Assembly (NCBI GenBank): GCA_037143195.1
Contig: JBAWZD010000001.1
Coordinates: 16,892 to 80,891, forward strand
DNA length: 64,000 nt
Direction of reading: 5' to 3'
From: a bacterium
GTDB lineage: Bacteria > Patescibacteriota > Minisyncoccia > Phycocordibacterales > UBA9973
Positions 1 to 64,000 of the stretch are shown in pieces. The number at the start of each line of letters is the position of its first letter. The stretch's first letter is position 1. Under the pieces are notes generated by a model. The model was not told the origin of the DNA, searched no databases, and saw only the letters and a list, made by a program, of their open reading frames with translations. A program made the translations under genes and the position numbers.

Positions 1-116
1 ATGATTTTTTGCGGTCGAGCGGAATGGTGCGGACGAGGGGAGGGCTTGTCTCCGCTGTGGTGAGGTTTTTTCATATATACGTACTATACCATTTTACATG
101 CCAAAAACACGATTTC

Positions 117-144
117 TTGCCTTTTTTCTGAATTCTGGTAGTAT
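117..144 (+). promoter_or_regulatory. Candidate sigma70 promoter for rpsP: TTGCCT-16 nt-TAGTAT
   Basis: Hexamers read directly at 117-122 and 139-144. The start codon at 156 implies a very short, near-leaderless 5' UTR. Confidence 0.3.
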
Positions 145-155
145 ACCTCTCACAT

Positions 156-461
156 ATGTTAATGATCCGAATGCAACGAATAGGTCGCAGGAACGAGGCG
201 CATTTCCGCATCGTTTTGACCGATCACAAGAACGCAGCAAAATCTGGTAAATTCCAGGAGATTCTTGGTGCCTACAACCCAAAGGCGGGCGAGGTTACTA
301 TCAAAGAAGATCGTGTAAAGCACTGGATGAGTGTTGGTGCTCAGCCATCTGACACCGTTTATAACTTCCTCGTCACAAAGGGTATCGTCGTCGGAAAGAA
401 AAAGAACGTACTCTCACGCAAGGCTCCTACAAAGAAGCGCAAAGAACTCAAAGCAGCGTAA
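156..461 (+). CDS. rpsP: 30S ribosomal protein S16
   Basis: The N-terminus MLMIRMQRIGRRNEAHFRIVLTDHKN...GKFQEILGAYNP aligns with the bS16 family N-terminus. Lys-rich C-terminal tail. Confidence 0.9.
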   Translation: MLMIRMQRIGRRNEAHFRIVLTDHKNAAKSGKFQEILGAYNPKAGEVTIKEDRVKHWMSVGAQPSDTVYNFLVTKGIVVGKKKNVLSRKAPTKKRKELKAA

Positions 462-496
462 GCGAAAAGCGGAAAAATAAAATACGCAGAAAAAAT

Positions 497-524
497 ACGG
501 TGAAATTGTTCACCGTATTTTTTT
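497..524. terminator. Intrinsic terminator hairpin (acggtgaa/ttcaccgt) followed by T8; the flanking A-run suggests it works in both directions
   Basis: Perfect 8-bp stem with a 4-nt loop and a T-run. It sits between convergent rpsP (+) and the 523..870 (-) ORF. Confidence 0.7.
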
Positions 525-870
525 AATTGTATCCTTCGTCGATTATGGCGTAACCATATGGTGGTGGTGCGCCGAGGGTGTTTACTTCAAAAGAATACGA
601 ATAGCTGTCAGTAGAGGTCTTCTTAATTTTTGCCGTTACAATATTTTGCCCTTTCATTGATTCATTCCACGTAAAAAATGTGTATTTTTTACGTGATTTT
701 CCAATTATTTTTAATTGGTTGTCAAATGCGACGATCGCATCAATTATTTCACCAAACGTGGAGAATTTCTTTAATTTTTTATCGTAAGCTTCTTTATCAA
801 GCCTTCCGTATATGAAGGTGCACGTAATTGGTTCTTGTGGCGTGGTAACCACTACCGATTCATTTTTCAT
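523..870 (-). CDS. Hypothetical protein, 115 aa, no recognisable domain
   Basis: ORF with its own upstream AT-rich region and a downstream terminator. No motif recognised. Confidence 0.45.
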   Translation of the reverse strand: MKNESVVVTTPQEPITCTFIYGRLDKEAYDKKLKKFSTFGEIIDAIVAFDNQLKIIGKSRKKYTFFTWNESMKGQNIVTAKIKKTSTDSYSYSFEVNTLGAPPPYGYAIIDEGYN

Positions 871-1184
871 GATTTATACAACGATTTTTTTTATATCGCC
901 CACTAAAAACCAATACTTCGGCATTCACTGGGCGATATATAAAATGTTGCGAACATGTTCTTTTTAAGGTGTGTCGAGGCGGAGCTGTCGTTTCCTATAC
1001 TTTACTGATTAAATTTATTTTGTCAATAACATCAATGGTATAACGATCGAGCTACAAACCTCGATCCTTTGAATTTTTTGCTTTTCAAAAACGCCGATTT
1101 GGGGTACTATGTTCTTTACGCGATAGGGTCGAAACTATTGCACAGTATATGTATTGCATTAACAGAATTTCAGTTTAGTACACC

Positions 1185-1496
1185 ATGGAACAGGATACAG
1201 CATTTCTTGAATACGTAGTAAAGGCACTCGTCGACAACCCTAATGATGTGAAGATCGAGCGTACCGTCGATGAGATGGGCGTGCTCGTCAAGCTCACCGT
1301 CAACCCCGCAGACATGGGCAAGATTATTGGTCGCCAAGGCAACACTGCCAAGGCCATTCGCACATTGCTCCGTGTTATCGGCATGAAGAACAATTCACGC
1401 GTCAATTTGAAAATCAACGAACCAGACGGCGGCACAAAGGCTGCTGGAATCGAAGAGACTTTCGATGAGGCTATGGCTGATTTGAAGAATATGTAA
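1185..1496 (+). CDS. KH-domain RNA-binding protein (KhpA/YlqC-like)
   Basis: Contains the GxxG KH motif (IIGRQGNTAKAIRTLL). It occupies the conserved position after rpsP seen in rpsP-ylqC-(rimM)-trmD operons. Confidence 0.8.
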   Translation: MEQDTAFLEYVVKALVDNPNDVKIERTVDEMGVLVKLTVNPADMGKIIGRQGNTAKAIRTLLRVIGMKNNSRVNLKINEPDGGTKAAGIEETFDEAMADLKNM

Positions 1497-1524
1497 TCAA
1501 AAGTAAGAATATCTTACAAAAAAA

Positions 1525-1556
1525 ACACACAACGGAATTTCCGTTGTGTTTTTTTG
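1525..1556 (+). terminator. Intrinsic terminator
   Basis: Perfect 10-bp stem acacaacgga/tccgttgtgt at 1527-1536 and 1540-1549, followed by T7. Confidence 0.75.
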
Positions 1557-1622
1557 TGGCAGGGTAGTTTACTTGTGTATCTAAAATGGAATGGTTACAA
1601 TTAGATTTATTACTATTATCCC

Positions 1623-2999
1623 TTGCGAACTTTAGGTAAGTCCGTAAGTCAGTATGCTATGAGTTTTTGGAATAATCCCGAAAATAACGCGTTAAAAGTT
1701 TTGTTACTTGTCGTTGTGTTAGCGGGCGCTGGTATTTTTGTAGTGAACGATGCTCATTCAGGGACAGGAAATGCAACTGGTCAGGTTATTGGCTCATCGA
1801 GTACACAAATTCCCGCAGGAATGCTTCCGCCCGGTGTCGGAGCGGTGAGTTCCATTGGAGTGCCAGTGAATGCTCCAACAACTCAGAGTGGTTCGACAAG
1901 TTCAGGAACAACAACGGGAGGCACAGGTGCGGGCACTACCGGTGGCGCGGGCGCGAGTGGGACTGGTGCGACACCACCAGCCGCAACACTTTTTCCAGCG
2001 ATTAACATCGGAGCGAATCCAACTGGATCACTCGCTTCGGCAATGAAAGTCTTGTACGTTCAAGGAACTTCAGTTTTTGCTGGGGGAATAGGTATTCGTG
2101 GACAGCTCGGCATCGCACAAAACGATGGTAGTACGATTCCAACAAGTACTCCTGGGTACAATACTATCTACGTGCAAGGTGTTCCTGTTTGTTTGAGAGA
2201 TGGTTCAAACTGTCCTCAATCAGGCGCTTCGATGGGATCAAACAATGCAGGGGCAGCAACTGTTTCCTCATCTGTTTTGCCATTTACTTCAAAGGGGCCA
2301 ATTACTTCACAAGGTGCATGGATTGGCTGGAACAATCTTACTGGAGGTACCGGAGAAACAGATTTCATCAATAGTAAAGGCGAGGGTAAGGGAGGTTTCG
2401 CATTTATGAATGGAGGTAATGGTAGCCCATCTGCATCATCTGAGAAAGTTCTCGGTACGCTCGATGACACAGGTACATTGTCTGTTCCTGGTTCAGTAAA
2501 TGCTTTGAATGAATCTCATTTTGGAGTCAACGGAAAATATATTGATCCAGTACCAGGTGTTCCTGTCGCATTGAAGGCGAATTCTATTGCCACAGGAAAA
2601 TTGCTTGTGGATGGCGAAATACCAATCATGCGTATTAATCCCGCATGTTTTGAGGGTCACCAGCAATGGGTTACAAAGTTCCCAGTTCCGATGCGTTCAT
2701 CGAATCTTGGATTGTTGGTTGCTGTAGTTGATATTCCATTTGGTATTATCGCTTCGATTGCGAATATTTCACAAAATATATTCAATGTAGTTTTTAACGG
2801 AGGAACGAATTGGAACGATGATCTGCTAAAATCTTCAGTTATACTCACAACAGATACAGGTTGTACAAACAAGTATGGAACATATTATAAAAACATCGAC
2901 TACGGAGTTTTTGGGTTCGTTATCCCAGGTATTCCTCCAAAGGATGCTGGAGCTGATGTAATTAAGGGCTATAGTGTGCTCGGTACGGATCATAAATAA
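1623..2999 (+). CDS. Secreted or membrane-anchored Gly/Ser/Thr-rich surface protein
   Basis: N-terminal hydrophobic helix (KVLLLVVVLAGAGIFVV) followed by low-complexity G/T/S-rich sequence. The start codon is uncertain; an internal Met lies at 1656. Confidence 0.6.
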   Translation: MRTLGKSVSQYAMSFWNNPENNALKVLLLVVVLAGAGIFVVNDAHSGTGNATGQVIGSSSTQIPAGMLPPGVGAVSSIGVPVNAPTTQSGSTSSGTTTGGTGAGTTGGAGASGTGATPPAATLFPAINIGANPTGSLASAMKVLYVQGTSVFAGGIGIRGQLGIAQNDGSTIPTSTPGYNTIYVQGVPVCLRDGSNCPQSGASMGSNNAGAATVSSSVLPFTSKGPITSQGAWIGWNNLTGGTGETDFINSKGEGKGGFAFMNGGNGSPSASSEKVLGTLDDTGTLSVPGSVNALNESHFGVNGKYIDPVPGVPVALKANSIATGKLLVDGEIPIMRINPACFEGHQQWVTKFPVPMRSSNLGLLVAVVDIPFGIIASIANISQNIFNVVFNGGTNWNDDLLKSSVILTTDTGCTNKYGTYYKNIDYGVFGFVIPGIPPKDAGADVIKGYSVLGTDHK

Positions 3000-3014
3000 A
3001 GAGACAGAGGCGAG

Positions 3015-3048
3015 AAAAAAGGCCGCGCGTACGCGCGGCCTTTTGTAT
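3015..3048 (+). terminator. Intrinsic terminator, GC-rich palindrome ggccgcgcgt/acgcgcggcc plus T4
   Basis: Perfect 20-nt palindrome at 3021-3040 followed by tttt. Confidence 0.7.
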
Positions 3049-3115
3049 TTGCGTATTCAAGGAAATAGTGTTACTGTTGTAGGGTAATTGGCCCCACGGG
3101 GCTCTTATTTTATAT

Positions 3116-4909
3116 ATGGACAAAAAAGACATCAGAAATATAGCTATTATCGCGCACGTTGACCACGGCAAGACCACTCTTACCGATGCTCTTTTGAAGT
3201 TTACAGGAGCTGTCGACGCAACCGCTTCAAGTATGGATTCGAACGACCTTGAAAAGGAACGTGGTATCACGATCTATTCCAAGAACTGTTCGCTCATGTA
3301 CAAGGGTACAAAAATCAACATTGTTGATACACCAGGACACGCCGACTTCGGTTCTGAAGTTGAACGTGTGCTTCGCTCGATCGACACCGTCCTCCTCATT
3401 GTCGATGCGCAAGAAGGTCCAATGCCACAGACACGATTCGTGCTCAAGAAGTCACTCGAACTCGGGCTCAAGCCAATCGTCGTCGTCAACAAAATCGACA
3501 AACCAGCTGCAAACCCAGAACAAGTTCACGAGCAAGTCCTCGAACTCTTCCTCGAACTCGGAGCAAACGATGAACAGCTCGATTTCAAAACTGTTTTTGC
3601 AATCGGCCGACAGGGCATAGCAAAACGTAATCTTACCGATGATTCAAAAGATCTCGCACCGCTCCTTGATATGGTGCTTGAGCTCGTCCCATCTGCAACT
3701 CGCGACGTGAATGCTCCTGCATGTGCACAAGTATTCAACCTTGCGTATGACTCATTCCTCGGACGTCTCGCCATCGCGCGTGTCTACGATGGAACACTCA
3801 AAGATGGATCAACAATTTTTGTAAAACACGGAGATACAACACGTCAGGCGAAAATTACAAAAATGTTTTCGTTCATTGGACAGAAACGTGAGCCAGTCTC
3901 TGAACTCGTTTCAGGAGACATTGGTATCGTTGCTGGTATCTCAGATGTTTACATCGGAGAAACAATTGCCGGAGACAATTCTGTCACTGCGCTTCCAACA
4001 ATCTCCATCGACGAACCAACAATCACACTCAGTTTCCTCGTGAACGACTCACCATTCGCAGGACGCGATGGTAAATTCGTCACTTCACGTCAGATTCGTG
4101 ATCGTCTCGAACGCGAGCTTCAGGTCAACGTTGGACTCAAAGTCGACTTCGATTCTGAAGCAACATTTCAGGTGTCCGGTCGTGGAGAACTCCACATCGC
4201 CGTTCTTCTTGAACAAATGCGCCGTGAAGGATTTGAAATGCAAGTCTCACAGCCAAAGGCAATCACCAAAGAAATTGATGGTGTAAAAAACGAACCATTC
4301 GAAGAGGCAACAATCGACGTTCCAATGGAATTCTCTGGAGCTGTTATCGAAACACTGACGAAGCGTCGCGGATTGCTCACTTCAATGACAGAAAAAGAAG
4401 GTATCGCGCGTATTCTCATCGAAATTCCAACTCGTGGATTGCTCGGTTACCGAAACCAATTCGTGATTGACACCAAGGGAGAGGGAATTCTTGCTTCACG
4501 TGTGATCGGATTCCGTCCATGGGCAGGTGAAATCAAGAAGAAGGAAGTTGGCGCCATGATCTCGATGATTTCTGGTTCAGCTGCTGGATTCTCGATTTGG
4601 AATCTTCAGGATCGTGGCACGATGTATATCGTCCACAATACGGAAGTTTACGAAGGAATGATCGTTGGAAACACCTCAAAGGGTGAAGACATGATGGTGA
4701 ACCCAATCAAAGGAAAGGCGCTCTCAAACGTTCGTGCTTCGGGAAGTGATGAGGCTATGTATCTCAACCCAGCATGGGAACTCACGATAGAACGTGGTCT
4801 TGAAGTTATGAACCACGACGAATATCTCGAAGTTACTCCGCACTTTGTACGCTTGCGTAAGAAGTTGCTCACAGAGACTGAGCGCTCACGCGGATCACGA
4901 AATCAATAA
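3116..4909 (+). CDS. typA: Translational GTPase TypA/BipA
   Basis: G-domain AHVDHGKTTL, DTPGHADF and NKID motifs. Length of 597 aa and EF-G-like domain order match BipA. Confidence 0.9.
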   Translation: MDKKDIRNIAIIAHVDHGKTTLTDALLKFTGAVDATASSMDSNDLEKERGITIYSKNCSLMYKGTKINIVDTPGHADFGSEVERVLRSIDTVLLIVDAQEGPMPQTRFVLKKSLELGLKPIVVVNKIDKPAANPEQVHEQVLELFLELGANDEQLDFKTVFAIGRQGIAKRNLTDDSKDLAPLLDMVLELVPSATRDVNAPACAQVFNLAYDSFLGRLAIARVYDGTLKDGSTIFVKHGDTTRQAKITKMFSFIGQKREPVSELVSGDIGIVAGISDVYIGETIAGDNSVTALPTISIDEPTITLSFLVNDSPFAGRDGKFVTSRQIRDRLERELQVNVGLKVDFDSEATFQVSGRGELHIAVLLEQMRREGFEMQVSQPKAITKEIDGVKNEPFEEATIDVPMEFSGAVIETLTKRRGLLTSMTEKEGIARILIEIPTRGLLGYRNQFVIDTKGEGILASRVIGFRPWAGEIKKKEVGAMISMISGSAAGFSIWNLQDRGTMYIVHNTEVYEGMIVGNTSKGEDMMVNPIKGKALSNVRASGSDEAMYLNPAWELTIERGLEVMNHDEYLEVTPHFVRLRKKLLTETERSRGSRNQ

Positions 4910-4917
4910 TTATAAGT

Positions 4918-4946
4918 GAAAAATTCCGCTTACGCGGAATTTTTTA
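4918..4946 (+). terminator. Intrinsic terminator after typA
   Basis: Stem aattccgc/gcggaatt with loop ttac, followed by T5. Confidence 0.7.
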
Positions 4947-4950
4947 TAAC

Positions 4951-4959
4951 TGGTATAAT
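4951..4959 (+). promoter_or_regulatory. Extended -10 element (TGgTATAAT) for the nitroreductase gene
   Basis: TGnTATAAT read at 4951-4959, 8 nt upstream of the ATG at 4967. Confidence 0.4.
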
Positions 4960-4966
4960 AAAAAAT

Positions 4967-5587
4967 ATGTCATTCATCAACAATCTCAACTGGCGTTACG
5001 CCACCAAACAATTTAATGGAAAAATCGTCGGTGATGTGCAACTCGACACGATTCTTGAAGCGATTCGTCTCGCTCCTTCCGCCACGGGCATGCAACCGTA
5101 CCATGTTGTTGTCGCACGTGGGGCAATGAAAGACACATTGATCGAATCGTCAGGGCAAGTCGCAAAGCTTGGCGCTTCGCATCTTCTCGTATTTTGTTCT
5201 CGTACAGATTATCCAGCGCGCGCAGAAGCGCAGATTGCGAATACCGCACAAGTACAAGGTGTTAGCGCTGAATCACTTGAAGGTTTGAAAAAAATGGTCT
5301 GGATGTCATTTGAATCGCGAACTCCTGAGAAGCTCCTTGCATGGGCAGAACGACAAGTCTATATCGCACTCGGATTTGCGCTCGCGGCCTGTGCCGAACT
5401 TGAGATTGATGCAGCTCCGATGGAAGGATTCAAACCCGATGCATTTCGTGAAATACTTGGATTACCAGAATACATTCGCCCTGTTGTCATTATGGCGATT
5501 GGTCATCGTGATCCAGAAGACTCTGCTCAGCCGAGCAAGCGCGCGAAGGTACGGTTTCCGAAAGACGACCTCTTTTCGTTTCGATAA
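4967..5587 (+). CDS. Nitroreductase-family (NAD(P)H-flavin oxidoreductase) protein
   Basis: Nitroreductase-fold signature (RYATKQF...LEAIRLAPSATGMQPYHVVV). The ORF-track GTG at 4916 was rejected because the typA terminator hairpin lies inside that extension. Confidence 0.75.
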   Translation: MSFINNLNWRYATKQFNGKIVGDVQLDTILEAIRLAPSATGMQPYHVVVARGAMKDTLIESSGQVAKLGASHLLVFCSRTDYPARAEAQIANTAQVQGVSAESLEGLKKMVWMSFESRTPEKLLAWAERQVYIALGFALAACAELEIDAAPMEGFKPDAFREILGLPEYIRPVVIMAIGHRDPEDSAQPSKRAKVRFPKDDLFSFR

Positions 5588-5630
5588 AACGCTTTATTAT
5601 TCACTATTCAATTGATATACTAACGTACAC

Positions 5631-7166
5631 ATGAAAAATATTTTTCTTTCGATTAAGACATATTATCAGTCTCACCCAAAACGATTTTGGGTACTTGGTG
5701 CGATTATCTTCGTTGCTGTTTTGTACTCGATATTCCATACAACACCAAGCACCGTTACGGTCTATCCAGTCGCAAAAGCCGACTTACAATCCACGATTCT
5801 TGCCACAGGACAAGTGACGAGTGCGACTGATTTGAGTTTGTCATTCTCTGCAAGTGGAACGATTGATACGCTTCCTGTGTCAGTCGGTGACCGAGTCTCG
5901 CAGGGTCAAATCATTGCAACACTCAACAACGCAAGTGAATTTGCTTCGCTCAAATCTGCGCAAGCGAATTATCAAAAAGTTGTTGAAGGATCATCAAACG
6001 AAGAAATCGCTGTCGCTCAAGCATCACTTGATTCAGCGCGATCAAGCCTTGAAAGCGCAAAAAAAGTACAAGACAATTTGGTTGCGAGTGCGTATTCAGC
6101 AATGTTAAACAGTGATTTGGCACCTGAAACCGTATCAGGTTCAAGCACTGTTGCACCACTTTTGTCAGGAACGTATACAGGAAGTACACAGGGAGTCTAT
6201 ACGATAACCACATATTCGACAGGGAATGGAGGATACTTTTCATATGATGGAATCGAATCTGGAACTGGTCAAATTAATTCTGGCGCTGCGACTGCACTTG
6301 GAACACGTGGACTTTTTGTTCAATTCCCCTCGAGTGATTCGTTTGGAACGAATACATCGTGGAAGGTTACAATCCCAAATACAAAATCACCAAACTATCT
6401 TACTCGCTACAACGCATATCAAGACGCACTTAAGACACAAGACAGTGTCGTGACGGCAGCACAAGCAGCTGTGGTACAAGCGCAGGCGAATCTTGATTTG
6501 AAAAAGGCAGGTGCACGCTCAGCTGATCTTGCAATCGCAAACGCGCAAGTTCTTGCGGCACAGGCGACCTATGACAAAACAATCATTCGCGCTCCTGCAA
6601 GTGGAACTGTCGTTCACGTCGATTCAAAAATTGGTGAACAGGCAAAAGCGCAACAAGAAGTCGTAACGATTCAAGATGTTGGCAATTTGTATGTAGAAGC
6701 AAACATCAACGAAACAAACATCGCGCGAGTTGCTCTTGGTCAGCCAGTCAAAATGACGCTGGATGCTTTTGGTCCTGATACGATTTTTACCGGATCAGTG
6801 ATTCATATTGATCCATCATCAACGACAGCAGATGGAGTAGTGAACTACGTTATCAAGGCATCAATTCAAAACCCAGTATGCAAGGGCACGGATGTTTGCG
6901 TTAATCTCGTCAAAGACAAAGTTCGCCCTGGTATGAACGCAAACATGACTATCACTGCATGGGACAAACCTGACGCGATTGCCGTACCGAAGGCTGCTGT
7001 TATCAAAGAGAGTGACGGAACAACAAGCGTGAATGTGATTGTTGACGACAAGACAGGCGAATACAAAAAACAAAGCATCGTAACAGGGCTCGTTGGTGAT
7101 GGTGAACTCATTGAAGTCGTGAGTGGTCTCTCTGGCGGAGAGAAGATTGCAGTTGGTGCGAAGTAA
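5631..7166 (+). CDS. Efflux periplasmic adaptor (HlyD/MacA membrane-fusion family) carrying an extra ~100-aa inserted Gly/Thr-rich module
   Basis: N-terminal transmembrane anchor, lipoyl/beta-barrel MFP motifs (GTIDTLPVSVGDRVSQGQIIATL ... ASGTVVHVDSKIGEQ) and coiled-coil segments. Sits upstream of an FtsX permease and an ABC ATPase. Confidence 0.8.
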   Translation: MKNIFLSIKTYYQSHPKRFWVLGAIIFVAVLYSIFHTTPSTVTVYPVAKADLQSTILATGQVTSATDLSLSFSASGTIDTLPVSVGDRVSQGQIIATLNNASEFASLKSAQANYQKVVEGSSNEEIAVAQASLDSARSSLESAKKVQDNLVASAYSAMLNSDLAPETVSGSSTVAPLLSGTYTGSTQGVYTITTYSTGNGGYFSYDGIESGTGQINSGAATALGTRGLFVQFPSSDSFGTNTSWKVTIPNTKSPNYLTRYNAYQDALKTQDSVVTAAQAAVVQAQANLDLKKAGARSADLAIANAQVLAAQATYDKTIIRAPASGTVVHVDSKIGEQAKAQQEVVTIQDVGNLYVEANINETNIARVALGQPVKMTLDAFGPDTIFTGSVIHIDPSSTTADGVVNYVIKASIQNPVCKGTDVCVNLVKDKVRPGMNANMTITAWDKPDAIAVPKAAVIKESDGTTSVNVIVDDKTGEYKKQSIVTGLVGDGELIEVVSGLSGGEKIAVGAK

Positions 7167-7169
7167 CTT

Positions 7170-8447
7170 ATGGCGGACCGCACACGCATCGAAAATTCAT
7201 TTTCCCAAAACATCAAAGTCGGTTGGTATCTCGCCAAGCGCGATGTTAAACGTGCCAATATTTGGACGACTGCACTTATCGTTCTTGTGATGACATTTAC
7301 ATTCCTGAACCTTGTTGTCGTTTCAGGAATCTTGATTGGATTGATCCAAGGATCAGAAGATGCTCAAAAAAAATATGCCATTGGAGATATTGTTATTTCC
7401 TCATTTCTTGACCACGCGTTTATCGAACAATCCCCAAAAGTAGCAGATATTGCGCGAACGATTCCTGGCTTTAAGGATGAGACTGTCCGATATAGTGGTT
7501 CGGCAAAAGTTGAGAGTGACTATCGCAAGACACTTGCGCCAGGGCAGATTGCCGACGGAGCAGGAGGTTCGTTTCTCGGTATCGATCCTGTCGAGGAAGA
7601 AAAATTTTCCGGTGTCTCGAAGTTTATTATCCGTGGTCAATATTTGACCCCAGAAGATCAGGATAGTGTTTTGATTGGAAAAAATTTGCTCTATGAATTT
7701 ACTCCTATTGATGCTCCAGGATTTCAGACACTCAAAAACGTTTCTATCGGATCGCGCATTCGTATTACGGTAGGAAACAACCAAAAAGAATATTATGTAA
7801 AAGGAATTGTTTCTTCGAAAGTTGATGTGTTTGATACATCGGTGATTGGTCTTGCAAGCGAAGTACGCAAGATGACAGGACGAACCGATCTCAATGCGTC
7901 ATCGATTGCAATTCAGCTCGTACCGGGGACTGACCCAATCGCAGCAAAGCAATTTTTGCTCGCAAGCGGTGTTGGATCGTATGCCCGTGTACAAACAGCA
8001 GATGAGGCGTTTCCAAAATTCTTGCAGGATATCAAGACAACATTCGCTATCCTTGGAAACGCGATTAGTGGTATTGGTTTGATTGTTGCATCGATTACCA
8101 TCTTCATCGTTATTTTCGTCAACGCAATTACTCGACGCAGATTCATTGGAATCTTGAAGGGGATTGGTATCAATCGTCGTGCAATTTTGTATTCATACAT
8201 GTTTCAGGCACTGATGTATGCACTCATCGGCGTGACGATTGGGATGCTTCTTGTGTTTGTGATTATCAAACCATATTTCACAGCGCACCCAATCAATTTT
8301 CCGTTCTCTGATGGTATTCTCGTGGCAACAGTCTCAGGTACATTCTTGCGTGCAGGTATTCTGATGGTGACGACAATCATCGCTGGATACATTCCTGCAC
8401 GTATCGTTATTAAGCAAAATACATTGAGCGCAATTCTCGGAAGATAA
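7170..8447 (+). CDS. ABC transporter permease, FtsX/MacB-like
   Basis: N-terminal transmembrane segment, a large extracytoplasmic domain and a C-terminal three-TM FtsX-type bundle. Translationally coupled to the neighbouring genes. Confidence 0.8.
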   Translation: MADRTRIENSFSQNIKVGWYLAKRDVKRANIWTTALIVLVMTFTFLNLVVVSGILIGLIQGSEDAQKKYAIGDIVISSFLDHAFIEQSPKVADIARTIPGFKDETVRYSGSAKVESDYRKTLAPGQIADGAGGSFLGIDPVEEEKFSGVSKFIIRGQYLTPEDQDSVLIGKNLLYEFTPIDAPGFQTLKNVSIGSRIRITVGNNQKEYYVKGIVSSKVDVFDTSVIGLASEVRKMTGRTDLNASSIAIQLVPGTDPIAAKQFLLASGVGSYARVQTADEAFPKFLQDIKTTFAILGNAISGIGLIVASITIFIVIFVNAITRRRFIGILKGIGINRRAILYSYMFQALMYALIGVTIGMLLVFVIIKPYFTAHPINFPFSDGILVATVSGTFLRAGILMVTTIIAGYIPARIVIKQNTLSAILGR

Positions 8448-8448
8448 T

Positions 8449-9129
8449 ATGATACAAGCAAAAAATCTCACCAAAATATTTACCTCTGGCGAACAACGAA
8501 TCGTTGCGCTTGATAACCTCACCTTTAGTGTGCCAGAAGGACAATTTCTCACAGTCACGGGAAAATCTGGTTCCGGAAAATCGACTCTGCTCTACCAGCT
8601 CGGACTTCTTGATTTGCCATCGAGCGGGGAAGTGCTCATCGATGGAGTGGACATGGTCCCTGTGTCTGAGAACGAACGCACGATGACACGCTTGAATGAC
8701 CTTGGATATATTTTTCAGGACTACGCCATTATTCCGTCGCTTACTGCGCTTGAAAATACTGTCGTGCCACTCTTGATGCAAGGATATCCGCTTCCGGAAG
8801 CAGAAGAAAAGGCAAAGAAAGCGCTCATTCGTGTCGGACTTGGTGATCGTATGAACAATCTTCCGAGTCAGCTTTCTGGCGGACAGCAACAGCGTGTCGC
8901 AATTGCTCGCGCAATCGGTCACAGTCCAAAAATTATTTTTGCCGATGAACCAACTGCCAACCTCGACTCAGAAACATCTGACCAAGTGATCCAAACGTTC
9001 ATCGACCTCAACAAAGAAGGGCAGACTATCGTCATGGTGACCCACGAGCCGGAATATGCTAAATTGGCGCACCGCACAATCACGATGGCTGACGGCAAAG
9101 TCTTGAGTGATGTTATGAACAAAAAATAA
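8449..9129 (+). CDS. ABC transporter ATP-binding protein (MacB/LolD-type)
   Basis: Walker A (GKSGSGKST), ABC signature (LSGGQQQRVAIARA) and Walker B (IIFADEPT). Confidence 0.9.
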   Translation: MIQAKNLTKIFTSGEQRIVALDNLTFSVPEGQFLTVTGKSGSGKSTLLYQLGLLDLPSSGEVLIDGVDMVPVSENERTMTRLNDLGYIFQDYAIIPSLTALENTVVPLLMQGYPLPEAEEKAKKALIRVGLGDRMNNLPSQLSGGQQQRVAIARAIGHSPKIIFADEPTANLDSETSDQVIQTFIDLNKEGQTIVMVTHEPEYAKLAHRTITMADGKVLSDVMNKK

Positions 9130-9144
9130 AAGTCCGTATCCACC

Positions 9145-9846
9145 ATGCATTTCTACGTTATTACACTCTTTCCCGAAGCATTTGATTCATACCTCAAAGA
9201 ATCGGTCATCGGTCGTGCGATCAAAGAAAAACGGATCAAAGTCACGTTTGTGAATCCGCGCATGTTCGTCTCAGGCAAGAAGTACAAGCGCGTGTGGCCC
9301 GACGGCAACGTATCGCGTATTGTTGACGATCGACCATTCGGTGGAGGCCCAGGGATGATTATTCGAGCTGAGCCAGTCCTTAAGGCTGTCGAAAGTGTTG
9401 CAAAAAAAATTGCAAAAAAAGAAAAGAGAAAAGTAAAAATCATTCACTTTAGTCCGAGTGGAACAAAATTCACGACGAGTTACGCAAAAACGACGATGAA
9501 AAAATATACCGATGTTGTGATGCTCTGTGGAAGATATGAGGGGATCGATGCGCGAGTCGCAAAGATACTGAAAGCCGAAGACGTCTCAATCGGAGATTAC
9601 GTCCTCACGGGAGGGGAGCTTCCTGCCATGGTGCTCATTGATTCGATGTCCCGACAAATCCCTGGTGTGCTCGGCACATTTGATTCGCTCGAAGAAGAGC
9701 GTGTCTCATCGAGCGAATTTTACACACGCCCAGAAGTGCTCGAATGGAAAAAGAAAAAATATGCAGTGCCACCCGTCCTCCTCTCCGGCGACCACAAGAA
9801 AATCGAAGAATGGAAAATGGAGCACAATAAAAAAGAACCACTCTAG
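9145..9846 (+). CDS. trmD: tRNA (guanine37-N1)-methyltransferase
   Basis: MHFYVITLFPEAF ... FGGGPGM ... GRYEGIDARV motifs of the SPOUT-class TrmD. Confidence 0.9.
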   Translation: MHFYVITLFPEAFDSYLKESVIGRAIKEKRIKVTFVNPRMFVSGKKYKRVWPDGNVSRIVDDRPFGGGPGMIIRAEPVLKAVESVAKKIAKKEKRKVKIIHFSPSGTKFTTSYAKTTMKKYTDVVMLCGRYEGIDARVAKILKAEDVSIGDYVLTGGELPAMVLIDSMSRQIPGVLGTFDSLEEERVSSSEFYTRPEVLEWKKKKYAVPPVLLSGDHKKIEEWKMEHNKKEPL

Positions 9847-9888
9847 CGTGTGCTAGGGTCCGTTTTTAAATTGTGTTAACGTTAGTAT

Positions 9889-11580
9889 ATGCAACAAACG
9901 CGCACGTGTCGTACCTGTTCAAACGACTTCGCAATCAGCGAGGAGGATTTTGGATTTTATGAAAAGATGTCCGTGCCGGCGCCAACACTCTGTCCCGACT
10001 GTCGCCAACAACGTCGCTATGCATGGCGCAATGAACGCACTTTGTATCGCCGAAGTTGTGACCTTTGTGGCAAAAGTACAGTGACGATTTATTCCGCGAC
10101 TAAACCATTCAAAGTCTACTGTGTTCCGTGTTGGTGGGGAGATGGCTGGGATCCGGCGAGCTTTGGACGTGAGTATGATTTCTCGCGACCATTTTTTGAA
10201 CAATTCAGCGAGCTACAGCATGAGGTTCCGCGCATGGCATTACTCACCAAGAATAGTATCAATTCTGAATACACGAACCATTCAGGTGATAACAAAAATG
10301 CATACCTTTCATACTCGTGTTTTGGTGGTGAAAATATTTCGTATTCAAGTTTCATCATGCAATCGCGCGAGTGCATGGATTCACAGTATATTTATGAAGC
10401 AGGCGAGCGTTTGTGGGAAGTGAATGATTCTCGTAAGTCATATCAGTGCGAGTGGAGTGCGCTCTTGAAGGATTGTACGAATATGAAGTATTGCTACGAT
10501 TGCCATGGATCAAGCGATTGTTTTCTTTCGAACAATCTACGCAACAAACGTTTCGTGTTCTTGAACGAGCAACTCTCAAAAGATGAATATATGGCACGCG
10601 TTGCTGAATATAATCTCGCCTCATTCCAAACGCGAGAAATACTTGCAAATGCATTTCTTGAATTGGTTCGAAATCACACGATACACAAATATGCGGTTGC
10701 AGAACGAAATGTGAATTCGACTGGAAGTATGTTGTTCAATTCGAAAGGTTCAACATTTTGTTTTGATGGAGAGAAAGTTGAGGATGTAAAATATTTGTAC
10801 TCGGGTCTCTACATTAAAACGAGTATGGACAATTACCATGTGGGGTACAACTCCGAACTGATTTATGAAAATCAAGGATGTTCTCGTACTTCAAACTGCG
10901 CATTCTGTCACCTATGTTACGACAATACGTTTTTGCAATATTGTGATTCCTGTCAGAATAGTCAGAATTTGTTTGGTTGTGTCTCGATCAAAAAAGGTGA
11001 GTACATGATACTCAACAAAAAATATTCCAAAGAAGAATACACCGATCTTCGCGCGCGAATTATTGAACACATGAAATCGACGGGTGAGTATGGTGAATTT
11101 TTCCCTCCAAGTATCGCACCTGTGTATTACAACGAGACACAGGGCGCACTCTACATGCCACTCTCGAAAGAAGAGACGCTCTCTCGTGGCTGGCAGTGGG
11201 AGGACAATCTTCCGGGCACCTATGGCCGAGAGACTGTCGCTCCAGAAAACGTACCTGATTCAATCCTCGATGTGCCGGATTCTGCAACCAAAGAAATTTA
11301 TCGTTGCATCGTATGTACGAAGAATTTCAACGTCGTACCCGATGAGCTCGCATTCTATCGTCGAGAGATTATTCCACTACCACGTCGTTGCCCTGATTGC
11401 AGATACAAGCGTCGTTTCGCACTTCGCCCGCCACGCAAACTTTGGAAAAGGACATGTATGTGTGATCGTGAGAATCACGAACATGCGGAAACATGCACGA
11501 ATGCATTTGAAACTCCCTTTGCACCTGAACGTCCCGAGCACGTGTATTGTGAGGCGTGTTACCAGCAAGAGGTGATATAA
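9889..11580 (+). CDS. Cys-rich protein with paired zinc-ribbon modules at both termini and a central CxxC-rich domain; function unknown
   Basis: N-terminal CRTCS...CPDCRQQRRYAWRNER...CDLCGK...YCVPCWW and C-terminal CIVCT...CPDCRYKRRFALRPP...CMCD...YCEACY are clearly duplicated modules. The central part carries YCYDCHG, CAFCHLCYD and CDSCQN motifs. Confidence 0.7.
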   Translation: MQQTRTCRTCSNDFAISEEDFGFYEKMSVPAPTLCPDCRQQRRYAWRNERTLYRRSCDLCGKSTVTIYSATKPFKVYCVPCWWGDGWDPASFGREYDFSRPFFEQFSELQHEVPRMALLTKNSINSEYTNHSGDNKNAYLSYSCFGGENISYSSFIMQSRECMDSQYIYEAGERLWEVNDSRKSYQCEWSALLKDCTNMKYCYDCHGSSDCFLSNNLRNKRFVFLNEQLSKDEYMARVAEYNLASFQTREILANAFLELVRNHTIHKYAVAERNVNSTGSMLFNSKGSTFCFDGEKVEDVKYLYSGLYIKTSMDNYHVGYNSELIYENQGCSRTSNCAFCHLCYDNTFLQYCDSCQNSQNLFGCVSIKKGEYMILNKKYSKEEYTDLRARIIEHMKSTGEYGEFFPPSIAPVYYNETQGALYMPLSKEETLSRGWQWEDNLPGTYGRETVAPENVPDSILDVPDSATKEIYRCIVCTKNFNVVPDELAFYRREIIPLPRRCPDCRYKRRFALRPPRKLWKRTCMCDRENHEHAETCTNAFETPFAPERPEHVYCEACYQQEVI

Positions 11581-11619
11581 TAAAAGTCTACTAGCGTGTT
11601 GTAGCAAGATATCTATTTC

Positions 11620-12984
11620 ATGAAATTACTTATTCCAAGTGCGGTCATTGTTTTCTTGGTTGCCACCGGATATTTTTTGTATAGCGGAGCATTCGCTCCA
11701 AAACTTCCAAGTGCACCAGTCGCCGAAAAGACGTCATTTTCTGTTGAGATTGCCGTACCACTCCCCGGATCATTGCTGACTGGCACTGAATCACTTGTTG
11801 CTATTGCAACGACGAATACTAAACTTAAAGATATCGTACTCTCTGTTGATGGTACTACTGTCACAACATGCACGACGTCTCCGTGCTCCTACGATTGGGA
11901 TACGACGCTCGCTACAAATGGCAATCATACGATCGTTGCGACCGCACACGATGAATCTGGAACAAAAGTACAAACTGATCCGCTCAACGTCGCTGTAAGT
12001 AATCAGCCAATGGTGCAGAGTCCGGCTTCAAAAACGCCAACGCAATCTTTGCCTGTGATTACGCATCCCATCATCGTGAAGCCGACACCAACACCGAAGC
12101 CTGCACCAGTCGCACCTACTCCAAAAGTTGTTCCAGTTTCAGCGAATACATTGCCGGTCATTACCCTGAGTCCACTCGTGAATGATTCAGCGAGCACTGA
12201 AATCATTTCATGGAAAACAAATATTCCAACTACTTCTCATATAAAATATGGTTTGGCGAGTTCTCTGAATGGTACATATTCGCTTGCGACAAACGATGAA
12301 GCTTCGGCTTTTGTCGATCACACCGCGACACTCACGCAGTTGGTTGCAGGGAAAACATACTACTATCAAATCGTTGCGACTGACGCAAATCAGCATGTGG
12401 TCACTCTCCCTGAGAAATCATTTACGATTCCAACGATGACGATCAGCTCACCAACGGCGTCCGATTTGTTTGCGACAACAGCATCGATCAAATGGACAAC
12501 GAATTTTAAAACAGAAGGACAAATACTTTGGGGCTCAGTCAGCTCTTCTGTCGGTCAGTATTCGAGTAGTACAGTTCAATCGACTGAGTATTCGACGACG
12601 CACACGGCGACGATTACACAGGGGAGCGCAGGAACGACCTATTTTTACCGAATCGTTGCTATCGACCAAGCGGGCAACAAAGTAACTTCGCCAGAATATA
12701 CGTTTACGACGTCAAAGATTTCAATTAGTTCGACAGTGTATTCTAATCAAGGTGAGATGGTTAGTTGGGTGACGACATCTCCAGTCAAGAGTGAGCTTCG
12801 ATACGGAACGCAAAGTCTCACATCGAATGCATACCCATTTAGTGTGACTGATACGAATCTTGCCACGTCACATAACACATTTCTGCCTGGAATAAGTTCA
12901 AATACAACATATTACTATCGTATTACAACGACTGATTCTTCAGGAGTCAAGGTGACGTCACCGGAGTATAGTTTCAACAGCTAG
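11620..12984 (+). CDS. Secreted protein with a Pro/Thr linker and three tandem FN3/Ig-like repeats
   Basis: Signal/anchor helix at the N-terminus and a PTPTPKPAPVAPTPK linker. Three ~85-aa repeats each end in TSPEYTFT, TLPEKSFT or TSPEYSFN. Confidence 0.7.
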   Translation: MKLLIPSAVIVFLVATGYFLYSGAFAPKLPSAPVAEKTSFSVEIAVPLPGSLLTGTESLVAIATTNTKLKDIVLSVDGTTVTTCTTSPCSYDWDTTLATNGNHTIVATAHDESGTKVQTDPLNVAVSNQPMVQSPASKTPTQSLPVITHPIIVKPTPTPKPAPVAPTPKVVPVSANTLPVITLSPLVNDSASTEIISWKTNIPTTSHIKYGLASSLNGTYSLATNDEASAFVDHTATLTQLVAGKTYYYQIVATDANQHVVTLPEKSFTIPTMTISSPTASDLFATTASIKWTTNFKTEGQILWGSVSSSVGQYSSSTVQSTEYSTTHTATITQGSAGTTYFYRIVAIDQAGNKVTSPEYTFTTSKISISSTVYSNQGEMVSWVTTSPVKSELRYGTQSLTSNAYPFSVTDTNLATSHNTFLPGISSNTTYYYRITTTDSSGVKVTSPEYSFNS

Positions 12985-13067
12985 GGGAGTAGGCTGTTTC
13001 CTCGAGGGAAATATGGTATAATAGCCGGAGAGGTATTTATTATAATCAGTAATTAAGAATCAATATC

Positions 13068-13349
13068 ATGGCTGAGAAAAAAGTAGTAGCAAAGAAAGCA
13101 GCAGGAACATCTGCATTTATGAAACCAATGAAGATCAGTGATGAGCTCGCGCTCGTCGTTGGAAAGGGCCCAATGGCTCGTTCAGAAGTTGTGAAGGCTC
13201 TCTGGGCTTACATCAAGAAGAACAAGCTTCAGGATGAGAAGAACAAGCGCAACATCAACGCTGACGACAAACTCAAGGCAGTCTTCGGAGGAAAGAAAGT
13301 TGTGAACATGTTCGAAATGACAAAGCTCGTTTCAGCACACCTTTCCTAA
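13068..13349 (+). CDS. SWIB/MDM2-domain protein
   Basis: Lys-rich N-terminus followed by a SWIB consensus stretch (ELALVVGKGPMARSEVVKALWAYIKKNKLQDEKNKRNINADDKLKAVFG...VNMFEMTKLVSAHL). Confidence 0.8.
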   Translation: MAEKKVVAKKAAGTSAFMKPMKISDELALVVGKGPMARSEVVKALWAYIKKNKLQDEKNKRNINADDKLKAVFGGKKVVNMFEMTKLVSAHLS

Positions 13350-13366
13350 CTCGGAATCGTTTGTAC

Positions 13367-13400
13367 AAAAACCACAAGAGACTTCTCTTGTGGTTTTTAG
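13367..13400 (+). terminator. Intrinsic terminator after the SWIB gene
   Basis: Stem accacaagag/ctcttgtggt with a 5-nt loop, followed by T5. Confidence 0.7.
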
Positions 13401-13433
13401 TTTTCGGTTAACTTGCAGTGATAACGTAATTGT

Positions 13434-13742
13434 ATGCATGTCGAAACAATCACGTCACGTATTGACACATTTATAGCTGAATTGAAACCAGAAATACGTG
13501 CACGAGTAATTCATACAATTGAATTATTGCAGAAATATGAAAATAATCTCGGTATGCCGTATAGCAAAAGTCTTGGCAAAGGATTATTTGAACTTCGTGT
13601 GACCGGGAGGAAACATGTTCGTTTATTGTATTGTTTTCATAATAATACGGTTTATTTGCTCGCGATTTTTCAAAAGAAGACAAATAAAATAACACAAAAT
13701 GACATAGTACTTGCACGGAGGAGAATGAAAATGCTTGTATAA
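13434..13742 (+). CDS. higB: HigB/Gp49-like (RelE/ParE superfamily) type II toxin
   Basis: LGKGLFELRV...RLLYCFHNNTVYLLAIF matches the phage Gp49/HigB addiction-module killer family. The toxin lies upstream of an HTH gene, the reverse TA order typical of higBA. Confidence 0.7.
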   Translation: MHVETITSRIDTFIAELKPEIRARVIHTIELLQKYENNLGMPYSKSLGKGLFELRVTGRKHVRLLYCFHNNTVYLLAIFQKKTNKITQNDIVLARRRMKMLV

Positions 13743-13770
13743 CGTATATGGTATATGGTACCTTGTATAT

Positions 13771-14040
13771 ATGACTCGTTTCGAAAAAATTAAAAATAGT
13801 GCGTTGAAGGATTCCAAAACGCGGAAAGCTTACCATGCTATGGAAGTAGAGTTTTCGATTATAAGCCAAATCATCGAAAAACGAATTAAACTTGGTATGT
13901 CTCAGAAGGACCTCGCGTCAAAAATCGGAACAAAACAACCCTCAATCGCTCGTTTCGAATCAGGTACTTATAACCCAACAGTTTCATTTTTACAGAAGGT
14001 TTCAAAAGCTCTTGGGGGAGAACTTAAAATAACGATATAA
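13771..14040 (+). CDS. higA: HTH XRE-family antitoxin (HigA-like)
   Basis: Helix-turn-helix LGMSQKDLASKIGTKQPSIARFESG. An internal ATG at 13771 is preferred over the ORF-track start at 13735, which would overlap higB. Confidence 0.65.
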   Translation: MTRFEKIKNSALKDSKTRKAYHAMEVEFSIISQIIEKRIKLGMSQKDLASKIGTKQPSIARFESGTYNPTVSFLQKVSKALGGELKITI

Positions 14041-14044
14041 ACCT

Positions 14045-14073
14045 CTTGACTCTGGCGCAAAAATAAGTAGTAT
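14045..14073 (+). promoter_or_regulatory. Near-consensus sigma70 promoter TTGACT-17 nt-TAGTAT for rpoBC
   Basis: Hexamers read at 14045-14050 and 14068-14073. Implies a ~165-nt 5' leader before the rpoB ATG. Confidence 0.5.
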
Positions 14074-14150
14074 ACAGATCACTACGGACAGATTGAGTTT
14101 TAGCTGCGATCCGGAGCTTTAGTAGCTAAATTGGCGCTCCACGCCAAGGT

Positions 14151-14228
14151 GAACACAAACGAATAAACTGGATGATAGAAGCCCCGACGAAGGGGGAGGT
14201 TTCTCTCGTCCCATTTTCGTTTGTGTTC
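14151..14228 (+). promoter_or_regulatory. Structured rpoB 5' leader: a 13-bp long-range stem (gaacacaaacgaa/ttcgtttgtgttc) enclosing a G/C mini-hairpin
   Basis: Perfect complementarity between 14151-14163 and 14216-14228. An internal cccc...ggggg hairpin. Ends 16 nt before the rpoB start. Confidence 0.45.
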
Positions 14229-14243
14229 GCGAAAAAATAATCT

Positions 14244-17200
14244 ATGTCGATTCACACGACTGCGCGGCCAAAAAAGTACTTCCAAAAGTACAAGGCCCCG
14301 CTCACGGAGTTTCCGAATTTGCTTGAAATGCAAATTCATTCGTTCAAAGAATTGGTCGAGAAGGGTCTCGGAGAAGTGTTCAAGGAATTTTCTCCAATTC
14401 CAGATTACTCGGGTAAGAAATTCCAACTTGAGTTCACCTCGTTTAGCCTTGGTGAACCAAAGTGTGATGAGTTCTATGCAAAAGAGAACAAGCTCTCATA
14501 CGAAGCTCCACTCAAAGTTCAGGTTCGTTTGACGAACAAACTCTCTGGCGGACAAGCAAAGGAACAAGAAATTTTCCTTTCTGATCTTCCAATGATGACA
14601 GCACACGGTACGTTCATCATCAACGGTGTTGAACGTGTCATTGTCCCACAGCTTGCACGAAGTTTCGGTATTTTCTTCACAGAAAATGAATTGAAAGGCA
14701 AGCGATTTTTCGGTGCCAAAATCATTCCTGCACGTGGTGTATGGATTGAAATTGACGCTGAAACTGACGGCGTCATCTATGTTCGTATCGACAAGAAGCG
14801 CAAATTCCCAGTCACGTCACTCTTGCGCAGTTTTGGCATGGTTTCAGATGATGAAATCAAGGCCGCTTTCGCAGATCACGAAACAGCAGCCGCTGTTGTC
14901 GCAACCTGTCTCGCAAAGGACACGGCAAAGACTCCTTCAGAAGCAAACATCGAAATGTACAAGCGTCTCCGCGATGGTGATCTTGCAACAGCAGACAACG
15001 CACGTGAATTCATCACAGCGCTCTTTTCGAAAGATCGCTACGACCTTTCACCAGTTGGACGTTTCCGTTTCAACAAGCGTTTCAACCTCTCAATGGATGA
15101 GAAGGAACTTGAGCGCCGCACAATCTCGCGTGAAGACCTCATTCAGGTCATCAAGCACATCGTGGATCTTGGAAATACACCAAATGCAAAGGCTGACGAC
15201 ATCGACCACCTTGCGCAGCGTCGCGTTCGTTACGTTGGGGAGCTCCTCGCCCAGAAAATCCGCGTTGGTATGACGCAGATCAAGCGTAATGTTCAGGACC
15301 GCATGTCGACAATCGACACTGCAGCTGCACTTCCAATTCAAATCATCAACCAGCGTCCGCTTCAGGCTCGTATCAAGGAATTCTTTACGACCAACCAGCT
15401 CTCGCAGTTCATGAACCAAGAAAACCTCCTCGCCGAGGTAGAACATCTCCGTACATTGTCTGCTCTTGGACCCGGCGGTCTCACTCGTGAGCGCGCAGGA
15501 CTCGAAGTGCGTGACGTGCACACATCGCACTATGGTCGCGTGTGTCCAATCCATACTCCAGAAGGTCCGAACATCGGTCTCATTCTTCACCTTTCGATTT
15601 ACGCACGTATCAATGATTTTGGAATCATCGAAACTCCATACGTCAAAGTGAAGGACGGAAAAGTCACGAATGAAATCGTGTACTTGAACGCACTTGAAGA
15701 AGAAAAGTACAACATTGCGCACGCCGCAGTTGCTACGAACGAACAGGGTCTCATCATGGAAGAGTTTGTAGAAGCTCGTCTTAAGACTGAGCCAGGTCTC
15801 ATCAAGCGTGATGAAATTCATTTCATCGACGTTGCTCCATATCAGGCATTCTCAATCGCAACAGCGATGGTGCCATTCCTCGAACACAACGACGCAAACC
15901 GTGCACTCATGGGAAGTAACATGCAAAAGCAGGCTACTCCATGTCTCATTCCGAACGCTCCACTCGTTGCTACTGGTATCGAAGAATTTGCAGCGCCATA
16001 CTCAGGTCGTCTCGTTCTTGCTTCTGAAGCAGGTGAGGTCACCAAAGTGGATGCTCGTCATATCGTCATCAAGGGTAAGTCTGGCGTGAAGGAATATCCT
16101 CTCGTCAACTTCTCACGTACCAACAACTTCACCGCCTTTCATCAGCGCCCAGTCGTCTCAGTTGGTCAGGAGGTCAAGAAGGGTGCATTGCTCGCCGACA
16201 TGTCGAGTTCAGATCATGGACAAATCGCACTTGGACAAAACGTTCTCGTTGCCTTCATGTCATGGGCTGGAAACAACTACGAAGACGCGATTATTCTTTC
16301 TGATCGTCTCGTAAAGGACTCAGTCTTCACTTCGATTCACGTTGAAGAATTCGTCTGTATCGTTCGCGATACAAAACTTGGACCTGAAGTTACGACACGC
16401 GACATTCCAAACGTCGGTGAAGGAAAACTCAAGGACCTCGACGAAGAAGGTATCATTCGTATTGGTGCAGAAATTCGTGAGAACGATATTCTCGTCGGTA
16501 AGATCACACCAAAGGGCGAAACAGAACTCACTCCAGAAGAGCGATTGCTCCGCAGTATCTTCGCTGAAAAGGCACGTGATGTGAAAGATACATCACTCCG
16601 TCTTGAACACGGAAAGCGCGGACGCATCATCGGCGTAAAAGTATTCTCTCGCGCAGAAGGTCATCAGCTCGAAAGTGGCATCATCAAGAAAGTTGTCATC
16701 GAAGTTGCTCAGCTTCGTAACGTGTCTGTGGGTGACAAGCTCGCAGGTCGTCACGGAAACAAGGGAGTCATCTCAACAATCCTTCCACAAGAAGAAATGC
16801 CATTCATGGCAGACGGTACACCAGTCGATGTGATCCTCACACCACTCGGAGTTCCATCACGTATGAACCTCGGACAGATTCTTGAAATGCACCTTGGTCT
16901 CGCTGCAAACTCACTCGGCTACCAAGCAATCGTGCCACCATTCTCAGGAGCACGTGATACAGAAATCAAAGCAGAACTCGTCAAAGCTGGATACCCAGAA
17001 ACAGGAACTCTTCCGCTCTACGACGGACGCACTGGCGACAAATTCGAACAGGATGTTGCTGTCGGTATTATGTACATGCTCAAGCTGCACCACATGGTGG
17101 AAGACAAGATTCACATGCGCAGTATTGGTCCGTACAGTCTCATCACGCAACAGCCGCTCGGAGGAAAAGCTCAAGGTGGAGGTCAGCGCTTTGGAGAAAT

Positions 17201-17459
17201 GGAAGTGTGGGCTCTCGAAGGTTACGGTGCAGCGCACACTCTTCGCGAAATGCTCACGGTTAAGTCAGACGATATCATGGGACGTTCACAGGCCTTCGAT
17301 GCCATCATCAAGGGTGAAGAAATTCCAATTCCGAACACACCAGCATCATTCAGTGTCATGTTGAACTACCTCCGTGGTCTTGCGCTTGATGTTGATTTGC
17401 AGAAACGCGGTACCGCTGGTCGAATCATAGAAGCAGCTTCGAAAGAGGTCGCTGAGTAA
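14244..17459 (+). CDS. rpoB: DNA-directed RNA polymerase subunit beta
   Basis: Conserved RpoB blocks throughout, for example the Rif region GPGGLTRERAGLEVRDVH, NMQKQA and GRHGNKGVIS. Confidence 0.97.
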   Translation: MSIHTTARPKKYFQKYKAPLTEFPNLLEMQIHSFKELVEKGLGEVFKEFSPIPDYSGKKFQLEFTSFSLGEPKCDEFYAKENKLSYEAPLKVQVRLTNKLSGGQAKEQEIFLSDLPMMTAHGTFIINGVERVIVPQLARSFGIFFTENELKGKRFFGAKIIPARGVWIEIDAETDGVIYVRIDKKRKFPVTSLLRSFGMVSDDEIKAAFADHETAAAVVATCLAKDTAKTPSEANIEMYKRLRDGDLATADNAREFITALFSKDRYDLSPVGRFRFNKRFNLSMDEKELERRTISREDLIQVIKHIVDLGNTPNAKADDIDHLAQRRVRYVGELLAQKIRVGMTQIKRNVQDRMSTIDTAAALPIQIINQRPLQARIKEFFTTNQLSQFMNQENLLAEVEHLRTLSALGPGGLTRERAGLEVRDVHTSHYGRVCPIHTPEGPNIGLILHLSIYARINDFGIIETPYVKVKDGKVTNEIVYLNALEEEKYNIAHAAVATNEQGLIMEEFVEARLKTEPGLIKRDEIHFIDVAPYQAFSIATAMVPFLEHNDANRALMGSNMQKQATPCLIPNAPLVATGIEEFAAPYSGRLVLASEAGEVTKVDARHIVIKGKSGVKEYPLVNFSRTNNFTAFHQRPVVSVGQEVKKGALLADMSSSDHGQIALGQNVLVAFMSWAGNNYEDAIILSDRLVKDSVFTSIHVEEFVCIVRDTKLGPEVTTRDIPNVGEGKLKDLDEEGIIRIGAEIRENDILVGKITPKGETELTPEERLLRSIFAEKARDVKDTSLRLEHGKRGRIIGVKVFSRAEGHQLESGIIKKVVIEVAQLRNVSVGDKLAGRHGNKGVISTILPQEEMPFMADGTPVDVILTPLGVPSRMNLGQILEMHLGLAANSLGYQAIVPPFSGARDTEIKAELVKAGYPETGTLPLYDGRTGDKFEQDVAVGIMYMLKLHHMVEDKIHMRSIGPYSLITQQPLGGKAQGGGQRFGEMEVWALEGYGAAHTLREMLTVKSDDIMGRSQAFDAIIKGEEIPIPNTPASFSVMLNYLRGLALDVDLQKRGTAGRIIEAASKEVAE

Positions 17460-17480
17460 TCTAACGAAGGAAACATATAT

Positions 17481-20400
17481 ATGAAAACTATTGATACAAA
17501 TTCGGATTTCGAATCGATCTCGCTCAAGCTTGCAAGTCCAGACCGCATCCGCGACTGGTCATACGGTGAAGTCACCAAGCCGGAAACAATCAACTACCGC
17601 ACGGGCCGTTCAGAACGTGGAGGTCTCTTTGATGAACGCATCTTCGGACCAGAAAAAGACTACGAATGTTACTGTGGAAAATACCGCCGTATCCGTTATA
17701 AGGATATTGTGTGTGAGAAGTGTGGCGTTGAAGTCACACGCAGTATTGTTCGTCGCGAACGCATGGGTCACATCGAACTCGCAACACCAGTTGCGCACAT
17801 TTGGTTCCTCCGTGGCGTGCCATCTCGCATGTCGACACTCCTCAACATCACCGCAACTGATCTTGAAAAGGTGATCTATTTCGCGGGTTACATCATCATG
17901 AAGGTGTACCAAGAAGAAAAAGACAAACTCCTCAAGAATCTTGAAAACGAATACAAGACAAAGGTAAAGAGTTCAGCAGATGAAGAGACCAAGACAAAGC
18001 TCAAGGAACTCCTCATGACTGCGAAGAAAGAAATCGGTGAAATTTACGAAGGTAAAGTGCTCACTGAAATCGCATACCATCGCTACAGTCTCAAGTATGG
18101 TACATGTTTCGAAGCATCGATCGGTGCTGAAGCTATTTACGCTGTGCTCAAGAATCTTGATCTCAAGAAACTTCAGGAAATCAGTGAAGCTGCACACGAA
18201 AAAGCATCAGCAGTTGAGCGCGAGAAGCTTGAAAAGCGTCTCTCACTCATTCGCTCAATGATCACGAGTGGTATTCGTCCAGAATGGATGTTCCTCACAG
18301 TCATCCCAGTTATTCCACCAGCACTTCGCCCAATGGTTGCGCTCGATGGAGGACGTCATGCAACAAGTGATATCAACGACCTCTACCGTCGTGTGATTAA
18401 CCGTAACAACCGTCTCGCAAAATTGAAGGGCATCGGTGCGCCGGATGTTATTCTCCGTAACGAAAAGCGTATTCTTCAGGAAGCAGTTGATGCACTCATC
18501 GACAACTCAATCGCTCGTCAGAACGATTCAGTCGCGATGAACCAAGCACAGCGCCGTGCATTGAAGTCTCTCTCAGACAACCTTAAATCAAAGCAGGGTC
18601 TCTTCCGTCAGAACCTCCTTGGAAAGCGCGTGGACTACTCTGGACGTTCGGTGATCGTCGTTGGACCATCACTCAAGCTTTCACAGTGTGGACTTCCAAA
18701 GCACATGGCACTTGAGCTCTTCCGCCCATTCGTCATCAGTAAGCTCATCGCTCAAGAACTCGCATACAACATTCGTGGCGCAAACCGTCTCATTGAAGAT
18801 GGTATTCCAGAAGTCTGGGCAATCCTTGAAGAAGTCATCAAAGGCAAGCGCGTGCTCCTCAACCGTGCACCAACACTTCACCGTCTTGGTATTCAGGCCT
18901 TCCAGCCTGTGCTCATTGAAGGTAACGCTATTCAGGTTCACCCGCTCGTGTGTCCAGCCTTCAACGCTGACTTCGACGGAGACCAAATGGCCGTATACGT
19001 TCCACTTTCAAAGGCTGCACAAAACGAAGCAGAGGATCGCATGGCTTCAAACAAGAACCTCCTCAAGCCACAAAACGGAGACCCAATCACAAGTCCTCGT
19101 ATGGATATGGCACTCGGTTGTTTCTGGATGACCAAAGTTGGCATCAATGAAACAGGTGAGGGAATGATGTTCAGTAGTCCAAACCAAGCAATCACCGCGT
19201 ACGATTTCAAAGCAGTTTCACTTCGTGCAAAAATCAAAGTGCTTGGAACAGACAGTCAGAAATATCAGCCATTCAACAAACAGCCATTTGAGACGACTGT
19301 TGGACGATTGCTCTTTAACTCAATTCTTCCTGAAGATTTCCCATTCTTGAACGAAACAATCAACCAAAAGCGTTTGAACGGACTCGTGGATGAATTCATC
19401 ATGCATTACGGTATTGATGAGACTCCAAAAGTGCTCGACAAGATTAAGACATTCGGATTCACGTACTCAACCAAGTCTGGTATCAGTTGGGGTATCGACA
19501 ACATTCATGTTCCTGCAGGCAAGCCTGAGGCAGTAAAGCGCGGACGTGCAAAGGAATTTGAAGTCATCAACCAATACAACGAAGGTCTTCTCTCTGAAGA
19601 AGAAAAGTACAGGAAGACAATCGAAATCTGGGAAGGTGTGAAGAAAGAAATCGAAGGTATGCTCCCTGCAACACTCGTTGAAGGAAGTTCTGCAAGTGAT
19701 ATGATCACTTCAGGAGCCCGTGGAAGTATGAGTAACCTCTCGCAGATGGCGGGAATGAAGGGTCTCATTATTTCTCCAAGTGGACGTACCATTGATTTCC
19801 CAATCGTCCCATCGTTCAAAGAAGGATTTTCTCCGATTGAATACTTCATTACGACTCACGGATCACGTAAAGGTCTCGCCGACACAGCGCTCAATACTGC
19901 GAAGGCCGGATACCTCACACGTCGTCTCGTTGACGTTGCACAAGATGTGGTCATCACCGAAGAAGATTGTGGAACAAAGGATGGAAAGATGATGATCAAG
20001 GACAATGTGCTTGGTATCGAAATTCCAATCTCCAAAACACTTCGTGGCCGTGTACTCGCCGCTGATCTCAAAGACAAAGAAGGCAACATCATCCACAAGC
20101 GCGGATTCCTCGTCAACAAAGAAGAGGCAATGCGTCTTGAAAAGATCGGTGTTACAGAAGCGTTCGTTCGTTCACCACTTACGTGTAAAACAACCTACGG
20201 AATTTGTCAGGCATGTTACGGTCTCGACCTCGGACGCAACACGCTCGTCAAAGTCGGTGAAGCAGTCGGTATCGTCGCAGCGCAAGCTATCGGTGAACCA
20301 GGAACTCAGCTCACGCTTCGTACCTTCCACGCCGGAGGAGTCGCAGGAGTGGACATCACCGCCGGTCTTCCACGTGTCGAAGAAATCTTCGAACGTCGCT

Positions 20401-21113
20401 TGCCAAAGAACCCAGCTGTCGTATGTCATGAAGATGGAACCGTTATCGAGGTTCGTCCAAATGGAGCAGAACGTGCAATCGTTGTTCTCCATGACACAAA
20501 GGTAGATGGAAAGAGTAACGAAACAACATACGAACTTCCACCACACCGTCTTCCAATCGTGCAAAAGGGTGCAGCCGTTAAGAAGGGTGAACTCATGACA
20601 GATGGATCAGCTGACATCGCCGAAATCTTCAAGTTTGGAGGTCGCGAGCGCGCAGAAGAATACATCATTCACGAAATCAACAAGGTGTACGAATTGCAGG
20701 GTGCTTCGATCGCGCGTAAGCACATCGAAATCATCATTCGTCAGATGTTCAGTCGTAAGAAGGTTAAGGACGCTGGAGAGACAGGATTCTCACCAAGTGA
20801 GATTGTCGAAACAGTTGAACTTCTCGACGAGAACGCACTCATGAAGACACAAGGACGTACAGAAGCGAAAGCAGAGTCACTCGTGCTCGGAATCTCCGAG
20901 ACAGCGCTCACAACCAAGAGTTGGCTTTCAGCGGCATCCTTCCAGAACACGAACCGTGTGCTCATCACCAACGCAATCCGTGGTGGCGTAGATACACTTC
21001 GCGGTCTCAAGGAGAATGTCATTATCGGACGTCTCATTCCAGCAGGTACTGGATATGGTGCTCATGAAGAGCGTCCTGTTGCTCCTGAGTCAGATCAGAA
21101 GCAGGCAGAATAA
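17481..21113 (+). CDS. rpoC: DNA-directed RNA polymerase subunit beta'
   Basis: Zn finger CYCGKY...CEKCGVEV, catalytic NADFDGDQMAV, and trigger-loop/bridge-helix blocks. Confidence 0.97.
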   Translation: MKTIDTNSDFESISLKLASPDRIRDWSYGEVTKPETINYRTGRSERGGLFDERIFGPEKDYECYCGKYRRIRYKDIVCEKCGVEVTRSIVRRERMGHIELATPVAHIWFLRGVPSRMSTLLNITATDLEKVIYFAGYIIMKVYQEEKDKLLKNLENEYKTKVKSSADEETKTKLKELLMTAKKEIGEIYEGKVLTEIAYHRYSLKYGTCFEASIGAEAIYAVLKNLDLKKLQEISEAAHEKASAVEREKLEKRLSLIRSMITSGIRPEWMFLTVIPVIPPALRPMVALDGGRHATSDINDLYRRVINRNNRLAKLKGIGAPDVILRNEKRILQEAVDALIDNSIARQNDSVAMNQAQRRALKSLSDNLKSKQGLFRQNLLGKRVDYSGRSVIVVGPSLKLSQCGLPKHMALELFRPFVISKLIAQELAYNIRGANRLIEDGIPEVWAILEEVIKGKRVLLNRAPTLHRLGIQAFQPVLIEGNAIQVHPLVCPAFNADFDGDQMAVYVPLSKAAQNEAEDRMASNKNLLKPQNGDPITSPRMDMALGCFWMTKVGINETGEGMMFSSPNQAITAYDFKAVSLRAKIKVLGTDSQKYQPFNKQPFETTVGRLLFNSILPEDFPFLNETINQKRLNGLVDEFIMHYGIDETPKVLDKIKTFGFTYSTKSGISWGIDNIHVPAGKPEAVKRGRAKEFEVINQYNEGLLSEEEKYRKTIEIWEGVKKEIEGMLPATLVEGSSASDMITSGARGSMSNLSQMAGMKGLIISPSGRTIDFPIVPSFKEGFSPIEYFITTHGSRKGLADTALNTAKAGYLTRRLVDVAQDVVITEEDCGTKDGKMMIKDNVLGIEIPISKTLRGRVLAADLKDKEGNIIHKRGFLVNKEEAMRLEKIGVTEAFVRSPLTCKTTYGICQACYGLDLGRNTLVKVGEAVGIVAAQAIGEPGTQLTLRTFHAGGVAGVDITAGLPRVEEIFERRLPKNPAVVCHEDGTVIEVRPNGAERAIVVLHDTKVDGKSNETTYELPPHRLPIVQKGAAVKKGELMTDGSADIAEIFKFGGRERAEEYIIHEINKVYELQGASIARKHIEIIIRQMFSRKKVKDAGETGFSPSEIVETVELLDENALMKTQGRTEAKAESLVLGISETALTTKSWLSAASFQNTNRVLITNAIRGGVDTLRGLKENVIIGRLIPAGTGYGAHEERPVAPESDQKQAE

Positions 21114-21120
21114 AAGGGGA

Positions 21121-21147
21121 GGCGCCGAGGACTTCGTCCTCGGCGCC
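21121..21147 (+). terminator. GC-rich 12-bp perfect hairpin (ggcgccgaggac/gtcctcggcgcc) after rpoC; no T-run, so it may be an attenuator or processing structure rather than a terminator
   Basis: Read directly. It lies 8 nt after the rpoC stop and 40 nt before dnaG. Confidence 0.4.
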
Positions 21148-21188
21148 GTGCGTGGGGCACATGTGTCATTGCTTTCAAAAAACAAATC

Positions 21189-22985
21189 ATGTCTTCTTCA
21201 GTTGAAAAAATTAAGGAACGACTCTCAATTGTTGATGTGATTTCTTCGTACTTAAAACTCGAAAAATCAGGAAGTAATTACAAGGCTCCGTGTCCTTTTC
21301 ACAACGAAAAAACACCGTCATTTTTTGTTTCGCCGTCACGCAATAGTTACTATTGTTTCGGCTGTGGCGCCAAAGGCGACATCTTTACGTTCGTCGAGCA
21401 GTTTGAGGGACTCGATTTCAAAGGCTCCCTCAAGCAACTCGCCGCACGTGCAGGTGTTGATCTTGAACCATATCGAGGAAGTGACCCGAAAGAAAAAAAT
21501 GAAAAAGATCGTCTCCATGAACTCATGGAAGCGGCGTGTGCGTTCTATCAATCCGAATTGAAAACATGTTCTGATGCACTCGCATATCTCACGAAGCGTG
21601 GTGTCAAAGATATGACGCTCGCACATTTTCGTATCGGGTATGCGCCAAAAGAATGGCGCGCACTTGCGAACGCACTTCGCAAACAAGGCTTCACTGATAC
21701 TGAGATTGTGCTCGCTGGTCTCGCGAAACATCCTGACGAAAATCCAAGTGGCGATATCTATGATCGCTTCCGCGATCGAGTCATGTTCCCAATCAGTGAC
21801 ACGAGTGGACGCATCATCGCCTTTAGTGGACGAATGCTTCATGATGATGGTTCTGGAATGCAGGGAAAATATATCAACTCACCAGAGACGCCGATCTTCA
21901 AAAAGGGAAGTACACTCTACGGGCTTGATAAGGCAAAGTTTGAAATCCGAAAACGTGATGCTGCTATCCTTGTCGAAGGACAAATGGATTTGGTGCTTTC
22001 GCATCAAGCAGGATTTACGAACACAGTCGCCTCAAGTGGTACAGCGCTCGGAGATTCGCTCATTGCTGATACTGACAAAGGTTTGCTCTCAGGTCTTGGC
22101 GCAGTGCATGCACTCACCAAAAATCTCATTGTTGCATTTGATGCAGACAAGGCCGGACTTCGTGCCGCCGGTCGTGCTGAGAAGATTGGATTGTCGCTTG
22201 GGATGAATGTGAAGATTGCCAAGCTTCCGTCGGGTCTTGATCCAGCAGATACAATCCTCACAAAGGGTGCAGAAGAATGGAAAAAGATTGTTGATACAGC
22301 ACAGCATATCGTCCTCTTGTATCTCTCTGTGCTCATGGAGCACCCACTCAGTGAGCTCACACGCGCACGCGCAATTCGAGACAAGATATTGCCGTATATC
22401 GCAGTGATGCCGAGTGCTGTTGAGCGAGTGCACTTCATCCGTGAGATTGCCGTAAAGACCGGTATTCCTGAGGAAGCACTAGCTGAAGATGTTGTTCGAT
22501 TGCTCGTTGCAACACCAGCATCTGCGCCTAAAAATCAGTCACCAGTGGTGCAACCAAATACGGTGAGTGCGGGAGTCGTGCGAACCACACGCATTCTTGA
22601 TCGATTGCTCGGCGTTGTGTTTTGGCAAGAGACGATTTCCGGATCTGTTATTCCGATTGATTCAGTCAAGGAACGCATCAAAAGTATCATTGGCGCCGAA
22701 TCATTTGAACGTATGATGACGATGCCGAATGACAAAAAAAATGAACGTATTTTTGAAGTCGAACTTGTGTATCAAGATTCAAAAGATTTGAAAGAAGACG
22801 TTGAAGAATTACTCGATAATTTGGAAGAAGAAACGCTCGGAAGAGCACTCGAGGCTTTGATGGCAAAGATGTCGCATGCTGAGAGAGGTGAAGACGGCGA
22901 GGTCCTTCAATCCTTGCTCGCCGAATCACAGAAGATAAGCGCACGCCTCAATACCATTAAAAGCAGTCGATTTTTACATAATTAA
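21189..22985 (+). CDS. dnaG: DNA primase
   Basis: Zinc-binding [11 protein letters not shown]...[11 protein letters not shown] and a TOPRIM region (EGQMDLV...DAD). Confidence 0.9.
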
Positions 22986-23017
22986 TTATTAGCGATCAGT
23001 TTGTTTTTAAACAATTT

Positions 23018-24319
23018 ATGGCAAAGAAAAAAGAAGTAAAAAAGAAGGTTGTTGCGAAGAAGCCTGCACCAAAACAGGCCGCTTCGAAGGCTGTCAAAAA
23101 GCCTGCAAAGAAAGTTGCTGTCAAAAAAGCTCCGGCTCCAAAAGTTGCGAAAGCGAAAAAGGTAGTCGTAAAAAAGCCTGTTCGCCAAAAGGCACAGAAG
23201 GGCAGTGGAGCAATTGCTGCAGGACGTGTTGCTGCCAAGAAACAGCAAAAAGGCAAAATGACACCGACTGATCGCGCCGATGATCTCGTGATGAAAGGGA
23301 AGAAGCGCGGATTCGTCACGTTCGACGAAATCTTGCGTTCGTTCCCAAACATTGAGACGAATATCGACTTCCTCGATGAACTCTACGAGAAACTCACGAC
23401 CGCTGGTATTGATGTACTCGAAGGAGGAAATTTGCTCGATATCGACCTCGCTGAAGGTGACCACAAAGATGAGAAGAGTGACTCAAGTTATGACTCAATC
23501 CAAATGTATCTCAAAGAGATTGGTCAGTACCCACTCATTCAAGCAGGGGAAGAAAAGGAACTTGCAAAACGAATTCAAGCAGGTGACATGGAAGCCAAAA
23601 ATCTTCTTGCCCGTGCGAACCTTCGTCTCGTGGTTTCGATTGCTAAGAAATATGTTGGACGTTCAAGTGATTTGACGCTCCTCGACCTCATTCAAGAAGG
23701 GAACCTCGGTCTCTTCAAGGCCGTTGAGAAATTCGATTGGACAAAGGGATACAAATTCTCAACATACGCAACATGGTGGATTCGTCAATCAATCACTCGA
23801 GCGCTCGCCGACCAATCACGTACGATTCGTATTCCGGTGCACATGGTTGAAACTATCTCAAAATACAAACAGGTCTACCGCCGTCTCGCACAAGACCTCG
23901 GCCGTGATCCACTTGCCGAAGAAATTGCAACTGAAATGGGTATCGATGTTGAAAAAGTTCACGTCATTGAAAATATTTCTCAGGACACCGTTTCGCTCGA
24001 ACAGCCAATCGGTGATGATGATGAAAAATCAACTCGTGGAGAATTCATTGCTGACGACAAGATTCTTCGTCCAGACCAAGAAGCATCACGACGCATTCTC
24101 ACCGATCAGATTCGTGGCGTGCTCGAAGAACTCTCACCAAAGGAGCGCAAGATTCTTGAGATGCGTTACGGTCTCTCTGATGGGGTACAACACACGCTCG
24201 AAGAAGTGGGCACAGAGTTTGGTGTGACGCGTGAACGTATTCGTCAGATTGAGGCGAAGGTACATGAGAAACTTCGCACTCACGAGCGCATTCTCCGTTT
24301 GAAGAATTATTTTGATTAA
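23018..24319 (+). CDS. rpoD: RNA polymerase sigma-70 factor with an ~80-aa Lys/Ala/Pro-rich N-terminal extension
   Basis: Regions 1.2 to 4.2 present ([29 protein letters not shown], the region 4 [23 protein letters not shown]). The N-terminus is KKxAxK repeats. Confidence 0.93.
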
Positions 24320-24330
24320 AGTCTAGCGAA

Positions 24331-24370
24331 AGCGCGAAAAAACCCTTCTGTAGAAGGGTTTTTTCGCGCT
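24331..24370. terminator. Intrinsic terminator after rpoD; a 17-bp perfect stem includes the A6/T6 tracts
   Basis: agcgcgaaaaaaccctt / aagggttttttcgcgct with a 6-nt loop. Confidence 0.7.
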
Positions 24371-24432
24371 TGTTGCGCACTTTTGTTTTGTATGGTATTA
24401 TATGCATGTATTTGTTCTCACCAAATGTCCGT

Positions 24433-25671
24433 ATGCACACAGTGAAAGAACAAGCCGAAAAGGCAAAACAAGCATCTCATATCTTGCGCAAAGCTTCGAG
24501 CACCGCAAAAAACGAGTTTCTTCGAGTGCTCGCACTTGAGCTTGAACAGAAACTTCCACTCATTCTTTCCGAAAACCAAATTGATCTCGATGAAAATCCA
24601 ACCATCACAAGCGCTATGCGAAAGCGTTTGCTTTTGAGTGAGCAGGGGCTCACCAGTATCATTGCGGGTGTCAGAGAAATGCTCGACTTTCCAGATCCTG
24701 TTGGGTCAATCGTCAAAGACACCGTTCGCCCTGACGGGCTCCGTATCAAAAAAGTCCGCGCTCCGATTGGAGTCATCGCCTGTATTTTTGAATCACGTCC
24801 AAACGTCATCATTGATGTCGCAATTTTGTGTGTCAAAAGTGGCAACGCCGTCATTGTGCGCGGTGGTAAGGAAGCAGCTCACTCAAACACAATTTTGCTC
24901 TCATGTATCGAAACGGCACTCAAAGCCTCAGGCCTTCCAACTGAATCCGTACAACAGCTCGAAGATCGTCGTCACGAAGCAGTATACGAACTCGTCGCAA
25001 TGGAAGAATACCTCGACCTTGTCATTCCCCGTGGACGCAAGGAGCTCATTGATGCAGTCTCGGCACACTCACGTGTGCCTGTTATGAAGCATTCTCGGGG
25101 ACTCTGTCATTGCTATATCGACATTGATGCAAATCCTGAAAAAGCAGTTGCGATTGCGGTGAATGCAAAGACTTCAAATCCTGCAACGTGTAACTCAATC
25201 GAAACGATTCTCGTCCACAAAGATATCGCGGACAGTGTCATGCCAGAATTGCTCAAACAATTGTTCGCCAAGAACGTTGAAGTACGTGGTGATGAGAAAA
25301 CTCGAGCATATTCACCACTCTGTAAAGTTGCGACCGAAGACGACTGGGCAGAAGAATATCTCGACCTCGTCGTTTCGATTAAAGTTGTCGATTCATATGC
25401 CGATGCGATTCACCACATCGATACATATAGCTCGCATCTCACTGATTCTATCGTGACTGAAAACAAAACGACGGCACAAACATTTGAACTTGATATTGAT
25501 AGCGCTTCAGTGCTCGTGAATGCTTCAAATCGATTGACCGACGGAGGAGTGTTCGGACTCGGTGGTGAAATCGGTATCAGTACCTGCCGTATTCACATGC
25601 GTGGGCCAATGGGTCTTGAAGACCTTACCGTAACGAAATATATCGTCGAAGGTGACGGACATATTCGTTAA
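24433..25671 (+). CDS. proA: Gamma-glutamyl phosphate reductase
   Basis: Aldehyde-dehydrogenase-fold ProA motifs (IESRPNVI, VIVRGGKEA, TCNSIETILVH). The ATG at 24433 is preferred because the upstream extension runs through the rpoD terminator. Confidence 0.85.
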   Translation: MHTVKEQAEKAKQASHILRKASSTAKNEFLRVLALELEQKLPLILSENQIDLDENPTITSAMRKRLLLSEQGLTSIIAGVREMLDFPDPVGSIVKDTVRPDGLRIKKVRAPIGVIACIFESRPNVIIDVAILCVKSGNAVIVRGGKEAAHSNTILLSCIETALKASGLPTESVQQLEDRRHEAVYELVAMEEYLDLVIPRGRKELIDAVSAHSRVPVMKHSRGLCHCYIDIDANPEKAVAIAVNAKTSNPATCNSIETILVHKDIADSVMPELLKQLFAKNVEVRGDEKTRAYSPLCKVATEDDWAEEYLDLVVSIKVVDSYADAIHHIDTYSSHLTDSIVTENKTTAQTFELDIDSASVLVNASNRLTDGGVFGLGGEIGISTCRIHMRGPMGLEDLTVTKYIVEGDGHIR

Positions 25672-25675
25672 ATCT

Positions 25676-26752
25676 ATGAACAAAGACCTTTACATCATTA
25701 AGATTGGAACGAATGCCTTGGTGAATGCCGATGGCACCATTATTGATTCGAGTGTTACTGAAATTTTACAGACAGCCAAAGAGGCTATGGCCCGTGGCAC
25801 GAACGTGCTTGTCGTCACGAGTGGCGCCGCTCGTCTTGGGAGACTTGCACTTAACGACCTCACTGCTCCAAAAAAAGTTGCCACCTGTGTCGGTCAGCCG
25901 ATTCTCTTTAGTGCTTGGCAGGAGCGTGCCAAGAAAGAACATATTATCCTCGCTGAATTTTTGATTTCACGCTCATCAATCATTCGCAAAGAATTATTCA
26001 TGTTGCTCCGTGATACGTTCAATAGTTTGTTTGAGCGCGGGATTATTCCTGTCGTGAATGAAAATGATGTAATGGTCAACGGCACCAACCTATCATTCGG
26101 AGAGGGAGGTAACGACAGTCTTGCCCAAGTCCTCGCTGTTGCTCTCAAAGCGACCAAACTCATCATCGTTTCAGATATCGAAGGCCTGTGTGATAGCGAC
26201 CCACGAGAGAACCCAAACGCAAAAGTGATTGCTGAAGTCGATGATATTACAGAGAAATTCATTAGTCTCTGTTCCAAGAGTAAATCTTCGCACAGTACCG
26301 GTGGTATGCTCTCGAAGCTTAAAGCGATTCGTATTTGTACCGCAGTCGGAGTCGAGTCATATATCGTGAGTGGATTGAAGCACGGCAATCTCACGCGTGT
26401 CATGCGCGGGGAACAAGCAGGAACCAAATTCCTGTCTCGACCACTCGGTAAAAAAGTTACAGAACGAGAACGCTGGATTTTGGCTGCAAAGAGTTCGACG
26501 GGTTCGATTGTTATCGACAAGGGAGCAGTCGAGGCTGTACAAAACGGGGCGAGCTTGCTCGCTGTTGGCGTCAAAAAAGTGTATGGGTATTTTAACGAAA
26601 AGGAGGTGATTGAAATCGTTGATCAAAAAAATCAGGGTATCGCATTTGGTATTGTCGATATGTCGTGCGTTGAGATTGACGCAATGCTTCGTACCAAAGA
26701 TATGCACCAGAAGTTGCTCGTGCATGCCAATAATTTGTTTTTGCTCAAATAA
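25676..26752 (+). CDS. proB: Glutamate 5-kinase with a C-terminal PUA domain
   Basis: Amino-acid kinase fold (IIKIGTNAL...VVTSGA) plus a PUA domain (GSIVIDKGAVEAVQNGASLLAVGV). Confidence 0.85.
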   Translation: MNKDLYIIKIGTNALVNADGTIIDSSVTEILQTAKEAMARGTNVLVVTSGAARLGRLALNDLTAPKKVATCVGQPILFSAWQERAKKEHIILAEFLISRSSIIRKELFMLLRDTFNSLFERGIIPVVNENDVMVNGTNLSFGEGGNDSLAQVLAVALKATKLIIVSDIEGLCDSDPRENPNAKVIAEVDDITEKFISLCSKSKSSHSTGGMLSKLKAIRICTAVGVESYIVSGLKHGNLTRVMRGEQAGTKFLSRPLGKKVTERERWILAAKSSTGSIVIDKGAVEAVQNGASLLAVGVKKVYGYFNEKEVIEIVDQKNQGIAFGIVDMSCVEIDAMLRTKDMHQKLLVHANNLFLLK

Positions 26753-26761
26753 TATTTTGCT

Positions 26762-27571
26762 ATGAAAAACTCACAACACATCTGTATCATTGGTGCTGGC
26801 GCAATGGGTGGAGCTATCGCGGGAGCCCTCGCAATCGGAGCAAACAAAAACGATTGGAAGATTACCGTTATTGCTCGACACATGGAAAAGCTTGAGCCAC
26901 TCAAGCGCGCACATCGTTCGATTGGCGTTACAACCTCGTACAAGGTACTTGCCGATGCTAGTGTGGTAATCGTTGCGGTCAAACCACAATCGTTTGATGA
27001 GCTTGCAGGGGAGATAGCTCCGATTGTGAATCAAGAAGCACTGCTTATCTCCGTTATGGCGGGACGATCGATTACAAGCATCGCAAAAAAAATGCCAAAC
27101 AAGCGCATTGTTCGCGCGATGCCAAACCTCGGTGCGCAATTTTTCGAATCGATGACTATCTGGACGGGAAGTGGACTCACCAAAAATGACAGTTTGTTTA
27201 CAAAAAAAATGCTCGGGTCATTCGGCGAAGAATTGTGTGTTGCGAGCGAAGATGCTGTCGATAAATCTACGGCCGTATCGGCGAGTGGAGTTGGATTTTT
27301 TGCATACATCGTGGAGGCATATATTCGCGAGACTGAGTCGCTCGGATTTTCGTATTTCGATGCGGAACGTATCGTGCTTCAAACCCTCAAAGCGACAAAT
27401 ACAATTTTGCAGAAAAAAGAAAAAACACCCGAACAGCTCCGAGTTGCAGTGACTTCAAAGGGAGGAACAACAGAGGCAGGACTCTCGGTGCTCATGGGTA
27501 AGTCGCTCGGAACACTGCTCCAAAAAACATTTAAAAAAGCATACCAGCGTGCAAAAGCGCTTGCACGATAA
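26762..27571 (+). CDS. proC: Pyrroline-5-carboxylate reductase
   Basis: Rossmann motif IGAGAMGGAI and the P5CR C-terminal dimerisation domain (SASGVGFFAY ... TSKGGTTEAGL). Confidence 0.85.
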   Translation: MKNSQHICIIGAGAMGGAIAGALAIGANKNDWKITVIARHMEKLEPLKRAHRSIGVTTSYKVLADASVVIVAVKPQSFDELAGEIAPIVNQEALLISVMAGRSITSIAKKMPNKRIVRAMPNLGAQFFESMTIWTGSGLTKNDSLFTKKMLGSFGEELCVASEDAVDKSTAVSASGVGFFAYIVEAYIRETESLGFSYFDAERIVLQTLKATNTILQKKEKTPEQLRVAVTSKGGTTEAGLSVLMGKSLGTLLQKTFKKAYQRAKALAR

Positions 27572-27626
27572 AACGAGTACCGTATAATAGAGGGGAAACA
27601 TACCCATTGTAGGGTAATTATTAGTA

Positions 27627-27899
27627 ATGTTTCGTATAAATTATATGATGAAAAAATGTATGTGTATGCCTGCAAAGGTAAGCGGTCTCCTTGTTTTTGT
27701 CGGAGGTTTGAACTGGGGTCTTGTTGGTCTTGGTATGTTCTTTGGCCACAATTGGAACCTCGTTACATTGCTCCTTGGCTCATGGCCAAAAGTTGAAGCT
27801 CTCGTCTACGTTCTCGTAGGTGTTGCAGCTGTTATGACACTCTTCGGATGCAAGTGTGCTAAGTGCAAGACTTGCATGGCAGGTGCTCAGCAGATGTAA
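27627..27899 (+). CDS. DUF378-family small membrane protein (the true start is probably the MMKK Met at 27645)
   Basis: Two hydrophobic helices with GGLNWGLVGL, the DUF378 signature. A strong terminator follows. Confidence 0.6.
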   Translation: MFRINYMMKKCMCMPAKVSGLLVFVGGLNWGLVGLGMFFGHNWNLVTLLLGSWPKVEALVYVLVGVAAVMTLFGCKCAKCKTCMAGAQQM

Positions 27900-27917
27900 T
27901 AGCTGGTTTTTGTTCAG

Positions 27918-27956
27918 AAAAGGGCGGTTTTCGCGGAGCGAAAACCGCCCTTTTTC
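27918..27956 (+). terminator. Intrinsic terminator
   Basis: Perfect 13-bp stem gggcggttttcgc/gcgaaaaccgccc with loop gga, followed by T5. Confidence 0.8.
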
Positions 27957-28001
27957 AATGGATTTCTGTGTTATTTTGTGCTATAATGCAAAAATACCGT
28001 T

Positions 28002-29249
28002 ATGGAGCAAGTGTTTAGCTTTATCTTCTATATTTTCACCTTTCTCGCCGTTTACGTCGAGGTTTTTTTTCTTGTTACGTATCTTGAACGTCGCAAGGAT
28101 ATCGTCATTCGTCTCGACGACAAACCGCATCGCGTGTATCCAAGCGTAACAGTCATTGTTCCTTGCTGGAACGAGCAGACGACAGTCCAAGGTACTGTTG
28201 AATCATTGCTCGCGCTTGATTATCCAAAAGACAAAATCAAGATTATGCTCATTGATGATGGTTCGACCGACAATACATGGAATGTGCTCCAGCAATTCGC
28301 CCATACCCCAAATATTGAAGTCATTCACAAGGAAAATGGTGGCAAACATACGGCAATGAACCTTGGTATCGAAAAGGCGACAACGGAAATGATTGGTTGT
28401 CTTGATGCTGATTCATACGTCACACCATCTGCGCTCAAGCGCATGATTCCGTACTTTGATGAGCCAACAGTCATGGCCGTTTCTCCGTCAATCATCGTCA
28501 AAGATCCCAAACGACCAATCGAGTGGGCCCAAAAAATAGAATACCAACTTTCTGTCTACATCAAGAAAATGCTCGGACTCATGAACGGTATCCATGTGAC
28601 CCCTGGGCCGTTTTCTATTTATCGCATCGAGGTATTCCAGAAGCTCGGACCATATCGTGAAGCGCACAAAACTGAAGATATGGAAATTGCATATCGCATG
28701 CACGAAGCTGGTATGCGTATCGAGCAGTGTCATGATGCGCAGGTGTTTACCAAGACCCCTCCGACGGCTGTCGCGCTCTACAAACAACGTAAGCGTTGGA
28801 TTTACGGGTTTATCAATAACACGATTGATTATCGACGTCTCATTTTCAAAGAAAAATACGGTGCGTTCGCACTCTTCACTATTCCAGCAGGTGTCATTTC
28901 TATTTTTTCTGCAATCTACCTGTTCATTTTTATGATCTATACCTTTGTAAAATTTATTTCAAATAAATTTACTGAATTTCAAGCAGTCGGTGTACATGTT
29001 GGTACCATTGTGCAACCGCAACAATTTAGTTGGTTTTACGTGAGTACACAGGCGGTATTTCTGATTACAATCCTTTTGTATGGATTCGTGTTTACGTCAC
29101 TCATGATCGGTGCAAAAATGTCGACAGGGAAGTGGAAGCCGTCGTTTGCTATGGTGTGGTACATCGCGATTTATAGTATTATTGCGCCGTTATGGATTAT
29201 ACGGGCCGTGATTAATACTGTGTTCCGACGTGAGACGGCGTGGAGATAA
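28002..29249 (+). CDS. Family-2 glycosyltransferase, membrane-embedded (processive synthase-like)
   Basis: An N-terminal transmembrane segment precedes the GT-A fold (VIVPCWNE, IDDGSTDNT, LDADS, QRKRW variant of QxxRW). The C-terminal half has multiple TM helices. Confidence 0.8.
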   Translation: MEQVFSFIFYIFTFLAVYVEVFFLVTYLERRKDIVIRLDDKPHRVYPSVTVIVPCWNEQTTVQGTVESLLALDYPKDKIKIMLIDDGSTDNTWNVLQQFAHTPNIEVIHKENGGKHTAMNLGIEKATTEMIGCLDADSYVTPSALKRMIPYFDEPTVMAVSPSIIVKDPKRPIEWAQKIEYQLSVYIKKMLGLMNGIHVTPGPFSIYRIEVFQKLGPYREAHKTEDMEIAYRMHEAGMRIEQCHDAQVFTKTPPTAVALYKQRKRWIYGFINNTIDYRRLIFKEKYGAFALFTIPAGVISIFSAIYLFIFMIYTFVKFISNKFTEFQAVGVHVGTIVQPQQFSWFYVSTQAVFLITILLYGFVFTSLMIGAKMSTGKWKPSFAMVWYIAIYSIIAPLWIIRAVINTVFRRETAWR

Positions 29250-29268
29250 AAATAATTAATATAACTAT

Positions 29269-29961
29269 ATGAATCAACATACTACAAAAAATACTGAACA
29301 CGATACTGGCTGGTCAAAATACCTCGTTGTTTTTCTTATTACTCTCGGCATTTTCATCACTGTTTTTTATGTGAGTGATGTCCTTACAAAACGAAAGCTT
29401 GCTGAATTGAACACGATTCAAAATAATATCTCTGTTGATTTACTCTCCGCCGAAACGCAGTATTCACTGCTTGGCGAATTGGATTGTTCTCAAGTGACGA
29501 GCACGGTGCTTTCAGACCAACTCAACGATCTTTCAAAAAAGATTGAGTATCTTGAGAATTCAAGTGGTAAATCAGATGAACTCACGCAGCTTGAAAAACA
29601 GTATTCATTGCTTGAGATCAAGGACTATCTTCTCATGAAAGAGATTACCAATCGTTGTGGTCAAAAGTCCGTTTTCATTTTGTACTTCTATACGACGAGC
29701 GACAATTGTAGCGAGTGTGTGAAGCAAGGATATGTGCTCACTGACCTTCGCCAAAAGTACCCAGCACTCCGCGTGTATTCTTTTGACTACGGTTTGAATC
29801 TCTCAGCCGTTGAGACACTCATCAAAATATACGGCATCAAAGACACAGAACTTCCAGCGCTCGTTTCAGACAGGCAAGTCTATACTGGTTTCCATAGTGT
29901 TAGCGACATCGAAAAACTCATTCCGAAATTGAAAGCTACACTTCCAAGTGTAAAAAATTAG
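29269..29961 (+). CDS. Membrane-anchored thioredoxin-like protein (CxxC = CSEC)
   Basis: N-terminal TM helix, a coiled segment, and a C-terminal thioredoxin-like region (ILYFYTTSDNCSECVKQ). Confidence 0.5.
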   Translation: MNQHTTKNTEHDTGWSKYLVVFLITLGIFITVFYVSDVLTKRKLAELNTIQNNISVDLLSAETQYSLLGELDCSQVTSTVLSDQLNDLSKKIEYLENSSGKSDELTQLEKQYSLLEIKDYLLMKEITNRCGQKSVFILYFYTTSDNCSECVKQGYVLTDLRQKYPALRVYSFDYGLNLSAVETLIKIYGIKDTELPALVSDRQVYTGFHSVSDIEKLIPKLKATLPSVKN

Positions 29962-29981
29962 AGTATACTATACTCGGCATT

Positions 29982-30146
29982 ATGGTTTCAGTAACAGAAC
30001 AAATTCAGGCTGTTTGTGATAAAGCCGTTGAAGAACTTCGTATTCTTGGCAAAGAGCGCCGAATGATAATCCGAGAATATATAAAGGAACTAGAGGCAAA
30101 GAAAATGCAAAATGTTCACGATGAGCTCAACGATTTATTGAAATAA
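29982..30146 (+). CDS. Possible small (54 aa) coiled-coil protein, not in the ORF track
   Basis: In-frame ATG...TAA read manually (MVSVTEQIQAVCDKAVEELRILGKERRMIIREYIKELEAKKMQNVHDELNDLLK). It is tightly packed between neighbouring genes. Confidence 0.3.
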   Translation: MVSVTEQIQAVCDKAVEELRILGKERRMIIREYIKELEAKKMQNVHDELNDLLK

Positions 30147-30155
30147 TATATTTTT

Positions 30156-31958
30156 ATGGAACAGAGCATTAAAATCAAAAAACTTGAAAAAGAAAAAGAC
30201 ATTGCTGGTCTCGAGACTCTTGCTGAGGAGGCAGACGTTGGTTATGAGCCTGGTATTGCTTCCGATGCGAGAGAAACAATCGAACGGGTGAAGCAGGAGA
30301 ACGATCGCTTGGAACAAGAAAGAATAGCTGAAATTGAGCGTGTAGAGCAAGAAAAAATTGATGCGATTAACCGCTTGGAAAAAGAAAAAAAAGATGCTCA
30401 GGAAGGTTCTGAGTATCTTGATAGTGTGTTGAGTCTTCACGGAACAACTCAAGAGGCCGAGGAGCGTACGGTGAATGTAAATTCAAAGATAGTAGAAGTT
30501 GAAAAGACAGCAGTAGAAAAAATCAAAGAATTAGCAGAAAAGAAAGACGTCGAGGGGATTAAAGCAATACGAGACATGAGCACAGCTCTGTATGATGGTG
30601 AGGCTGTTGGTGAGGCTGAAAAGAATCTTTCGACGAACACAGTGACTCAACAAGCATCATTCGAAATAAAAAAATTTAAATTTAAAAAAAAGAAGGATAC
30701 ATATGATCGTATCGGGGAAGACTTGAAAGTTTTTAGTAAAAAACATGATTCAGGTTTAAAATTCACAATCAGGAAAGACGAACTTCATTCTGAGGATTTC
30801 ATTAAGATACTCAAGCGATATGCTTCAGAGGTTGAAAACGAGGGTGAAGCCGATGAATCATATTTAATTACTCCACTTGAACAAGAAAATATTGCGAAGG
30901 CGTATAATAAGCTTAATGAGCAGAAACAAAGTGCTAAAGAGAGAACAACACAGAGCATGGGTGCCATTGAGGGGCATGAAAGTATAAATGTCATTCGGAA
31001 TATTTCGAATGAAGAGTTTGCTCAGAATTATTTACCGAAGTTTATCCAATTAGCATTTGCTGGAAACAAGAGTTTCCAAATTCCCGAAAATTCATTTACG
31101 CTATCACCAACGAATAAAATTCGCAATGGTCTTGTTGGTAATTTAAAATTTCAAGTGAAAGGCACGAGTGGTCTGGTGGACGCCGAAATTCAGAATTTAA
31201 AGATTAAGTCAGAAAACGGAAACATAAGTATCGACCCGAACTCATTTGATTTTGTTCTTCCAGAAGAAATAAAAGGAGCTCGCGAGTTTGTCAAAAATGC
31301 ATTAGGGGGTTTTGCGAACATTTTCAGCAAAGATCTTTCAAGCTATTCGCTCCCAACTATTAAGAAAGTTCATTTTGCTGGAGATAGGGTGAGAATTGAG
31401 AGTACAACTCTCGATGAGGTTCCAGATAGTGAATTTGTACAACATACGAAAGGCGATTCCGAGGATCATCATACTCCGAAACATGATGCTCACGGATCTC
31501 ATGACTCACATGGTGGGCACCACGATACTCACGGACCCGGACATGCAGAACACCATGGTGGGGAGAAAAAGGAACTGCAAGTCAGAATCCAAGAGTGGTG
31601 GGACAAAAAATTTCCTCAAAAAGATCGCGCTTCGGTCGTGAATGAACCAAATAAAAAAAGTTTTTCATTGAAAAACTTTCTTGATATCAAATCAAAAGAG
31701 GAACGGGCTCAAGGAAAATACGAGGTTGAAAAAGATCAAATCGTTACCGCACTTTATCGAGCAGAAAATAGATTTGTCGAAACAGAGAGAGTTCTCGAAA
31801 ATTCTGGTGGTGCACAAAGCGAACCACAGCTAGCATTGGCACTAGAAAAAATAATTGAAGGTGCGTTAAGTACGTATCTTCGACTTCGACCAGAAGATCG
31901 TGACCCGAGACTTTTAGGAGTACTTGCCCAATTTTTGCCTCCGCAAAATCATAGCTAG
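30156..31958 (+). CDS. Hypothetical 600-aa coiled-coil protein with a His-rich segment
   Basis: Acidic coiled-coil N-terminus (EQERIAEIERVEQEKIDAINRLEKEKK). A His-rich stretch HHTPKHDAHGSHDSHGGHHDTHGPGHAEHHGGE. No TM helix or known domain recognised. Confidence 0.6.
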   Translation: MEQSIKIKKLEKEKDIAGLETLAEEADVGYEPGIASDARETIERVKQENDRLEQERIAEIERVEQEKIDAINRLEKEKKDAQEGSEYLDSVLSLHGTTQEAEERTVNVNSKIVEVEKTAVEKIKELAEKKDVEGIKAIRDMSTALYDGEAVGEAEKNLSTNTVTQQASFEIKKFKFKKKKDTYDRIGEDLKVFSKKHDSGLKFTIRKDELHSEDFIKILKRYASEVENEGEADESYLITPLEQENIAKAYNKLNEQKQSAKERTTQSMGAIEGHESINVIRNISNEEFAQNYLPKFIQLAFAGNKSFQIPENSFTLSPTNKIRNGLVGNLKFQVKGTSGLVDAEIQNLKIKSENGNISIDPNSFDFVLPEEIKGAREFVKNALGGFANIFSKDLSSYSLPTIKKVHFAGDRVRIESTTLDEVPDSEFVQHTKGDSEDHHTPKHDAHGSHDSHGGHHDTHGPGHAEHHGGEKKELQVRIQEWWDKKFPQKDRASVVNEPNKKSFSLKNFLDIKSKEERAQGKYEVEKDQIVTALYRAENRFVETERVLENSGGAQSEPQLALALEKIIEGALSTYLRLRPEDRDPRLLGVLAQFLPPQNHS

Positions 31959-31977
31959 TGAAACGAATTAATAAATC

Positions 31978-32006
31978 AAAAACCGGCATCATATGCCGGT
32001 TTTTGA
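31978..32006. terminator. Intrinsic terminator hairpin ccggcat/atgccgg with T5 on the + strand and A5 on the - strand
   Basis: Read directly. Separates the + strand gene from the minus-strand tRNA-Thr. Confidence 0.7.
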
Positions 32007-32019
32007 TTTGGGTATTGTC

Positions 32020-32095
32020 TGGAGCCGCTTCTCGGACTTGAACCGAGGACCCACGCTTTACAAAAGCGTTGCTCTACCAACTGAGCTAAAGCGGC
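32020..32095 (-). tRNA. tRNA-Thr (anticodon TGT), CCA encoded
   Basis: The reverse complement folds as a cloverleaf: GCCGCTT acceptor, D-arm GCTCAGTTGGTAGAGC, anticodon loop TTTGTAA, T-arm CTCGGTTCAAGTCCGAG, 3' CCA. Confidence 0.85.
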
Positions 32096-32128
32096 TTGGT
32101 CGGTCGCGTGAGCGACCGAATCATCCTA

Positions 32129-32548
32129 CTATATTTCTTCTTTTTTTGCTAGTCCCATGTCGCCACTTTCTTTACGAATCGCATCGGTTACTTTGTCCTT
32201 GTGAGCACGGATGTTTTTGAGAAATCCGGACGGTCGTCCTCCTTGTGTAAGGTGACCATTCTTTGTGATGAGGCGGTTGAGGCGAGCCTTTACTTTGCCA
32301 TCAGTGTTGCGTACCCATGTTGAGATGAGAATCCAAACCTTGAGTGCCATGAGGACGAAGTGGTGCACGGCAAACTTGGCAAGGTCGACGAGACGCATAC
32401 GAATGCTCTCGATTGAGAGGTCGTGCCAATCTGCCGCTTCATATGACTCAGGAAGGATCTTACCTGTACGAAAGAGCCAAATCTTGTGCCCGATGAGCGC
32501 AAACGCGACTATGACTGAAAGGAAAAAGAGAATAATAGTGAATAGCAT
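32129..32548 (-). CDS. Hypothetical membrane-anchored protein (139 aa)
   Basis: N-terminal TM helix (FTIILFFLSVIVAFALIG), then a charged soluble part. Sits downstream of tsf on the same strand. Confidence 0.5.
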   Translation of the reverse strand: MLFTIILFFLSVIVAFALIGHKIWLFRTGKILPESYEAADWHDLSIESIRMRLVDLAKFAVHHFVLMALKVWILISTWVRNTDGKVKARLNRLITKNGHLTQGGRPSGFLKNIRAHKDKVTDAIRKESGDMGLAKKEEI

Positions 32549-32569
32549 GTGAGTATTGTACCGCGTCTC

Positions 32570-33346
32570 TTACGCAGTTGCTACACGAACGAATCCGACG
32601 AGGGTCGCACTATTCGCTGCAAGAAGCTTCTCGATAGTCTGGTCAGGATTCTTGATGAATGGCTGATCGACTAGTGTTCGCTCTTTGAAGAATGTATCGA
32701 GTTTACCGGCAAGCATCTTTTCTTGGATATCTGCTGGTTTGCCTGACTTCGCAACTTCTTCGGCGAAGAGTGCTTTGACATTTGTCTTTGCTTCTTCTGG
32801 AACATCGGCGCGAGTCTTGTACTCAGGATTCATCGCAGCAACATGCATTGCGATATCCTTTGCGACTTCTTGGTTGCCTCCCGAGAGACCAACCATTGTA
32901 CCGACGCGTCCATCGTGAACGTAGACACCGACGACAGGAGCCTCCATAACGACGATTTCTCCGAGCTGGAGGTTCTCACCGAGTTTCTGGATACCTGCTG
33001 AGATGAGCTCAGGTGCCATTGCTTCAGCAGCTGCTTTGCCCTGTTCGAGTGCTGCACTTGCGAGTGTTGTTGCGATTGCAACGAAGTCTGCGTTTTTTGC
33101 AACGAAGTCTGTCTCACAGCGGAGTGTCAAAAGGAGAGCGAAGCCATTCTTTTCTGCTTTGACGATAACGCCAGCAGTTGCTTCACGGTCAGACTTTTTG
33201 GCTGCAATTTCTGTTGATTTCTTTTTGAGGATGAGGAGCGCTTTTTCCATGTCTCCGCCTGCCTCTTCAAGTGCCTTCTTGCACTGCATAACTGAAACGC
33301 CCGTCTTGTCTCGCAATTCTTTGACCTGTTCCGTTGTGATAGCCAT
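32570..33346 (-). CDS. tsf: Elongation factor Ts
   Basis: UBA-like N-terminus (VKELRDKTGVSVMQCKKALEEAGGDMEKA) and a dimerisation core. Confidence 0.9.
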   Translation of the reverse strand: MAITTEQVKELRDKTGVSVMQCKKALEEAGGDMEKALLILKKKSTEIAAKKSDREATAGVIVKAEKNGFALLLTLRCETDFVAKNADFVAIATTLASAALEQGKAAAEAMAPELISAGIQKLGENLQLGEIVVMEAPVVGVYVHDGRVGTMVGLSGGNQEVAKDIAMHVAAMNPEYKTRADVPEEAKTNVKALFAEEVAKSGKPADIQEKMLAGKLDTFFKERTLVDQPFIKNPDQTIEKLLAANSATLVGFVRVATA

Positions 33347-33364
33347 AGATATAGTTTTTGTTAA

Positions 33365-34060
33365 TTACTGCTTGTAAGCATCGGCAAGGTGTTTGACGAT
33401 GAATTCGATTGCTGCACGTGATGCATCGTTGGCAAGGATTGGGTAGGTGATTGTTGTGAGGTCACAGTCGGTACTACCGAGTGCGATGACTGGGATACCG
33501 AGACGCTGTGCTTCAAGAACTGCGATCTCTTCTTTCTTTGGGTCGACGATGAAGAGTGCATCTGGAAGTCCTTTGAGAGAAACGATACCACTGAAGAGTT
33601 CTTCCATTTTCGCAACTTCACGCGCGATGAGGAGCTGTTCTTTCTTGGTGTATTTCTTCTGAAGGTCTCCGGAGATTTTGGCTGCGCGGAGTTCTTCGAG
33701 ACGAGTGAGACGCTTTTTGATCTCAGGGAAGTTGGTAAGGATACCTCCAACCCAGCGACTCGTAACGAATGGAAGATCGAGACTTTCTGCGGCTGTGCGA
33801 GTAGCGTCTTTTGCTTCTGGCTTTGTACCGACGAAGATAACAGTCTTGCCTTTCTGGCCGAGTGTCTTCATATACTCAGTCGCTTTCTGGAGCATGACTT
33901 CTGTCTGTTCGATATCAATGATGTCGACCTTGTTTTTTGTGCCGAACAAATGTCGGGCAACTGATGGGTGACGGCGAGTTCGGGAATATCCGAAGTGAGC
34001 GCCGACACTAAAGAGCTCCTTGAGGAGCGGGGATGCACTGGTGTTCTCTGACATATACAC
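33365..34060 (-). CDS. rpsB: 30S ribosomal protein S2
   Basis: S2 signature (LLKELFSVGAHFGYSRTRRHPS). Forms the conserved rpsB-tsf pair. Confidence 0.9.
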   Translation of the reverse strand: MYMSENTSASPLLKELFSVGAHFGYSRTRRHPSVARHLFGTKNKVDIIDIEQTEVMLQKATEYMKTLGQKGKTVIFVGTKPEAKDATRTAAESLDLPFVTSRWVGGILTNFPEIKKRLTRLEELRAAKISGDLQKKYTKKEQLLIAREVAKMEELFSGIVSLKGLPDALFIVDPKKEEIAVLEAQRLGIPVIALGSTDCDLTTITYPILANDASRAAIEFIVKHLADAYKQ

Positions 34061-34265
34061 AATAGCTTGGTTTCTCGGTCAGTGACCGGAAGACCTTAAT
34101 TATAAAGCCGAGCTACGCTCGGCGCGATCCGTTTTTAAGCATTTCAGCTTGGCATTTCTGCCGATACAGGGAAGGTGACTAGTGTCGGGACTCCCCACGG
34201 AAAGCCCGATTACTATAGCAGAAAAATTGGTTTTGGGCAAATGATTCGCGAGGGTACAAGTTCAT

Positions 34266-34294
34266 TTGTAAAAGGCACTTTTTTCCTGTAGTAT
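34266..34294 (+). promoter_or_regulatory. Candidate sigma70 promoter TTGTAA-17 nt-TAGTAT for proS
   Basis: Hexamers at 34266-34271 and 34289-34294, about 28 nt upstream of the proS ATG. Confidence 0.4.
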
Positions 34295-34321
34295 CCGTAT
34301 ATAACATAATCTAAAAACCAG

Positions 34322-35779
34322 ATGGCAAATCCTCAAAATCAATCAACTGAAGAGTCGTTCCACATCACTCCTCGCGCAGAGGATTATTCTGCTTGGTATC
34401 TCGATATCATTCGCGCAGCTGGTCTTGCCGAACATGGTCCAGCAAAAGGAACGATGGTTATCAAACCCTACGGTTACGCTATTTGGGAAAAGGTACAAAA
34501 TGTTTTGAATGCAAAATTCAAAGAATCAAATGTTGAGAATGCGTATTTCCCGATGCTCATTCCTGAAAGTTTGCTCAAGCGTGAAGCTGACCATATTGAA
34601 GGTTTCGCTCCAGAAGTTGCTGTTGTGACTCATGCTGGTGGCAAAGATTTGGAAGAACGACTTATCATCCGACCAACATCGGAAACAATTATGTATGAAG
34701 TGTTTTCAAATTGGATTCATTCATATCGTGATTTGCCACTTTTGATAAATCAATGGGCCAATGTTGTGCGTTGGGAAATGCGTCCACGACTTTTTTTGCG
34801 TACAACAGAATTCTTGTGGCAAGAAGGGCATACGGTGCATGCGAGCGAGGCGCTTGCCGACGAGCGAGCCCGCATGATGCTTGAGGTGTATCGAGATTTC
34901 GCTGAAACGTACATGGCCATCCCTGTTATTCCTGGACAGAAGTCTGATTCAGAAAAATTCGCTGGAGCACTCCGCACCTATACATGTGAAGCCATGATGC
35001 AAGATGGCAAAGCGCTTCAGTTTGCAACGTCACATAATCTTGGAGATCATTTTGCGAAAGCATTTCATATTCAATTCCTCGACGAGAACAATGAACAGCA
35101 GTTTGGTTGGCAAACGAGTTGGGGTCTTTCGACACGTTCTATTGGTGGACTTATCATGACTCACAGTGACGACAAGGGTCTCGTGCTTCCCCCAAAGATG
35201 GCTTCGATTCAAGCAGTGCTTGTGCCTATTCTCATTGGCAAAGATGTTGATGCTGATGTGCTCGCAAAAATAAAAGAACTCGATACTCAAATTCGTGCGC
35301 TTTCAATCAGTACAAAAATCGACGACCGCGCAATGCGTCCTGGAGAAAAATTCTATGAATGGGAACGTAAGGGCGTACCTGTTCGTGTTGAGTTCGGACC
35401 AAAAGATCTCACCGCGAATCATGCCGTACTTGTGCGTCGCGATACCGGCGAAAAAGAAACAGTCACGCTCAGTGACGTTCCTGAACGTATCGGTCAGCTT
35501 CTTGAAACGATTCAAAAATCTTTGTATGAACGCGCTGTGCAACTCCGAACGAGTAAAACAAAGACACTCGACAATTGGGATGAATTTAAACAAGCGATCG
35601 AAGAAGGTAATTTTGTCCTTGGACACTGGGATGGCACACGCGAAACAGAAGCACTCATCAAAGAAGAAACTGGAGCGACGATTCGCTGCATTCCGTTTGA
35701 TTCAAAGGAAGAAATTGGTATGTGTATTAAGACGGGCAAACCATCAAAGCGTCGCGTAATTTTTGCGAAGGCATATTAA
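34322..35779 (+). CDS. proS: Prolyl-tRNA synthetase (archaeal/eukaryote-like class II form without the bacterial editing insertion)
   Basis: Class II motifs and ProRS-specific blocks (RPTSETIMYEVF, FLRTTEFLWQEGHT). At 485 aa it is the short ProRS form. Confidence 0.85.
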   Translation: MANPQNQSTEESFHITPRAEDYSAWYLDIIRAAGLAEHGPAKGTMVIKPYGYAIWEKVQNVLNAKFKESNVENAYFPMLIPESLLKREADHIEGFAPEVAVVTHAGGKDLEERLIIRPTSETIMYEVFSNWIHSYRDLPLLINQWANVVRWEMRPRLFLRTTEFLWQEGHTVHASEALADERARMMLEVYRDFAETYMAIPVIPGQKSDSEKFAGALRTYTCEAMMQDGKALQFATSHNLGDHFAKAFHIQFLDENNEQQFGWQTSWGLSTRSIGGLIMTHSDDKGLVLPPKMASIQAVLVPILIGKDVDADVLAKIKELDTQIRALSISTKIDDRAMRPGEKFYEWERKGVPVRVEFGPKDLTANHAVLVRRDTGEKETVTLSDVPERIGQLLETIQKSLYERAVQLRTSKTKTLDNWDEFKQAIEEGNFVLGHWDGTRETEALIKEETGATIRCIPFDSKEEIGMCIKTGKPSKRRVIFAKAY

Positions 35780-35785
35780 AGGTAT

Positions 35786-36832
35786 ATGTTTGAACGGGTA
35801 TACAACGCATTTTCAAACGACATCGGTATCGACCTCGGTACTGCGAATACGCTCGTGTACCTCAAGGGGCATGGGATTGTGATTAATGAACCTTCTGTGG
35901 TGGCGGTGAATCAAAAGACTGGACGTATTGTGGCTGTCGGTACTGAGGCCAAGAACATGCTCGGACGAACTCCAGGGCATATTCGTGCTGTGCGACCGAT
36001 CATCGATGGCGTGATTTCTGATTTTGAAGTGACTGAGGAGATGCTTTCGTATTTGATTGCGAAGGCCGAAAAAATTTCGAAGAAATTTTTTCGGCCCCGT
36101 GTCGTCATCGGTGTTCCATCAGGAATCACCAACGTTGAAATTCGCGCCGTCTATGACGCTGCAAAATCTGCTGGGGCGCGTGAAGTATTCATCATCGAAG
36201 AACCAATGGCAGCAGCAATCGGTATTCGTCTTCCTGTCAAAGAACCAGTCGGTTCAATGATTGTCGATATCGGTGGAGGTACGACAGACATCGCCATCAT
36301 TTCTCTTGGAGGAATCGTGCGGAGCAAGAATTCAAAAGTAGCGGGCGACAGACTCAACTCAGATATTTCTTCATACCTTCGCGATGAATTCAAATTGCTC
36401 ATCGGCGAAAAGACTGCTGAAAATGTGAAGATAGCAATTGCGAGCGCAACTGAAGGCAAATTTCAAGAAGCGCAAGTGCGTGGACGTGACCTCGTTACGG
36501 GACTTCCTCGTGAGGTTATTATTACCGACAGTGATATTCGCGAAGCGATTGCGCCAGCGGTCAACGAACTTGTTGATGGAATCAAAGAAGTACTCGAAAC
36601 AACACCACCTGAAATTCTTTCTGATGTAATGAATCGCGGTATCGTCCTCTCTGGTGGCGGAGCACTTTTGACTGGTCTCGATACATTGCTCGAAGGGGTA
36701 CTCAAGATTCCTATTTTTGTGGCCGAAGATCCGCTCACGGCGGTGGCGCGTGGTGCAGGTGTCGTGCTTGATGCTGTGGATGAATATGAAGAACAGCTTG
36801 TCAGCTCGACAAACGATCTGCCTCCACGATAG
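35786..36832 (+). CDS. mreB: Rod shape-determining protein MreB
   Basis: Actin-fold phosphate motifs (IGIDLGTANT, DIGGGTTDIA, LSGGGALL). Confidence 0.9.
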   Translation: MFERVYNAFSNDIGIDLGTANTLVYLKGHGIVINEPSVVAVNQKTGRIVAVGTEAKNMLGRTPGHIRAVRPIIDGVISDFEVTEEMLSYLIAKAEKISKKFFRPRVVIGVPSGITNVEIRAVYDAAKSAGAREVFIIEEPMAAAIGIRLPVKEPVGSMIVDIGGGTTDIAIISLGGIVRSKNSKVAGDRLNSDISSYLRDEFKLLIGEKTAENVKIAIASATEGKFQEAQVRGRDLVTGLPREVIITDSDIREAIAPAVNELVDGIKEVLETTPPEILSDVMNRGIVLSGGGALLTGLDTLLEGVLKIPIFVAEDPLTAVARGAGVVLDAVDEYEEQLVSSTNDLPPR

Positions 36833-36873
36833 TCGAGTATCCGCTCGCGCACCTTTTGTGCTATTCTAGAAAA

Positions 36874-37668
36874 ATGATTCCGCGTCAGCGACAATTTGCT
36901 CCAACACATACCAAAACACGCCAATTGCGTGTCGTTGGCGCAGCTCTTTTCCTTGTTATTATTTTTGCTATTCCGACGATTCGCTCGGGCATGCGTCGAG
37001 GAGTGAGTGCTGTCGGCATTACGATTGCTCGGGGCACACACGCCGTGGGTGGTTGGCTTGTCGATATCCGCACAACTGTGGTTTCAAAAAATTCGCTCGC
37101 GACTGAAAACGCCGTACTTAAAACACAGGTTGCTGAATTGACGGCACGACTCGCAAGTAGTGATCAGGTCGCACGAGAAAATGCGAACTTGAAATCTGCG
37201 ATGGGAAGAAGTGAAGCAAATCATTTTACGCTTGCGACCGTGATTGAAAAACCACCACATTCTTTGTATGACACGCTCGTCATTGATGGAGGAAGCTCCG
37301 TTGGTCTCGCTGTAGGACAGAGTGTGTATGCCAATGGAGAAACACCAATCGGTTCGATTGCACAAGTATTACCAAGTACGGCAATCGTTAAACTCTATTC
37401 TGCTCCAGGTGAAGAAACGGAAGCACGATTGATGCCTTCAAATATAGATGTGACACTTGTTGGAAAAGGTGGTGGCAATTTTTCAACGACGATTCCGCAC
37501 GATGTTGCAGTATCTGAGGGGACGACAGTGATGACCAAAGAAACGAATGCAAGTACGATTGCGGTATTTCAAAAAGTAGTTTCAGATGCACGAGATTCAT
37601 TTCAAACGATCTTGCTTGGTGCACCGCTCAATATGTACGAATTGAATTTCGTCGAAGTACGACAATAA
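36874..37668 (+). CDS. mreC: Rod shape-determining protein MreC
   Basis: N-terminal TM helix, a coiled-coil (ENAVLKTQVAELTARL) and a beta-rich C-terminus. The ATG at 36874 is preferred over the TTG at 36856. Confidence 0.7.
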   Translation: MIPRQRQFAPTHTKTRQLRVVGAALFLVIIFAIPTIRSGMRRGVSAVGITIARGTHAVGGWLVDIRTTVVSKNSLATENAVLKTQVAELTARLASSDQVARENANLKSAMGRSEANHFTLATVIEKPPHSLYDTLVIDGGSSVGLAVGQSVYANGETPIGSIAQVLPSTAIVKLYSAPGEETEARLMPSNIDVTLVGKGGGNFSTTIPHDVAVSEGTTVMTKETNASTIAVFQKVVSDARDSFQTILLGAPLNMYELNFVEVRQ

Positions 37669-37672
37669 TTTT

Positions 37673-38902
37673 GTGAAGCCAATCAAATTTACGATTACGA
37701 AAAAAATAGACAACGCGCTTGGACGTGCGGGTGTTCTCGTGACGCCTCATGGAACAGTGCACACGCCCGCGTTTGTGTCTGTTGGAACGAAAGCAACCGT
37801 CAAAGGAATGACGCCGGAAATGCTCAAAGATATGGGTGGACAAATCACACTCTGTAATACGTATCATTTGTACTTGCAACCGGGTGATGAATTGATTGCG
37901 CGTGCGGGCGGACTCCATACATTTATGGGGTGGCATGGACCGATGATGACGGACTCGGGAGGATTTCAAGTATTTTCACTGGGTGCTGCATATGGCAAAG
38001 GAATTTCAAAAGTGCTCCATCCTGTCGAGCCATCGCAACAAATCCCTGAACGTTCAAGTGCTGATGACGGCGTACCTCGCCTCGCGACGGTCGGCAATGA
38101 CGGCGTTTCGTTTCGTTCCCACATTGATGGAAGCTTGCATTACATCACTCCTGAAAAGTCGATGGAGATCCAACACAATCTTGGGGCTGATCTTATTTTT
38201 GCATTCGATGAATGCACCTCACCAACAGAAGAACGCAGATATCAAGAAGAGGCACTGATGCGCACACACGCGTGGGCGAAACGAAGTTTGGAATATCATC
38301 ATGCGCGACCGAATGCTGAGCGACAGGCACTACTTGGTATTGTGCAGGGTGGGCGAGATGAGGAGTTGCGCCGCCGGTCGGCTCGTGAAATAGCGGCGAT
38401 GCGCTCGACCGGCGGCGCCGAATTCGACGGCTTTGGCATCGGAGGATCATTTGAAAAAGACGACCTTCACAGCGCTGTGCAGTGGGTCAACGAAGAATTG
38501 CCCGAAGACAAACCTCGTCACTTGCTCGGTATTGGTGAACCTGAAGATCTGTTTATGGGCGTTGAGAATGGTGTTGATCTCTTTGACTGTGTCGCTCCAA
38601 CACGCAATGCTCGATCGACTGGTACGCTCTATACCAAAGAAGGACGCATGCGCATCATGAACACAAAGTATCGCGAAGATTTCACTCCAATCGAAAGTGA
38701 TTGCGGATGCTACACGTGCACGCATTTCACTCGCGCGTATCTCGCACATCTTTTTCATGCCAAAGAAATGCTCGGCAGTATGCTTGCAAGCGTGCACAAT
38801 TTGTATTTCCTCACACACCTTGTCGACCAAATGCGCGAGGCAATCATTGCAGGAACTTTTTATGAACTCAAAGAATCGTTCATGAAAACATATACAAAAT
38901 AA
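37673..38902 (+). CDS. tgt: Queuine tRNA-ribosyltransferase (GTG start)
   Basis: TGT motifs (TPAFVSVGTKATVKG, LCNTYHL, DSGGFQVFSL) and a C-terminal zinc site (CGCYTCTHFTRAYLAHL). Confidence 0.9.
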   Translation: MKPIKFTITKKIDNALGRAGVLVTPHGTVHTPAFVSVGTKATVKGMTPEMLKDMGGQITLCNTYHLYLQPGDELIARAGGLHTFMGWHGPMMTDSGGFQVFSLGAAYGKGISKVLHPVEPSQQIPERSSADDGVPRLATVGNDGVSFRSHIDGSLHYITPEKSMEIQHNLGADLIFAFDECTSPTEERRYQEEALMRTHAWAKRSLEYHHARPNAERQALLGIVQGGRDEELRRRSAREIAAMRSTGGAEFDGFGIGGSFEKDDLHSAVQWVNEELPEDKPRHLLGIGEPEDLFMGVENGVDLFDCVAPTRNARSTGTLYTKEGRMRIMNTKYREDFTPIESDCGCYTCTHFTRAYLAHLFHAKEMLGSMLASVHNLYFLTHLVDQMREAIIAGTFYELKESFMKTYTK

Positions 38903-38903
38903 T

Positions 38904-39218
38904 ATGGATATCGAAAAAGGATTTTATTATCACTACAAACACGATCCGTCGGGGGAGATAAACAACTTTGCCTATGAAGTGATGGGGATTGCACATCACT
39001 CAGAAATTGCAGGTCTTGATGAAAGCGCGATGGTCATGTATCGACCCCTCTACTATGCTCCGATATATCAAGCAGGGAAGCATTGGAATGTCCGACCGCG
39101 CGCAATGTTCACCGAAATGGTGACCAAAAATGACGTGAACAAACCACGATTTCAAAAAATTACAGACAGCATGATACTCGATGAACTTGAGAAAATTCGT
39201 GATGCCATGTATAACTAA
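38904..39218 (+). CDS. DUF1653-family small protein
   Basis: YYHYKHDP...YEVMGIAHHSE...MVMYRPLY...W.RP..MF pattern typical of DUF1653. Confidence 0.6.
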   Translation: MDIEKGFYYHYKHDPSGEINNFAYEVMGIAHHSEIAGLDESAMVMYRPLYYAPIYQAGKHWNVRPRAMFTEMVTKNDVNKPRFQKITDSMILDELEKIRDAMYN

Positions 39219-39226
39219 CAGCTACG

Positions 39227-41254
39227 ATGTCAAAGAATATTTTTACTATTGAAAGTGATTGGGCGCCGTCAGGCGACCAACCAGAAGCAATCAAGGCTCT
39301 CGTCAAAGGGCTTGATTCTGGTATGCAAAAGCAGACTCTGCTTGGTGCGACTGGTACTGGAAAAACATTTTCGATTGCGAATGTTATTCAGCAACACAAC
39401 AAACCGACGCTCATTATTGCACACAACAAAACGCTCGCTGCACAGCTCGCGCAAGAATTTCGAGAATTTTTCCCAAATCACGCCGTACATTATTTCGTCT
39501 CGTACTACGACTTCTACCAGCCAGAAGCATATCTTCCGACGAGTGATACCTATATCGAAAAGGACGCACAGATCAACAAAGAAATTGATCGTCTTCGTCA
39601 CGCGACGACGCAGTCACTCCTCCTTCGCAAAGATGTCATTATCGTCGCCTCCGTCTCGTGTATTTACGGTCTCGGAAGTCCAGCTGAATATCAGAAGGTA
39701 AATATGAAATTGTCAGTCGGTGATACGATTGATCGCACTGCGCTCATGCGCCGACTTATCGAAGTGCATTTCACGCGCACGAATGCCGATCTTGAACCAG
39801 GTACGTTCCGTTCAGTCGGAAACAAAATCGATATCATGCCGATTTCAGAAACAATGATGTATCAGATTTCTGTTGGTGCTCGCGGTATTGAACGCATCAC
39901 CAAGATTGATCCTGTCTCATCGAAGTCGCTTGGTGATCAAGAGCATTTGTTTGTGTTCCCAGCGAAACATTTCATTACAAACGACGAGAGCAAGACCCGC
40001 GCAGTCAAAAGTATCAAAGCGGAGCTCGCTGCTCAGCTCAAGAAATTTGAAAAGGAAGGAAAGCTTCTCGAAGCAGAACGATTGAAGCGTCGCACGACAT
40101 ACGACCTCGCCATGATTGACGAGATGGGCTACTGTAATGGAATCGAAAACTATTCTCGACATCTTTCTGGCAAGAAGGCAGGTGAACCACCAGAAACATT
40201 GCTCTCATATTTCCCTCACAAAGCTGACGGCTCGCCTGATTTTTTGACGATCATCGACGAATCACACGTGACGCTTCCTCAGATTGGAGGTATGTACGCA
40301 GGCGATCAAGCACGCAAGAAAAATCTCGTGGAATTTGGATTTCGTTTGCCGAGTGCGTGCGACAACAGACCACTTACGTTTCCAGAATTTGAACAACGCA
40401 TCGGTCAGGTCATTTTCGTTTCGGCAACTCCAGCCGATCGCGAAAAAGAAATGAGTGAACAAATCGTTCAGCAGATTATTCGTCCGACCGGTCTCGTCGA
40501 TCCAGAAGTCATTGTTCGTCCAATTTTGGAAAAGGGGAATTACCCTGGGCAAATTCAAGATTTCATTCGTGAGACCGAGCTTACTGTGAAGAAAGGTGAT
40601 CGCGTCCTTGCCACAACACTCACCAAGAAAATGGCCGAAGACCTCGCCACGTACCTCAAGGACAAAAAAATAAAAGCAGAATATTTGCATAGTGAAATCA
40701 AGACGATTGATCGTATTCGCATTCTTACGCAATTTCGCAAAGGTGAATTCGACGTGCTTGTCGGAGTGAACTTGCTTCGAGAAGGTCTCGACCTTCCGGA
40801 AGTTTCATTTATTGGAATTCTCGACGCGGACAAAGAAGGATTCCTTCGCTCCGAAACATCACTCATTCAGACGATCGGTCGTGCAGCGCGTAACGTCGAT
40901 GGTCACGTCATACTCTATGCTGACGTGATGACTGGCTCACTTGAGAAAGCGATTGGGGAGACGAATCGTCGTCGCGCAATTCAAGTCGCATACAATACAA
41001 AACATGGCATTACGCCGATGACTATCAAGAAAGCCATTCGTGATATCGCGCAAGAGCTCGAAAGTGAACACGAAAAAGCGCTTGGCGAAGAATTGTCGAT
41101 CGATATGGCAATGATTGGTGCAAAGGGTCCAAAAGCCTACGCGAAACTCATTAAAATCAAAGAAAAAGAAATGAGTGCAGCGGTCAAAGACCTCGATTTT
41201 GAGACCGCAGCTATCTTGCGAGACGAGATTCAGGCACTCCGCTTGAGGGGCTAG
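39227..41254 (+). CDS. uvrB: Excinuclease ABC subunit B
   Basis: Helicase motifs (GATGTGKT, DESH), the beta-hairpin region, and the C-terminal UVR domain (AAILRDEIQALR). Confidence 0.95.
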   Translation: MSKNIFTIESDWAPSGDQPEAIKALVKGLDSGMQKQTLLGATGTGKTFSIANVIQQHNKPTLIIAHNKTLAAQLAQEFREFFPNHAVHYFVSYYDFYQPEAYLPTSDTYIEKDAQINKEIDRLRHATTQSLLLRKDVIIVASVSCIYGLGSPAEYQKVNMKLSVGDTIDRTALMRRLIEVHFTRTNADLEPGTFRSVGNKIDIMPISETMMYQISVGARGIERITKIDPVSSKSLGDQEHLFVFPAKHFITNDESKTRAVKSIKAELAAQLKKFEKEGKLLEAERLKRRTTYDLAMIDEMGYCNGIENYSRHLSGKKAGEPPETLLSYFPHKADGSPDFLTIIDESHVTLPQIGGMYAGDQARKKNLVEFGFRLPSACDNRPLTFPEFEQRIGQVIFVSATPADREKEMSEQIVQQIIRPTGLVDPEVIVRPILEKGNYPGQIQDFIRETELTVKKGDRVLATTLTKKMAEDLATYLKDKKIKAEYLHSEIKTIDRIRILTQFRKGEFDVLVGVNLLREGLDLPEVSFIGILDADKEGFLRSETSLIQTIGRAARNVDGHVILYADVMTGSLEKAIGETNRRRAIQVAYNTKHGITPMTIKKAIRDIAQELESEHEKALGEELSIDMAMIGAKGPKAYAKLIKIKEKEMSAAVKDLDFETAAILRDEIQALRLRG

Positions 41255-41311
41255 CGCATAATCAAAAAGTAATGTATAGTGCGAATATAATAATTAAGTC
41301 AGAAATTCAGT

Positions 41312-41806
41312 ATGAAAACAATGGATAAGAAATGGTGGTGGGTTATCGGTGGGGCGGTCGTGCTCGTCATCGTGATAATCGGCGCGCTTCGCTTGAGTCA
41401 CAAAGCAGAGGCTCCTGTCGCCGAACCGTCAACACATGACCTTGAAACATCAGTGCTTCAATCAACCGAGGATTTTAGTCGTGGCAGTGTGCACCAGGCT
41501 CCTGCTCCGACCGTACCAGCACTTACGTATACTGAAGCACTCACGAAGTATGCGGATGCTCGTCTTGAATTCGATGCTGAATGTCAGGTTCGACCCGTCA
41601 ATCAAACATGGAAGAATAACACTGAGCTCATGCTCGACAATCGTTCGAACCAGAATCGTTTGATTCACATGGATGTGCTTGGAGATGTTACTATCAAACC
41701 ATGGGGCTTTAAAATCGTGAAGTTTTCAAGTCCTACAACTCCAGATACAATAATGGTTGATTGCGGAAATTTGCAGAACGTTACATCGGTGCTCCTCCAA
41801 AAATAA
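41312..41806 (+). CDS. Hypothetical membrane-anchored protein (164 aa) between uvrB and uvrA
   Basis: N-terminal TM helix (WWWVIGGAVVLVIVIIGAL), then a soluble domain with no recognised motif. Confidence 0.5.
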   Translation: MKTMDKKWWWVIGGAVVLVIVIIGALRLSHKAEAPVAEPSTHDLETSVLQSTEDFSRGSVHQAPAPTVPALTYTEALTKYADARLEFDAECQVRPVNQTWKNNTELMLDNRSNQNRLIHMDVLGDVTIKPWGFKIVKFSSPTTPDTIMVDCGNLQNVTSVLLQK

Positions 41807-44407
41807 TTGAAAGATAAAGAACATCAAAACTGGATACGTGTGCGTGGCGCAAAAACGCACAATCTCAAAAATGTCGATGTCGATATGCCTCGAGACAAGA
41901 TGGTCGCTGTGACCGGAATGTCTGGATCAGGAAAGTCGTCGCTCGCATTTGATACGATATTTGCAGAGGGTCAACGTCGATACGTTGAGTCTCTGTCTTC
42001 GTATGCCCGACAGTTTTTGCAACAGATGCCGAAGCCTGAGGTGGAAGAAATTACCGGACTTTCTCCTGCGATTTCGATCGATCAAAAATCTCGCTCAAAC
42101 AATCCACGTTCGACTGTCGCGACGATCACGGAAATCTACGATTATCTCCGCGTGCTCTACGCACGTATCGGTCGACCATTTTCTCCAATCTCTGGACTTG
42201 AAGTAAAGAAACTTTCAAACCAAGAAATTTCTGATTTCGTTTTGAAAAAAGTAAAAGATGTTCTCAAGAATTCGAAAGGAAAAGAAAAGACGGTGATGGG
42301 TGTTTCGTGGGTTGATGCACCGATTTCAATTTACGCACCACTGGTGCGTGGACGAAAAGGTGAGTACTATCAATTGCTCTACGACATGCTTTCGAAGGGA
42401 TATGAAAAAGCACGCATCGATGGCGCTGAACACAATCTTCGTGATCGTATCGAGCTTTCAAAAAACGCAAAGCACGAGATTGATATTCTTGTGGATTCAT
42501 TTGCGGTGCACGAATTTACCGACAGACCAGCTGACATGGAAATGCGCTTGGCTGAGGCGATTGAACGCGCGATTCTTGAGAGTGACGGCCTCATTCGTAT
42601 CGTAACTCCTGAAGAAGATTCATTACTCTCGGCGAAGCTCGTGTGTCCAGAAGACGGCTACGTCTTCCCAGAAATTGAACCACGATTGTTCTCATTCAAC
42701 TCACCGTATGGAGCATGTCCTTCATGTAACGGTCTTGGAACAAAGCATTTTCTCGGTGGTGAACCATGTCCTGATTGTAAGGGAGCGCGTCTGCGCGAAG
42801 AAGCGCTCAACGTTTTTCTTGGTGGAAAGGAGCACGGAAAAAACATTGTTGATTTCACCACAATGACAGTGCGTGATGCGCACGAATTTTTGAAGACACT
42901 CAAGCTCACACCAAAAGAAAAAGAAATCGCTGCTGCAATCCTGAAAGAGATTGGAGACCGTGTGCAATTCATGCTCAACGTCGGCCTCGACTATCTCGGA
43001 CTTGATCGCCGTGCGAATACACTCAGTGGTGGAGAATCACAGCGTATTCGTCTCGCATCCCAACTCGGCTCACGCCTCGTCGGTGCCATGTACGTGCTCG
43101 ACGAACCGACCATCGGTCTGCATCAGCGCGACAACGACAAACTCATCGCAACACTTCTTGAACTTCGTGATCTTGGAAACACAATCATCGTCGTTGAACA
43201 TGATGAGGATACCATTTATGCGTCTGACTATATCGTTGATATTGGTCCAGCTGCCGGAGTTCATGGTGGAAATATTATAGAAAGTGGCTGGCTCGATACG
43301 TTGCTCACTGCAAAGACCAATCCGTCTGGCAGTCGTACACTCGCATATTTGCGCGGGGAAGCAAAAATTCCTGTACCAGAAAAACGTCGCGAAGCAGACA
43401 AAGGCAAACTCCAGATCGTTGGCGCAAAAATTCACAATATCGACAACATAAACGTAGACATTCCACTCGGTCGTCTCGTCTGTATCACTGGGGTGTCGGG
43501 AGCAGGAAAGTCGTCATTCATGGACGATGTCCTTGCGGCAAATCTTTCCGCGCAATTCGACAAAAAATATCGCTCAAACAATATTTACAATTGCTCGAAA
43601 TTCCTCGGCCGTGAATATCTCACTCGTGCAATTTTGATTGATCAGAGCCCAATCGGACGTACGCCTCGCTCAAACATTGCGACCTACACTGGCGCATGGA
43701 GTCATATCCGCGACATGTTTGCTGAGACAGAAGAAGCACGACTGCGTGGCTGGAAGGCAAATCGATTTTCATTCAATGTGAAAGGCGGACGCTGTGAAGC
43801 CTGTGAAGGTCGCGGTGTCATAGCGGTTGAAATGCATTTTTTGCCGACTGTCTACGTCACCTGTGATGTCTGTAATGGCAAACGCTTCGACAAAGAAACA
43901 CTCAAAATTAAATTTAAAAAGAAGAATGTATTCGAGGTGCTCGAAATGACTGTCGAAGAAGCGAATGTATTCTTCCGTGATATTCCAGCAATCAGTGACC
44001 GCTTGCAGACGTTGCTCGACGTTGGACTCGGCTATATCAAAATCGGACAAAACGCGACGACGCTCTCTGGCGGAGAAGCTCAGCGTGTCAAAATCGCAAG
44101 TGAACTGTATCGTCCGTTTATTCACAAGGCGATGTATTTGCTCGATGAACCAACGGTTGGATTGCATTATGACGACGTTGCGAATCTCGTTGATGTGTTG
44201 CAGAAACTCGTCGACCGAGGCAACACTGTTGTCGTTATCGAACACAACCTCGATCTTATCAAGTGTGCCGATCACCTCATCGACTTCGGACCAGAAGGAG
44301 GGGACAAAGGTGGAAAAATCGTTGCCAAAGGAACGCCAGAAGAAGTGGCGAATAACGCAAAATCACACACTGGGTACTATCTCAAAAAAGTACTGAAGAA
44401 AAAATAG
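41807..44407 (+). CDS. uvrA: Excinuclease ABC subunit A (compact, 866 aa, TTG start)
   Basis: Two ABC modules (GMSGSGKSS / GVSGAGKSS, signature LSGGESQR / LSGGEAQR) and zinc modules (CPSCNGLG...CPDCKG; CEACEGRG...CDVCNG). Confidence 0.93.
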
Positions 44408-44448
44408 AAATTGTTCCTCCTTGCGAGTGGGAGTGGTAGGATATACTT

Positions 44449-45678
44449 ATGAAAATATCTGATGTCATCAAAGCAAAATTGCCCGATACACCAGGCGTGT
44501 ATTTTTTTCGCTTGGGTGATGAAATTCTCTATATCGGCAAGGCAACATCGCTCCGTGATCGCACGAAGAGCTATTTTGCCAAGGACCTGATTGCGACCCG
44601 TGGACCGCTCATTGTGGACATGGTATTTAAGGCTGATAACATCACATTCGAAGAAACAGACTCGGTGCTCGAAGCACTCATTCTTGAAGCAAATTTAATC
44701 AAGAAATATCAACCGTACTACAATACAAAAGAAAAGGATGACAAAAGCTGGAACTATGTGTGTATCACCAAAGGTGATTGTCCGATGGTGCTTGTCGAGC
44801 GTGGAAAGAATATCAATTTTGAAACGGGTACAACACTCAACGGAGTTGCGCTGAGCGATTGGTATGGACCATTCACGAGTGGCACCCAACTCAAAGAGGC
44901 GCTCAAAATTATCCGTCGCATTTTCCCGTTCGTTGATGCGTCGAGCGCGAAGCGCGACAATTATGAATTCTATCGCCAGCTCGGACTCACGCCTGATGTA
45001 TCGGGTGAAGAAAAACTCACGGCGTACAAACGAAGTGTGCGTAACCTGAAGCTCTTTTTTGAAGGCAAGAAAAAAACAATCGTGAGCGAGCTTGAGCGAG
45101 ACATGAAACTCGCTGCAAAGGAAGAGCGATTTGAAGATGCGTCACATATCCGCAATCAACTCTTTGCCCTCGGACATATCAATGACATTGCGCTCTTGAA
45201 AGGCGACCCAAGTGTCCGAAAGGAAAAAGCTGGTTTTCGTATCGAAGCGTATGACGTTGCGCACATGAGTGGCAAGAATATGGTTGGCGTGATGACGGTG
45301 ATGGAAGATGGTGAAGTAAACAAAAAAGAATATCGCACCTTTACTGTGCGAGGATTCACGAAAGCAAACGATACCGGTGCTCTCGAAGAAATCCTCTCGC
45401 GCCGACTTCGTCATACTGAATGGGGAATGCCAGATCTCGTCGTCGCTGACGGAGGTGAAGCACAGCTTCGCGTCGCACGCCAAGTGCTCGATCGCTACCA
45501 AATGAAAGTCCCTGTTGTGTCTGTGGTGAAAGATGATCACCATAAGCCAAAGGATTTTCTGGGTGACATGGACATGGTTGCGAAGCACAAAAAAGAAATT
45601 CTCTTGATGAATTCAGAGGCGCATCGTTTTTCAATTCGTCTGCACAAAAATAAGCGAGACAAGAATTTTTTGCCATAA
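44449..45678 (+). CDS. uvrC: Excinuclease ABC subunit C, short form (409 aa) lacking the C-terminal (HhH)2 region
   Basis: GIY-YIG (GVYFFRLGDEILYIGKATSLRDR), UVR domain (ERFEDASHIRNQLFAL), and the start of the RNase H-like endonuclease domain (AYDVAHMSGKNMVGVM). Confidence 0.8.
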   Translation: MKISDVIKAKLPDTPGVYFFRLGDEILYIGKATSLRDRTKSYFAKDLIATRGPLIVDMVFKADNITFEETDSVLEALILEANLIKKYQPYYNTKEKDDKSWNYVCITKGDCPMVLVERGKNINFETGTTLNGVALSDWYGPFTSGTQLKEALKIIRRIFPFVDASSAKRDNYEFYRQLGLTPDVSGEEKLTAYKRSVRNLKLFFEGKKKTIVSELERDMKLAAKEERFEDASHIRNQLFALGHINDIALLKGDPSVRKEKAGFRIEAYDVAHMSGKNMVGVMTVMEDGEVNKKEYRTFTVRGFTKANDTGALEEILSRRLRHTEWGMPDLVVADGGEAQLRVARQVLDRYQMKVPVVSVVKDDHHKPKDFLGDMDMVAKHKKEILLMNSEAHRFSIRLHKNKRDKNFLP

Positions 45679-45695
45679 TACGATATACTGAGACT

Positions 45696-46628
45696 ATGAT
45701 TCGCGTTGGAGTACTTCGTGGGGGAGCTGGAACCGATTACGAGCAATCGCTCGCAAGTGGAGCATACGTACTCAAACATCTTCCGCATGATCGGTACGAG
45801 GTTTATGATGTGTATATTGATACTGAAGGTGTTTGGCATCTTGGGGGCACTCCTGTCTCCGAAGAAAAACTTCGTCATCGCATCGACGTTATTTGGAACA
45901 CCTTGTCGGGATACTTTGGGGCAGATGGAAAGTTGCAACAACTGCTTGAAAAACTTGGAATACAATATACGGGCAGTGACCCGCTTACTTCAGCGATCGT
46001 AGCCAATCGCAAATTGCAAAAAGATCGACTTGCAACCCTCGGCATCGTAACTCCACGTGGGCTATTTGTAGATTCATGGGGCGACGGAGTGTACGACGCA
46101 AAGGATGTTGATACAGTCGTTGCGACTGTATCAAAAAAGTTTTCTCCACCGTGGATTGTTACGCCAACATCTCGTGTTGGTGGAAGCGATTTTGTTATTG
46201 CAAAAACACGAATCGAGCTTGCGCACATACTCCAAACAATGTGTCAGAACAAAACTCCCGTCCTCATTGAGGAAGCCGTGATTGGTCAGGAAGTACGAGT
46301 CGTTGCTTCGAGTGGGTTTCGCGGACAAAAAACGTACACATTTTTGCCAGTAGAAAAAAACAGGGGCGCACACAAAAAATTGAAACGAGAAGAACGTGAT
46401 ATCGTGCAACGTGTCGCGCGAAGTGTGCATGAAGGATTGGAGCTCGGTTCGTACTCATGCATTCATGCCGTTGTCTCTCCCAAGGGACGCGTATACGTGA
46501 CTGGAGTAGATACGGTACTTGCCGTCCATCCTGAATCAGATTTTCACGAGGCACTCACCTCTGTTGGCTCATCGTTTCGTGAATTTTCTGAGCACGTACT
46601 TTCGCATGCACGTGCACGAAAAATATAA
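45696..46628 (+). CDS. ddl: D-alanine--D-alanine ligase (ATP-grasp)
   Basis: MIRVGVLRGGAGTDYEQSLASG N-terminus and ATP-grasp core. Confidence 0.8.
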   Translation: MIRVGVLRGGAGTDYEQSLASGAYVLKHLPHDRYEVYDVYIDTEGVWHLGGTPVSEEKLRHRIDVIWNTLSGYFGADGKLQQLLEKLGIQYTGSDPLTSAIVANRKLQKDRLATLGIVTPRGLFVDSWGDGVYDAKDVDTVVATVSKKFSPPWIVTPTSRVGGSDFVIAKTRIELAHILQTMCQNKTPVLIEEAVIGQEVRVVASSGFRGQKTYTFLPVEKNRGAHKKLKREERDIVQRVARSVHEGLELGSYSCIHAVVSPKGRVYVTGVDTVLAVHPESDFHEALTSVGSSFREFSEHVLSHARARKI

Positions 46629-46707
46629 GTATCTTTTCCACACACGAGTCGAGATTTTTACTGAGGAGGAGTATACTTATCGTACTAGTAGTTAATGAGC
46701 AGTATTT

Positions 46708-47175
46708 ATGAAAAACAAACAAGCTGGTTTTACCTTGATTGAACTTTTGGTCGTCATCGCGATTATCGGTATTCTTGCGACTATCGTGCTTACATCGCTT
46801 GGAAGTGCTCGTGTAAAAGCAAATGATGCGAAAGTTCAAGCACAACTTTCTTCGATGCGTGCGCAAGGAGAAATGTTTTTTGGCGATAATTCTAATTATG
46901 GTAGTTCACAATCTTCATATGGAGATTGTCATACAGGGGAGTTATTTCTTAGTGGATCGAATACACTCTTTTCGCTTATTACTGCGATTCCATCAACATA
47001 CACGGTAGCTTGTTATGAAGATCCGTATGGTTCAGGAAGTGCCAGTGTTTGGGCTGTTACGGCTTCGAATGGTCTTACCGTGGGGGGTGCTTCGTGGTGC
47101 GCAGATAGTACCGGTCAGTTTAAGAATTACTCAGGATCAACTCCTGTGACTCCAGTGCTTGCAGTTTGTCAGTAG
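46708..47175 (+). CDS. Type IV pilin / pseudopilin with a prepilin N-terminal methylation motif
   Basis: KQAGFTLIELLVVIAIIGILA class III signal peptide; a C-terminal Cys pair. Confidence 0.85.
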   Translation: MKNKQAGFTLIELLVVIAIIGILATIVLTSLGSARVKANDAKVQAQLSSMRAQGEMFFGDNSNYGSSQSSYGDCHTGELFLSGSNTLFSLITAIPSTYTVACYEDPYGSGSASVWAVTASNGLTVGGASWCADSTGQFKNYSGSTPVTPVLAVCQ

Positions 47176-47192
47176 CCAAATTTGTAAAGGTT

Positions 47193-47228
47193 GCAACAAA
47201 AAAACGCCGAATGGCGTTTTTTTGTTGC
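47193..47228. terminator. Bidirectional intrinsic terminator with a 16-bp perfect stem gcaacaaaaaaacgcc/ggcgtttttttgttgc
   Basis: Read directly. It sits between the pilin gene (+) and tRNA-Ala (-). Confidence 0.8.
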
Positions 47229-47259
47229 GTGTCTTTGTCTCGCGAGAATCGAACAGGTG

Positions 47260-47332
47260 TGGACCCTAGGAGATTCGAACTCCTGACCTCCTCTTTGCAA
47301 AAGAGGCGCTCTACCAACTAAGCTAAGGGCCC
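47260..47332 (-). tRNA. tRNA-Ala (anticodon TGC), G3:U70 and A73 present, CCA not encoded
   Basis: The reverse complement is GGGCCCTTAGCTTAGTTGGTAGAGCGCCTCTTTTGCAAAGAGGAGGTCAGGAGTTCGAATCTCCTAGGGTCCA, with a cloverleaf and anticodon loop TTTGCAA. Confidence 0.85.
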
Positions 47333-47467
47333 AAAAAAAATAACTTCGGTATTGTAGCTTAAATGTATCTTTTTCGCAAGAATGGACAATTTTAATCAGG
47401 ATATTTTAGAGCAGGAAATTCACTCATTTTCCTTTCTGTATATGAATTTTTCTGATAAAATACACCT

Positions 47468-50400
47468 ATGGACTGGCTTTCTGATTTTGCTAGCCGTATC
47501 CAAGAGAAACTCGATAAATATACGCGCGAGTTTTTTGTCGTGACTACTCATTTTTTGAATCGAATTACGAAGCGTTTAGGCAGTTCTTTTACGTTTACAA
47601 AAGAAAAAACACGCATATCGGTGATTGGACTTGTTGTAGTACTTGTCACTTCGTCTATCATTTTTGCTCCACATAGTTCTGCGACGGTTTCTGATTTTTA
47701 TCCAGGTACTTGTTCTGGTGGGTGGCTCAATCCTCAGAATGCCACTGGTTTACCGTCACTCGATGGGGTGCAGCCTGCGAATAGCTATACAGAAAAAAAT
47801 TCTGCTGTGCTTAATAATTCACATTCTGATATCGTTTGTAATAACTTTGCCGGAAATATTCCAAGTGGAACAAATCCAAAAACATTTACGGTTAAATTCC
47901 ATTGGTCGATTGACGACGGATCTGTTGCACATGATGGGGTGTCTACTCCCACACCAGCTACGACAACAGATGTTATTTCTGCACCAGCTACGACGTCTCA
48001 ATCACCAAGCGACACCACCACAGCTACACAAACTCCAACCGATACAAAAACTACAACTGACACAACAATCCCTGCATCAACAATCACGACACCAACACCA
48101 ACACCAACTTCAGACACGACAACGACTCCACCAGCTACACCAGTAATCACACCTGATGCAACTCCGGTAGTTCCAGCAACTCCGGTACTTACTGCGCCAA
48201 CTACTTCGTCCGATACTCAGCCCGCAGCAGACACGACAATTCCAACAACAACGCCTGCGGCTACTACTGCAACAACCGATCAACCAAAGACAGTAGCGTC
48301 TGCATTCAAAAAAACACTTGCAACTCTCGATGCGCTTGTAACGGACGCGTTGAGTGCTGGTGACACAACAATGTTTCATTCTCCAAGTGATATGTTTGTC
48401 GTTCGCTATTCCGTAGACGGAACTAACTGGAACGATATTGGCACAGTCAATGCTGCAAATTGGCAGACTGCTACGTTTACGATATCTGGGCCAGACATCG
48501 CAGGATGGAGTGATCTTTCAAAATTACATGTTGGACTTTTTAGTCTTTCTCCTGATGGAACACAGCCTGTTGTGTATATCGATGCTGTTGAAGTCGATGT
48601 TGATTATGCTGATGCGAGCACTTCAGTTATCGTTCCGACAGTGAAAGTCGTCGACCCGTCTATCTCAATCGTTGCTCCGCAAAAAGATAATTTTACTTTG
48701 GATGAGGCACCGGTGTTTTCTATCACTAACCCAAATCTTTCAACTGCTCAAATTTTACACCTTGTTCAAAATGACAAAGCCGTCGTTGTTGACGACCACT
48801 TGGGTGTTTTTTCTGAGACAGCACCCAAAACGATACCAACGCAACCTCCGACGAGTCAGACAGATACAGGCCCGACAAGTTCGACTTTGACAGCACCAGC
48901 GCAATCTCCAAGCGACACCACCACAGCTACACAAACTCCAACCGATACAAAAGCTACGGCTGATACAAAAGTTCCCACTGATACAAAAACTACAACTGAC
49001 ACAACAATCCCTGCATCAACAATCACGACACCAGAACCAACACCAACACCAACACCAACTTCAGACACGACAACGACTCCACCAGCTACACCAGTAATCA
49101 CACCTGATGCAACTCCGGTAGTTCCAGCAACTCCGGTACTTACTGCGCCAAGTGAAACAACATCAGCTCAAACTGTAACGCCAGCACCAGTATCGGCGCC
49201 TGTTCAACCAGTTTCAGATTTGAATAGCGCGATTTCGACGAGTACGGCAGATTCTTCAAACCTCGGCGCGTTTGCTGTTGGTGCGCTTGGATCGGATATC
49301 ACTGGCGTCCAAGCGTTTCAGAAAGTTGATTTCAAGCACCTATTTGCGAACACCGTTCTGCGCTATTACAGCATGATGCGACAGGTATTTCGTATGTCGT
49401 TTGCAAACGCATTGCTTGCGCTTGCGGGGGACACGGCATCATCACCAATCGATGCTGTGGTGCTCGATGCTTCAGGCAATCAAACGACGATTGCAGTTAC
49501 AGTACAACATGTGGTCGTGAATGGTGTTGGTCAAGATCAAGTTGTCGTCAGTAAGCCTGACAATATGTTTCGTCCTGGAAAATATACGCTTCAAGTTACA
49601 TTACATACTCCCGACGTGAATATCATTTCCGAACAAGATTTTTCATGGGGCGTACTTGCAATCAACGTTGATCGTTCCGTCTATCACGCAGGAGACACCG
49701 CGTATGTACAGATGGGTGTGATTGACGACTTTGGGCATACAATCTGTGATGCCGACATGACGCTCGTTATTACGAGTCCATTTGGTGTTGATCAGACATA
49801 CACGACGAGTGATGGGACTGTCGTACGCGAACCGCAATGTGGACCGGACAATTATATTCATGTCCCTGATTACTATGCACATCCCCATATTGGGAGCGAG
49901 GAAGGTGTGTATCATATGACACTCACGGCGAATACGCGAAATGGTATTCGTACGGTACACGATGCGTTTACGGTCAGCTCTGATATTCCATTTGATGTTG
50001 TGCGTAGTGGTCCGACTCGTGTGTATCCGGCCGATAAGTATCCGGCAGAAATGCAGATTACTTCGCCTGTCGATTGGCAGGGAACAATCGTTGATACGCT
50101 ACCGAGTTCTTTTGAGGTGAGTGCGCTCGATGGAGTGGCTCTGTATGATACTGTGACGACGACTGGTGATACAACGACGGTGACATGGAATGTTTCGCTC
50201 GTCGCAGGCAAAACAACAACTATCGGATATTCATTCTTGCCGCCACCAATCAGTCCAGAATTTTATTTGCTCGGACCGCTCACTTTTTATAATAAAGGTG
50301 ATGACAGTACGACTGCCATTCCGGTCTTTAAAGAAATGCGTCGTTGGCAAATCGCAGACGATTCTTCATGTACATATATCGGTCCAGCGATTGGATTTTG

Positions 50401-53400
50401 GAATAATGCGAGTAACTGGAGTTGTTTACGTGTGCCAACAACGGGCCCAAATAGTGATACGGTAACAATTCCGACTGGAAATACTGTTACTCTCGACACG
50501 AACACACCAGCAACTGGTGGTGCGCTTACCTTACTTACTATTGCGGGGACACTAAAGACAGGATCTGCTGGTGTTGATTACAATATAAATACTACGGCTT
50601 TAACCATAAGTAGTGGAGGTGTTTTGAATGCAACTTCGGCCGCTTCGGGTTCGACGATCATTATTAACGGGAGCGGGACGGGTGCAGGTCGCCCATTTCA
50701 GAATGCCGGAACATTTACGCCCGGAACTTCTACTTTTCAATATGTTACTTCAGGTACTGATATCGAGGCTACTACGTATTATAACCTTACCATCAATGGT
50801 GGATCTGGAAACGACACATTAAATGGCGATACTATTGTTACGAATAATCTTTTGGTGGGAAACGCGAGTAGTGGTGTTGCCTTTTCTACATCAGCAACTT
50901 CCAATTATCGCCTTACTGCAGGACACATCACATTAGGTCCTGTATCTGCGGGCAGTATGACCTTCGCTGCGAATGCCTCAACTATTACCCTTACTGGTGA
51001 TACCTCTTTGCCACTGTTTACCAATAGTGTCGCTGGGGGCAGTACTGCCTTCATTGCTGGAACTTCAACAATTTCTGTTACGAGTGATTATAGCGGTGTA
51101 ACTATTTTTGGAGGATTGGCCACTAACTTTTACAATATCACGTTACAGCCAAACTTTTCCGCTGCTACCTGTGCTTCTGGAACATGTAATTATTCAGTCG
51201 GGGTTTTGCCGACAGTAGCAGCAGCAGGTCTATTTGACGTAAAACCGAACGGATCGGGGCATACGTTAACAGTTGACGTAAATACTATTGCAACGAATTC
51301 AACTTTTGGCGCTTCAGCTACTGTTAAAATAGAAGGCACCGCGGGCGCTTCTGGCGTCCTGACAGGGTCCGGATGCGTGTATACTGCGAGTACGTTGCCA
51401 ACGTTTTATGGGGTGATAACAACTTTGAACGGAGCAAGTGGGTTAGGAACATCGTTTTTAGTTAATTCGTCTGCTGGCATTGTTCCGGGAGAGCCAATAC
51501 AGATTGACTCAGAAGAGATGCTTGTGAATACCGTTGTTGGTTCAACGCTTAATGTTACTCGTGGTTTGAATGGAACCTCGATTGTGAGTCATGCGACTTC
51601 TGCCATAGTTATTGAACCATATCAGCCAATGGGGACGCCGTGTTATACAAAAACAATTGATGTCGAGTCCGGAGGCACGTTTAGCGGATCTTCGACATTT
51701 TTTGAGGTCTCAAATATTTTGGTCGGGAACGGAGGACAATTCAATGCAGGTTCATCCTCATTTATTTATACAGATGGTCTTATTAGTTCGAATCAAATTC
51801 TGATTTCGAGCGGAGGTACATTTAATGCAGGAAGTAGTATTATAAATATAGGTGGAGATAATACGTTACAAAGTACTGGTACTACAAATACTTTTATAAC
51901 GAATAATGGTACATTCACCGCTGGAACTTCAACTGTCTATTTTAATATGGTAAATAATGGTTCGGCAGTTAATCAAATTTACAATGCTGGTTTGTGGACA
52001 GGCAGCAACAAGTTTTATAATCTTGCTCTGAATACGTATGTTCCAGGTACAAATAATTATCAATTGGGAGCTGATACTGAAGTTGCAAATATCGTATCAT
52101 ATGGTAGATGGGGGGCTCGATTAGATACAAATAATTTTAATTTAACTGTTGGGTATGTTGATTTTTGCCATTCTCTCGGACTGGGGGCATTTATTGTTAC
52201 GAATGCTTCGGGCACCAAAAGTGTAACGCTCAACGGTGCATCAGGAACATTGTTTAATAATGTGAATAGTGGTACTGGAGCCTTTGCAAAAACGTGTACT
52301 GGAGCATCTGCTATGACTACGACAACTGCGAATTTCGCAGTAACGAGCAATGCGAGTGTGACTATATTTGGGGTGTCTGCAATTTCATTTACAAATTTAA
52401 CCTTCGCTCCTCCTGCACTGCTAGCTGATGCAACATACACAATGGGTATTGTGCCGACACTCTCAGGTAGTTTAACAAGTAATCCATTGTCGCCGAGTGG
52501 CACCCCAACGCTCTTACTTTCTGGAGCATTAACAATTCCAGCAGCAAAAACGTTCACGGTTTCTGGAGATAGCCACACAAGTACAAAATTGTTGAGTAAT
52601 TATAGTGTGGGGCTCGTCTCAATTGCGTCAACTGGTATTCTTCTGGCAAATACTACAACATTGACGATAACAGGTACATCTGGAACTTTATTTGCAAACA
52701 GTGGAACATTTACGCCTGGGACTTCGACTGTGACGTTTGGTGGAGCGAGTGTAAGCGCAACTTTGGACTCGGGCAACTTTGCTATTAGTGGTACCTCAAC
52801 AAATAACTTTTACAACCTCACGATAACTGGCACAGGTACATTTACCCTTGGTGCGCCAACTGAAGTGACCGGTACTTCTGGTATTTCTCTTCCAGCGAAC
52901 GTAACACTTGATGCTTCGTCTTCGGCATGTTCAGGTTTAAGTTGTAACATTACGGCAGCAACTATTTTTATTACAAGTAATGCTGGTTCAATATTCAACG
53001 CAAGAAATGCAACTATCAAGTTGACTGGTACCGGAACTCCTGCAACACTCTTCACACGCGGTTCCGCAGGAGTGTTTACTGCGGGTACTTCGACGGTCCA
53101 AGTCATGACTCCGTCAGGAGTGGCACGTTTCCTCTCTGGTGCGGGAACGGTATTTTATAACGTGACGATCGGGGATGCCGGAGTCAGTGCCACTGTTGTA
53201 AATGCGGGAGACAACTTCACTATTGCGAGTGGAGGTACATTTTACTTGAAGAATGGCAGTTTTGATCTCGACGGTTCTACAGTTGCTGTGATTACGGCAT
53301 CGTCATCGACGACCATGCGCATGGATTCTGGTACGCTCTTTTGTATTGGAGGTACGACTGGTGCCTCGGCGCTCGCCGATTGTACCGGAGGTGTGGCTTC

Positions 53401-54169
53401 GACTGGTGCACTCGCATCTGCTCCAGCATTCACGACATTTACCTTTGCTTCAGGTTCAACAATCAAATACTTGAATGCTGCAGCCCAGACTGTTTTCACT
53501 GCATTCCCATACGTTAACCTTACGGTTGCACCGATAGTGGCAGCAGCTACGACATATGCAATGACGGCTGCATCGATGACGGTGAACGGCAATCTTACGG
53601 TCAATCCGACAGGATCTGCGTTTGCGTTTGTGTGGAATATGTCTGGTTCGATTGCGATTACCCCGCAGGATGGTACGACAAGCGCAGTAAACGAAATGCT
53701 GATTAAAAAATCAGGCTCAGTCACATCTGTTACGGTAAACACGAACAATAATACAATTACGACAGGTACGATGGATATCGAGTCGGGCGCGACACTTAGC
53801 GCTGGTTCGTCCAATATTACAGTGCCGGGCAACTGGATTTGTAACGGGACGTTCACTTCAGGTACTTCAAGCGTTCTCTTGAGTAACACGATCACCACAC
53901 TTCCATCATCAACACTCACTACCGTTGGGGGAATCAACAGTGCCGTTCTCTCATTTTCTGTCGCATCCGGGACCGGCATTGTCGCGGGGGAAACGATTCA
54001 GATTGATAACGAAATGATGCAGGTGACAGCAGTCAGTGGAACGACAGTTACCGTCGCGGCTCGTGGAGCAAACGGCACGGCAGCTATCAGTCACTCAGCC
54101 GGAGCGACGGTGCTAGTCATTGTCGGCGTTGTATCAGGAACAACGTCATTCGCAAACTTGATCATCTAA
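47468..54169 (+). CDS. Giant (2233 aa) cell-surface protein: N-terminal anchor, Thr/Pro mucin-like repeats, and a long array of predicted parallel beta-helix-like Gly/Thr/Ser/Asn-rich repeats
   Basis: A single uninterrupted ORF. Signal-anchor helix (ISVIGLVVVLVTSSIIF). The recurrent motif F.NAGTFT.GTSTV appears at least five times. A duplicated ~45-aa module GE.IQID.E.M.V...G.T..V.RG.NGT..SH..A occurs near aa 1360 and at the C-terminus. Confidence 0.8.
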   Translation: MDWLSDFASRIQEKLDKYTREFFVVTTHFLNRITKRLGSSFTFTKEKTRISVIGLVVVLVTSSIIFAPHSSATVSDFYPGTCSGGWLNPQNATGLPSLDGVQPANSYTEKNSAVLNNSHSDIVCNNFAGNIPSGTNPKTFTVKFHWSIDDGSVAHDGVSTPTPATTTDVISAPATTSQSPSDTTTATQTPTDTKTTTDTTIPASTITTPTPTPTSDTTTTPPATPVITPDATPVVPATPVLTAPTTSSDTQPAADTTIPTTTPAATTATTDQPKTVASAFKKTLATLDALVTDALSAGDTTMFHSPSDMFVVRYSVDGTNWNDIGTVNAANWQTATFTISGPDIAGWSDLSKLHVGLFSLSPDGTQPVVYIDAVEVDVDYADASTSVIVPTVKVVDPSISIVAPQKDNFTLDEAPVFSITNPNLSTAQILHLVQNDKAVVVDDHLGVFSETAPKTIPTQPPTSQTDTGPTSSTLTAPAQSPSDTTTATQTPTDTKATADTKVPTDTKTTTDTTIPASTITTPEPTPTPTPTSDTTTTPPATPVITPDATPVVPATPVLTAPSETTSAQTVTPAPVSAPVQPVSDLNSAISTSTADSSNLGAFAVGALGSDITGVQAFQKVDFKHLFANTVLRYYSMMRQVFRMSFANALLALAGDTASSPIDAVVLDASGNQTTIAVTVQHVVVNGVGQDQVVVSKPDNMFRPGKYTLQVTLHTPDVNIISEQDFSWGVLAINVDRSVYHAGDTAYVQMGVIDDFGHTICDADMTLVITSPFGVDQTYTTSDGTVVREPQCGPDNYIHVPDYYAHPHIGSEEGVYHMTLTANTRNGIRTVHDAFTVSSDIPFDVVRSGPTRVYPADKYPAEMQITSPVDWQGTIVDTLPSSFEVSALDGVALYDTVTTTGDTTTVTWNVSLVAGKTTTIGYSFLPPPISPEFYLLGPLTFYNKGDDSTTAIPVFKEMRRWQIADDSSCTYIGPAIGFWNNASNWSCLRVPTTGPNSDTVTIPTGNTVTLDTNTPATGGALTLLTIAGTLKTGSAGVDYNINTTALTISSGGVLNATSAASGSTIIINGSGTGAGRPFQNAGTFTPGTSTFQYVTSGTDIEATTYYNLTINGGSGNDTLNGDTIVTNNLLVGNASSGVAFSTSATSNYRLTAGHITLGPVSAGSMTFAANASTITLTGDTSLPLFTNSVAGGSTAFIAGTSTISVTSDYSGVTIFGGLATNFYNITLQPNFSAATCASGTCNYSVGVLPTVAAAGLFDVKPNGSGHTLTVDVNTIATNSTFGASATVKIEGTAGASGVLTGSGCVYTASTLPTFYGVITTLNGASGLGTSFLVNSSAGIVPGEPIQIDSEEMLVNTVVGSTLNVTRGLNGTSIVSHATSAIVIEPYQPMGTPCYTKTIDVESGGTFSGSSTFFEVSNILVGNGGQFNAGSSSFIYTDGLISSNQILISSGGTFNAGSSIINIGGDNTLQSTGTTNTFITNNGTFTAGTSTVYFNMVNNGSAVNQIYNAGLWTGSNKFYNLALNTYVPGTNNYQLGADTEVANIVSYGRWGARLDTNNFNLTVGYVDFCHSLGLGAFIVTNASGTKSVTLNGASGTLFNNVNSGTGAFAKTCTGASAMTTTTANFAVTSNASVTIFGVSAISFTNLTFAPPALLADATYTMGIVPTLSGSLTSNPLSPSGTPTLLLSGALTIPAAKTFTVSGDSHTSTKLLSNYSVGLVSIASTGILLANTTTLTITGTSGTLFANSGTFTPGTSTVTFGGASVSATLDSGNFAISGTSTNNFYNLTITGTGTFTLGAPTEVTGTSGISLPANVTLDASSSACSGLSCNITAATIFITSNAGSIFNARNATIKLTGTGTPATLFTRGSAGVFTAGTSTVQVMTPSGVARFLSGAGTVFYNVTIGDAGVSATVVNAGDNFTIASGGTFYLKNGSFDLDGSTVAVITASSSTTMRMDSGTLFCIGGTTGASALADCTGGVASTGALASAPAFTTFTFASGSTIKYLNAAAQTVFTAFPYVNLTVAPIVAAATTYAMTAASMTVNGNLTVNPTGSAFAFVWNMSGSIAITPQDGTTSAVNEMLIKKSGSVTSVTVNTNNNTITTGTMDIESGATLSAGSSNITVPGNWICNGTFTSGTSSVLLSNTITTLPSSTLTTVGGINSAVLSFSVASGTGIVAGETIQIDNEMMQVTAVSGTTVTVAARGANGTAAISHSAGATVLVIVGVVSGTTSFANLII
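48003..48200 (+). repeat. Copy 1 of a ~200-bp near-identical intragenic direct repeat (copy 2 at 48906-49150 carries two short in-frame insertions)
   Basis: DNA-level identity read directly: ...accaagcgacaccaccacagctacacaaactccaaccgatacaaaa... ...ccggtagttccagcaactccggtacttactgcgcca. It encodes QSPSDTTTATQTPTDTK...TPVLTAP twice. Confidence 0.85.
48906..49150 (+). repeat. Copy 2 of the intragenic direct repeat
   Basis: See copy 1. Confidence 0.85.
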
Positions 54170-54173
54170 AAGT

Positions 54174-56114
54174 ATGGTACTATTTTCACACACATCTATG
54201 TTTGGAAAAAAAATACAAAAAATTACTTTTTCAATCATCATTCTCTCCTTGTTGCTTGGGTTTTTTCCGAGTGACACATACGCGCTCGTTGCACTTTGGA
54301 CTGCGTCGCCAATTGCTACATCTACGGGAACAAAGACTGCTATTGCAACATCGGCAGATGGAACAAAACTTCTTGCGGGAGAAGGAGGTGGAACGAACGG
54401 AAAATTGTGGCTCTCGACGAACAGCGGTGTTTCGTGGACAGCACTGAGTACTGCGAGTTCGGGAATGGCGAATGGCAACTGGTTTGCGACTGCTATTTCT
54501 AACGATGGCCGAACAATGGCCGCTATTGATACAAATTCCGAAGGTACAACAATTGGACACGTTTGGACCTCTGTTGATGGAGGGACGACCATGGTAAAAC
54601 AAAATGGTACGAATGCCCCGTACGCTGCTCTGCTCGGCTTGGCTATGGCTGTAAGTGGATCCACAATCACAATAGTTGCGAGTGGAAGTAACGCTGATTA
54701 TTTATACACAGGGACTTGTTCAACCTCGTGCGGACTTACAACGAACTGGACTTGGACCAAATTAACATCTGCTGGTTCGGGAACATGGCGTGGAGTAACG
54801 ATAGATTCGACAGGGACAAAAATAGCAGGTGTTTTGAACGGTGGGTATATCTGGACAGGTACGTATAGCGGTTCGTGGACGATGACTCAACAAACCGGAG
54901 CCGGTTCACATACGTGGCTTGGAATTGCTTCGTCGCAAGATGGGAGCAGACTTGCTGCGACTATGAGTGGTGGCGATATTTGGACAGCGCAAGCACTCGG
55001 TACAGGCGCCTGTACTAGTAGTGCTACAGGGTATTGTTGGACTGACCAAACAGGATCAGGATCGAGCGCTTGGTACCAAATTGCGTCGTCAGCTGATGGT
55101 ACCAAGTTGCTTGCAGCTTCTTCGTTCTCAGGATCATCAAGTGTGTATGTCTCAAGTGATAGCGGGGTAACATGGGTTGCGCAACCTTCTGCGGGTAGTC
55201 GACCATGGCGCCAACTTGCGATGTCGTCTACTGGTCAATATATGTATGGTGCGGATTTGAACACATCAACAAACGGGATGATCGTTTCAGGGTACTCTCC
55301 GCAATTTTCTAAGCTAGTCCAATTTAGTGGAAGTGTTACTACTTCAAACTCATTTTCGGTAACTGGATACAGTGGAGGACTCATCAAACTTTATTCAACC
55401 AAGCCTGGTACTACGTGGTCGCTTACTCCCGCATTGACGGCGAATAATTCTGTTTCTTTTGCTGATGTGCAAGACAGTAGTTGCTCGGGCGCATCGAGCA
55501 CGAAAGTGATCAATGCGGCTTCGAGTACAGACGATGGACGCAATTCGTTGATTGGTACCGGCGGATGTTGGAATTTCACTCAGCCATATTTGAACTTTTC
55601 AATTTCAGCGACGGCGGTAGATTTTGGAGCTCTCCCAATCGGCACTGCTCGGTATGCAACTGGGAACGCACTTTTGGGAGGATCTCCCACCGATGTTGCC
55701 GCTCATCAGATTACAATTGCCACAAGTGGATCGGGTGGTTTCAATTTGTATGCGCAAGGACCATCGCTTACTTCTAGTACCCACACAATGCATTCGATTG
55801 GCGGAGTAAATACAAACATTTCCTCGTTTACGCCGACAACAGAAGAATTCGGAATTCGTCTTGTGAGAACGTCGGGGCCGGGTACTGTTGCAGGCGATAC
55901 ATTGCTCGTTCCGCCAACTGCGTATGATTATGGTGGAAATGGGTCAGGATATACTTATAACGGAGATGTTACAACTCCTGTTATCGCGACATATCGCGGA
56001 AGTTTGTTGACGACGACGGTATATGACGTACATTATGTTGCCTACGCGGTGGGTACGACGCCGTTGGGGAATTATTCGACCAATATTACCTATCTTGCAG
56101 TCGGAAACTTTTAG
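54174..56114 (+). CDS. Secreted BNR/Asp-box beta-propeller-like protein with a C-terminal WxL-like (Y-x-L variant) surface domain; the start is probably the Met at 54198
   Basis: Signal peptide (KITFSIIILSLLLGFF). Repeated S-x-D-G-x-T-W Asp-box motifs (STNSGVSWTAL, TSVDGGTTM, SSDSGVTWVA). The C-terminal ~180 aa are homologous to the C-terminus of the next protein and end NITYLAVGNF. Confidence 0.65.
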   Translation: MVLFSHTSMFGKKIQKITFSIIILSLLLGFFPSDTYALVALWTASPIATSTGTKTAIATSADGTKLLAGEGGGTNGKLWLSTNSGVSWTALSTASSGMANGNWFATAISNDGRTMAAIDTNSEGTTIGHVWTSVDGGTTMVKQNGTNAPYAALLGLAMAVSGSTITIVASGSNADYLYTGTCSTSCGLTTNWTWTKLTSAGSGTWRGVTIDSTGTKIAGVLNGGYIWTGTYSGSWTMTQQTGAGSHTWLGIASSQDGSRLAATMSGGDIWTAQALGTGACTSSATGYCWTDQTGSGSSAWYQIASSADGTKLLAASSFSGSSSVYVSSDSGVTWVAQPSAGSRPWRQLAMSSTGQYMYGADLNTSTNGMIVSGYSPQFSKLVQFSGSVTTSNSFSVTGYSGGLIKLYSTKPGTTWSLTPALTANNSVSFADVQDSSCSGASSTKVINAASSTDDGRNSLIGTGGCWNFTQPYLNFSISATAVDFGALPIGTARYATGNALLGGSPTDVAAHQITIATSGSGGFNLYAQGPSLTSSTHTMHSIGGVNTNISSFTPTTEEFGIRLVRTSGPGTVAGDTLLVPPTAYDYGGNGSGYTYNGDVTTPVIATYRGSLLTTTVYDVHYVAYAVGTTPLGNYSTNITYLAVGNF

Positions 56115-56177
56115 GTATGACGCACAATGTTGCATTTTTTTGGGAGAATTGTGCTATAATAACTGCGTAAAATTAAT

Positions 56178-57332
56178 ATGAAAAAAAATAGTATGATTAA
56201 GAATAAATTTTTGCGATTTTTGTCGCCACTCATGTCGTTCGTGCTTGTTCTTGCAACGGCAGGGTTGTTCAATGTCTCTATAGTGAGAGCTGCCTCTTTG
56301 ACTCTCTTGTCAGATACCCTTACGGATGAGACGACGGGGGCTCCGACAAATAATGATATTCTTTTTACGACAAGTTCTACCATTCCTACCAATGGCACAA
56401 TCACACTTTCATTTAGTGCCGGTAGCGTTACTTCAGGAATCACAACTTCGGATGTGTTTTTGTCAGTAGGTGGTGGCGCAAACGTTGCGCAAGTCGGATC
56501 TGCTACTTCATCTCTGTGGGGATTCGCTCGAACAAGTGCAACTCTCATTACGATTACAGCGCCAACAAGTGGCTCAACTTCTGCGAGTGCAATCGAAATT
56601 AAACTTTTGAACAATAAATTTACGAATGGTGCTGCTGGAACGACTTTGTTGACTATCACTACGACAAACGCAGCATTTGCAACTTTGGATACTGGGGTGA
56701 TAGCGATTCCAATTTTGTCACCAACCACAACAGGTGATCAGGTTGCAGTTACAGCTACAGTGAATCCTACGATTAGTTTTTCACTTGATTCAAACTCAGT
56801 TGATTTCGGACCTCTGACACCTGGTACGGGCAAGTGGGCAACATCACCATCAGGATCTGGAGGCTCAGGAAGTGATGTCGCGGCTACGAACATGACGATT
56901 TCGACGAATGCTGCACATGGGTACACGCTTACATATACTGCGGCCGCTCCACTTACTTCAGGATCAAATACGATTCCAGCGACAACGCTTTGTAATACAC
57001 TGACGACGACAGGAGGCACATCAACATCGCAGTTTGCGATGAGTGAGGTAGTTACTGGTTCTGGAACACCGGTAACTAGTTACAACCATGCGAATGCATC
57101 AGCCACAACTCTTTCGGGAAGTAGCGGTACGTCAGGAGCAACTTGTACCGGTACAGGAGGAACTCGTCCGAATTGGAACTTTGTTTCGGGTACAACGACG
57201 CCGATAGTCACAGCTACATCTGCTGTTGCGGGTGATACGGTAGCGATGCACTATATGGCAAACGTATCCGGCACTCAGGCCCCAGGTACCTATAACCTTA
57301 CTATCACTTATCTTTTAACGGGTAATTTTTAA
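56178..57332 (+). CDS. Secreted surface protein with a C-terminal WxL-like (Y-x-L variant) domain
   Basis: Signal peptide. The C-terminal domain ISFSLDSNSVDFGPLTPGTGKWATSP...GTYNLTITYLLTGNF is paralogous to the C-terminus of the 54174 protein. Confidence 0.65.
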   Translation: MKKNSMIKNKFLRFLSPLMSFVLVLATAGLFNVSIVRAASLTLLSDTLTDETTGAPTNNDILFTTSSTIPTNGTITLSFSAGSVTSGITTSDVFLSVGGGANVAQVGSATSSLWGFARTSATLITITAPTSGSTSASAIEIKLLNNKFTNGAAGTTLLTITTTNAAFATLDTGVIAIPILSPTTTGDQVAVTATVNPTISFSLDSNSVDFGPLTPGTGKWATSPSGSGGSGSDVAATNMTISTNAAHGYTLTYTAAAPLTSGSNTIPATTLCNTLTTTGGTSTSQFAMSEVVTGSGTPVTSYNHANASATTLSGSSGTSGATCTGTGGTRPNWNFVSGTTTPIVTATSAVAGDTVAMHYMANVSGTQAPGTYNLTITYLLTGNF

Positions 57333-57337
57333 TTCTT

Positions 57338-58399
57338 ATGAAAATAAAGACACTCCAAGGTGTGATGTTTGCTGTGTTGCTTGCGTTTGGTTTTGTATCT
57401 CCACAAATAACTCACGCGCTTACCATAACTCCTTCACGCCTTGAATTGAGTGGAGATCCGGGTACGACTGTCACTGAAAAAATGACAGTGGTCAACGATC
57501 AAAACGTTCTTGGAACATACTATTCTTCCTACGCGAACTTCGAAGCCGAGGGGGATACAGGAACCCCAGCGCTTGTTGAAGCCAAAGATGATCTTGGGAC
57601 GTGGATGAGTACTCCAGATTCTATTGTGGTAGCACCAGGTGGATCAAAGGAAGTTGTAATAAAAATTGCAATTCCTAAGAATGCTACACCGGGAGGTCAC
57701 TTCGCGGCCATTTTTTGGGGAACTCAGCCAACAAAGAATGCAAATAAAAATATAGGTATTGGTGCAAAGACTGGCATGCTCGTTTTGCTCACTGTAAATG
57801 GAAATATTCCAGAGCAGGGAGGTGTGACCGAGTTTGATACCATCGGAAGCACTCATTACTTCAACGCACTGCCGATTCCTTTTTACTACCGTTTCCAAAA
57901 TGGAGGAGGTGATCGCATCAATCCAAGTGGTGACATTCTTATGAAGGATATGCTTGGGCTTACAGGAGCAAAAGTTCCTGGTAATCCAGTTGATGGAAAT
58001 ATTCTTCCACTCAGTACTCGCAAATTTACAACAACATGGTCAGGTGGTGCAGGGGAAGAAGGTAAGCTTCCAAAAGGATTCTTTGCCGCTGCAAATTATG
58101 AGTTACACAACTTTGCACTTGGACGTTACACTGCTCACCTCAAACTCACATATGGCTCGAAGGGGGTAGTGACTGATTCAGTCGTTCATTTTGTTGTGTG
58201 GCCATGGCATCTCGTCGTGTTTGTTCTCATCCTCGCATTTGTTATCTTCCTCGTTGTTCGCTACGCAGTACTCCATGGAGAAAAATGGGTAGTCAACAAA
58301 GCTGAGAAAATGCTTGAGAAAGACGAAGAAGCAAAAATCGAAGAACGAGTTGAAGAAAAATTGAAAGAAATCGAAAAGGAGAAAGAAACAAAGCAGTAA
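57338..58399 (+). CDS. DUF916-like (CscA-like) cell-surface protein with a C-terminal TM anchor and a charged tail
   Basis: Signal peptide; an N-terminal domain (ITPSRLELSGDPGTTVTEKMTVVND..., IKIAIPKNATPGGHFAAIFWG) resembling DUF916; a C-terminal TM helix (HLVVFVLILAFVIFLVV) plus a KE-rich tail. Confidence 0.55.
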   Translation: MKIKTLQGVMFAVLLAFGFVSPQITHALTITPSRLELSGDPGTTVTEKMTVVNDQNVLGTYYSSYANFEAEGDTGTPALVEAKDDLGTWMSTPDSIVVAPGGSKEVVIKIAIPKNATPGGHFAAIFWGTQPTKNANKNIGIGAKTGMLVLLTVNGNIPEQGGVTEFDTIGSTHYFNALPIPFYYRFQNGGGDRINPSGDILMKDMLGLTGAKVPGNPVDGNILPLSTRKFTTTWSGGAGEEGKLPKGFFAAANYELHNFALGRYTAHLKLTYGSKGVVTDSVVHFVVWPWHLVVFVLILAFVIFLVVRYAVLHGEKWVVNKAEKMLEKDEEAKIEERVEEKLKEIEKEKETKQ

Positions 58400-58462
58400 A
58401 AACCAAAACCGCCACCCGATAGGGTGGCGGTTTTGGTTTGAATGCGTTAAAATATATCTGTT

Positions 58463-59698
58463 GTGAAGCACTCAATTTTCCCAAAAAAAATCAGACGAGC
58501 GTTTAGTATTCTTTTTGTCTGTACGTTTGTGCTTGGATTACTTCCTCAAACTTCTTTTGCTACTCCATCACCAATTTCAGATGGCGTTACGATTTCTGCT
58601 CAGGTCGTAAGTGTCGGTTCAGTTGTTCCTCCGACGGTCACTACAGATCATCCATTGGTGACTGTGAGCGACAACGGGGCGACGTTGCTCGGAACACTCT
58701 CCGACGGTGGAGATTCTGCTGTGACAACCGAAGGATTTGAATATGGACTCGCGTCGCCTTCATATGGAACGACAACGACTTCAACATCAGTTGGTTTTGG
58801 TAATGGACAATTCAACGCGATCATAACGGGTCTCGTATGTGGCACGACGTATCACTATCGTGCGTATGCAGAAAACGGTGCCGGTCGTGCATACGGAACA
58901 GACCAAACATTTACAACGAATGATTGTTCTGTGAATGTACTTCCAGTCACTTCCCCGGGGAATGGAGGAATACTTACTGCGTCGGCGGTAAACTTTTCTG
59001 GCTTTGCATACCCAGGAGCGACAGTGACAATCCTGCGTGACGGCGTAATTGTTTCAAATGTTCTTGCGGATTCATCCGGAGCGTTTCTGTCGCCGGTGTC
59101 GGGAATTCAAGCAGGTTCATATGTTTTTTCTATCTATGCAAAAGATCAGAATGGTGTTGTGTCAGCGTCCACGACATTTCCATTTGTCTTGAATGGAAAA
59201 TCAGTCGTGAATATTACCAACATATTGGTTGCTCCGACAATATCAGCAGACAAGACGATTGTGCAGTCAGGCGACACACTCACTGTTTCCGGTTTCGCTA
59301 CTCCGTACGCAAAAGTTGCAATCACGAGTAAACAATTGACCACCGTGTACGACGCTATCGCTGATGCTGGTGGCCGATATCAATATCAGATTGATGCATC
59401 AGCGCTCGCAACTGGTGCCTACACCATGCACGCCATTGATATTGTTGCGGGGCAGAGTAGTCCTATCAGTAAAGGTATTCTCTTTTTGATGGGCCTCTCG
59501 ACGACCAAAGTAAAAGAGACCAATCTCGGATGCGCAGGCGGTGATTTAAATGGAGATGGCAAAGTGGACATCATCGATTATTCAATCATGAAATATTGGT
59601 ACAAAAAACCAAATCCACCAGCATGTGTTGATCTCTCTGGCGATGGAGCGATCAACTTGAAAGATTTTAGTATCCTCGCTTCTGATTGGACAGGATAA
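58463..59698 (+). CDS. Secreted multi-Ig/FN3-like protein with a C-terminal dockerin-type duplicated calcium-binding module
   Basis: Signal peptide. The C-terminus carries DLNGDGKVDIIDYSIM ... DLSGDGAINLKDFSIL, two dockerin-like Ca-binding loops. Confidence 0.65.
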   Translation: MKHSIFPKKIRRAFSILFVCTFVLGLLPQTSFATPSPISDGVTISAQVVSVGSVVPPTVTTDHPLVTVSDNGATLLGTLSDGGDSAVTTEGFEYGLASPSYGTTTTSTSVGFGNGQFNAIITGLVCGTTYHYRAYAENGAGRAYGTDQTFTTNDCSVNVLPVTSPGNGGILTASAVNFSGFAYPGATVTILRDGVIVSNVLADSSGAFLSPVSGIQAGSYVFSIYAKDQNGVVSASTTFPFVLNGKSVVNITNILVAPTISADKTIVQSGDTLTVSGFATPYAKVAITSKQLTTVYDAIADAGGRYQYQIDASALATGAYTMHAIDIVAGQSSPISKGILFLMGLSTTKVKETNLGCAGGDLNGDGKVDIIDYSIMKYWYKKPNPPACVDLSGDGAINLKDFSILASDWTG

Positions 59699-59702
59699 TT
59701 GT

Positions 59703-60683
59703 ATGAGTATAGCGAAACTACAAAAAAATTCGTTTTTCTTCATCGTTCTCTTTTTTTCGATGTTCGTTTTTTCGCATCAGGCCCGAGCGGCGAGTATTAC
59801 ATTTCAAACGTCATCGACGGTCGTGCACCAAGCACAAAATATTGCGATTGATGTCTTGCTTGATCCGCAAGGTCAAAATGTGAACACCGTCTCAGCGACT
59901 GTTTCAATTCCAACAGATCTTGATTATGTTGGTGTTGATGACAGCTCCTCGATTATTAGTTTGTGGGTTGATGAACCAAAGTTTGACAAGAAAACTCGTA
60001 CCATGACACTCTCAGGAATTATCCCTGGAGGATTTGCAGGATCGATTGATCCGTTTAATCCGTCTGAATACAAGGCGGGTATCCTCATTCGATTGTTACT
60101 CCGAGGCCGTACAGCAGGTTCAGGATTGTTTTCACTTCCTGATGTCGAAGCATATTTGAATGATGGTCTCGGCACACAGACCCATGTTTCATCTGGTTCG
60201 CTCCCACTCGTCGTCGATGAATTGTTGCAACCTGGATCGCTTGATTTCTTCCCAGACAACCAAGCTCCGCTTGAATTCCAGCCAGTTGTCGAACGTGATT
60301 TGCTCCTCTATGATAATCAACGCGTACTCATTTTCAATACCAAAGACAAAGGCTCAGGTATGGATCACTATGAGGTCAAAGAAGGGAATGCTTCATGGGT
60401 AGTCGCAGTAAGTCCATACCTCTTGAAAGATCAGGAGATGAAGGGAGATATTTTGGTGAAGGCGGTGGATCGTGATGGCAACGAACGTATCGAAGCTATT
60501 CCCGCAGCGAATCCGTTCAACAAATGGCAAATCGTTGGACTGTTTGTAGTGTTCATATTGCTTGTGGTGCTCACGATGATGCACCTGTCCCACCATATGC
60601 ACCATTCAATCAAGAAGCATATTGAGAAGAAAGAAACTGAAAAGGGTGGATCAGCCAAGGAGGACGTAATTCAGAAAGTATAG
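59703..60683 (+). CDS. Membrane-anchored protein with an N-terminal cohesin-like beta-sandwich domain (candidate dockerin receptor)
   Basis: Signal peptide, a cohesin-like segment (ITFQTSSTVVHQAQNIAIDVLLDP...VSATVSIPTDLDYVGVDD), and a C-terminal TM helix (IVGLFVVFILLVVLTMM) with a His/Lys-rich tail. Confidence 0.45.
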   Translation: MSIAKLQKNSFFFIVLFFSMFVFSHQARAASITFQTSSTVVHQAQNIAIDVLLDPQGQNVNTVSATVSIPTDLDYVGVDDSSSIISLWVDEPKFDKKTRTMTLSGIIPGGFAGSIDPFNPSEYKAGILIRLLLRGRTAGSGLFSLPDVEAYLNDGLGTQTHVSSGSLPLVVDELLQPGSLDFFPDNQAPLEFQPVVERDLLLYDNQRVLIFNTKDKGSGMDHYEVKEGNASWVVAVSPYLLKDQEMKGDILVKAVDRDGNERIEAIPAANPFNKWQIVGLFVVFILLVVLTMMHLSHHMHHSIKKHIEKKETEKGGSAKEDVIQKV

Positions 60684-60684
60684 T

Positions 60685-61599
60685 ATGCATATCGTAAACG
60701 CTATTTTGATTGTTCTCGGTCTCGCGATTTTTGAAATTGTCTCAAGTATCGACAATGCCGTCATCAATGCTGAAATTCTCGACACGATGAGTGCTCGTGG
60801 ACGCAAGTGGTTTATGCTTTGGGGATTTTTGTTTGCAGTCTTTGCGGTTCGTGGACTACTTCCATGGGTCATCATCTGGGCGACGAATCCTTCACTCGGA
60901 GCTGTTGGAGCGTTGACTGCAACGTTCTCAAACGATCCTCGCATCGCGGCTTCTATTGCACAATCAGCGCCACTCTTGCTCGCGGGCGGGGGAATATTTT
61001 TGGTATTTCTTTTCTTGCATTGGCTTTTCTTGGAACCAAAACAAATCGGTTTGCATCATGAACGATTCTTTTTGCGTCAGGGTGTGTGGTTTTACGGAGT
61101 CGCTGCGGTCATTCTCTCTATTGTCGTTTGGTATGGACTCAAAACAAATCCCATCATGGCGTTTGGAGCAGTCATTGGTTCCACTGCATTTTTCATCATG
61201 CATGGATTCAAAGAAAATGCCGAGCGCGCAGAAGAGAAACTCAAGAGCGGGGAGAGCAGTCGCTCTGATCTCTCAAAAATTTTGTACCTCGAAATTATTG
61301 ACGCATCGTTTTCTATCGACGGTATTTTGGGTGCATTCGCATTCACGCTCAGCGTGCCCTATATCTTGATTGGGAACGGAATCGGCGCCTTCGTCCTCCG
61401 CGAGCTCACCGTCAAAAATATCGACACCATCAAGAAATATGTCTTCCTCAAAAACGGCGCCATGTACGCCATCGGTGCACTCTCCATAATCATGCTCCTC
61501 GGCGCCTTCGGCCACGAAATCCCAGAATGGGTCTCACCTCTCGTCATGCTAGTAATTGTAGGTTATTTCTTCCATAAATCGAAAAAGGTAATTCGATAA
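60685..61599 (+). CDS. TerC/DUF475-family integral membrane protein
   Basis: Multiple TM helices. The SIDNAVINAEIL and IDASFSIDGILGAFAF paired motifs are typical of the TerC/DUF475 superfamily. Confidence 0.6.
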   Translation: MHIVNAILIVLGLAIFEIVSSIDNAVINAEILDTMSARGRKWFMLWGFLFAVFAVRGLLPWVIIWATNPSLGAVGALTATFSNDPRIAASIAQSAPLLLAGGGIFLVFLFLHWLFLEPKQIGLHHERFFLRQGVWFYGVAAVILSIVVWYGLKTNPIMAFGAVIGSTAFFIMHGFKENAERAEEKLKSGESSRSDLSKILYLEIIDASFSIDGILGAFAFTLSVPYILIGNGIGAFVLRELTVKNIDTIKKYVFLKNGAMYAIGALSIIMLLGAFGHEIPEWVSPLVMLVIVGYFFHKSKKVIR

Positions 61600-61736
61600 A
61601 AAGTCGGGGAAAATTTTAAAAATGTACTTTGCGAAGCACCCGCGGAGCGCGACGGCGCGAGCGTGAGGCGAAATTTCTTCAGAAATTTACGCCGGTGCTT
61701 CGCAAAGTACATTTTTAAAATTTTCCCCGACTTTTT
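61598..61736. repeat. 43-bp perfect inverted repeat (arms 61598-61640 and 61694-61736) around a 53-nt spacer that has its own nested palindrome (aaatttcttcagaaattt)
   Basis: The left arm aaaaagtcggggaaaattttaaaaatgtactttgcgaagcacc is the exact reverse complement of the right arm. It overlaps the TerC-like stop codon and the guaA -35 element. Confidence 0.9.
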
Positions 61737-61763
61737 GCCAAAAATACCCTTTGTATGTATAAT
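61735..61763 (+). promoter_or_regulatory. Candidate sigma70 promoter TTGCCA-17 nt-TATAAT for guaA
   Basis: Hexamers at 61735-61740 and 61758-61763. The ATG is at 61770. Confidence 0.45.
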
Positions 61764-61769
61764 CATTTC

Positions 61770-63296
61770 ATGGATACAATTCTCATCTTGGATTTCGGAG
61801 GTCAGTCGTGCCATCTTATTTCTCGCCGTTTGCGTGATTTTGGTGTCTACGCCGAAGTGCTCCCATCAGACTATTCTGCCAAACAAATCATGGCGCGTCC
61901 TGAAGTAAAGGGCGTCATTCTCTCGGGGGGTGCTCGTTCCGTCTATGAGAAGAACGCTCCCGAATTCGACAAGGCCATTTTCAATCTCGACATGCCACTT
62001 TTTGGTATTTGTTACGGTCACCAACTCCTCGCCAAACAGCTCGGCGGTACGGTAGAAAACGGCACAGTTGGTGAATATGGTCAGCAGACACTCGCCATCA
62101 CCAAGAAGACTGGACTCTTTGCAGGACTCTCAGCAAAAGAAAAAATCTGGATGAACCACAAAGATGTCGTTACAAAAATGCCTGAAGGATTTACGGTCAT
62201 CGGCAAGACATCACACTCGGCAATCGCTGCGTACGCATCAAAGGACAACAAACGCGTCGGTGTGCAATTCCACCCAGAAGTCAGTCACACCGATCACGGC
62301 ACCGAAATGCTCAAGAATTTCGCCGTGAACATTTGTAAGATCAAACCGACCTACACATCTGCAAACTTGCTCAAAGAAACAATCAAAGAAGCTAAAGATA
62401 CGATGGGTGACGAACGTGCCGTCATTGGTCTCTCGGGTGGAGTGGATTCATCTGTTGCCGCAGCGCTCGTCGCGCGTGCCATCGGCGAGAATCTCACTGC
62501 GGTCTATGTAGACACAGGACTCATGCGTGAAGGTGAGACCGACTATCTCCGCAAAGCATTTGGAGACAAAGGCCTCAAGCTCATCATCGTCGATGCAGCC
62601 AAAGAATATTTCACCGCACTCAAAGGTGTGACTGATCCAGAAACAAAGCGCAAAATCATTGGAACACTCTTCGTTCGTATTTTTGAACGCGAAGCAAAGA
62701 AGACGAAGGCACAGTGGCTCATCCAAGGTACGATTTATTCTGATCGCATCGAAAGTGGTCTCACGAAACATTCTGCAAACATCAAGAGTCACCACAACGT
62801 CGGAGGACTGCCAAAAGATTTGGGACTCAAACTCTATGAACCACTTCGTGATCTCTACAAAGACGAAGTACGCACACTCGCGAAGACACTCAAACTTCCA
62901 AAAGAAATCACCGACAGACAGGTCTTCCCAGGCCCAGGTCTTGCGATTCGTATCATTGGTGAAGTGACTCCAGAGCGTGCCGCTATCGTCCGTAAGGCAG
63001 GGCACATCATCGAGAGCGAGCTCATGCACACGAAACATTGGAAAGATATTTGGATGAGTTTTGCGGTATTCCTTCCGGTGCAGTCTGTCGGTATCTCAGG
63101 TGACGAACGTTCGTACAAGCATCCGCTCGTCCTTCGTATCGTTGAATCGCGCGATGCCATGAGTGCAAACTTTGCCAAGCTTCCGTACGAAATTCTTGAG
63201 ACCATCTCAACTCGTCTCACAAACGAAATCAAAGAAATCAACCGTGTCGTCTACGACATCACCAACAAACCACCAGCAACAATGGAGTGGGAATAG
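61770..63296 (+). CDS. guaA: GMP synthase (glutamine-hydrolysing)
   Basis: GATase1 (ILILDFGGQS...CYGHQL), an ATP-PPase SGGVDSSV loop, and the C-terminal dimerisation domain. The 61770 start is preferred because the -10 box overlaps the 61755 ATG. Confidence 0.92.
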   Translation: MDTILILDFGGQSCHLISRRLRDFGVYAEVLPSDYSAKQIMARPEVKGVILSGGARSVYEKNAPEFDKAIFNLDMPLFGICYGHQLLAKQLGGTVENGTVGEYGQQTLAITKKTGLFAGLSAKEKIWMNHKDVVTKMPEGFTVIGKTSHSAIAAYASKDNKRVGVQFHPEVSHTDHGTEMLKNFAVNICKIKPTYTSANLLKETIKEAKDTMGDERAVIGLSGGVDSSVAAALVARAIGENLTAVYVDTGLMREGETDYLRKAFGDKGLKLIIVDAAKEYFTALKGVTDPETKRKIIGTLFVRIFEREAKKTKAQWLIQGTIYSDRIESGLTKHSANIKSHHNVGGLPKDLGLKLYEPLRDLYKDEVRTLAKTLKLPKEITDRQVFPGPGLAIRIIGEVTPERAAIVRKAGHIIESELMHTKHWKDIWMSFAVFLPVQSVGISGDERSYKHPLVLRIVESRDAMSANFAKLPYEILETISTRLTNEIKEINRVVYDITNKPPATMEWE

Positions 63297-63299
63297 AGC

Positions 63300-64000
63300 A
63301 TGAAAATCAATGACAATTATAGAGCAGTGACGAATCGAGACGTCGTCTCGACGTATTGGCACAGCCTCAAAAAACGAGCGTGGCTTTTCTATGTGTCGAT
63401 TGTCATGATTGTGCTTGCGTCGATAATGGAACTTACGTATCCAATCTTCTACAAAAAATTCTTCGACGTGCTTACGGTGAGTACACCAAACCCAATCACG
63501 GCGAATAGTCTTGTGCATATCATTGTGATTATTCTCGGAGCACATATCGTCGCATGGGTTGGGTGGCGTGTTTCGACATTCGCGACGATTCGATATCAAG
63601 TCGCAACGATGTCGGATATCAAAACGAACGCATTCGAATATATCGGAGGTCACTCACAAACATTTTTTGCCAATACCTTTATCGGATCGCTTGTTCAGCG
63701 TGTGAGTCGTGCTGCGAAGGCGTTTGAAACCATTTTTGATAATCTGAGTTGGAACCTTATTCCGCTCATTGTGCAGATCGTGGGATACACGATCGTGCTT
63801 TCGATCGAGAAGCCGTTGTTTGCGGTATTGATTGTCTCATGGGGTCTGTTGTTCATTGGATTCAATTTTTTCTTTGCGCGATATAAGATGAAATTTGATA
63901 TAAAGAAATCAGAAGCCGATTCTCGCACGACAGGCGCGCTCGCCGATGCGCTCACAAATCATACGACCATCAATCTTTTTACAGGAGATGATTTTGAAAA
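63300..64000 (+). CDS. ABC exporter transmembrane domain (MsbA-like), 5' portion only; runs off the window
   Basis: Open frame from the ATG at 63300 with no stop. TM helices and coupling-helix pattern typical of type I ABC exporters. Confidence 0.6.
   Translation, partial: MKINDNYRAVTNRDVVSTYWHSLKKRAWLFYVSIVMIVLASIMELTYPIFYKKFFDVLTVSTPNPITANSLVHIIVIILGAHIVAWVGWRVSTFATIRYQVATMSDIKTNAFEYIGGHSQTFFANTFIGSLVQRVSRAAKAFETIFDNLSWNLIPLIVQIVGYTIVLSIEKPLFAVLIVSWGLLFIGFNFFFARYKMKFDIKKSEADSRTTGALADALTNHTTINLFTGDDFE

Follow-up and report, generated by a model that had tools for sequence, protein, structure and literature searches.

A putative oversized intrinsic-terminator-type hairpin between a DUF475/TerC-family gene and guaA in a Parcubacteria-type bacterium

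Results

A long inverted repeat occupies the DUF475-guaA junction

The window analysed here, a 64-kb stretch of a single contig, comes from an uncultured tiny bacterium of the Parcubacteria type. It carries a hairpin element of 139 bases (61598-61736), a single long inverted repeat, at a junction that the preliminary description had placed between a TerC-like gene and guaA. The Pfam domains agreed with this location, DUF475/TerC being found upstream and GATase plus GMP_synt_C downstream. The features of the locus are the following:

60685-61599, plus strand: ORF of a DUF475/TerC-family membrane protein gene (Pfam DUF475, E=2e-50; TerC, E=2.9e-15)
61598-61640, plus strand: left arm, 43 nt, perfect complement of the right arm
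61641-61665, plus strand: apical hairpin A, CGCG GA GCGC-GACG-GCGC GAG CGTG, in the MFE and centroid structures
61667-61693, plus strand: apical hairpin B, GGCG AAATTTC-TTCA-GAAATTT A CGCC, in the MFE and centroid structures
61694-61736, plus strand: right arm, 43 nt, ending in CCCCGAC and then TTTTT (61732-61736)
61735-61763, plus strand: predicted guaA promoter, TTGCCA, 17 nt, TATAAT (11/12 matches)
61770-63296, plus strand: ORF of guaA (GMP synthase), with GATase and GMP_synt_C domains

Comparison of 61598-61640 with the reverse complement of 61694-61736 gave 43 identical positions out of 43, confirming the perfect arms that had been described, and the pairing reaches 47 nt with one mismatch (61598-61644 with 61690-61736). 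The left arm reads AAAAA, then the GC-rich GTCGGGG, an A/T-rich tract and TGTACTTTGCGAAGCACC, while the CCCCGAC and TTTTT that end the right arm are a terminator-type stem base plus a T-run. The centre (61641-61693, 53 nt) folds as two small hairpins, and the apex of the stem is a branched three-way junction of 45 nt. The nested palindrome and the GC-rich self-complementary segments previously recognised in this spacer correspond to AAATTTC-TTCA-GAAATTT at 61671-61688 and to GCGC-GACG-GCGC, respectively. A fold-energy calculation, as had been proposed, yielded -93.9 kcal/mol for the RNA versus -37.9 +/- 3.6 in shuffles (z = -15.6); as single-stranded DNA, the element folded at -66.3 kcal/mol (z = -16.2). 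Shuffles gave an expected number of 0 matches to the arm sequence, and the runner-up perfect inverted repeats of the window had arms of 20, 18, 17, 17 and 16 nt. The element is flanked by TTCGAT on the left and GCCAAA on the right.

Both arms overlap a neighbouring feature, as also claimed beforehand, and each overlap measures 2 nt. The element starts inside the TAA stop codon of the DUF475 gene (61597-61599), which shares 2 nt with the left arm, and the right arm supplies, as its last two T, the opening TT of the predicted -35 hexamer TTGCCA (61735-61740). The predicted promoter thus lies downstream of the hairpin and outside it. Its region (61730-61789) was 100% identical to the window in the related lineages L004 and L012 and 95% in L008, and L016, from which the element is absent, showed a promoter of the same layout directly 3′ of the DUF475 stop codon. 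The conserved guaA start is the ATG at 61770 (MDTILILDFGG), only 6 nt past the -10 hexamer, and the guaA mRNA is therefore probably leaderless. In L016, L039, L040 and L041, guaA begins at ATGGATAC, without an upstream ATG. An attenuator coupling the two genes, one of the identities first considered, is thus unlikely, and we rejected a guaA riboswitch or attenuator on the same grounds: the hairpin precedes the predicted promoter, guaA is apparently leaderless and one relative, L038, carries the element after DUF475 but has rpsL, not guaA, downstream. No GC-skew switch was found around 61.6 kb, which led us to reject a replication origin or terminus at the element.

The element is single-copy within the data searched

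No second copy was found elsewhere in the 64-kb window, and a covariance model applied to 168 kb of this and related genomes recovered only orthologous copies at E <= 10. Larger collections were scanned with exact 18-23-mers, the coverage of the source genome being 64 kb of its contig, which is listed at 451,635 bp. The exact arm pattern matched once in 596 Gb of species-representative genomes (a single arm in an unrelated coding region of a 1.9-kb contig), and a degenerate arm pattern matched seven times in the JGI metagenomes, always as a single arm in unrelated AT-rich contexts; the lone match and the seven were both treated as chance. Viral contigs contained no match to the arm or to the AT-rich centre hairpin. 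The GC-rich centre 18-mer had 7 matches among them, probably by chance as well, one being on a 65,766-bp contig of the length of Gordonia phage GRU1, whose BLAST alignment to the element covered only 27 nt. The phage search returned nothing relevant, plasmid BLAST gave no match, and neither did a protein search with an 83-aa spurious ORF reading through the element, performed to find copies miscalled as genes. The element is, within the data searched, single-copy.

Complete orthologous copies were spanned by independent assemblies from other samples (L004, L005, L008-L011 and L012), and an assembly artefact was rejected for that reason. A different assembly supplied two Logan contigs (k=31) in which each arm adjoined its own unique flank. 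Several short-read contigs (L001, L002, L006, L007 and L013) ended in the element or next to it. We rejected such contig breaks as a sign of repetition by reasoning and not by a tool result: at any copy number, the de Bruijn graph is broken by an inverted repeat whose length exceeds k=31. As a practical consequence, the element fragments metagenome assemblies.

Related lineages preserve the fold through paired changes

Four other lineages, making five with the window, carry orthologous copies 3′ of this DUF475/TerC-family gene, and their flanking genes showed a DNA difference of 13-18%. Across the five lineages, 62 pairs of the conserved structure were counted and 91.8% of cells were paired. 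Twelve base pairs had changed on both sides, a number matched by 0 of 500 shuffles, and slid controls gave 0-2 such pairs. Hairpin B (helix 4) was 100% paired in 5/5 lineages, two of its pairs having changed on both sides, and the core of hairpin A (GGAGCGCGACGGCGCGAG) was identical in L004, L005 and L008-L011. The A/T tract AAAATTTTAAAAAT was the best conserved portion of the arms.

Three lineages have perfect stems that differ in sequence and fold at -94, -92 and -87 kcal/mol. In them, every stem change was matched on both arms, without intermediates, and the arms were Watson-Crick throughout, with no G-U pairs. L004 and L012 present GTCGGAG/CTCCGAC plus TTTTT at the base of the stem. L012 carries the centre in inverted orientation (151 bits with the covariance model on the minus strand versus 86 on the plus strand) and folds alike on either strand (-87.4 and -86.2 kcal/mol), the fold and the T-run being the same with the centre in either orientation. 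In L008, the repeat has extended outward, so that the left side now includes the -35 region in inverted form (TTTTGGCAAAAA versus TTTTGCCAAAAA). Both L008 and L038 have a decayed long stem beside two intact apical hairpins, which suggests that the centre could have a function of its own.

In the more distant relatives L016 and L040, the guaA promoter comes directly after the DUF475 stop codon, with no hairpin, indicating that a terminator between the two genes is not essential there. DUF475 protein identity is 91-100% for the window lineage, compared with about 88% for L016 and L039. L039 presents an unrelated, equally stable palindrome at the DUF475-guaA junction, and L014 harbours a small family of repeated palindromes, two members of which occur within 2 kb. 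The patterns of the L039 palindrome and of the L014 repeats were absent from the window, and the former had no match in viral contigs either.

Discussion

The features described above point, with moderate confidence, to a single-copy, lineage-specific and oversized hairpin of the intrinsic-terminator type at the 3′ end of the DUF475/TerC-family transcript. We read the element as a terminator because no further copy was found in the data searched, because of its position at the stop codon and because its A-run, GC-rich base and T-run resemble the terminators of the genome. Five other perfect palindromes of the window (24330-24371, 58400-58439, 27918-27954, 31973-32009 and 47193-47228) all follow stop codons, the first two directly abutting them, and all five include the A-run and the T-run within the stem. 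The element shares this layout, as it starts in the TAA and continues with AAAAA, GTCGGGG ... CCCCGAC and TTTTT. It also appears tied to the upstream gene, since it follows DUF475 in five lineages while the downstream gene varies (rpsL in L038). Its mode of evolution, judged from the aligned sequences, seems to be that of the ordinary terminator at 58400-58439, which is about 90% conserved and perfectly palindromic. In L004 and L012 that terminator bears a single compensated change, and in L008 and L016 other hairpins take its place. The identity of the L004 and L012 copies of the element to the window is likewise on a par with that of the flanking coding DNA. A consensus terminator scan did not call the element.

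The comparison with known intrinsic terminators reveals likenesses and differences. On the coding strand, the element comes immediately behind a stop codon, and its GC-rich base, T-run and mirrored A-run are those of the bidirectional A-run/T-run type. In contrast, its stem of 43-47 bp, correctly singled out in the preliminary description as far longer than normal, compares with about 5-20 bp, its apex is a three-way junction with two hairpins instead of a loop of 3-8 nt, and it folds at -94 kcal/mol. Of the four identities proposed at the outset (a miniature inverted-repeat element, a cruciform-forming site, an attenuator and a small structured RNA), the mobile-element and attenuator ones are not supported, and the evidence leans to an unusually long terminator, the outcome that the preliminary description had set against its own candidates. 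Polymerase leaving the DUF475 gene would transcribe the left arm, the two apical hairpins and the right arm. The 47-bp stem would then zip, its GC-rich base GTCGGGG/CCCCGAC closing just before UUUUU, and transcription would presumably stop. Such a stop may shield the adjacent guaA promoter from DUF475 read-through and leave the upstream mRNA with a very stable 3′ hairpin. Termination by the element is what we infer from these sequence features.

The perfection of the arms may be a by-product of events at the DNA level and not a functional requirement, a view suggested by the pattern of changes. Replication template switching, or recombination or gene conversion between the arms, could copy one arm onto the other, and this copying would yield the matched changes on both arms, the outward growth in L008 and the inversion of the centre in L012. 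According to one report, template switching generates stems without mismatches, compensatory changes of several bases and inverted loops (PMC8794818). Similarly, small inversions associated with hairpins, typically of 4-50 bp, are common in plastid DNA (PMC12371153). Like the products of these processes, the element has its centre reversed in one lineage with unchanged arms, and it shares with template-switch mutations several stem changes matched on both arms and an outward extension in one lineage. It differs from the plastid cases in that the inverted segment is 53-61 nt long and itself structured, and from template-switch systems in that the mechanism is deduced here from the pattern.

A different origin, which we regard as unlikely, would be a mobile palindrome of the MITE or REPIN kind that was inserted between DUF475 and guaA in an ancestor of the clade, with further copies perhaps in the unread part of the genome and terminator activity as a secondary trait. 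MITEs typically have long terminal inverted repeats, and the element resembles them and REP/REPIN sequences in being short, non-coding, intergenic and folded as a long hairpin that is present or absent at orthologous sites. The junction is empty in L016 and L040, where the gene order is the same and the entire 135-nt unit is missing, as expected after a one-step insertion. Since these sites lack the 135-nt palindrome, it must have been acquired whole or have grown stepwise, and acquisition in one step would suit a mobile origin better. A hot spot is suggested by L039, whose junction is occupied by a comparably long, unrelated palindrome, and L014 has a repeated palindrome family. However, no second copy appeared in the window, in the 168-kb covariance search or in the genome, metagenome, viral, phage and plasmid scans, and every copy seen was orthologous. 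The lack of a target-site duplication also speaks against the MITE proposal of the preliminary description, there being no duplicated bases relative to the empty site in L016, and among the genes up to about 5 kb away on both sides, Pfam revealed no transposase or recombinase. MITEs and REP/REPIN sequences differ from the element in these same respects: one copy was found, with no target-site duplication and no transposase or RAYT gene within about 5 kb.

An extension of this idea, rather speculative and in our opinion improbable, is that the DUF475-guaA junction of these Parcubacteria-type genomes is a hot spot where unrelated palindromes of ~130-140 nt have settled on no fewer than two occasions, one in the window clade and one in L039. 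Some active DNA process would keep them perfect while flipping their centres. These would represent an undescribed class of self-maintaining and possibly mobile elements of CPR bacteria, and not just terminators.

It also seems doubtful that the palindrome is neutral, created by a replication error and kept by template switching or gene conversion repair with no role in transcription. Such an origin would agree with its dispensability in L016 and L040 and with the decay of the arms in L008 and L038, and perfect arms free of G-U pairs fit DNA copying better than selection for RNA stability. On population-genetic reasoning, however, gene conversion alone does not slow divergence between lineages. 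The element of L004 and of the flipped L012 showed 0.82-0.92 identity to the window, compared with 0.72-0.93 for flanking coding DNA (60-nt windows) and 0.55-0.67 for third-codon positions, and a retention of 82-92% where third-codon positions are only 55-67% identical speaks against neutrality. So does the pairing held by the apical hairpins, which includes compensated changes.

We consider it quite improbable that the element is a structured RNA with its own function, for example a processed small RNA or a protein-binding 3′-UTR element, in which the three-way junction would be the functional part. The two centre hairpins are kept in all five lineages, even where the stem has decayed, and GGAGCGCGACGGCGCGAG is identical in L004 and the L008 group, both of which speak for such an RNA. 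Against this, no Rfam family matched. The gathering-level scan of the whole window reported two tRNAs only, and a permissive scan of 61000-62300 (E <= 10) returned only weak noise and non-specific long-hairpin matches, with a model of a plant miRNA precursor scoring 47 bits, far under its gathering score of 211. In addition, the plus-strand RNA of L012 carries the complement of the junction, which is hard to reconcile with a sequence-specific function, and the plus strand offers no room for a promoter of its own.

There is equally little likelihood of a role exerted as DNA, whether as a cruciform, as a palindrome bound by a protein or through the A/T tract ATTTTTAAAATTTT of the right arm acting as an UP-like element for the guaA promoter. 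This tract was computed to lie at about -59 to -46 relative to that promoter, and AAAATTTTAAAAAT, the best conserved part of the arms, falls at the position that UP elements take with respect to the -35 hexamer, here a predicted one. The arms are perfect in the DNA sense and the single strand folds at -66 kcal/mol, which would also suit a DNA-level role. Nevertheless, the element of L038 is not followed by guaA, the promoter occurs in the absence of the element in L016 and L040, and we found no candidate binding protein or motif family, which leaves this role as pure inference.

Least probable, and in our judgement very much so, is a programmed invertible switch (inverton), whose 53-nt centre would be turned around by a recombinase acting between the 43-nt repeats so that expression varies. 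As in invertons, inverted repeats surround a segment seen in both orientations among lineages. Unlike in invertons, the orientation was constant within lineages, as judged from assemblies of three samples for one lineage (L004, L005 and L007 agree) and four for another (L008-L011 agree). Moreover, no promoter-like site was found in 61641-61693, no Pfam recombinase was encoded within about 5 kb, and neither the fold nor the T-run is affected by orientation. A segment of 53 nt is also very short for recombinase-mediated inversion.

Two further candidates were rejected. The palindrome of an integron attC site is imperfect, has extrahelical bases and R''/R' core sites (RYYYAAC ... GTTRRRY), and is placed in a cassette array, while the element has perfect arms, no GTTRRRY ends and no cassette context. 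The T-shaped terminal hairpin of parvoviruses (A-B-B'-C-C'-A', about 140 nt, with flip and flop orientations) resembles the element in shape only, as a long palindrome of similar size that encloses two small ones and has two orientations of the centre. The element, however, lies inside a bacterial chromosome, in a compact row of genes where DUF475 and guaA, both of housekeeping type, flank it, and not at the end of a linear ssDNA genome. No Rep or HUH nuclease gene was seen.

If the terminator reading is true, the element would be mostly ordinary in function, a transcription stop and insulator between two genes. The unrelated, apparently independent giant palindrome of the sister lineage L039 at the same junction is the one point that might repay more work. 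The element itself illustrates clearly, in nature, how hairpins that are long and perfect persist and change, and it can usefully serve to test models of bacterial hairpin evolution based on template switching or gene conversion.

Anatomy and fold of the inverted repeat

The 139-nt inverted repeat (61598-61736) lies between a DUF475/TerC-family gene and guaA, in a compact gene row that is nearly all on the plus strand and has 42-49% G+C. Its left arm (61598-61640) was identical to the reverse complement of its right arm (61694-61736) at 43/43 positions, and the pairing of the arms extended to 47 nt with one mismatch. The runner-up perfect inverted repeats within the 64-kb window had arms of 20, 18, 17, 17 and 16 nt. 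The left arm begins within the TAA stop codon of the DUF475 gene and the right arm ends in TTTTT, the final two T of which open the predicted guaA promoter (TTGCCA, 17 nt, TATAAT), a strong site with 11/12 matches. The preliminary description, which had reported perfect 43-nt arms, a nested palindrome and overlaps with the stop codon and the -35 hexamer, was accurate in each respect, coordinates included. The upstream gene and the hairpins of the 53-nt centre are as follows:

60685-61599, DUF475/TerC-family gene (Pfam E = 2e-50)
61641-61665, GC-rich apical hairpin within the centre
61667-61693, apical hairpin GGCG-AAATTTC-TTCA-GAAATTT-A-CGCC within the centre

Because the centre contains these two small hairpins, the whole element folds as a long stem with a three-way-junction cap. 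The fold-energy calculation proposed in the preliminary description gave -93.9 kcal/mol for the RNA, compared to -37.9 +/- 3.6 kcal/mol for shuffles (z = -15.6). The RNA of the complementary strand reached -93.1 kcal/mol and the element as single-stranded DNA -66.3 kcal/mol (z = -16.2).

An assembly artefact was ruled out, as scaffolds that stem from several further samples and assemblers contain complete orthologous copies. In a different assembly, two k=31 Logan contigs carried one arm each, beside that arm's own unique flank, and both ended 31 nt into the respective arm. Similarly, short-read contigs from related uncultured bacteria or other assemblies (handles beginning with L) repeatedly ended in or at the inner arm edge (the end of L001, the start of L002 and the ends of L006, L007 and L013). 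The element breaks up assemblies, and similar elements elsewhere may be hidden that way.

Gene setting and guaA start

Uncultured Parcubacteria/Paceibacteria-type bacteria encode the closest DUF475 proteins. Within ~5 kb, the element is preceded by genes for Ig/dockerin surface proteins and hypothetical proteins and followed by guaA, an ABC transporter, glutamate dehydrogenase and type-IV coupling proteins; precomputed Pfam hits placed no transposase or recombinase domain in the genes of this interval. The upstream region includes a 2233-aa ORF and Ig/dockerin-domain surface proteins (47468-54169 and 58463-59698). Type-IV secretion coupling-protein genes (T4SS-DNA_transf, DUF87), located ~6 kb downstream (L002 5868-6590), remain DUF475 neighbours in distant relatives (L018). 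No link was found between the hairpin and the surface-protein or coupling-protein genes.

In the mechanical ORF as well as in the public annotation, guaA starts at ATG 61755, a start that overlaps the TATAAT -10 hexamer (61758-61763). Relatives keep ATG 61770 (MDTILILDFGG) as the start, 6 nt past the hexamer and without a Shine-Dalgarno sequence, and four related loci (L016, L039, L040 and L041) presented equal -10-to-ATG spacing and no upstream ATG. Judging from sequence, the guaA mRNA is probably leaderless and gene callers place its start too early (window 61755-61772).

Concerted changes in the stem and an inverted centre

Homologous elements occupied the equivalent position in contigs whose DUF475 proteins were 91-96% identical to that of the window (L004-L007, L008-L011, L012-L013 and L038). 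These contigs are not close strains, since their identity to the window was 0.82-0.87 for DUF475 DNA and 0.86-0.90 for guaA DNA, and merely 0.55-0.71 at third-codon positions. The element itself was 0.82-0.92 identical (L004 and the flipped L012), which is close to the value for the coding DNA on either side and well above that for third-codon positions. In L038, rpsL and not guaA followed the element, indicating that it travels with the DUF475 3' end.

The long stem was perfect in three lineages, each with a different sequence. Its base read GTCGGGG/CCCCGAC or GTCGGAG/CTCCGAC, further arm variants were TTTGCGAAGCAC versus TTTGTAAGGCAC or TTTGCAAGGCAC, all stem changes were mirrored on the opposite arm, and the 43 stem pairs included no G-U. 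Across the five lineages, 12 out of 62 pairs had changed on both sides, a number reached by 0 out of 500 shuffles, while slid controls gave 0-2. The long stem of the L008 group (-49 kcal/mol) and that of L038 (-45 kcal/mol) had decayed, with both apical hairpins intact, and the L008 repeat was extended outward on its left side, where the -35 region recurs in inverted form (TTTTGGCAAAAA). Within L008 (3909-3947 and 4038-4076), the middle of the repeat was decayed, with the left-flank TTTTGGCAAAAA set against the guaA -35 region TTTTGCCAAAAA; the DUF475 3' end carried a 10-nt insertion relative to other lineages. L006, whose DUF475 protein is exactly that of L004, ends in a left arm of different sequence (1913-1943; GAAAAATTTAAAAATTTACATT versus GAAAATTTTAAAAATGTACTTTG), which may represent one more fast-changing arm allele or a mistake arising from low coverage at the end of the contig.

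The 53-61-nt centre of L012 was the reverse complement of that in the other lineages, with collinear flanks. A covariance model built from the five orthologous copies (139 positions, 62 pairs) scored L012 at 151 bits on the minus strand versus 86 bits on the plus strand. Orientation was constant among assemblies of one lineage (L004, L005 and L007 agreed, as did L008-L011). The flip is probably without consequence, because in the predicted folds L012 performs equally well on both strands, and the long stem and T-run stay as they were.

Copy number and empty junctions

The multiple copies considered in the preliminary description were not encountered: no second copy appeared in the window, in a 168-kb model search or in the collections scanned. 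The source genome was searched through its 64-kb window, where the arm sequence occurred only as the two arms and each centre motif was single, the GC-rich 18-mer having besides an unrelated 3-mismatch match at 42782. The covariance model, run over the window and 18 related loci (168 kb, E <= 10), recovered orthologous copies only. Collections were scanned with exact words. In 596 Gb of species-representative genomes, an exact 21-mer of the arm matched once, within coding sequence that is unrelated, and a degenerate 23-mer for all arm alleles matched seven unrelated single-arm AT-rich sites in JGI metagenomes. Exact-word scans or BLAST of viral contigs, phage records and plasmids returned nothing relevant, and a protein search with a spurious ORF reading through the element gave no match.

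Several related loci lacked the element. In L016/L017 (DUF475 protein 88%), the stop codon was followed by 4 nt and then TTTTGCCAAA...TATAAT...ATG of guaA, and in L040 (guaA 90%) the predicted promoter came directly after the stop codon; the DUF475-guaA gaps were 41 nt (L016) and 30 nt (L040). L041 had an extra gene at the junction and in L018 gdh directly followed DUF475. Just upstream of DUF475, L018 (2749-2977) carried tRNA-Ala genes (GGC and TGC anticodons) back to back on opposite strands, which show as a 25-28-nt inverted repeat. L039 (88%) kept the DUF475-guaA order with a different nested palindrome of ~130 nt and -93 kcal/mol at the junction (3918-4050; inner arms perfect over 25 nt, outer arms of 6 and 14 nt), which the covariance model did not match and which was absent from the window and the viral contigs searched. 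L014 presented two other palindromes after DUF475, one of which recurs 2 kb further on and thus forms part of a small family of repeats there. Its copies (3912-3951 and 5849-5886; TTAACAAT-N-C-N-CGTCAGCTGACG-N-G-N-ATTGTTAA), each following a different gene and lying within 2 kb of one another, look like a REP-like family by sequence and are absent from the window. These empty and alternative junctions suggest that the window-type element was gained in one clade, and the DUF475-guaA junction is, on these sequences, one where giant hairpins would have arisen at least twice.

A mobile, MITE/REPIN-like origin is an alternative of low probability. The MITE candidate of the preliminary description gains from the whole unit being missing from empty sites and from L039 having an unrelated palindrome at this junction, but of its defining features, neither further copies in the data searched, nor duplicated target-site bases, nor a partner gene within ~5 kb were found.

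A probable oversized terminator-type hairpin

The remaining perfect palindromes of the window, with arms of 16-20 nt, lie 3' of stop codons and include an A-run and a T-run in their arms:

24330-24371, putative ordinary terminator, directly adjoining a stop codon
27918-27954, putative ordinary terminator
31973-32009, putative ordinary terminator
47193-47228, putative ordinary terminator
58400-58439, putative ordinary terminator, directly adjoining a stop codon

The element resembles these terminators in adjoining a stop codon and in its AAAAA, GC-rich base and TTTTT, whereas its stem is more than twice as long and its apex is branched. It also resembles the 58400-58439 terminator in evolutionary behaviour: that palindrome was kept in L004/L012, where a single change on one arm has its counterpart on the other (AAACCAAAA/TTTTGGTTT vs AATCAAAA/TTTTGATT), and was swapped for unrelated hairpins in L008 and L016. 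The best-supported reading of the sequence is an oversized intrinsic-terminator or 3'-end hairpin of the DUF475 transcript, with termination inferred from anatomy and context. Such a hairpin may insulate the adjoining guaA promoter and stabilise the upstream DUF475 mRNA.

A role at the DNA level, either as a cruciform or by providing the guaA promoter with an A/T-rich UP-like tract, is speculative. A programmed invertible switch is unlikely: orientation is fixed within lineages, the segment is just 53 nt and holds no promoter, and Pfam found no recombinase gene within ~5 kb. The small structured RNA suggested in the preliminary description, if it acted through its sequence, is hard to square with the inverted L012 centre and the lack of an Rfam match. 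Retention across species-level divergence argues against a neutral palindrome. A guaA riboswitch or attenuator, including the proposed attenuator coupling the two genes, was rejected on the position of the predicted promoter and the rpsL neighbour in L038.

For the terminator-type hairpin, one mismatch would barely alter the stability of a 47-bp stem, so selection on RNA folding would not plausibly keep 43 pairs perfect. We therefore attribute the perfect arms, matched changes, outward growth and centre flip to DNA copying between the arms. Such copying, through replication template switching or recombination with gene conversion, would produce perfect Watson-Crick arms, match changes on both arms, and could account for the repeat's outward growth and the flip. 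Template switching is documented to give exactly such patterns (PMC8794818), and in plastid DNA, small inversions associated with hairpins are a familiar phenomenon (PMC12371153). Altogether, the element is most probably an unusually large terminator-type palindromic hairpin and not a new kind of system, and it neatly records stem arms evolving in concert, together with a single inversion of the centre.
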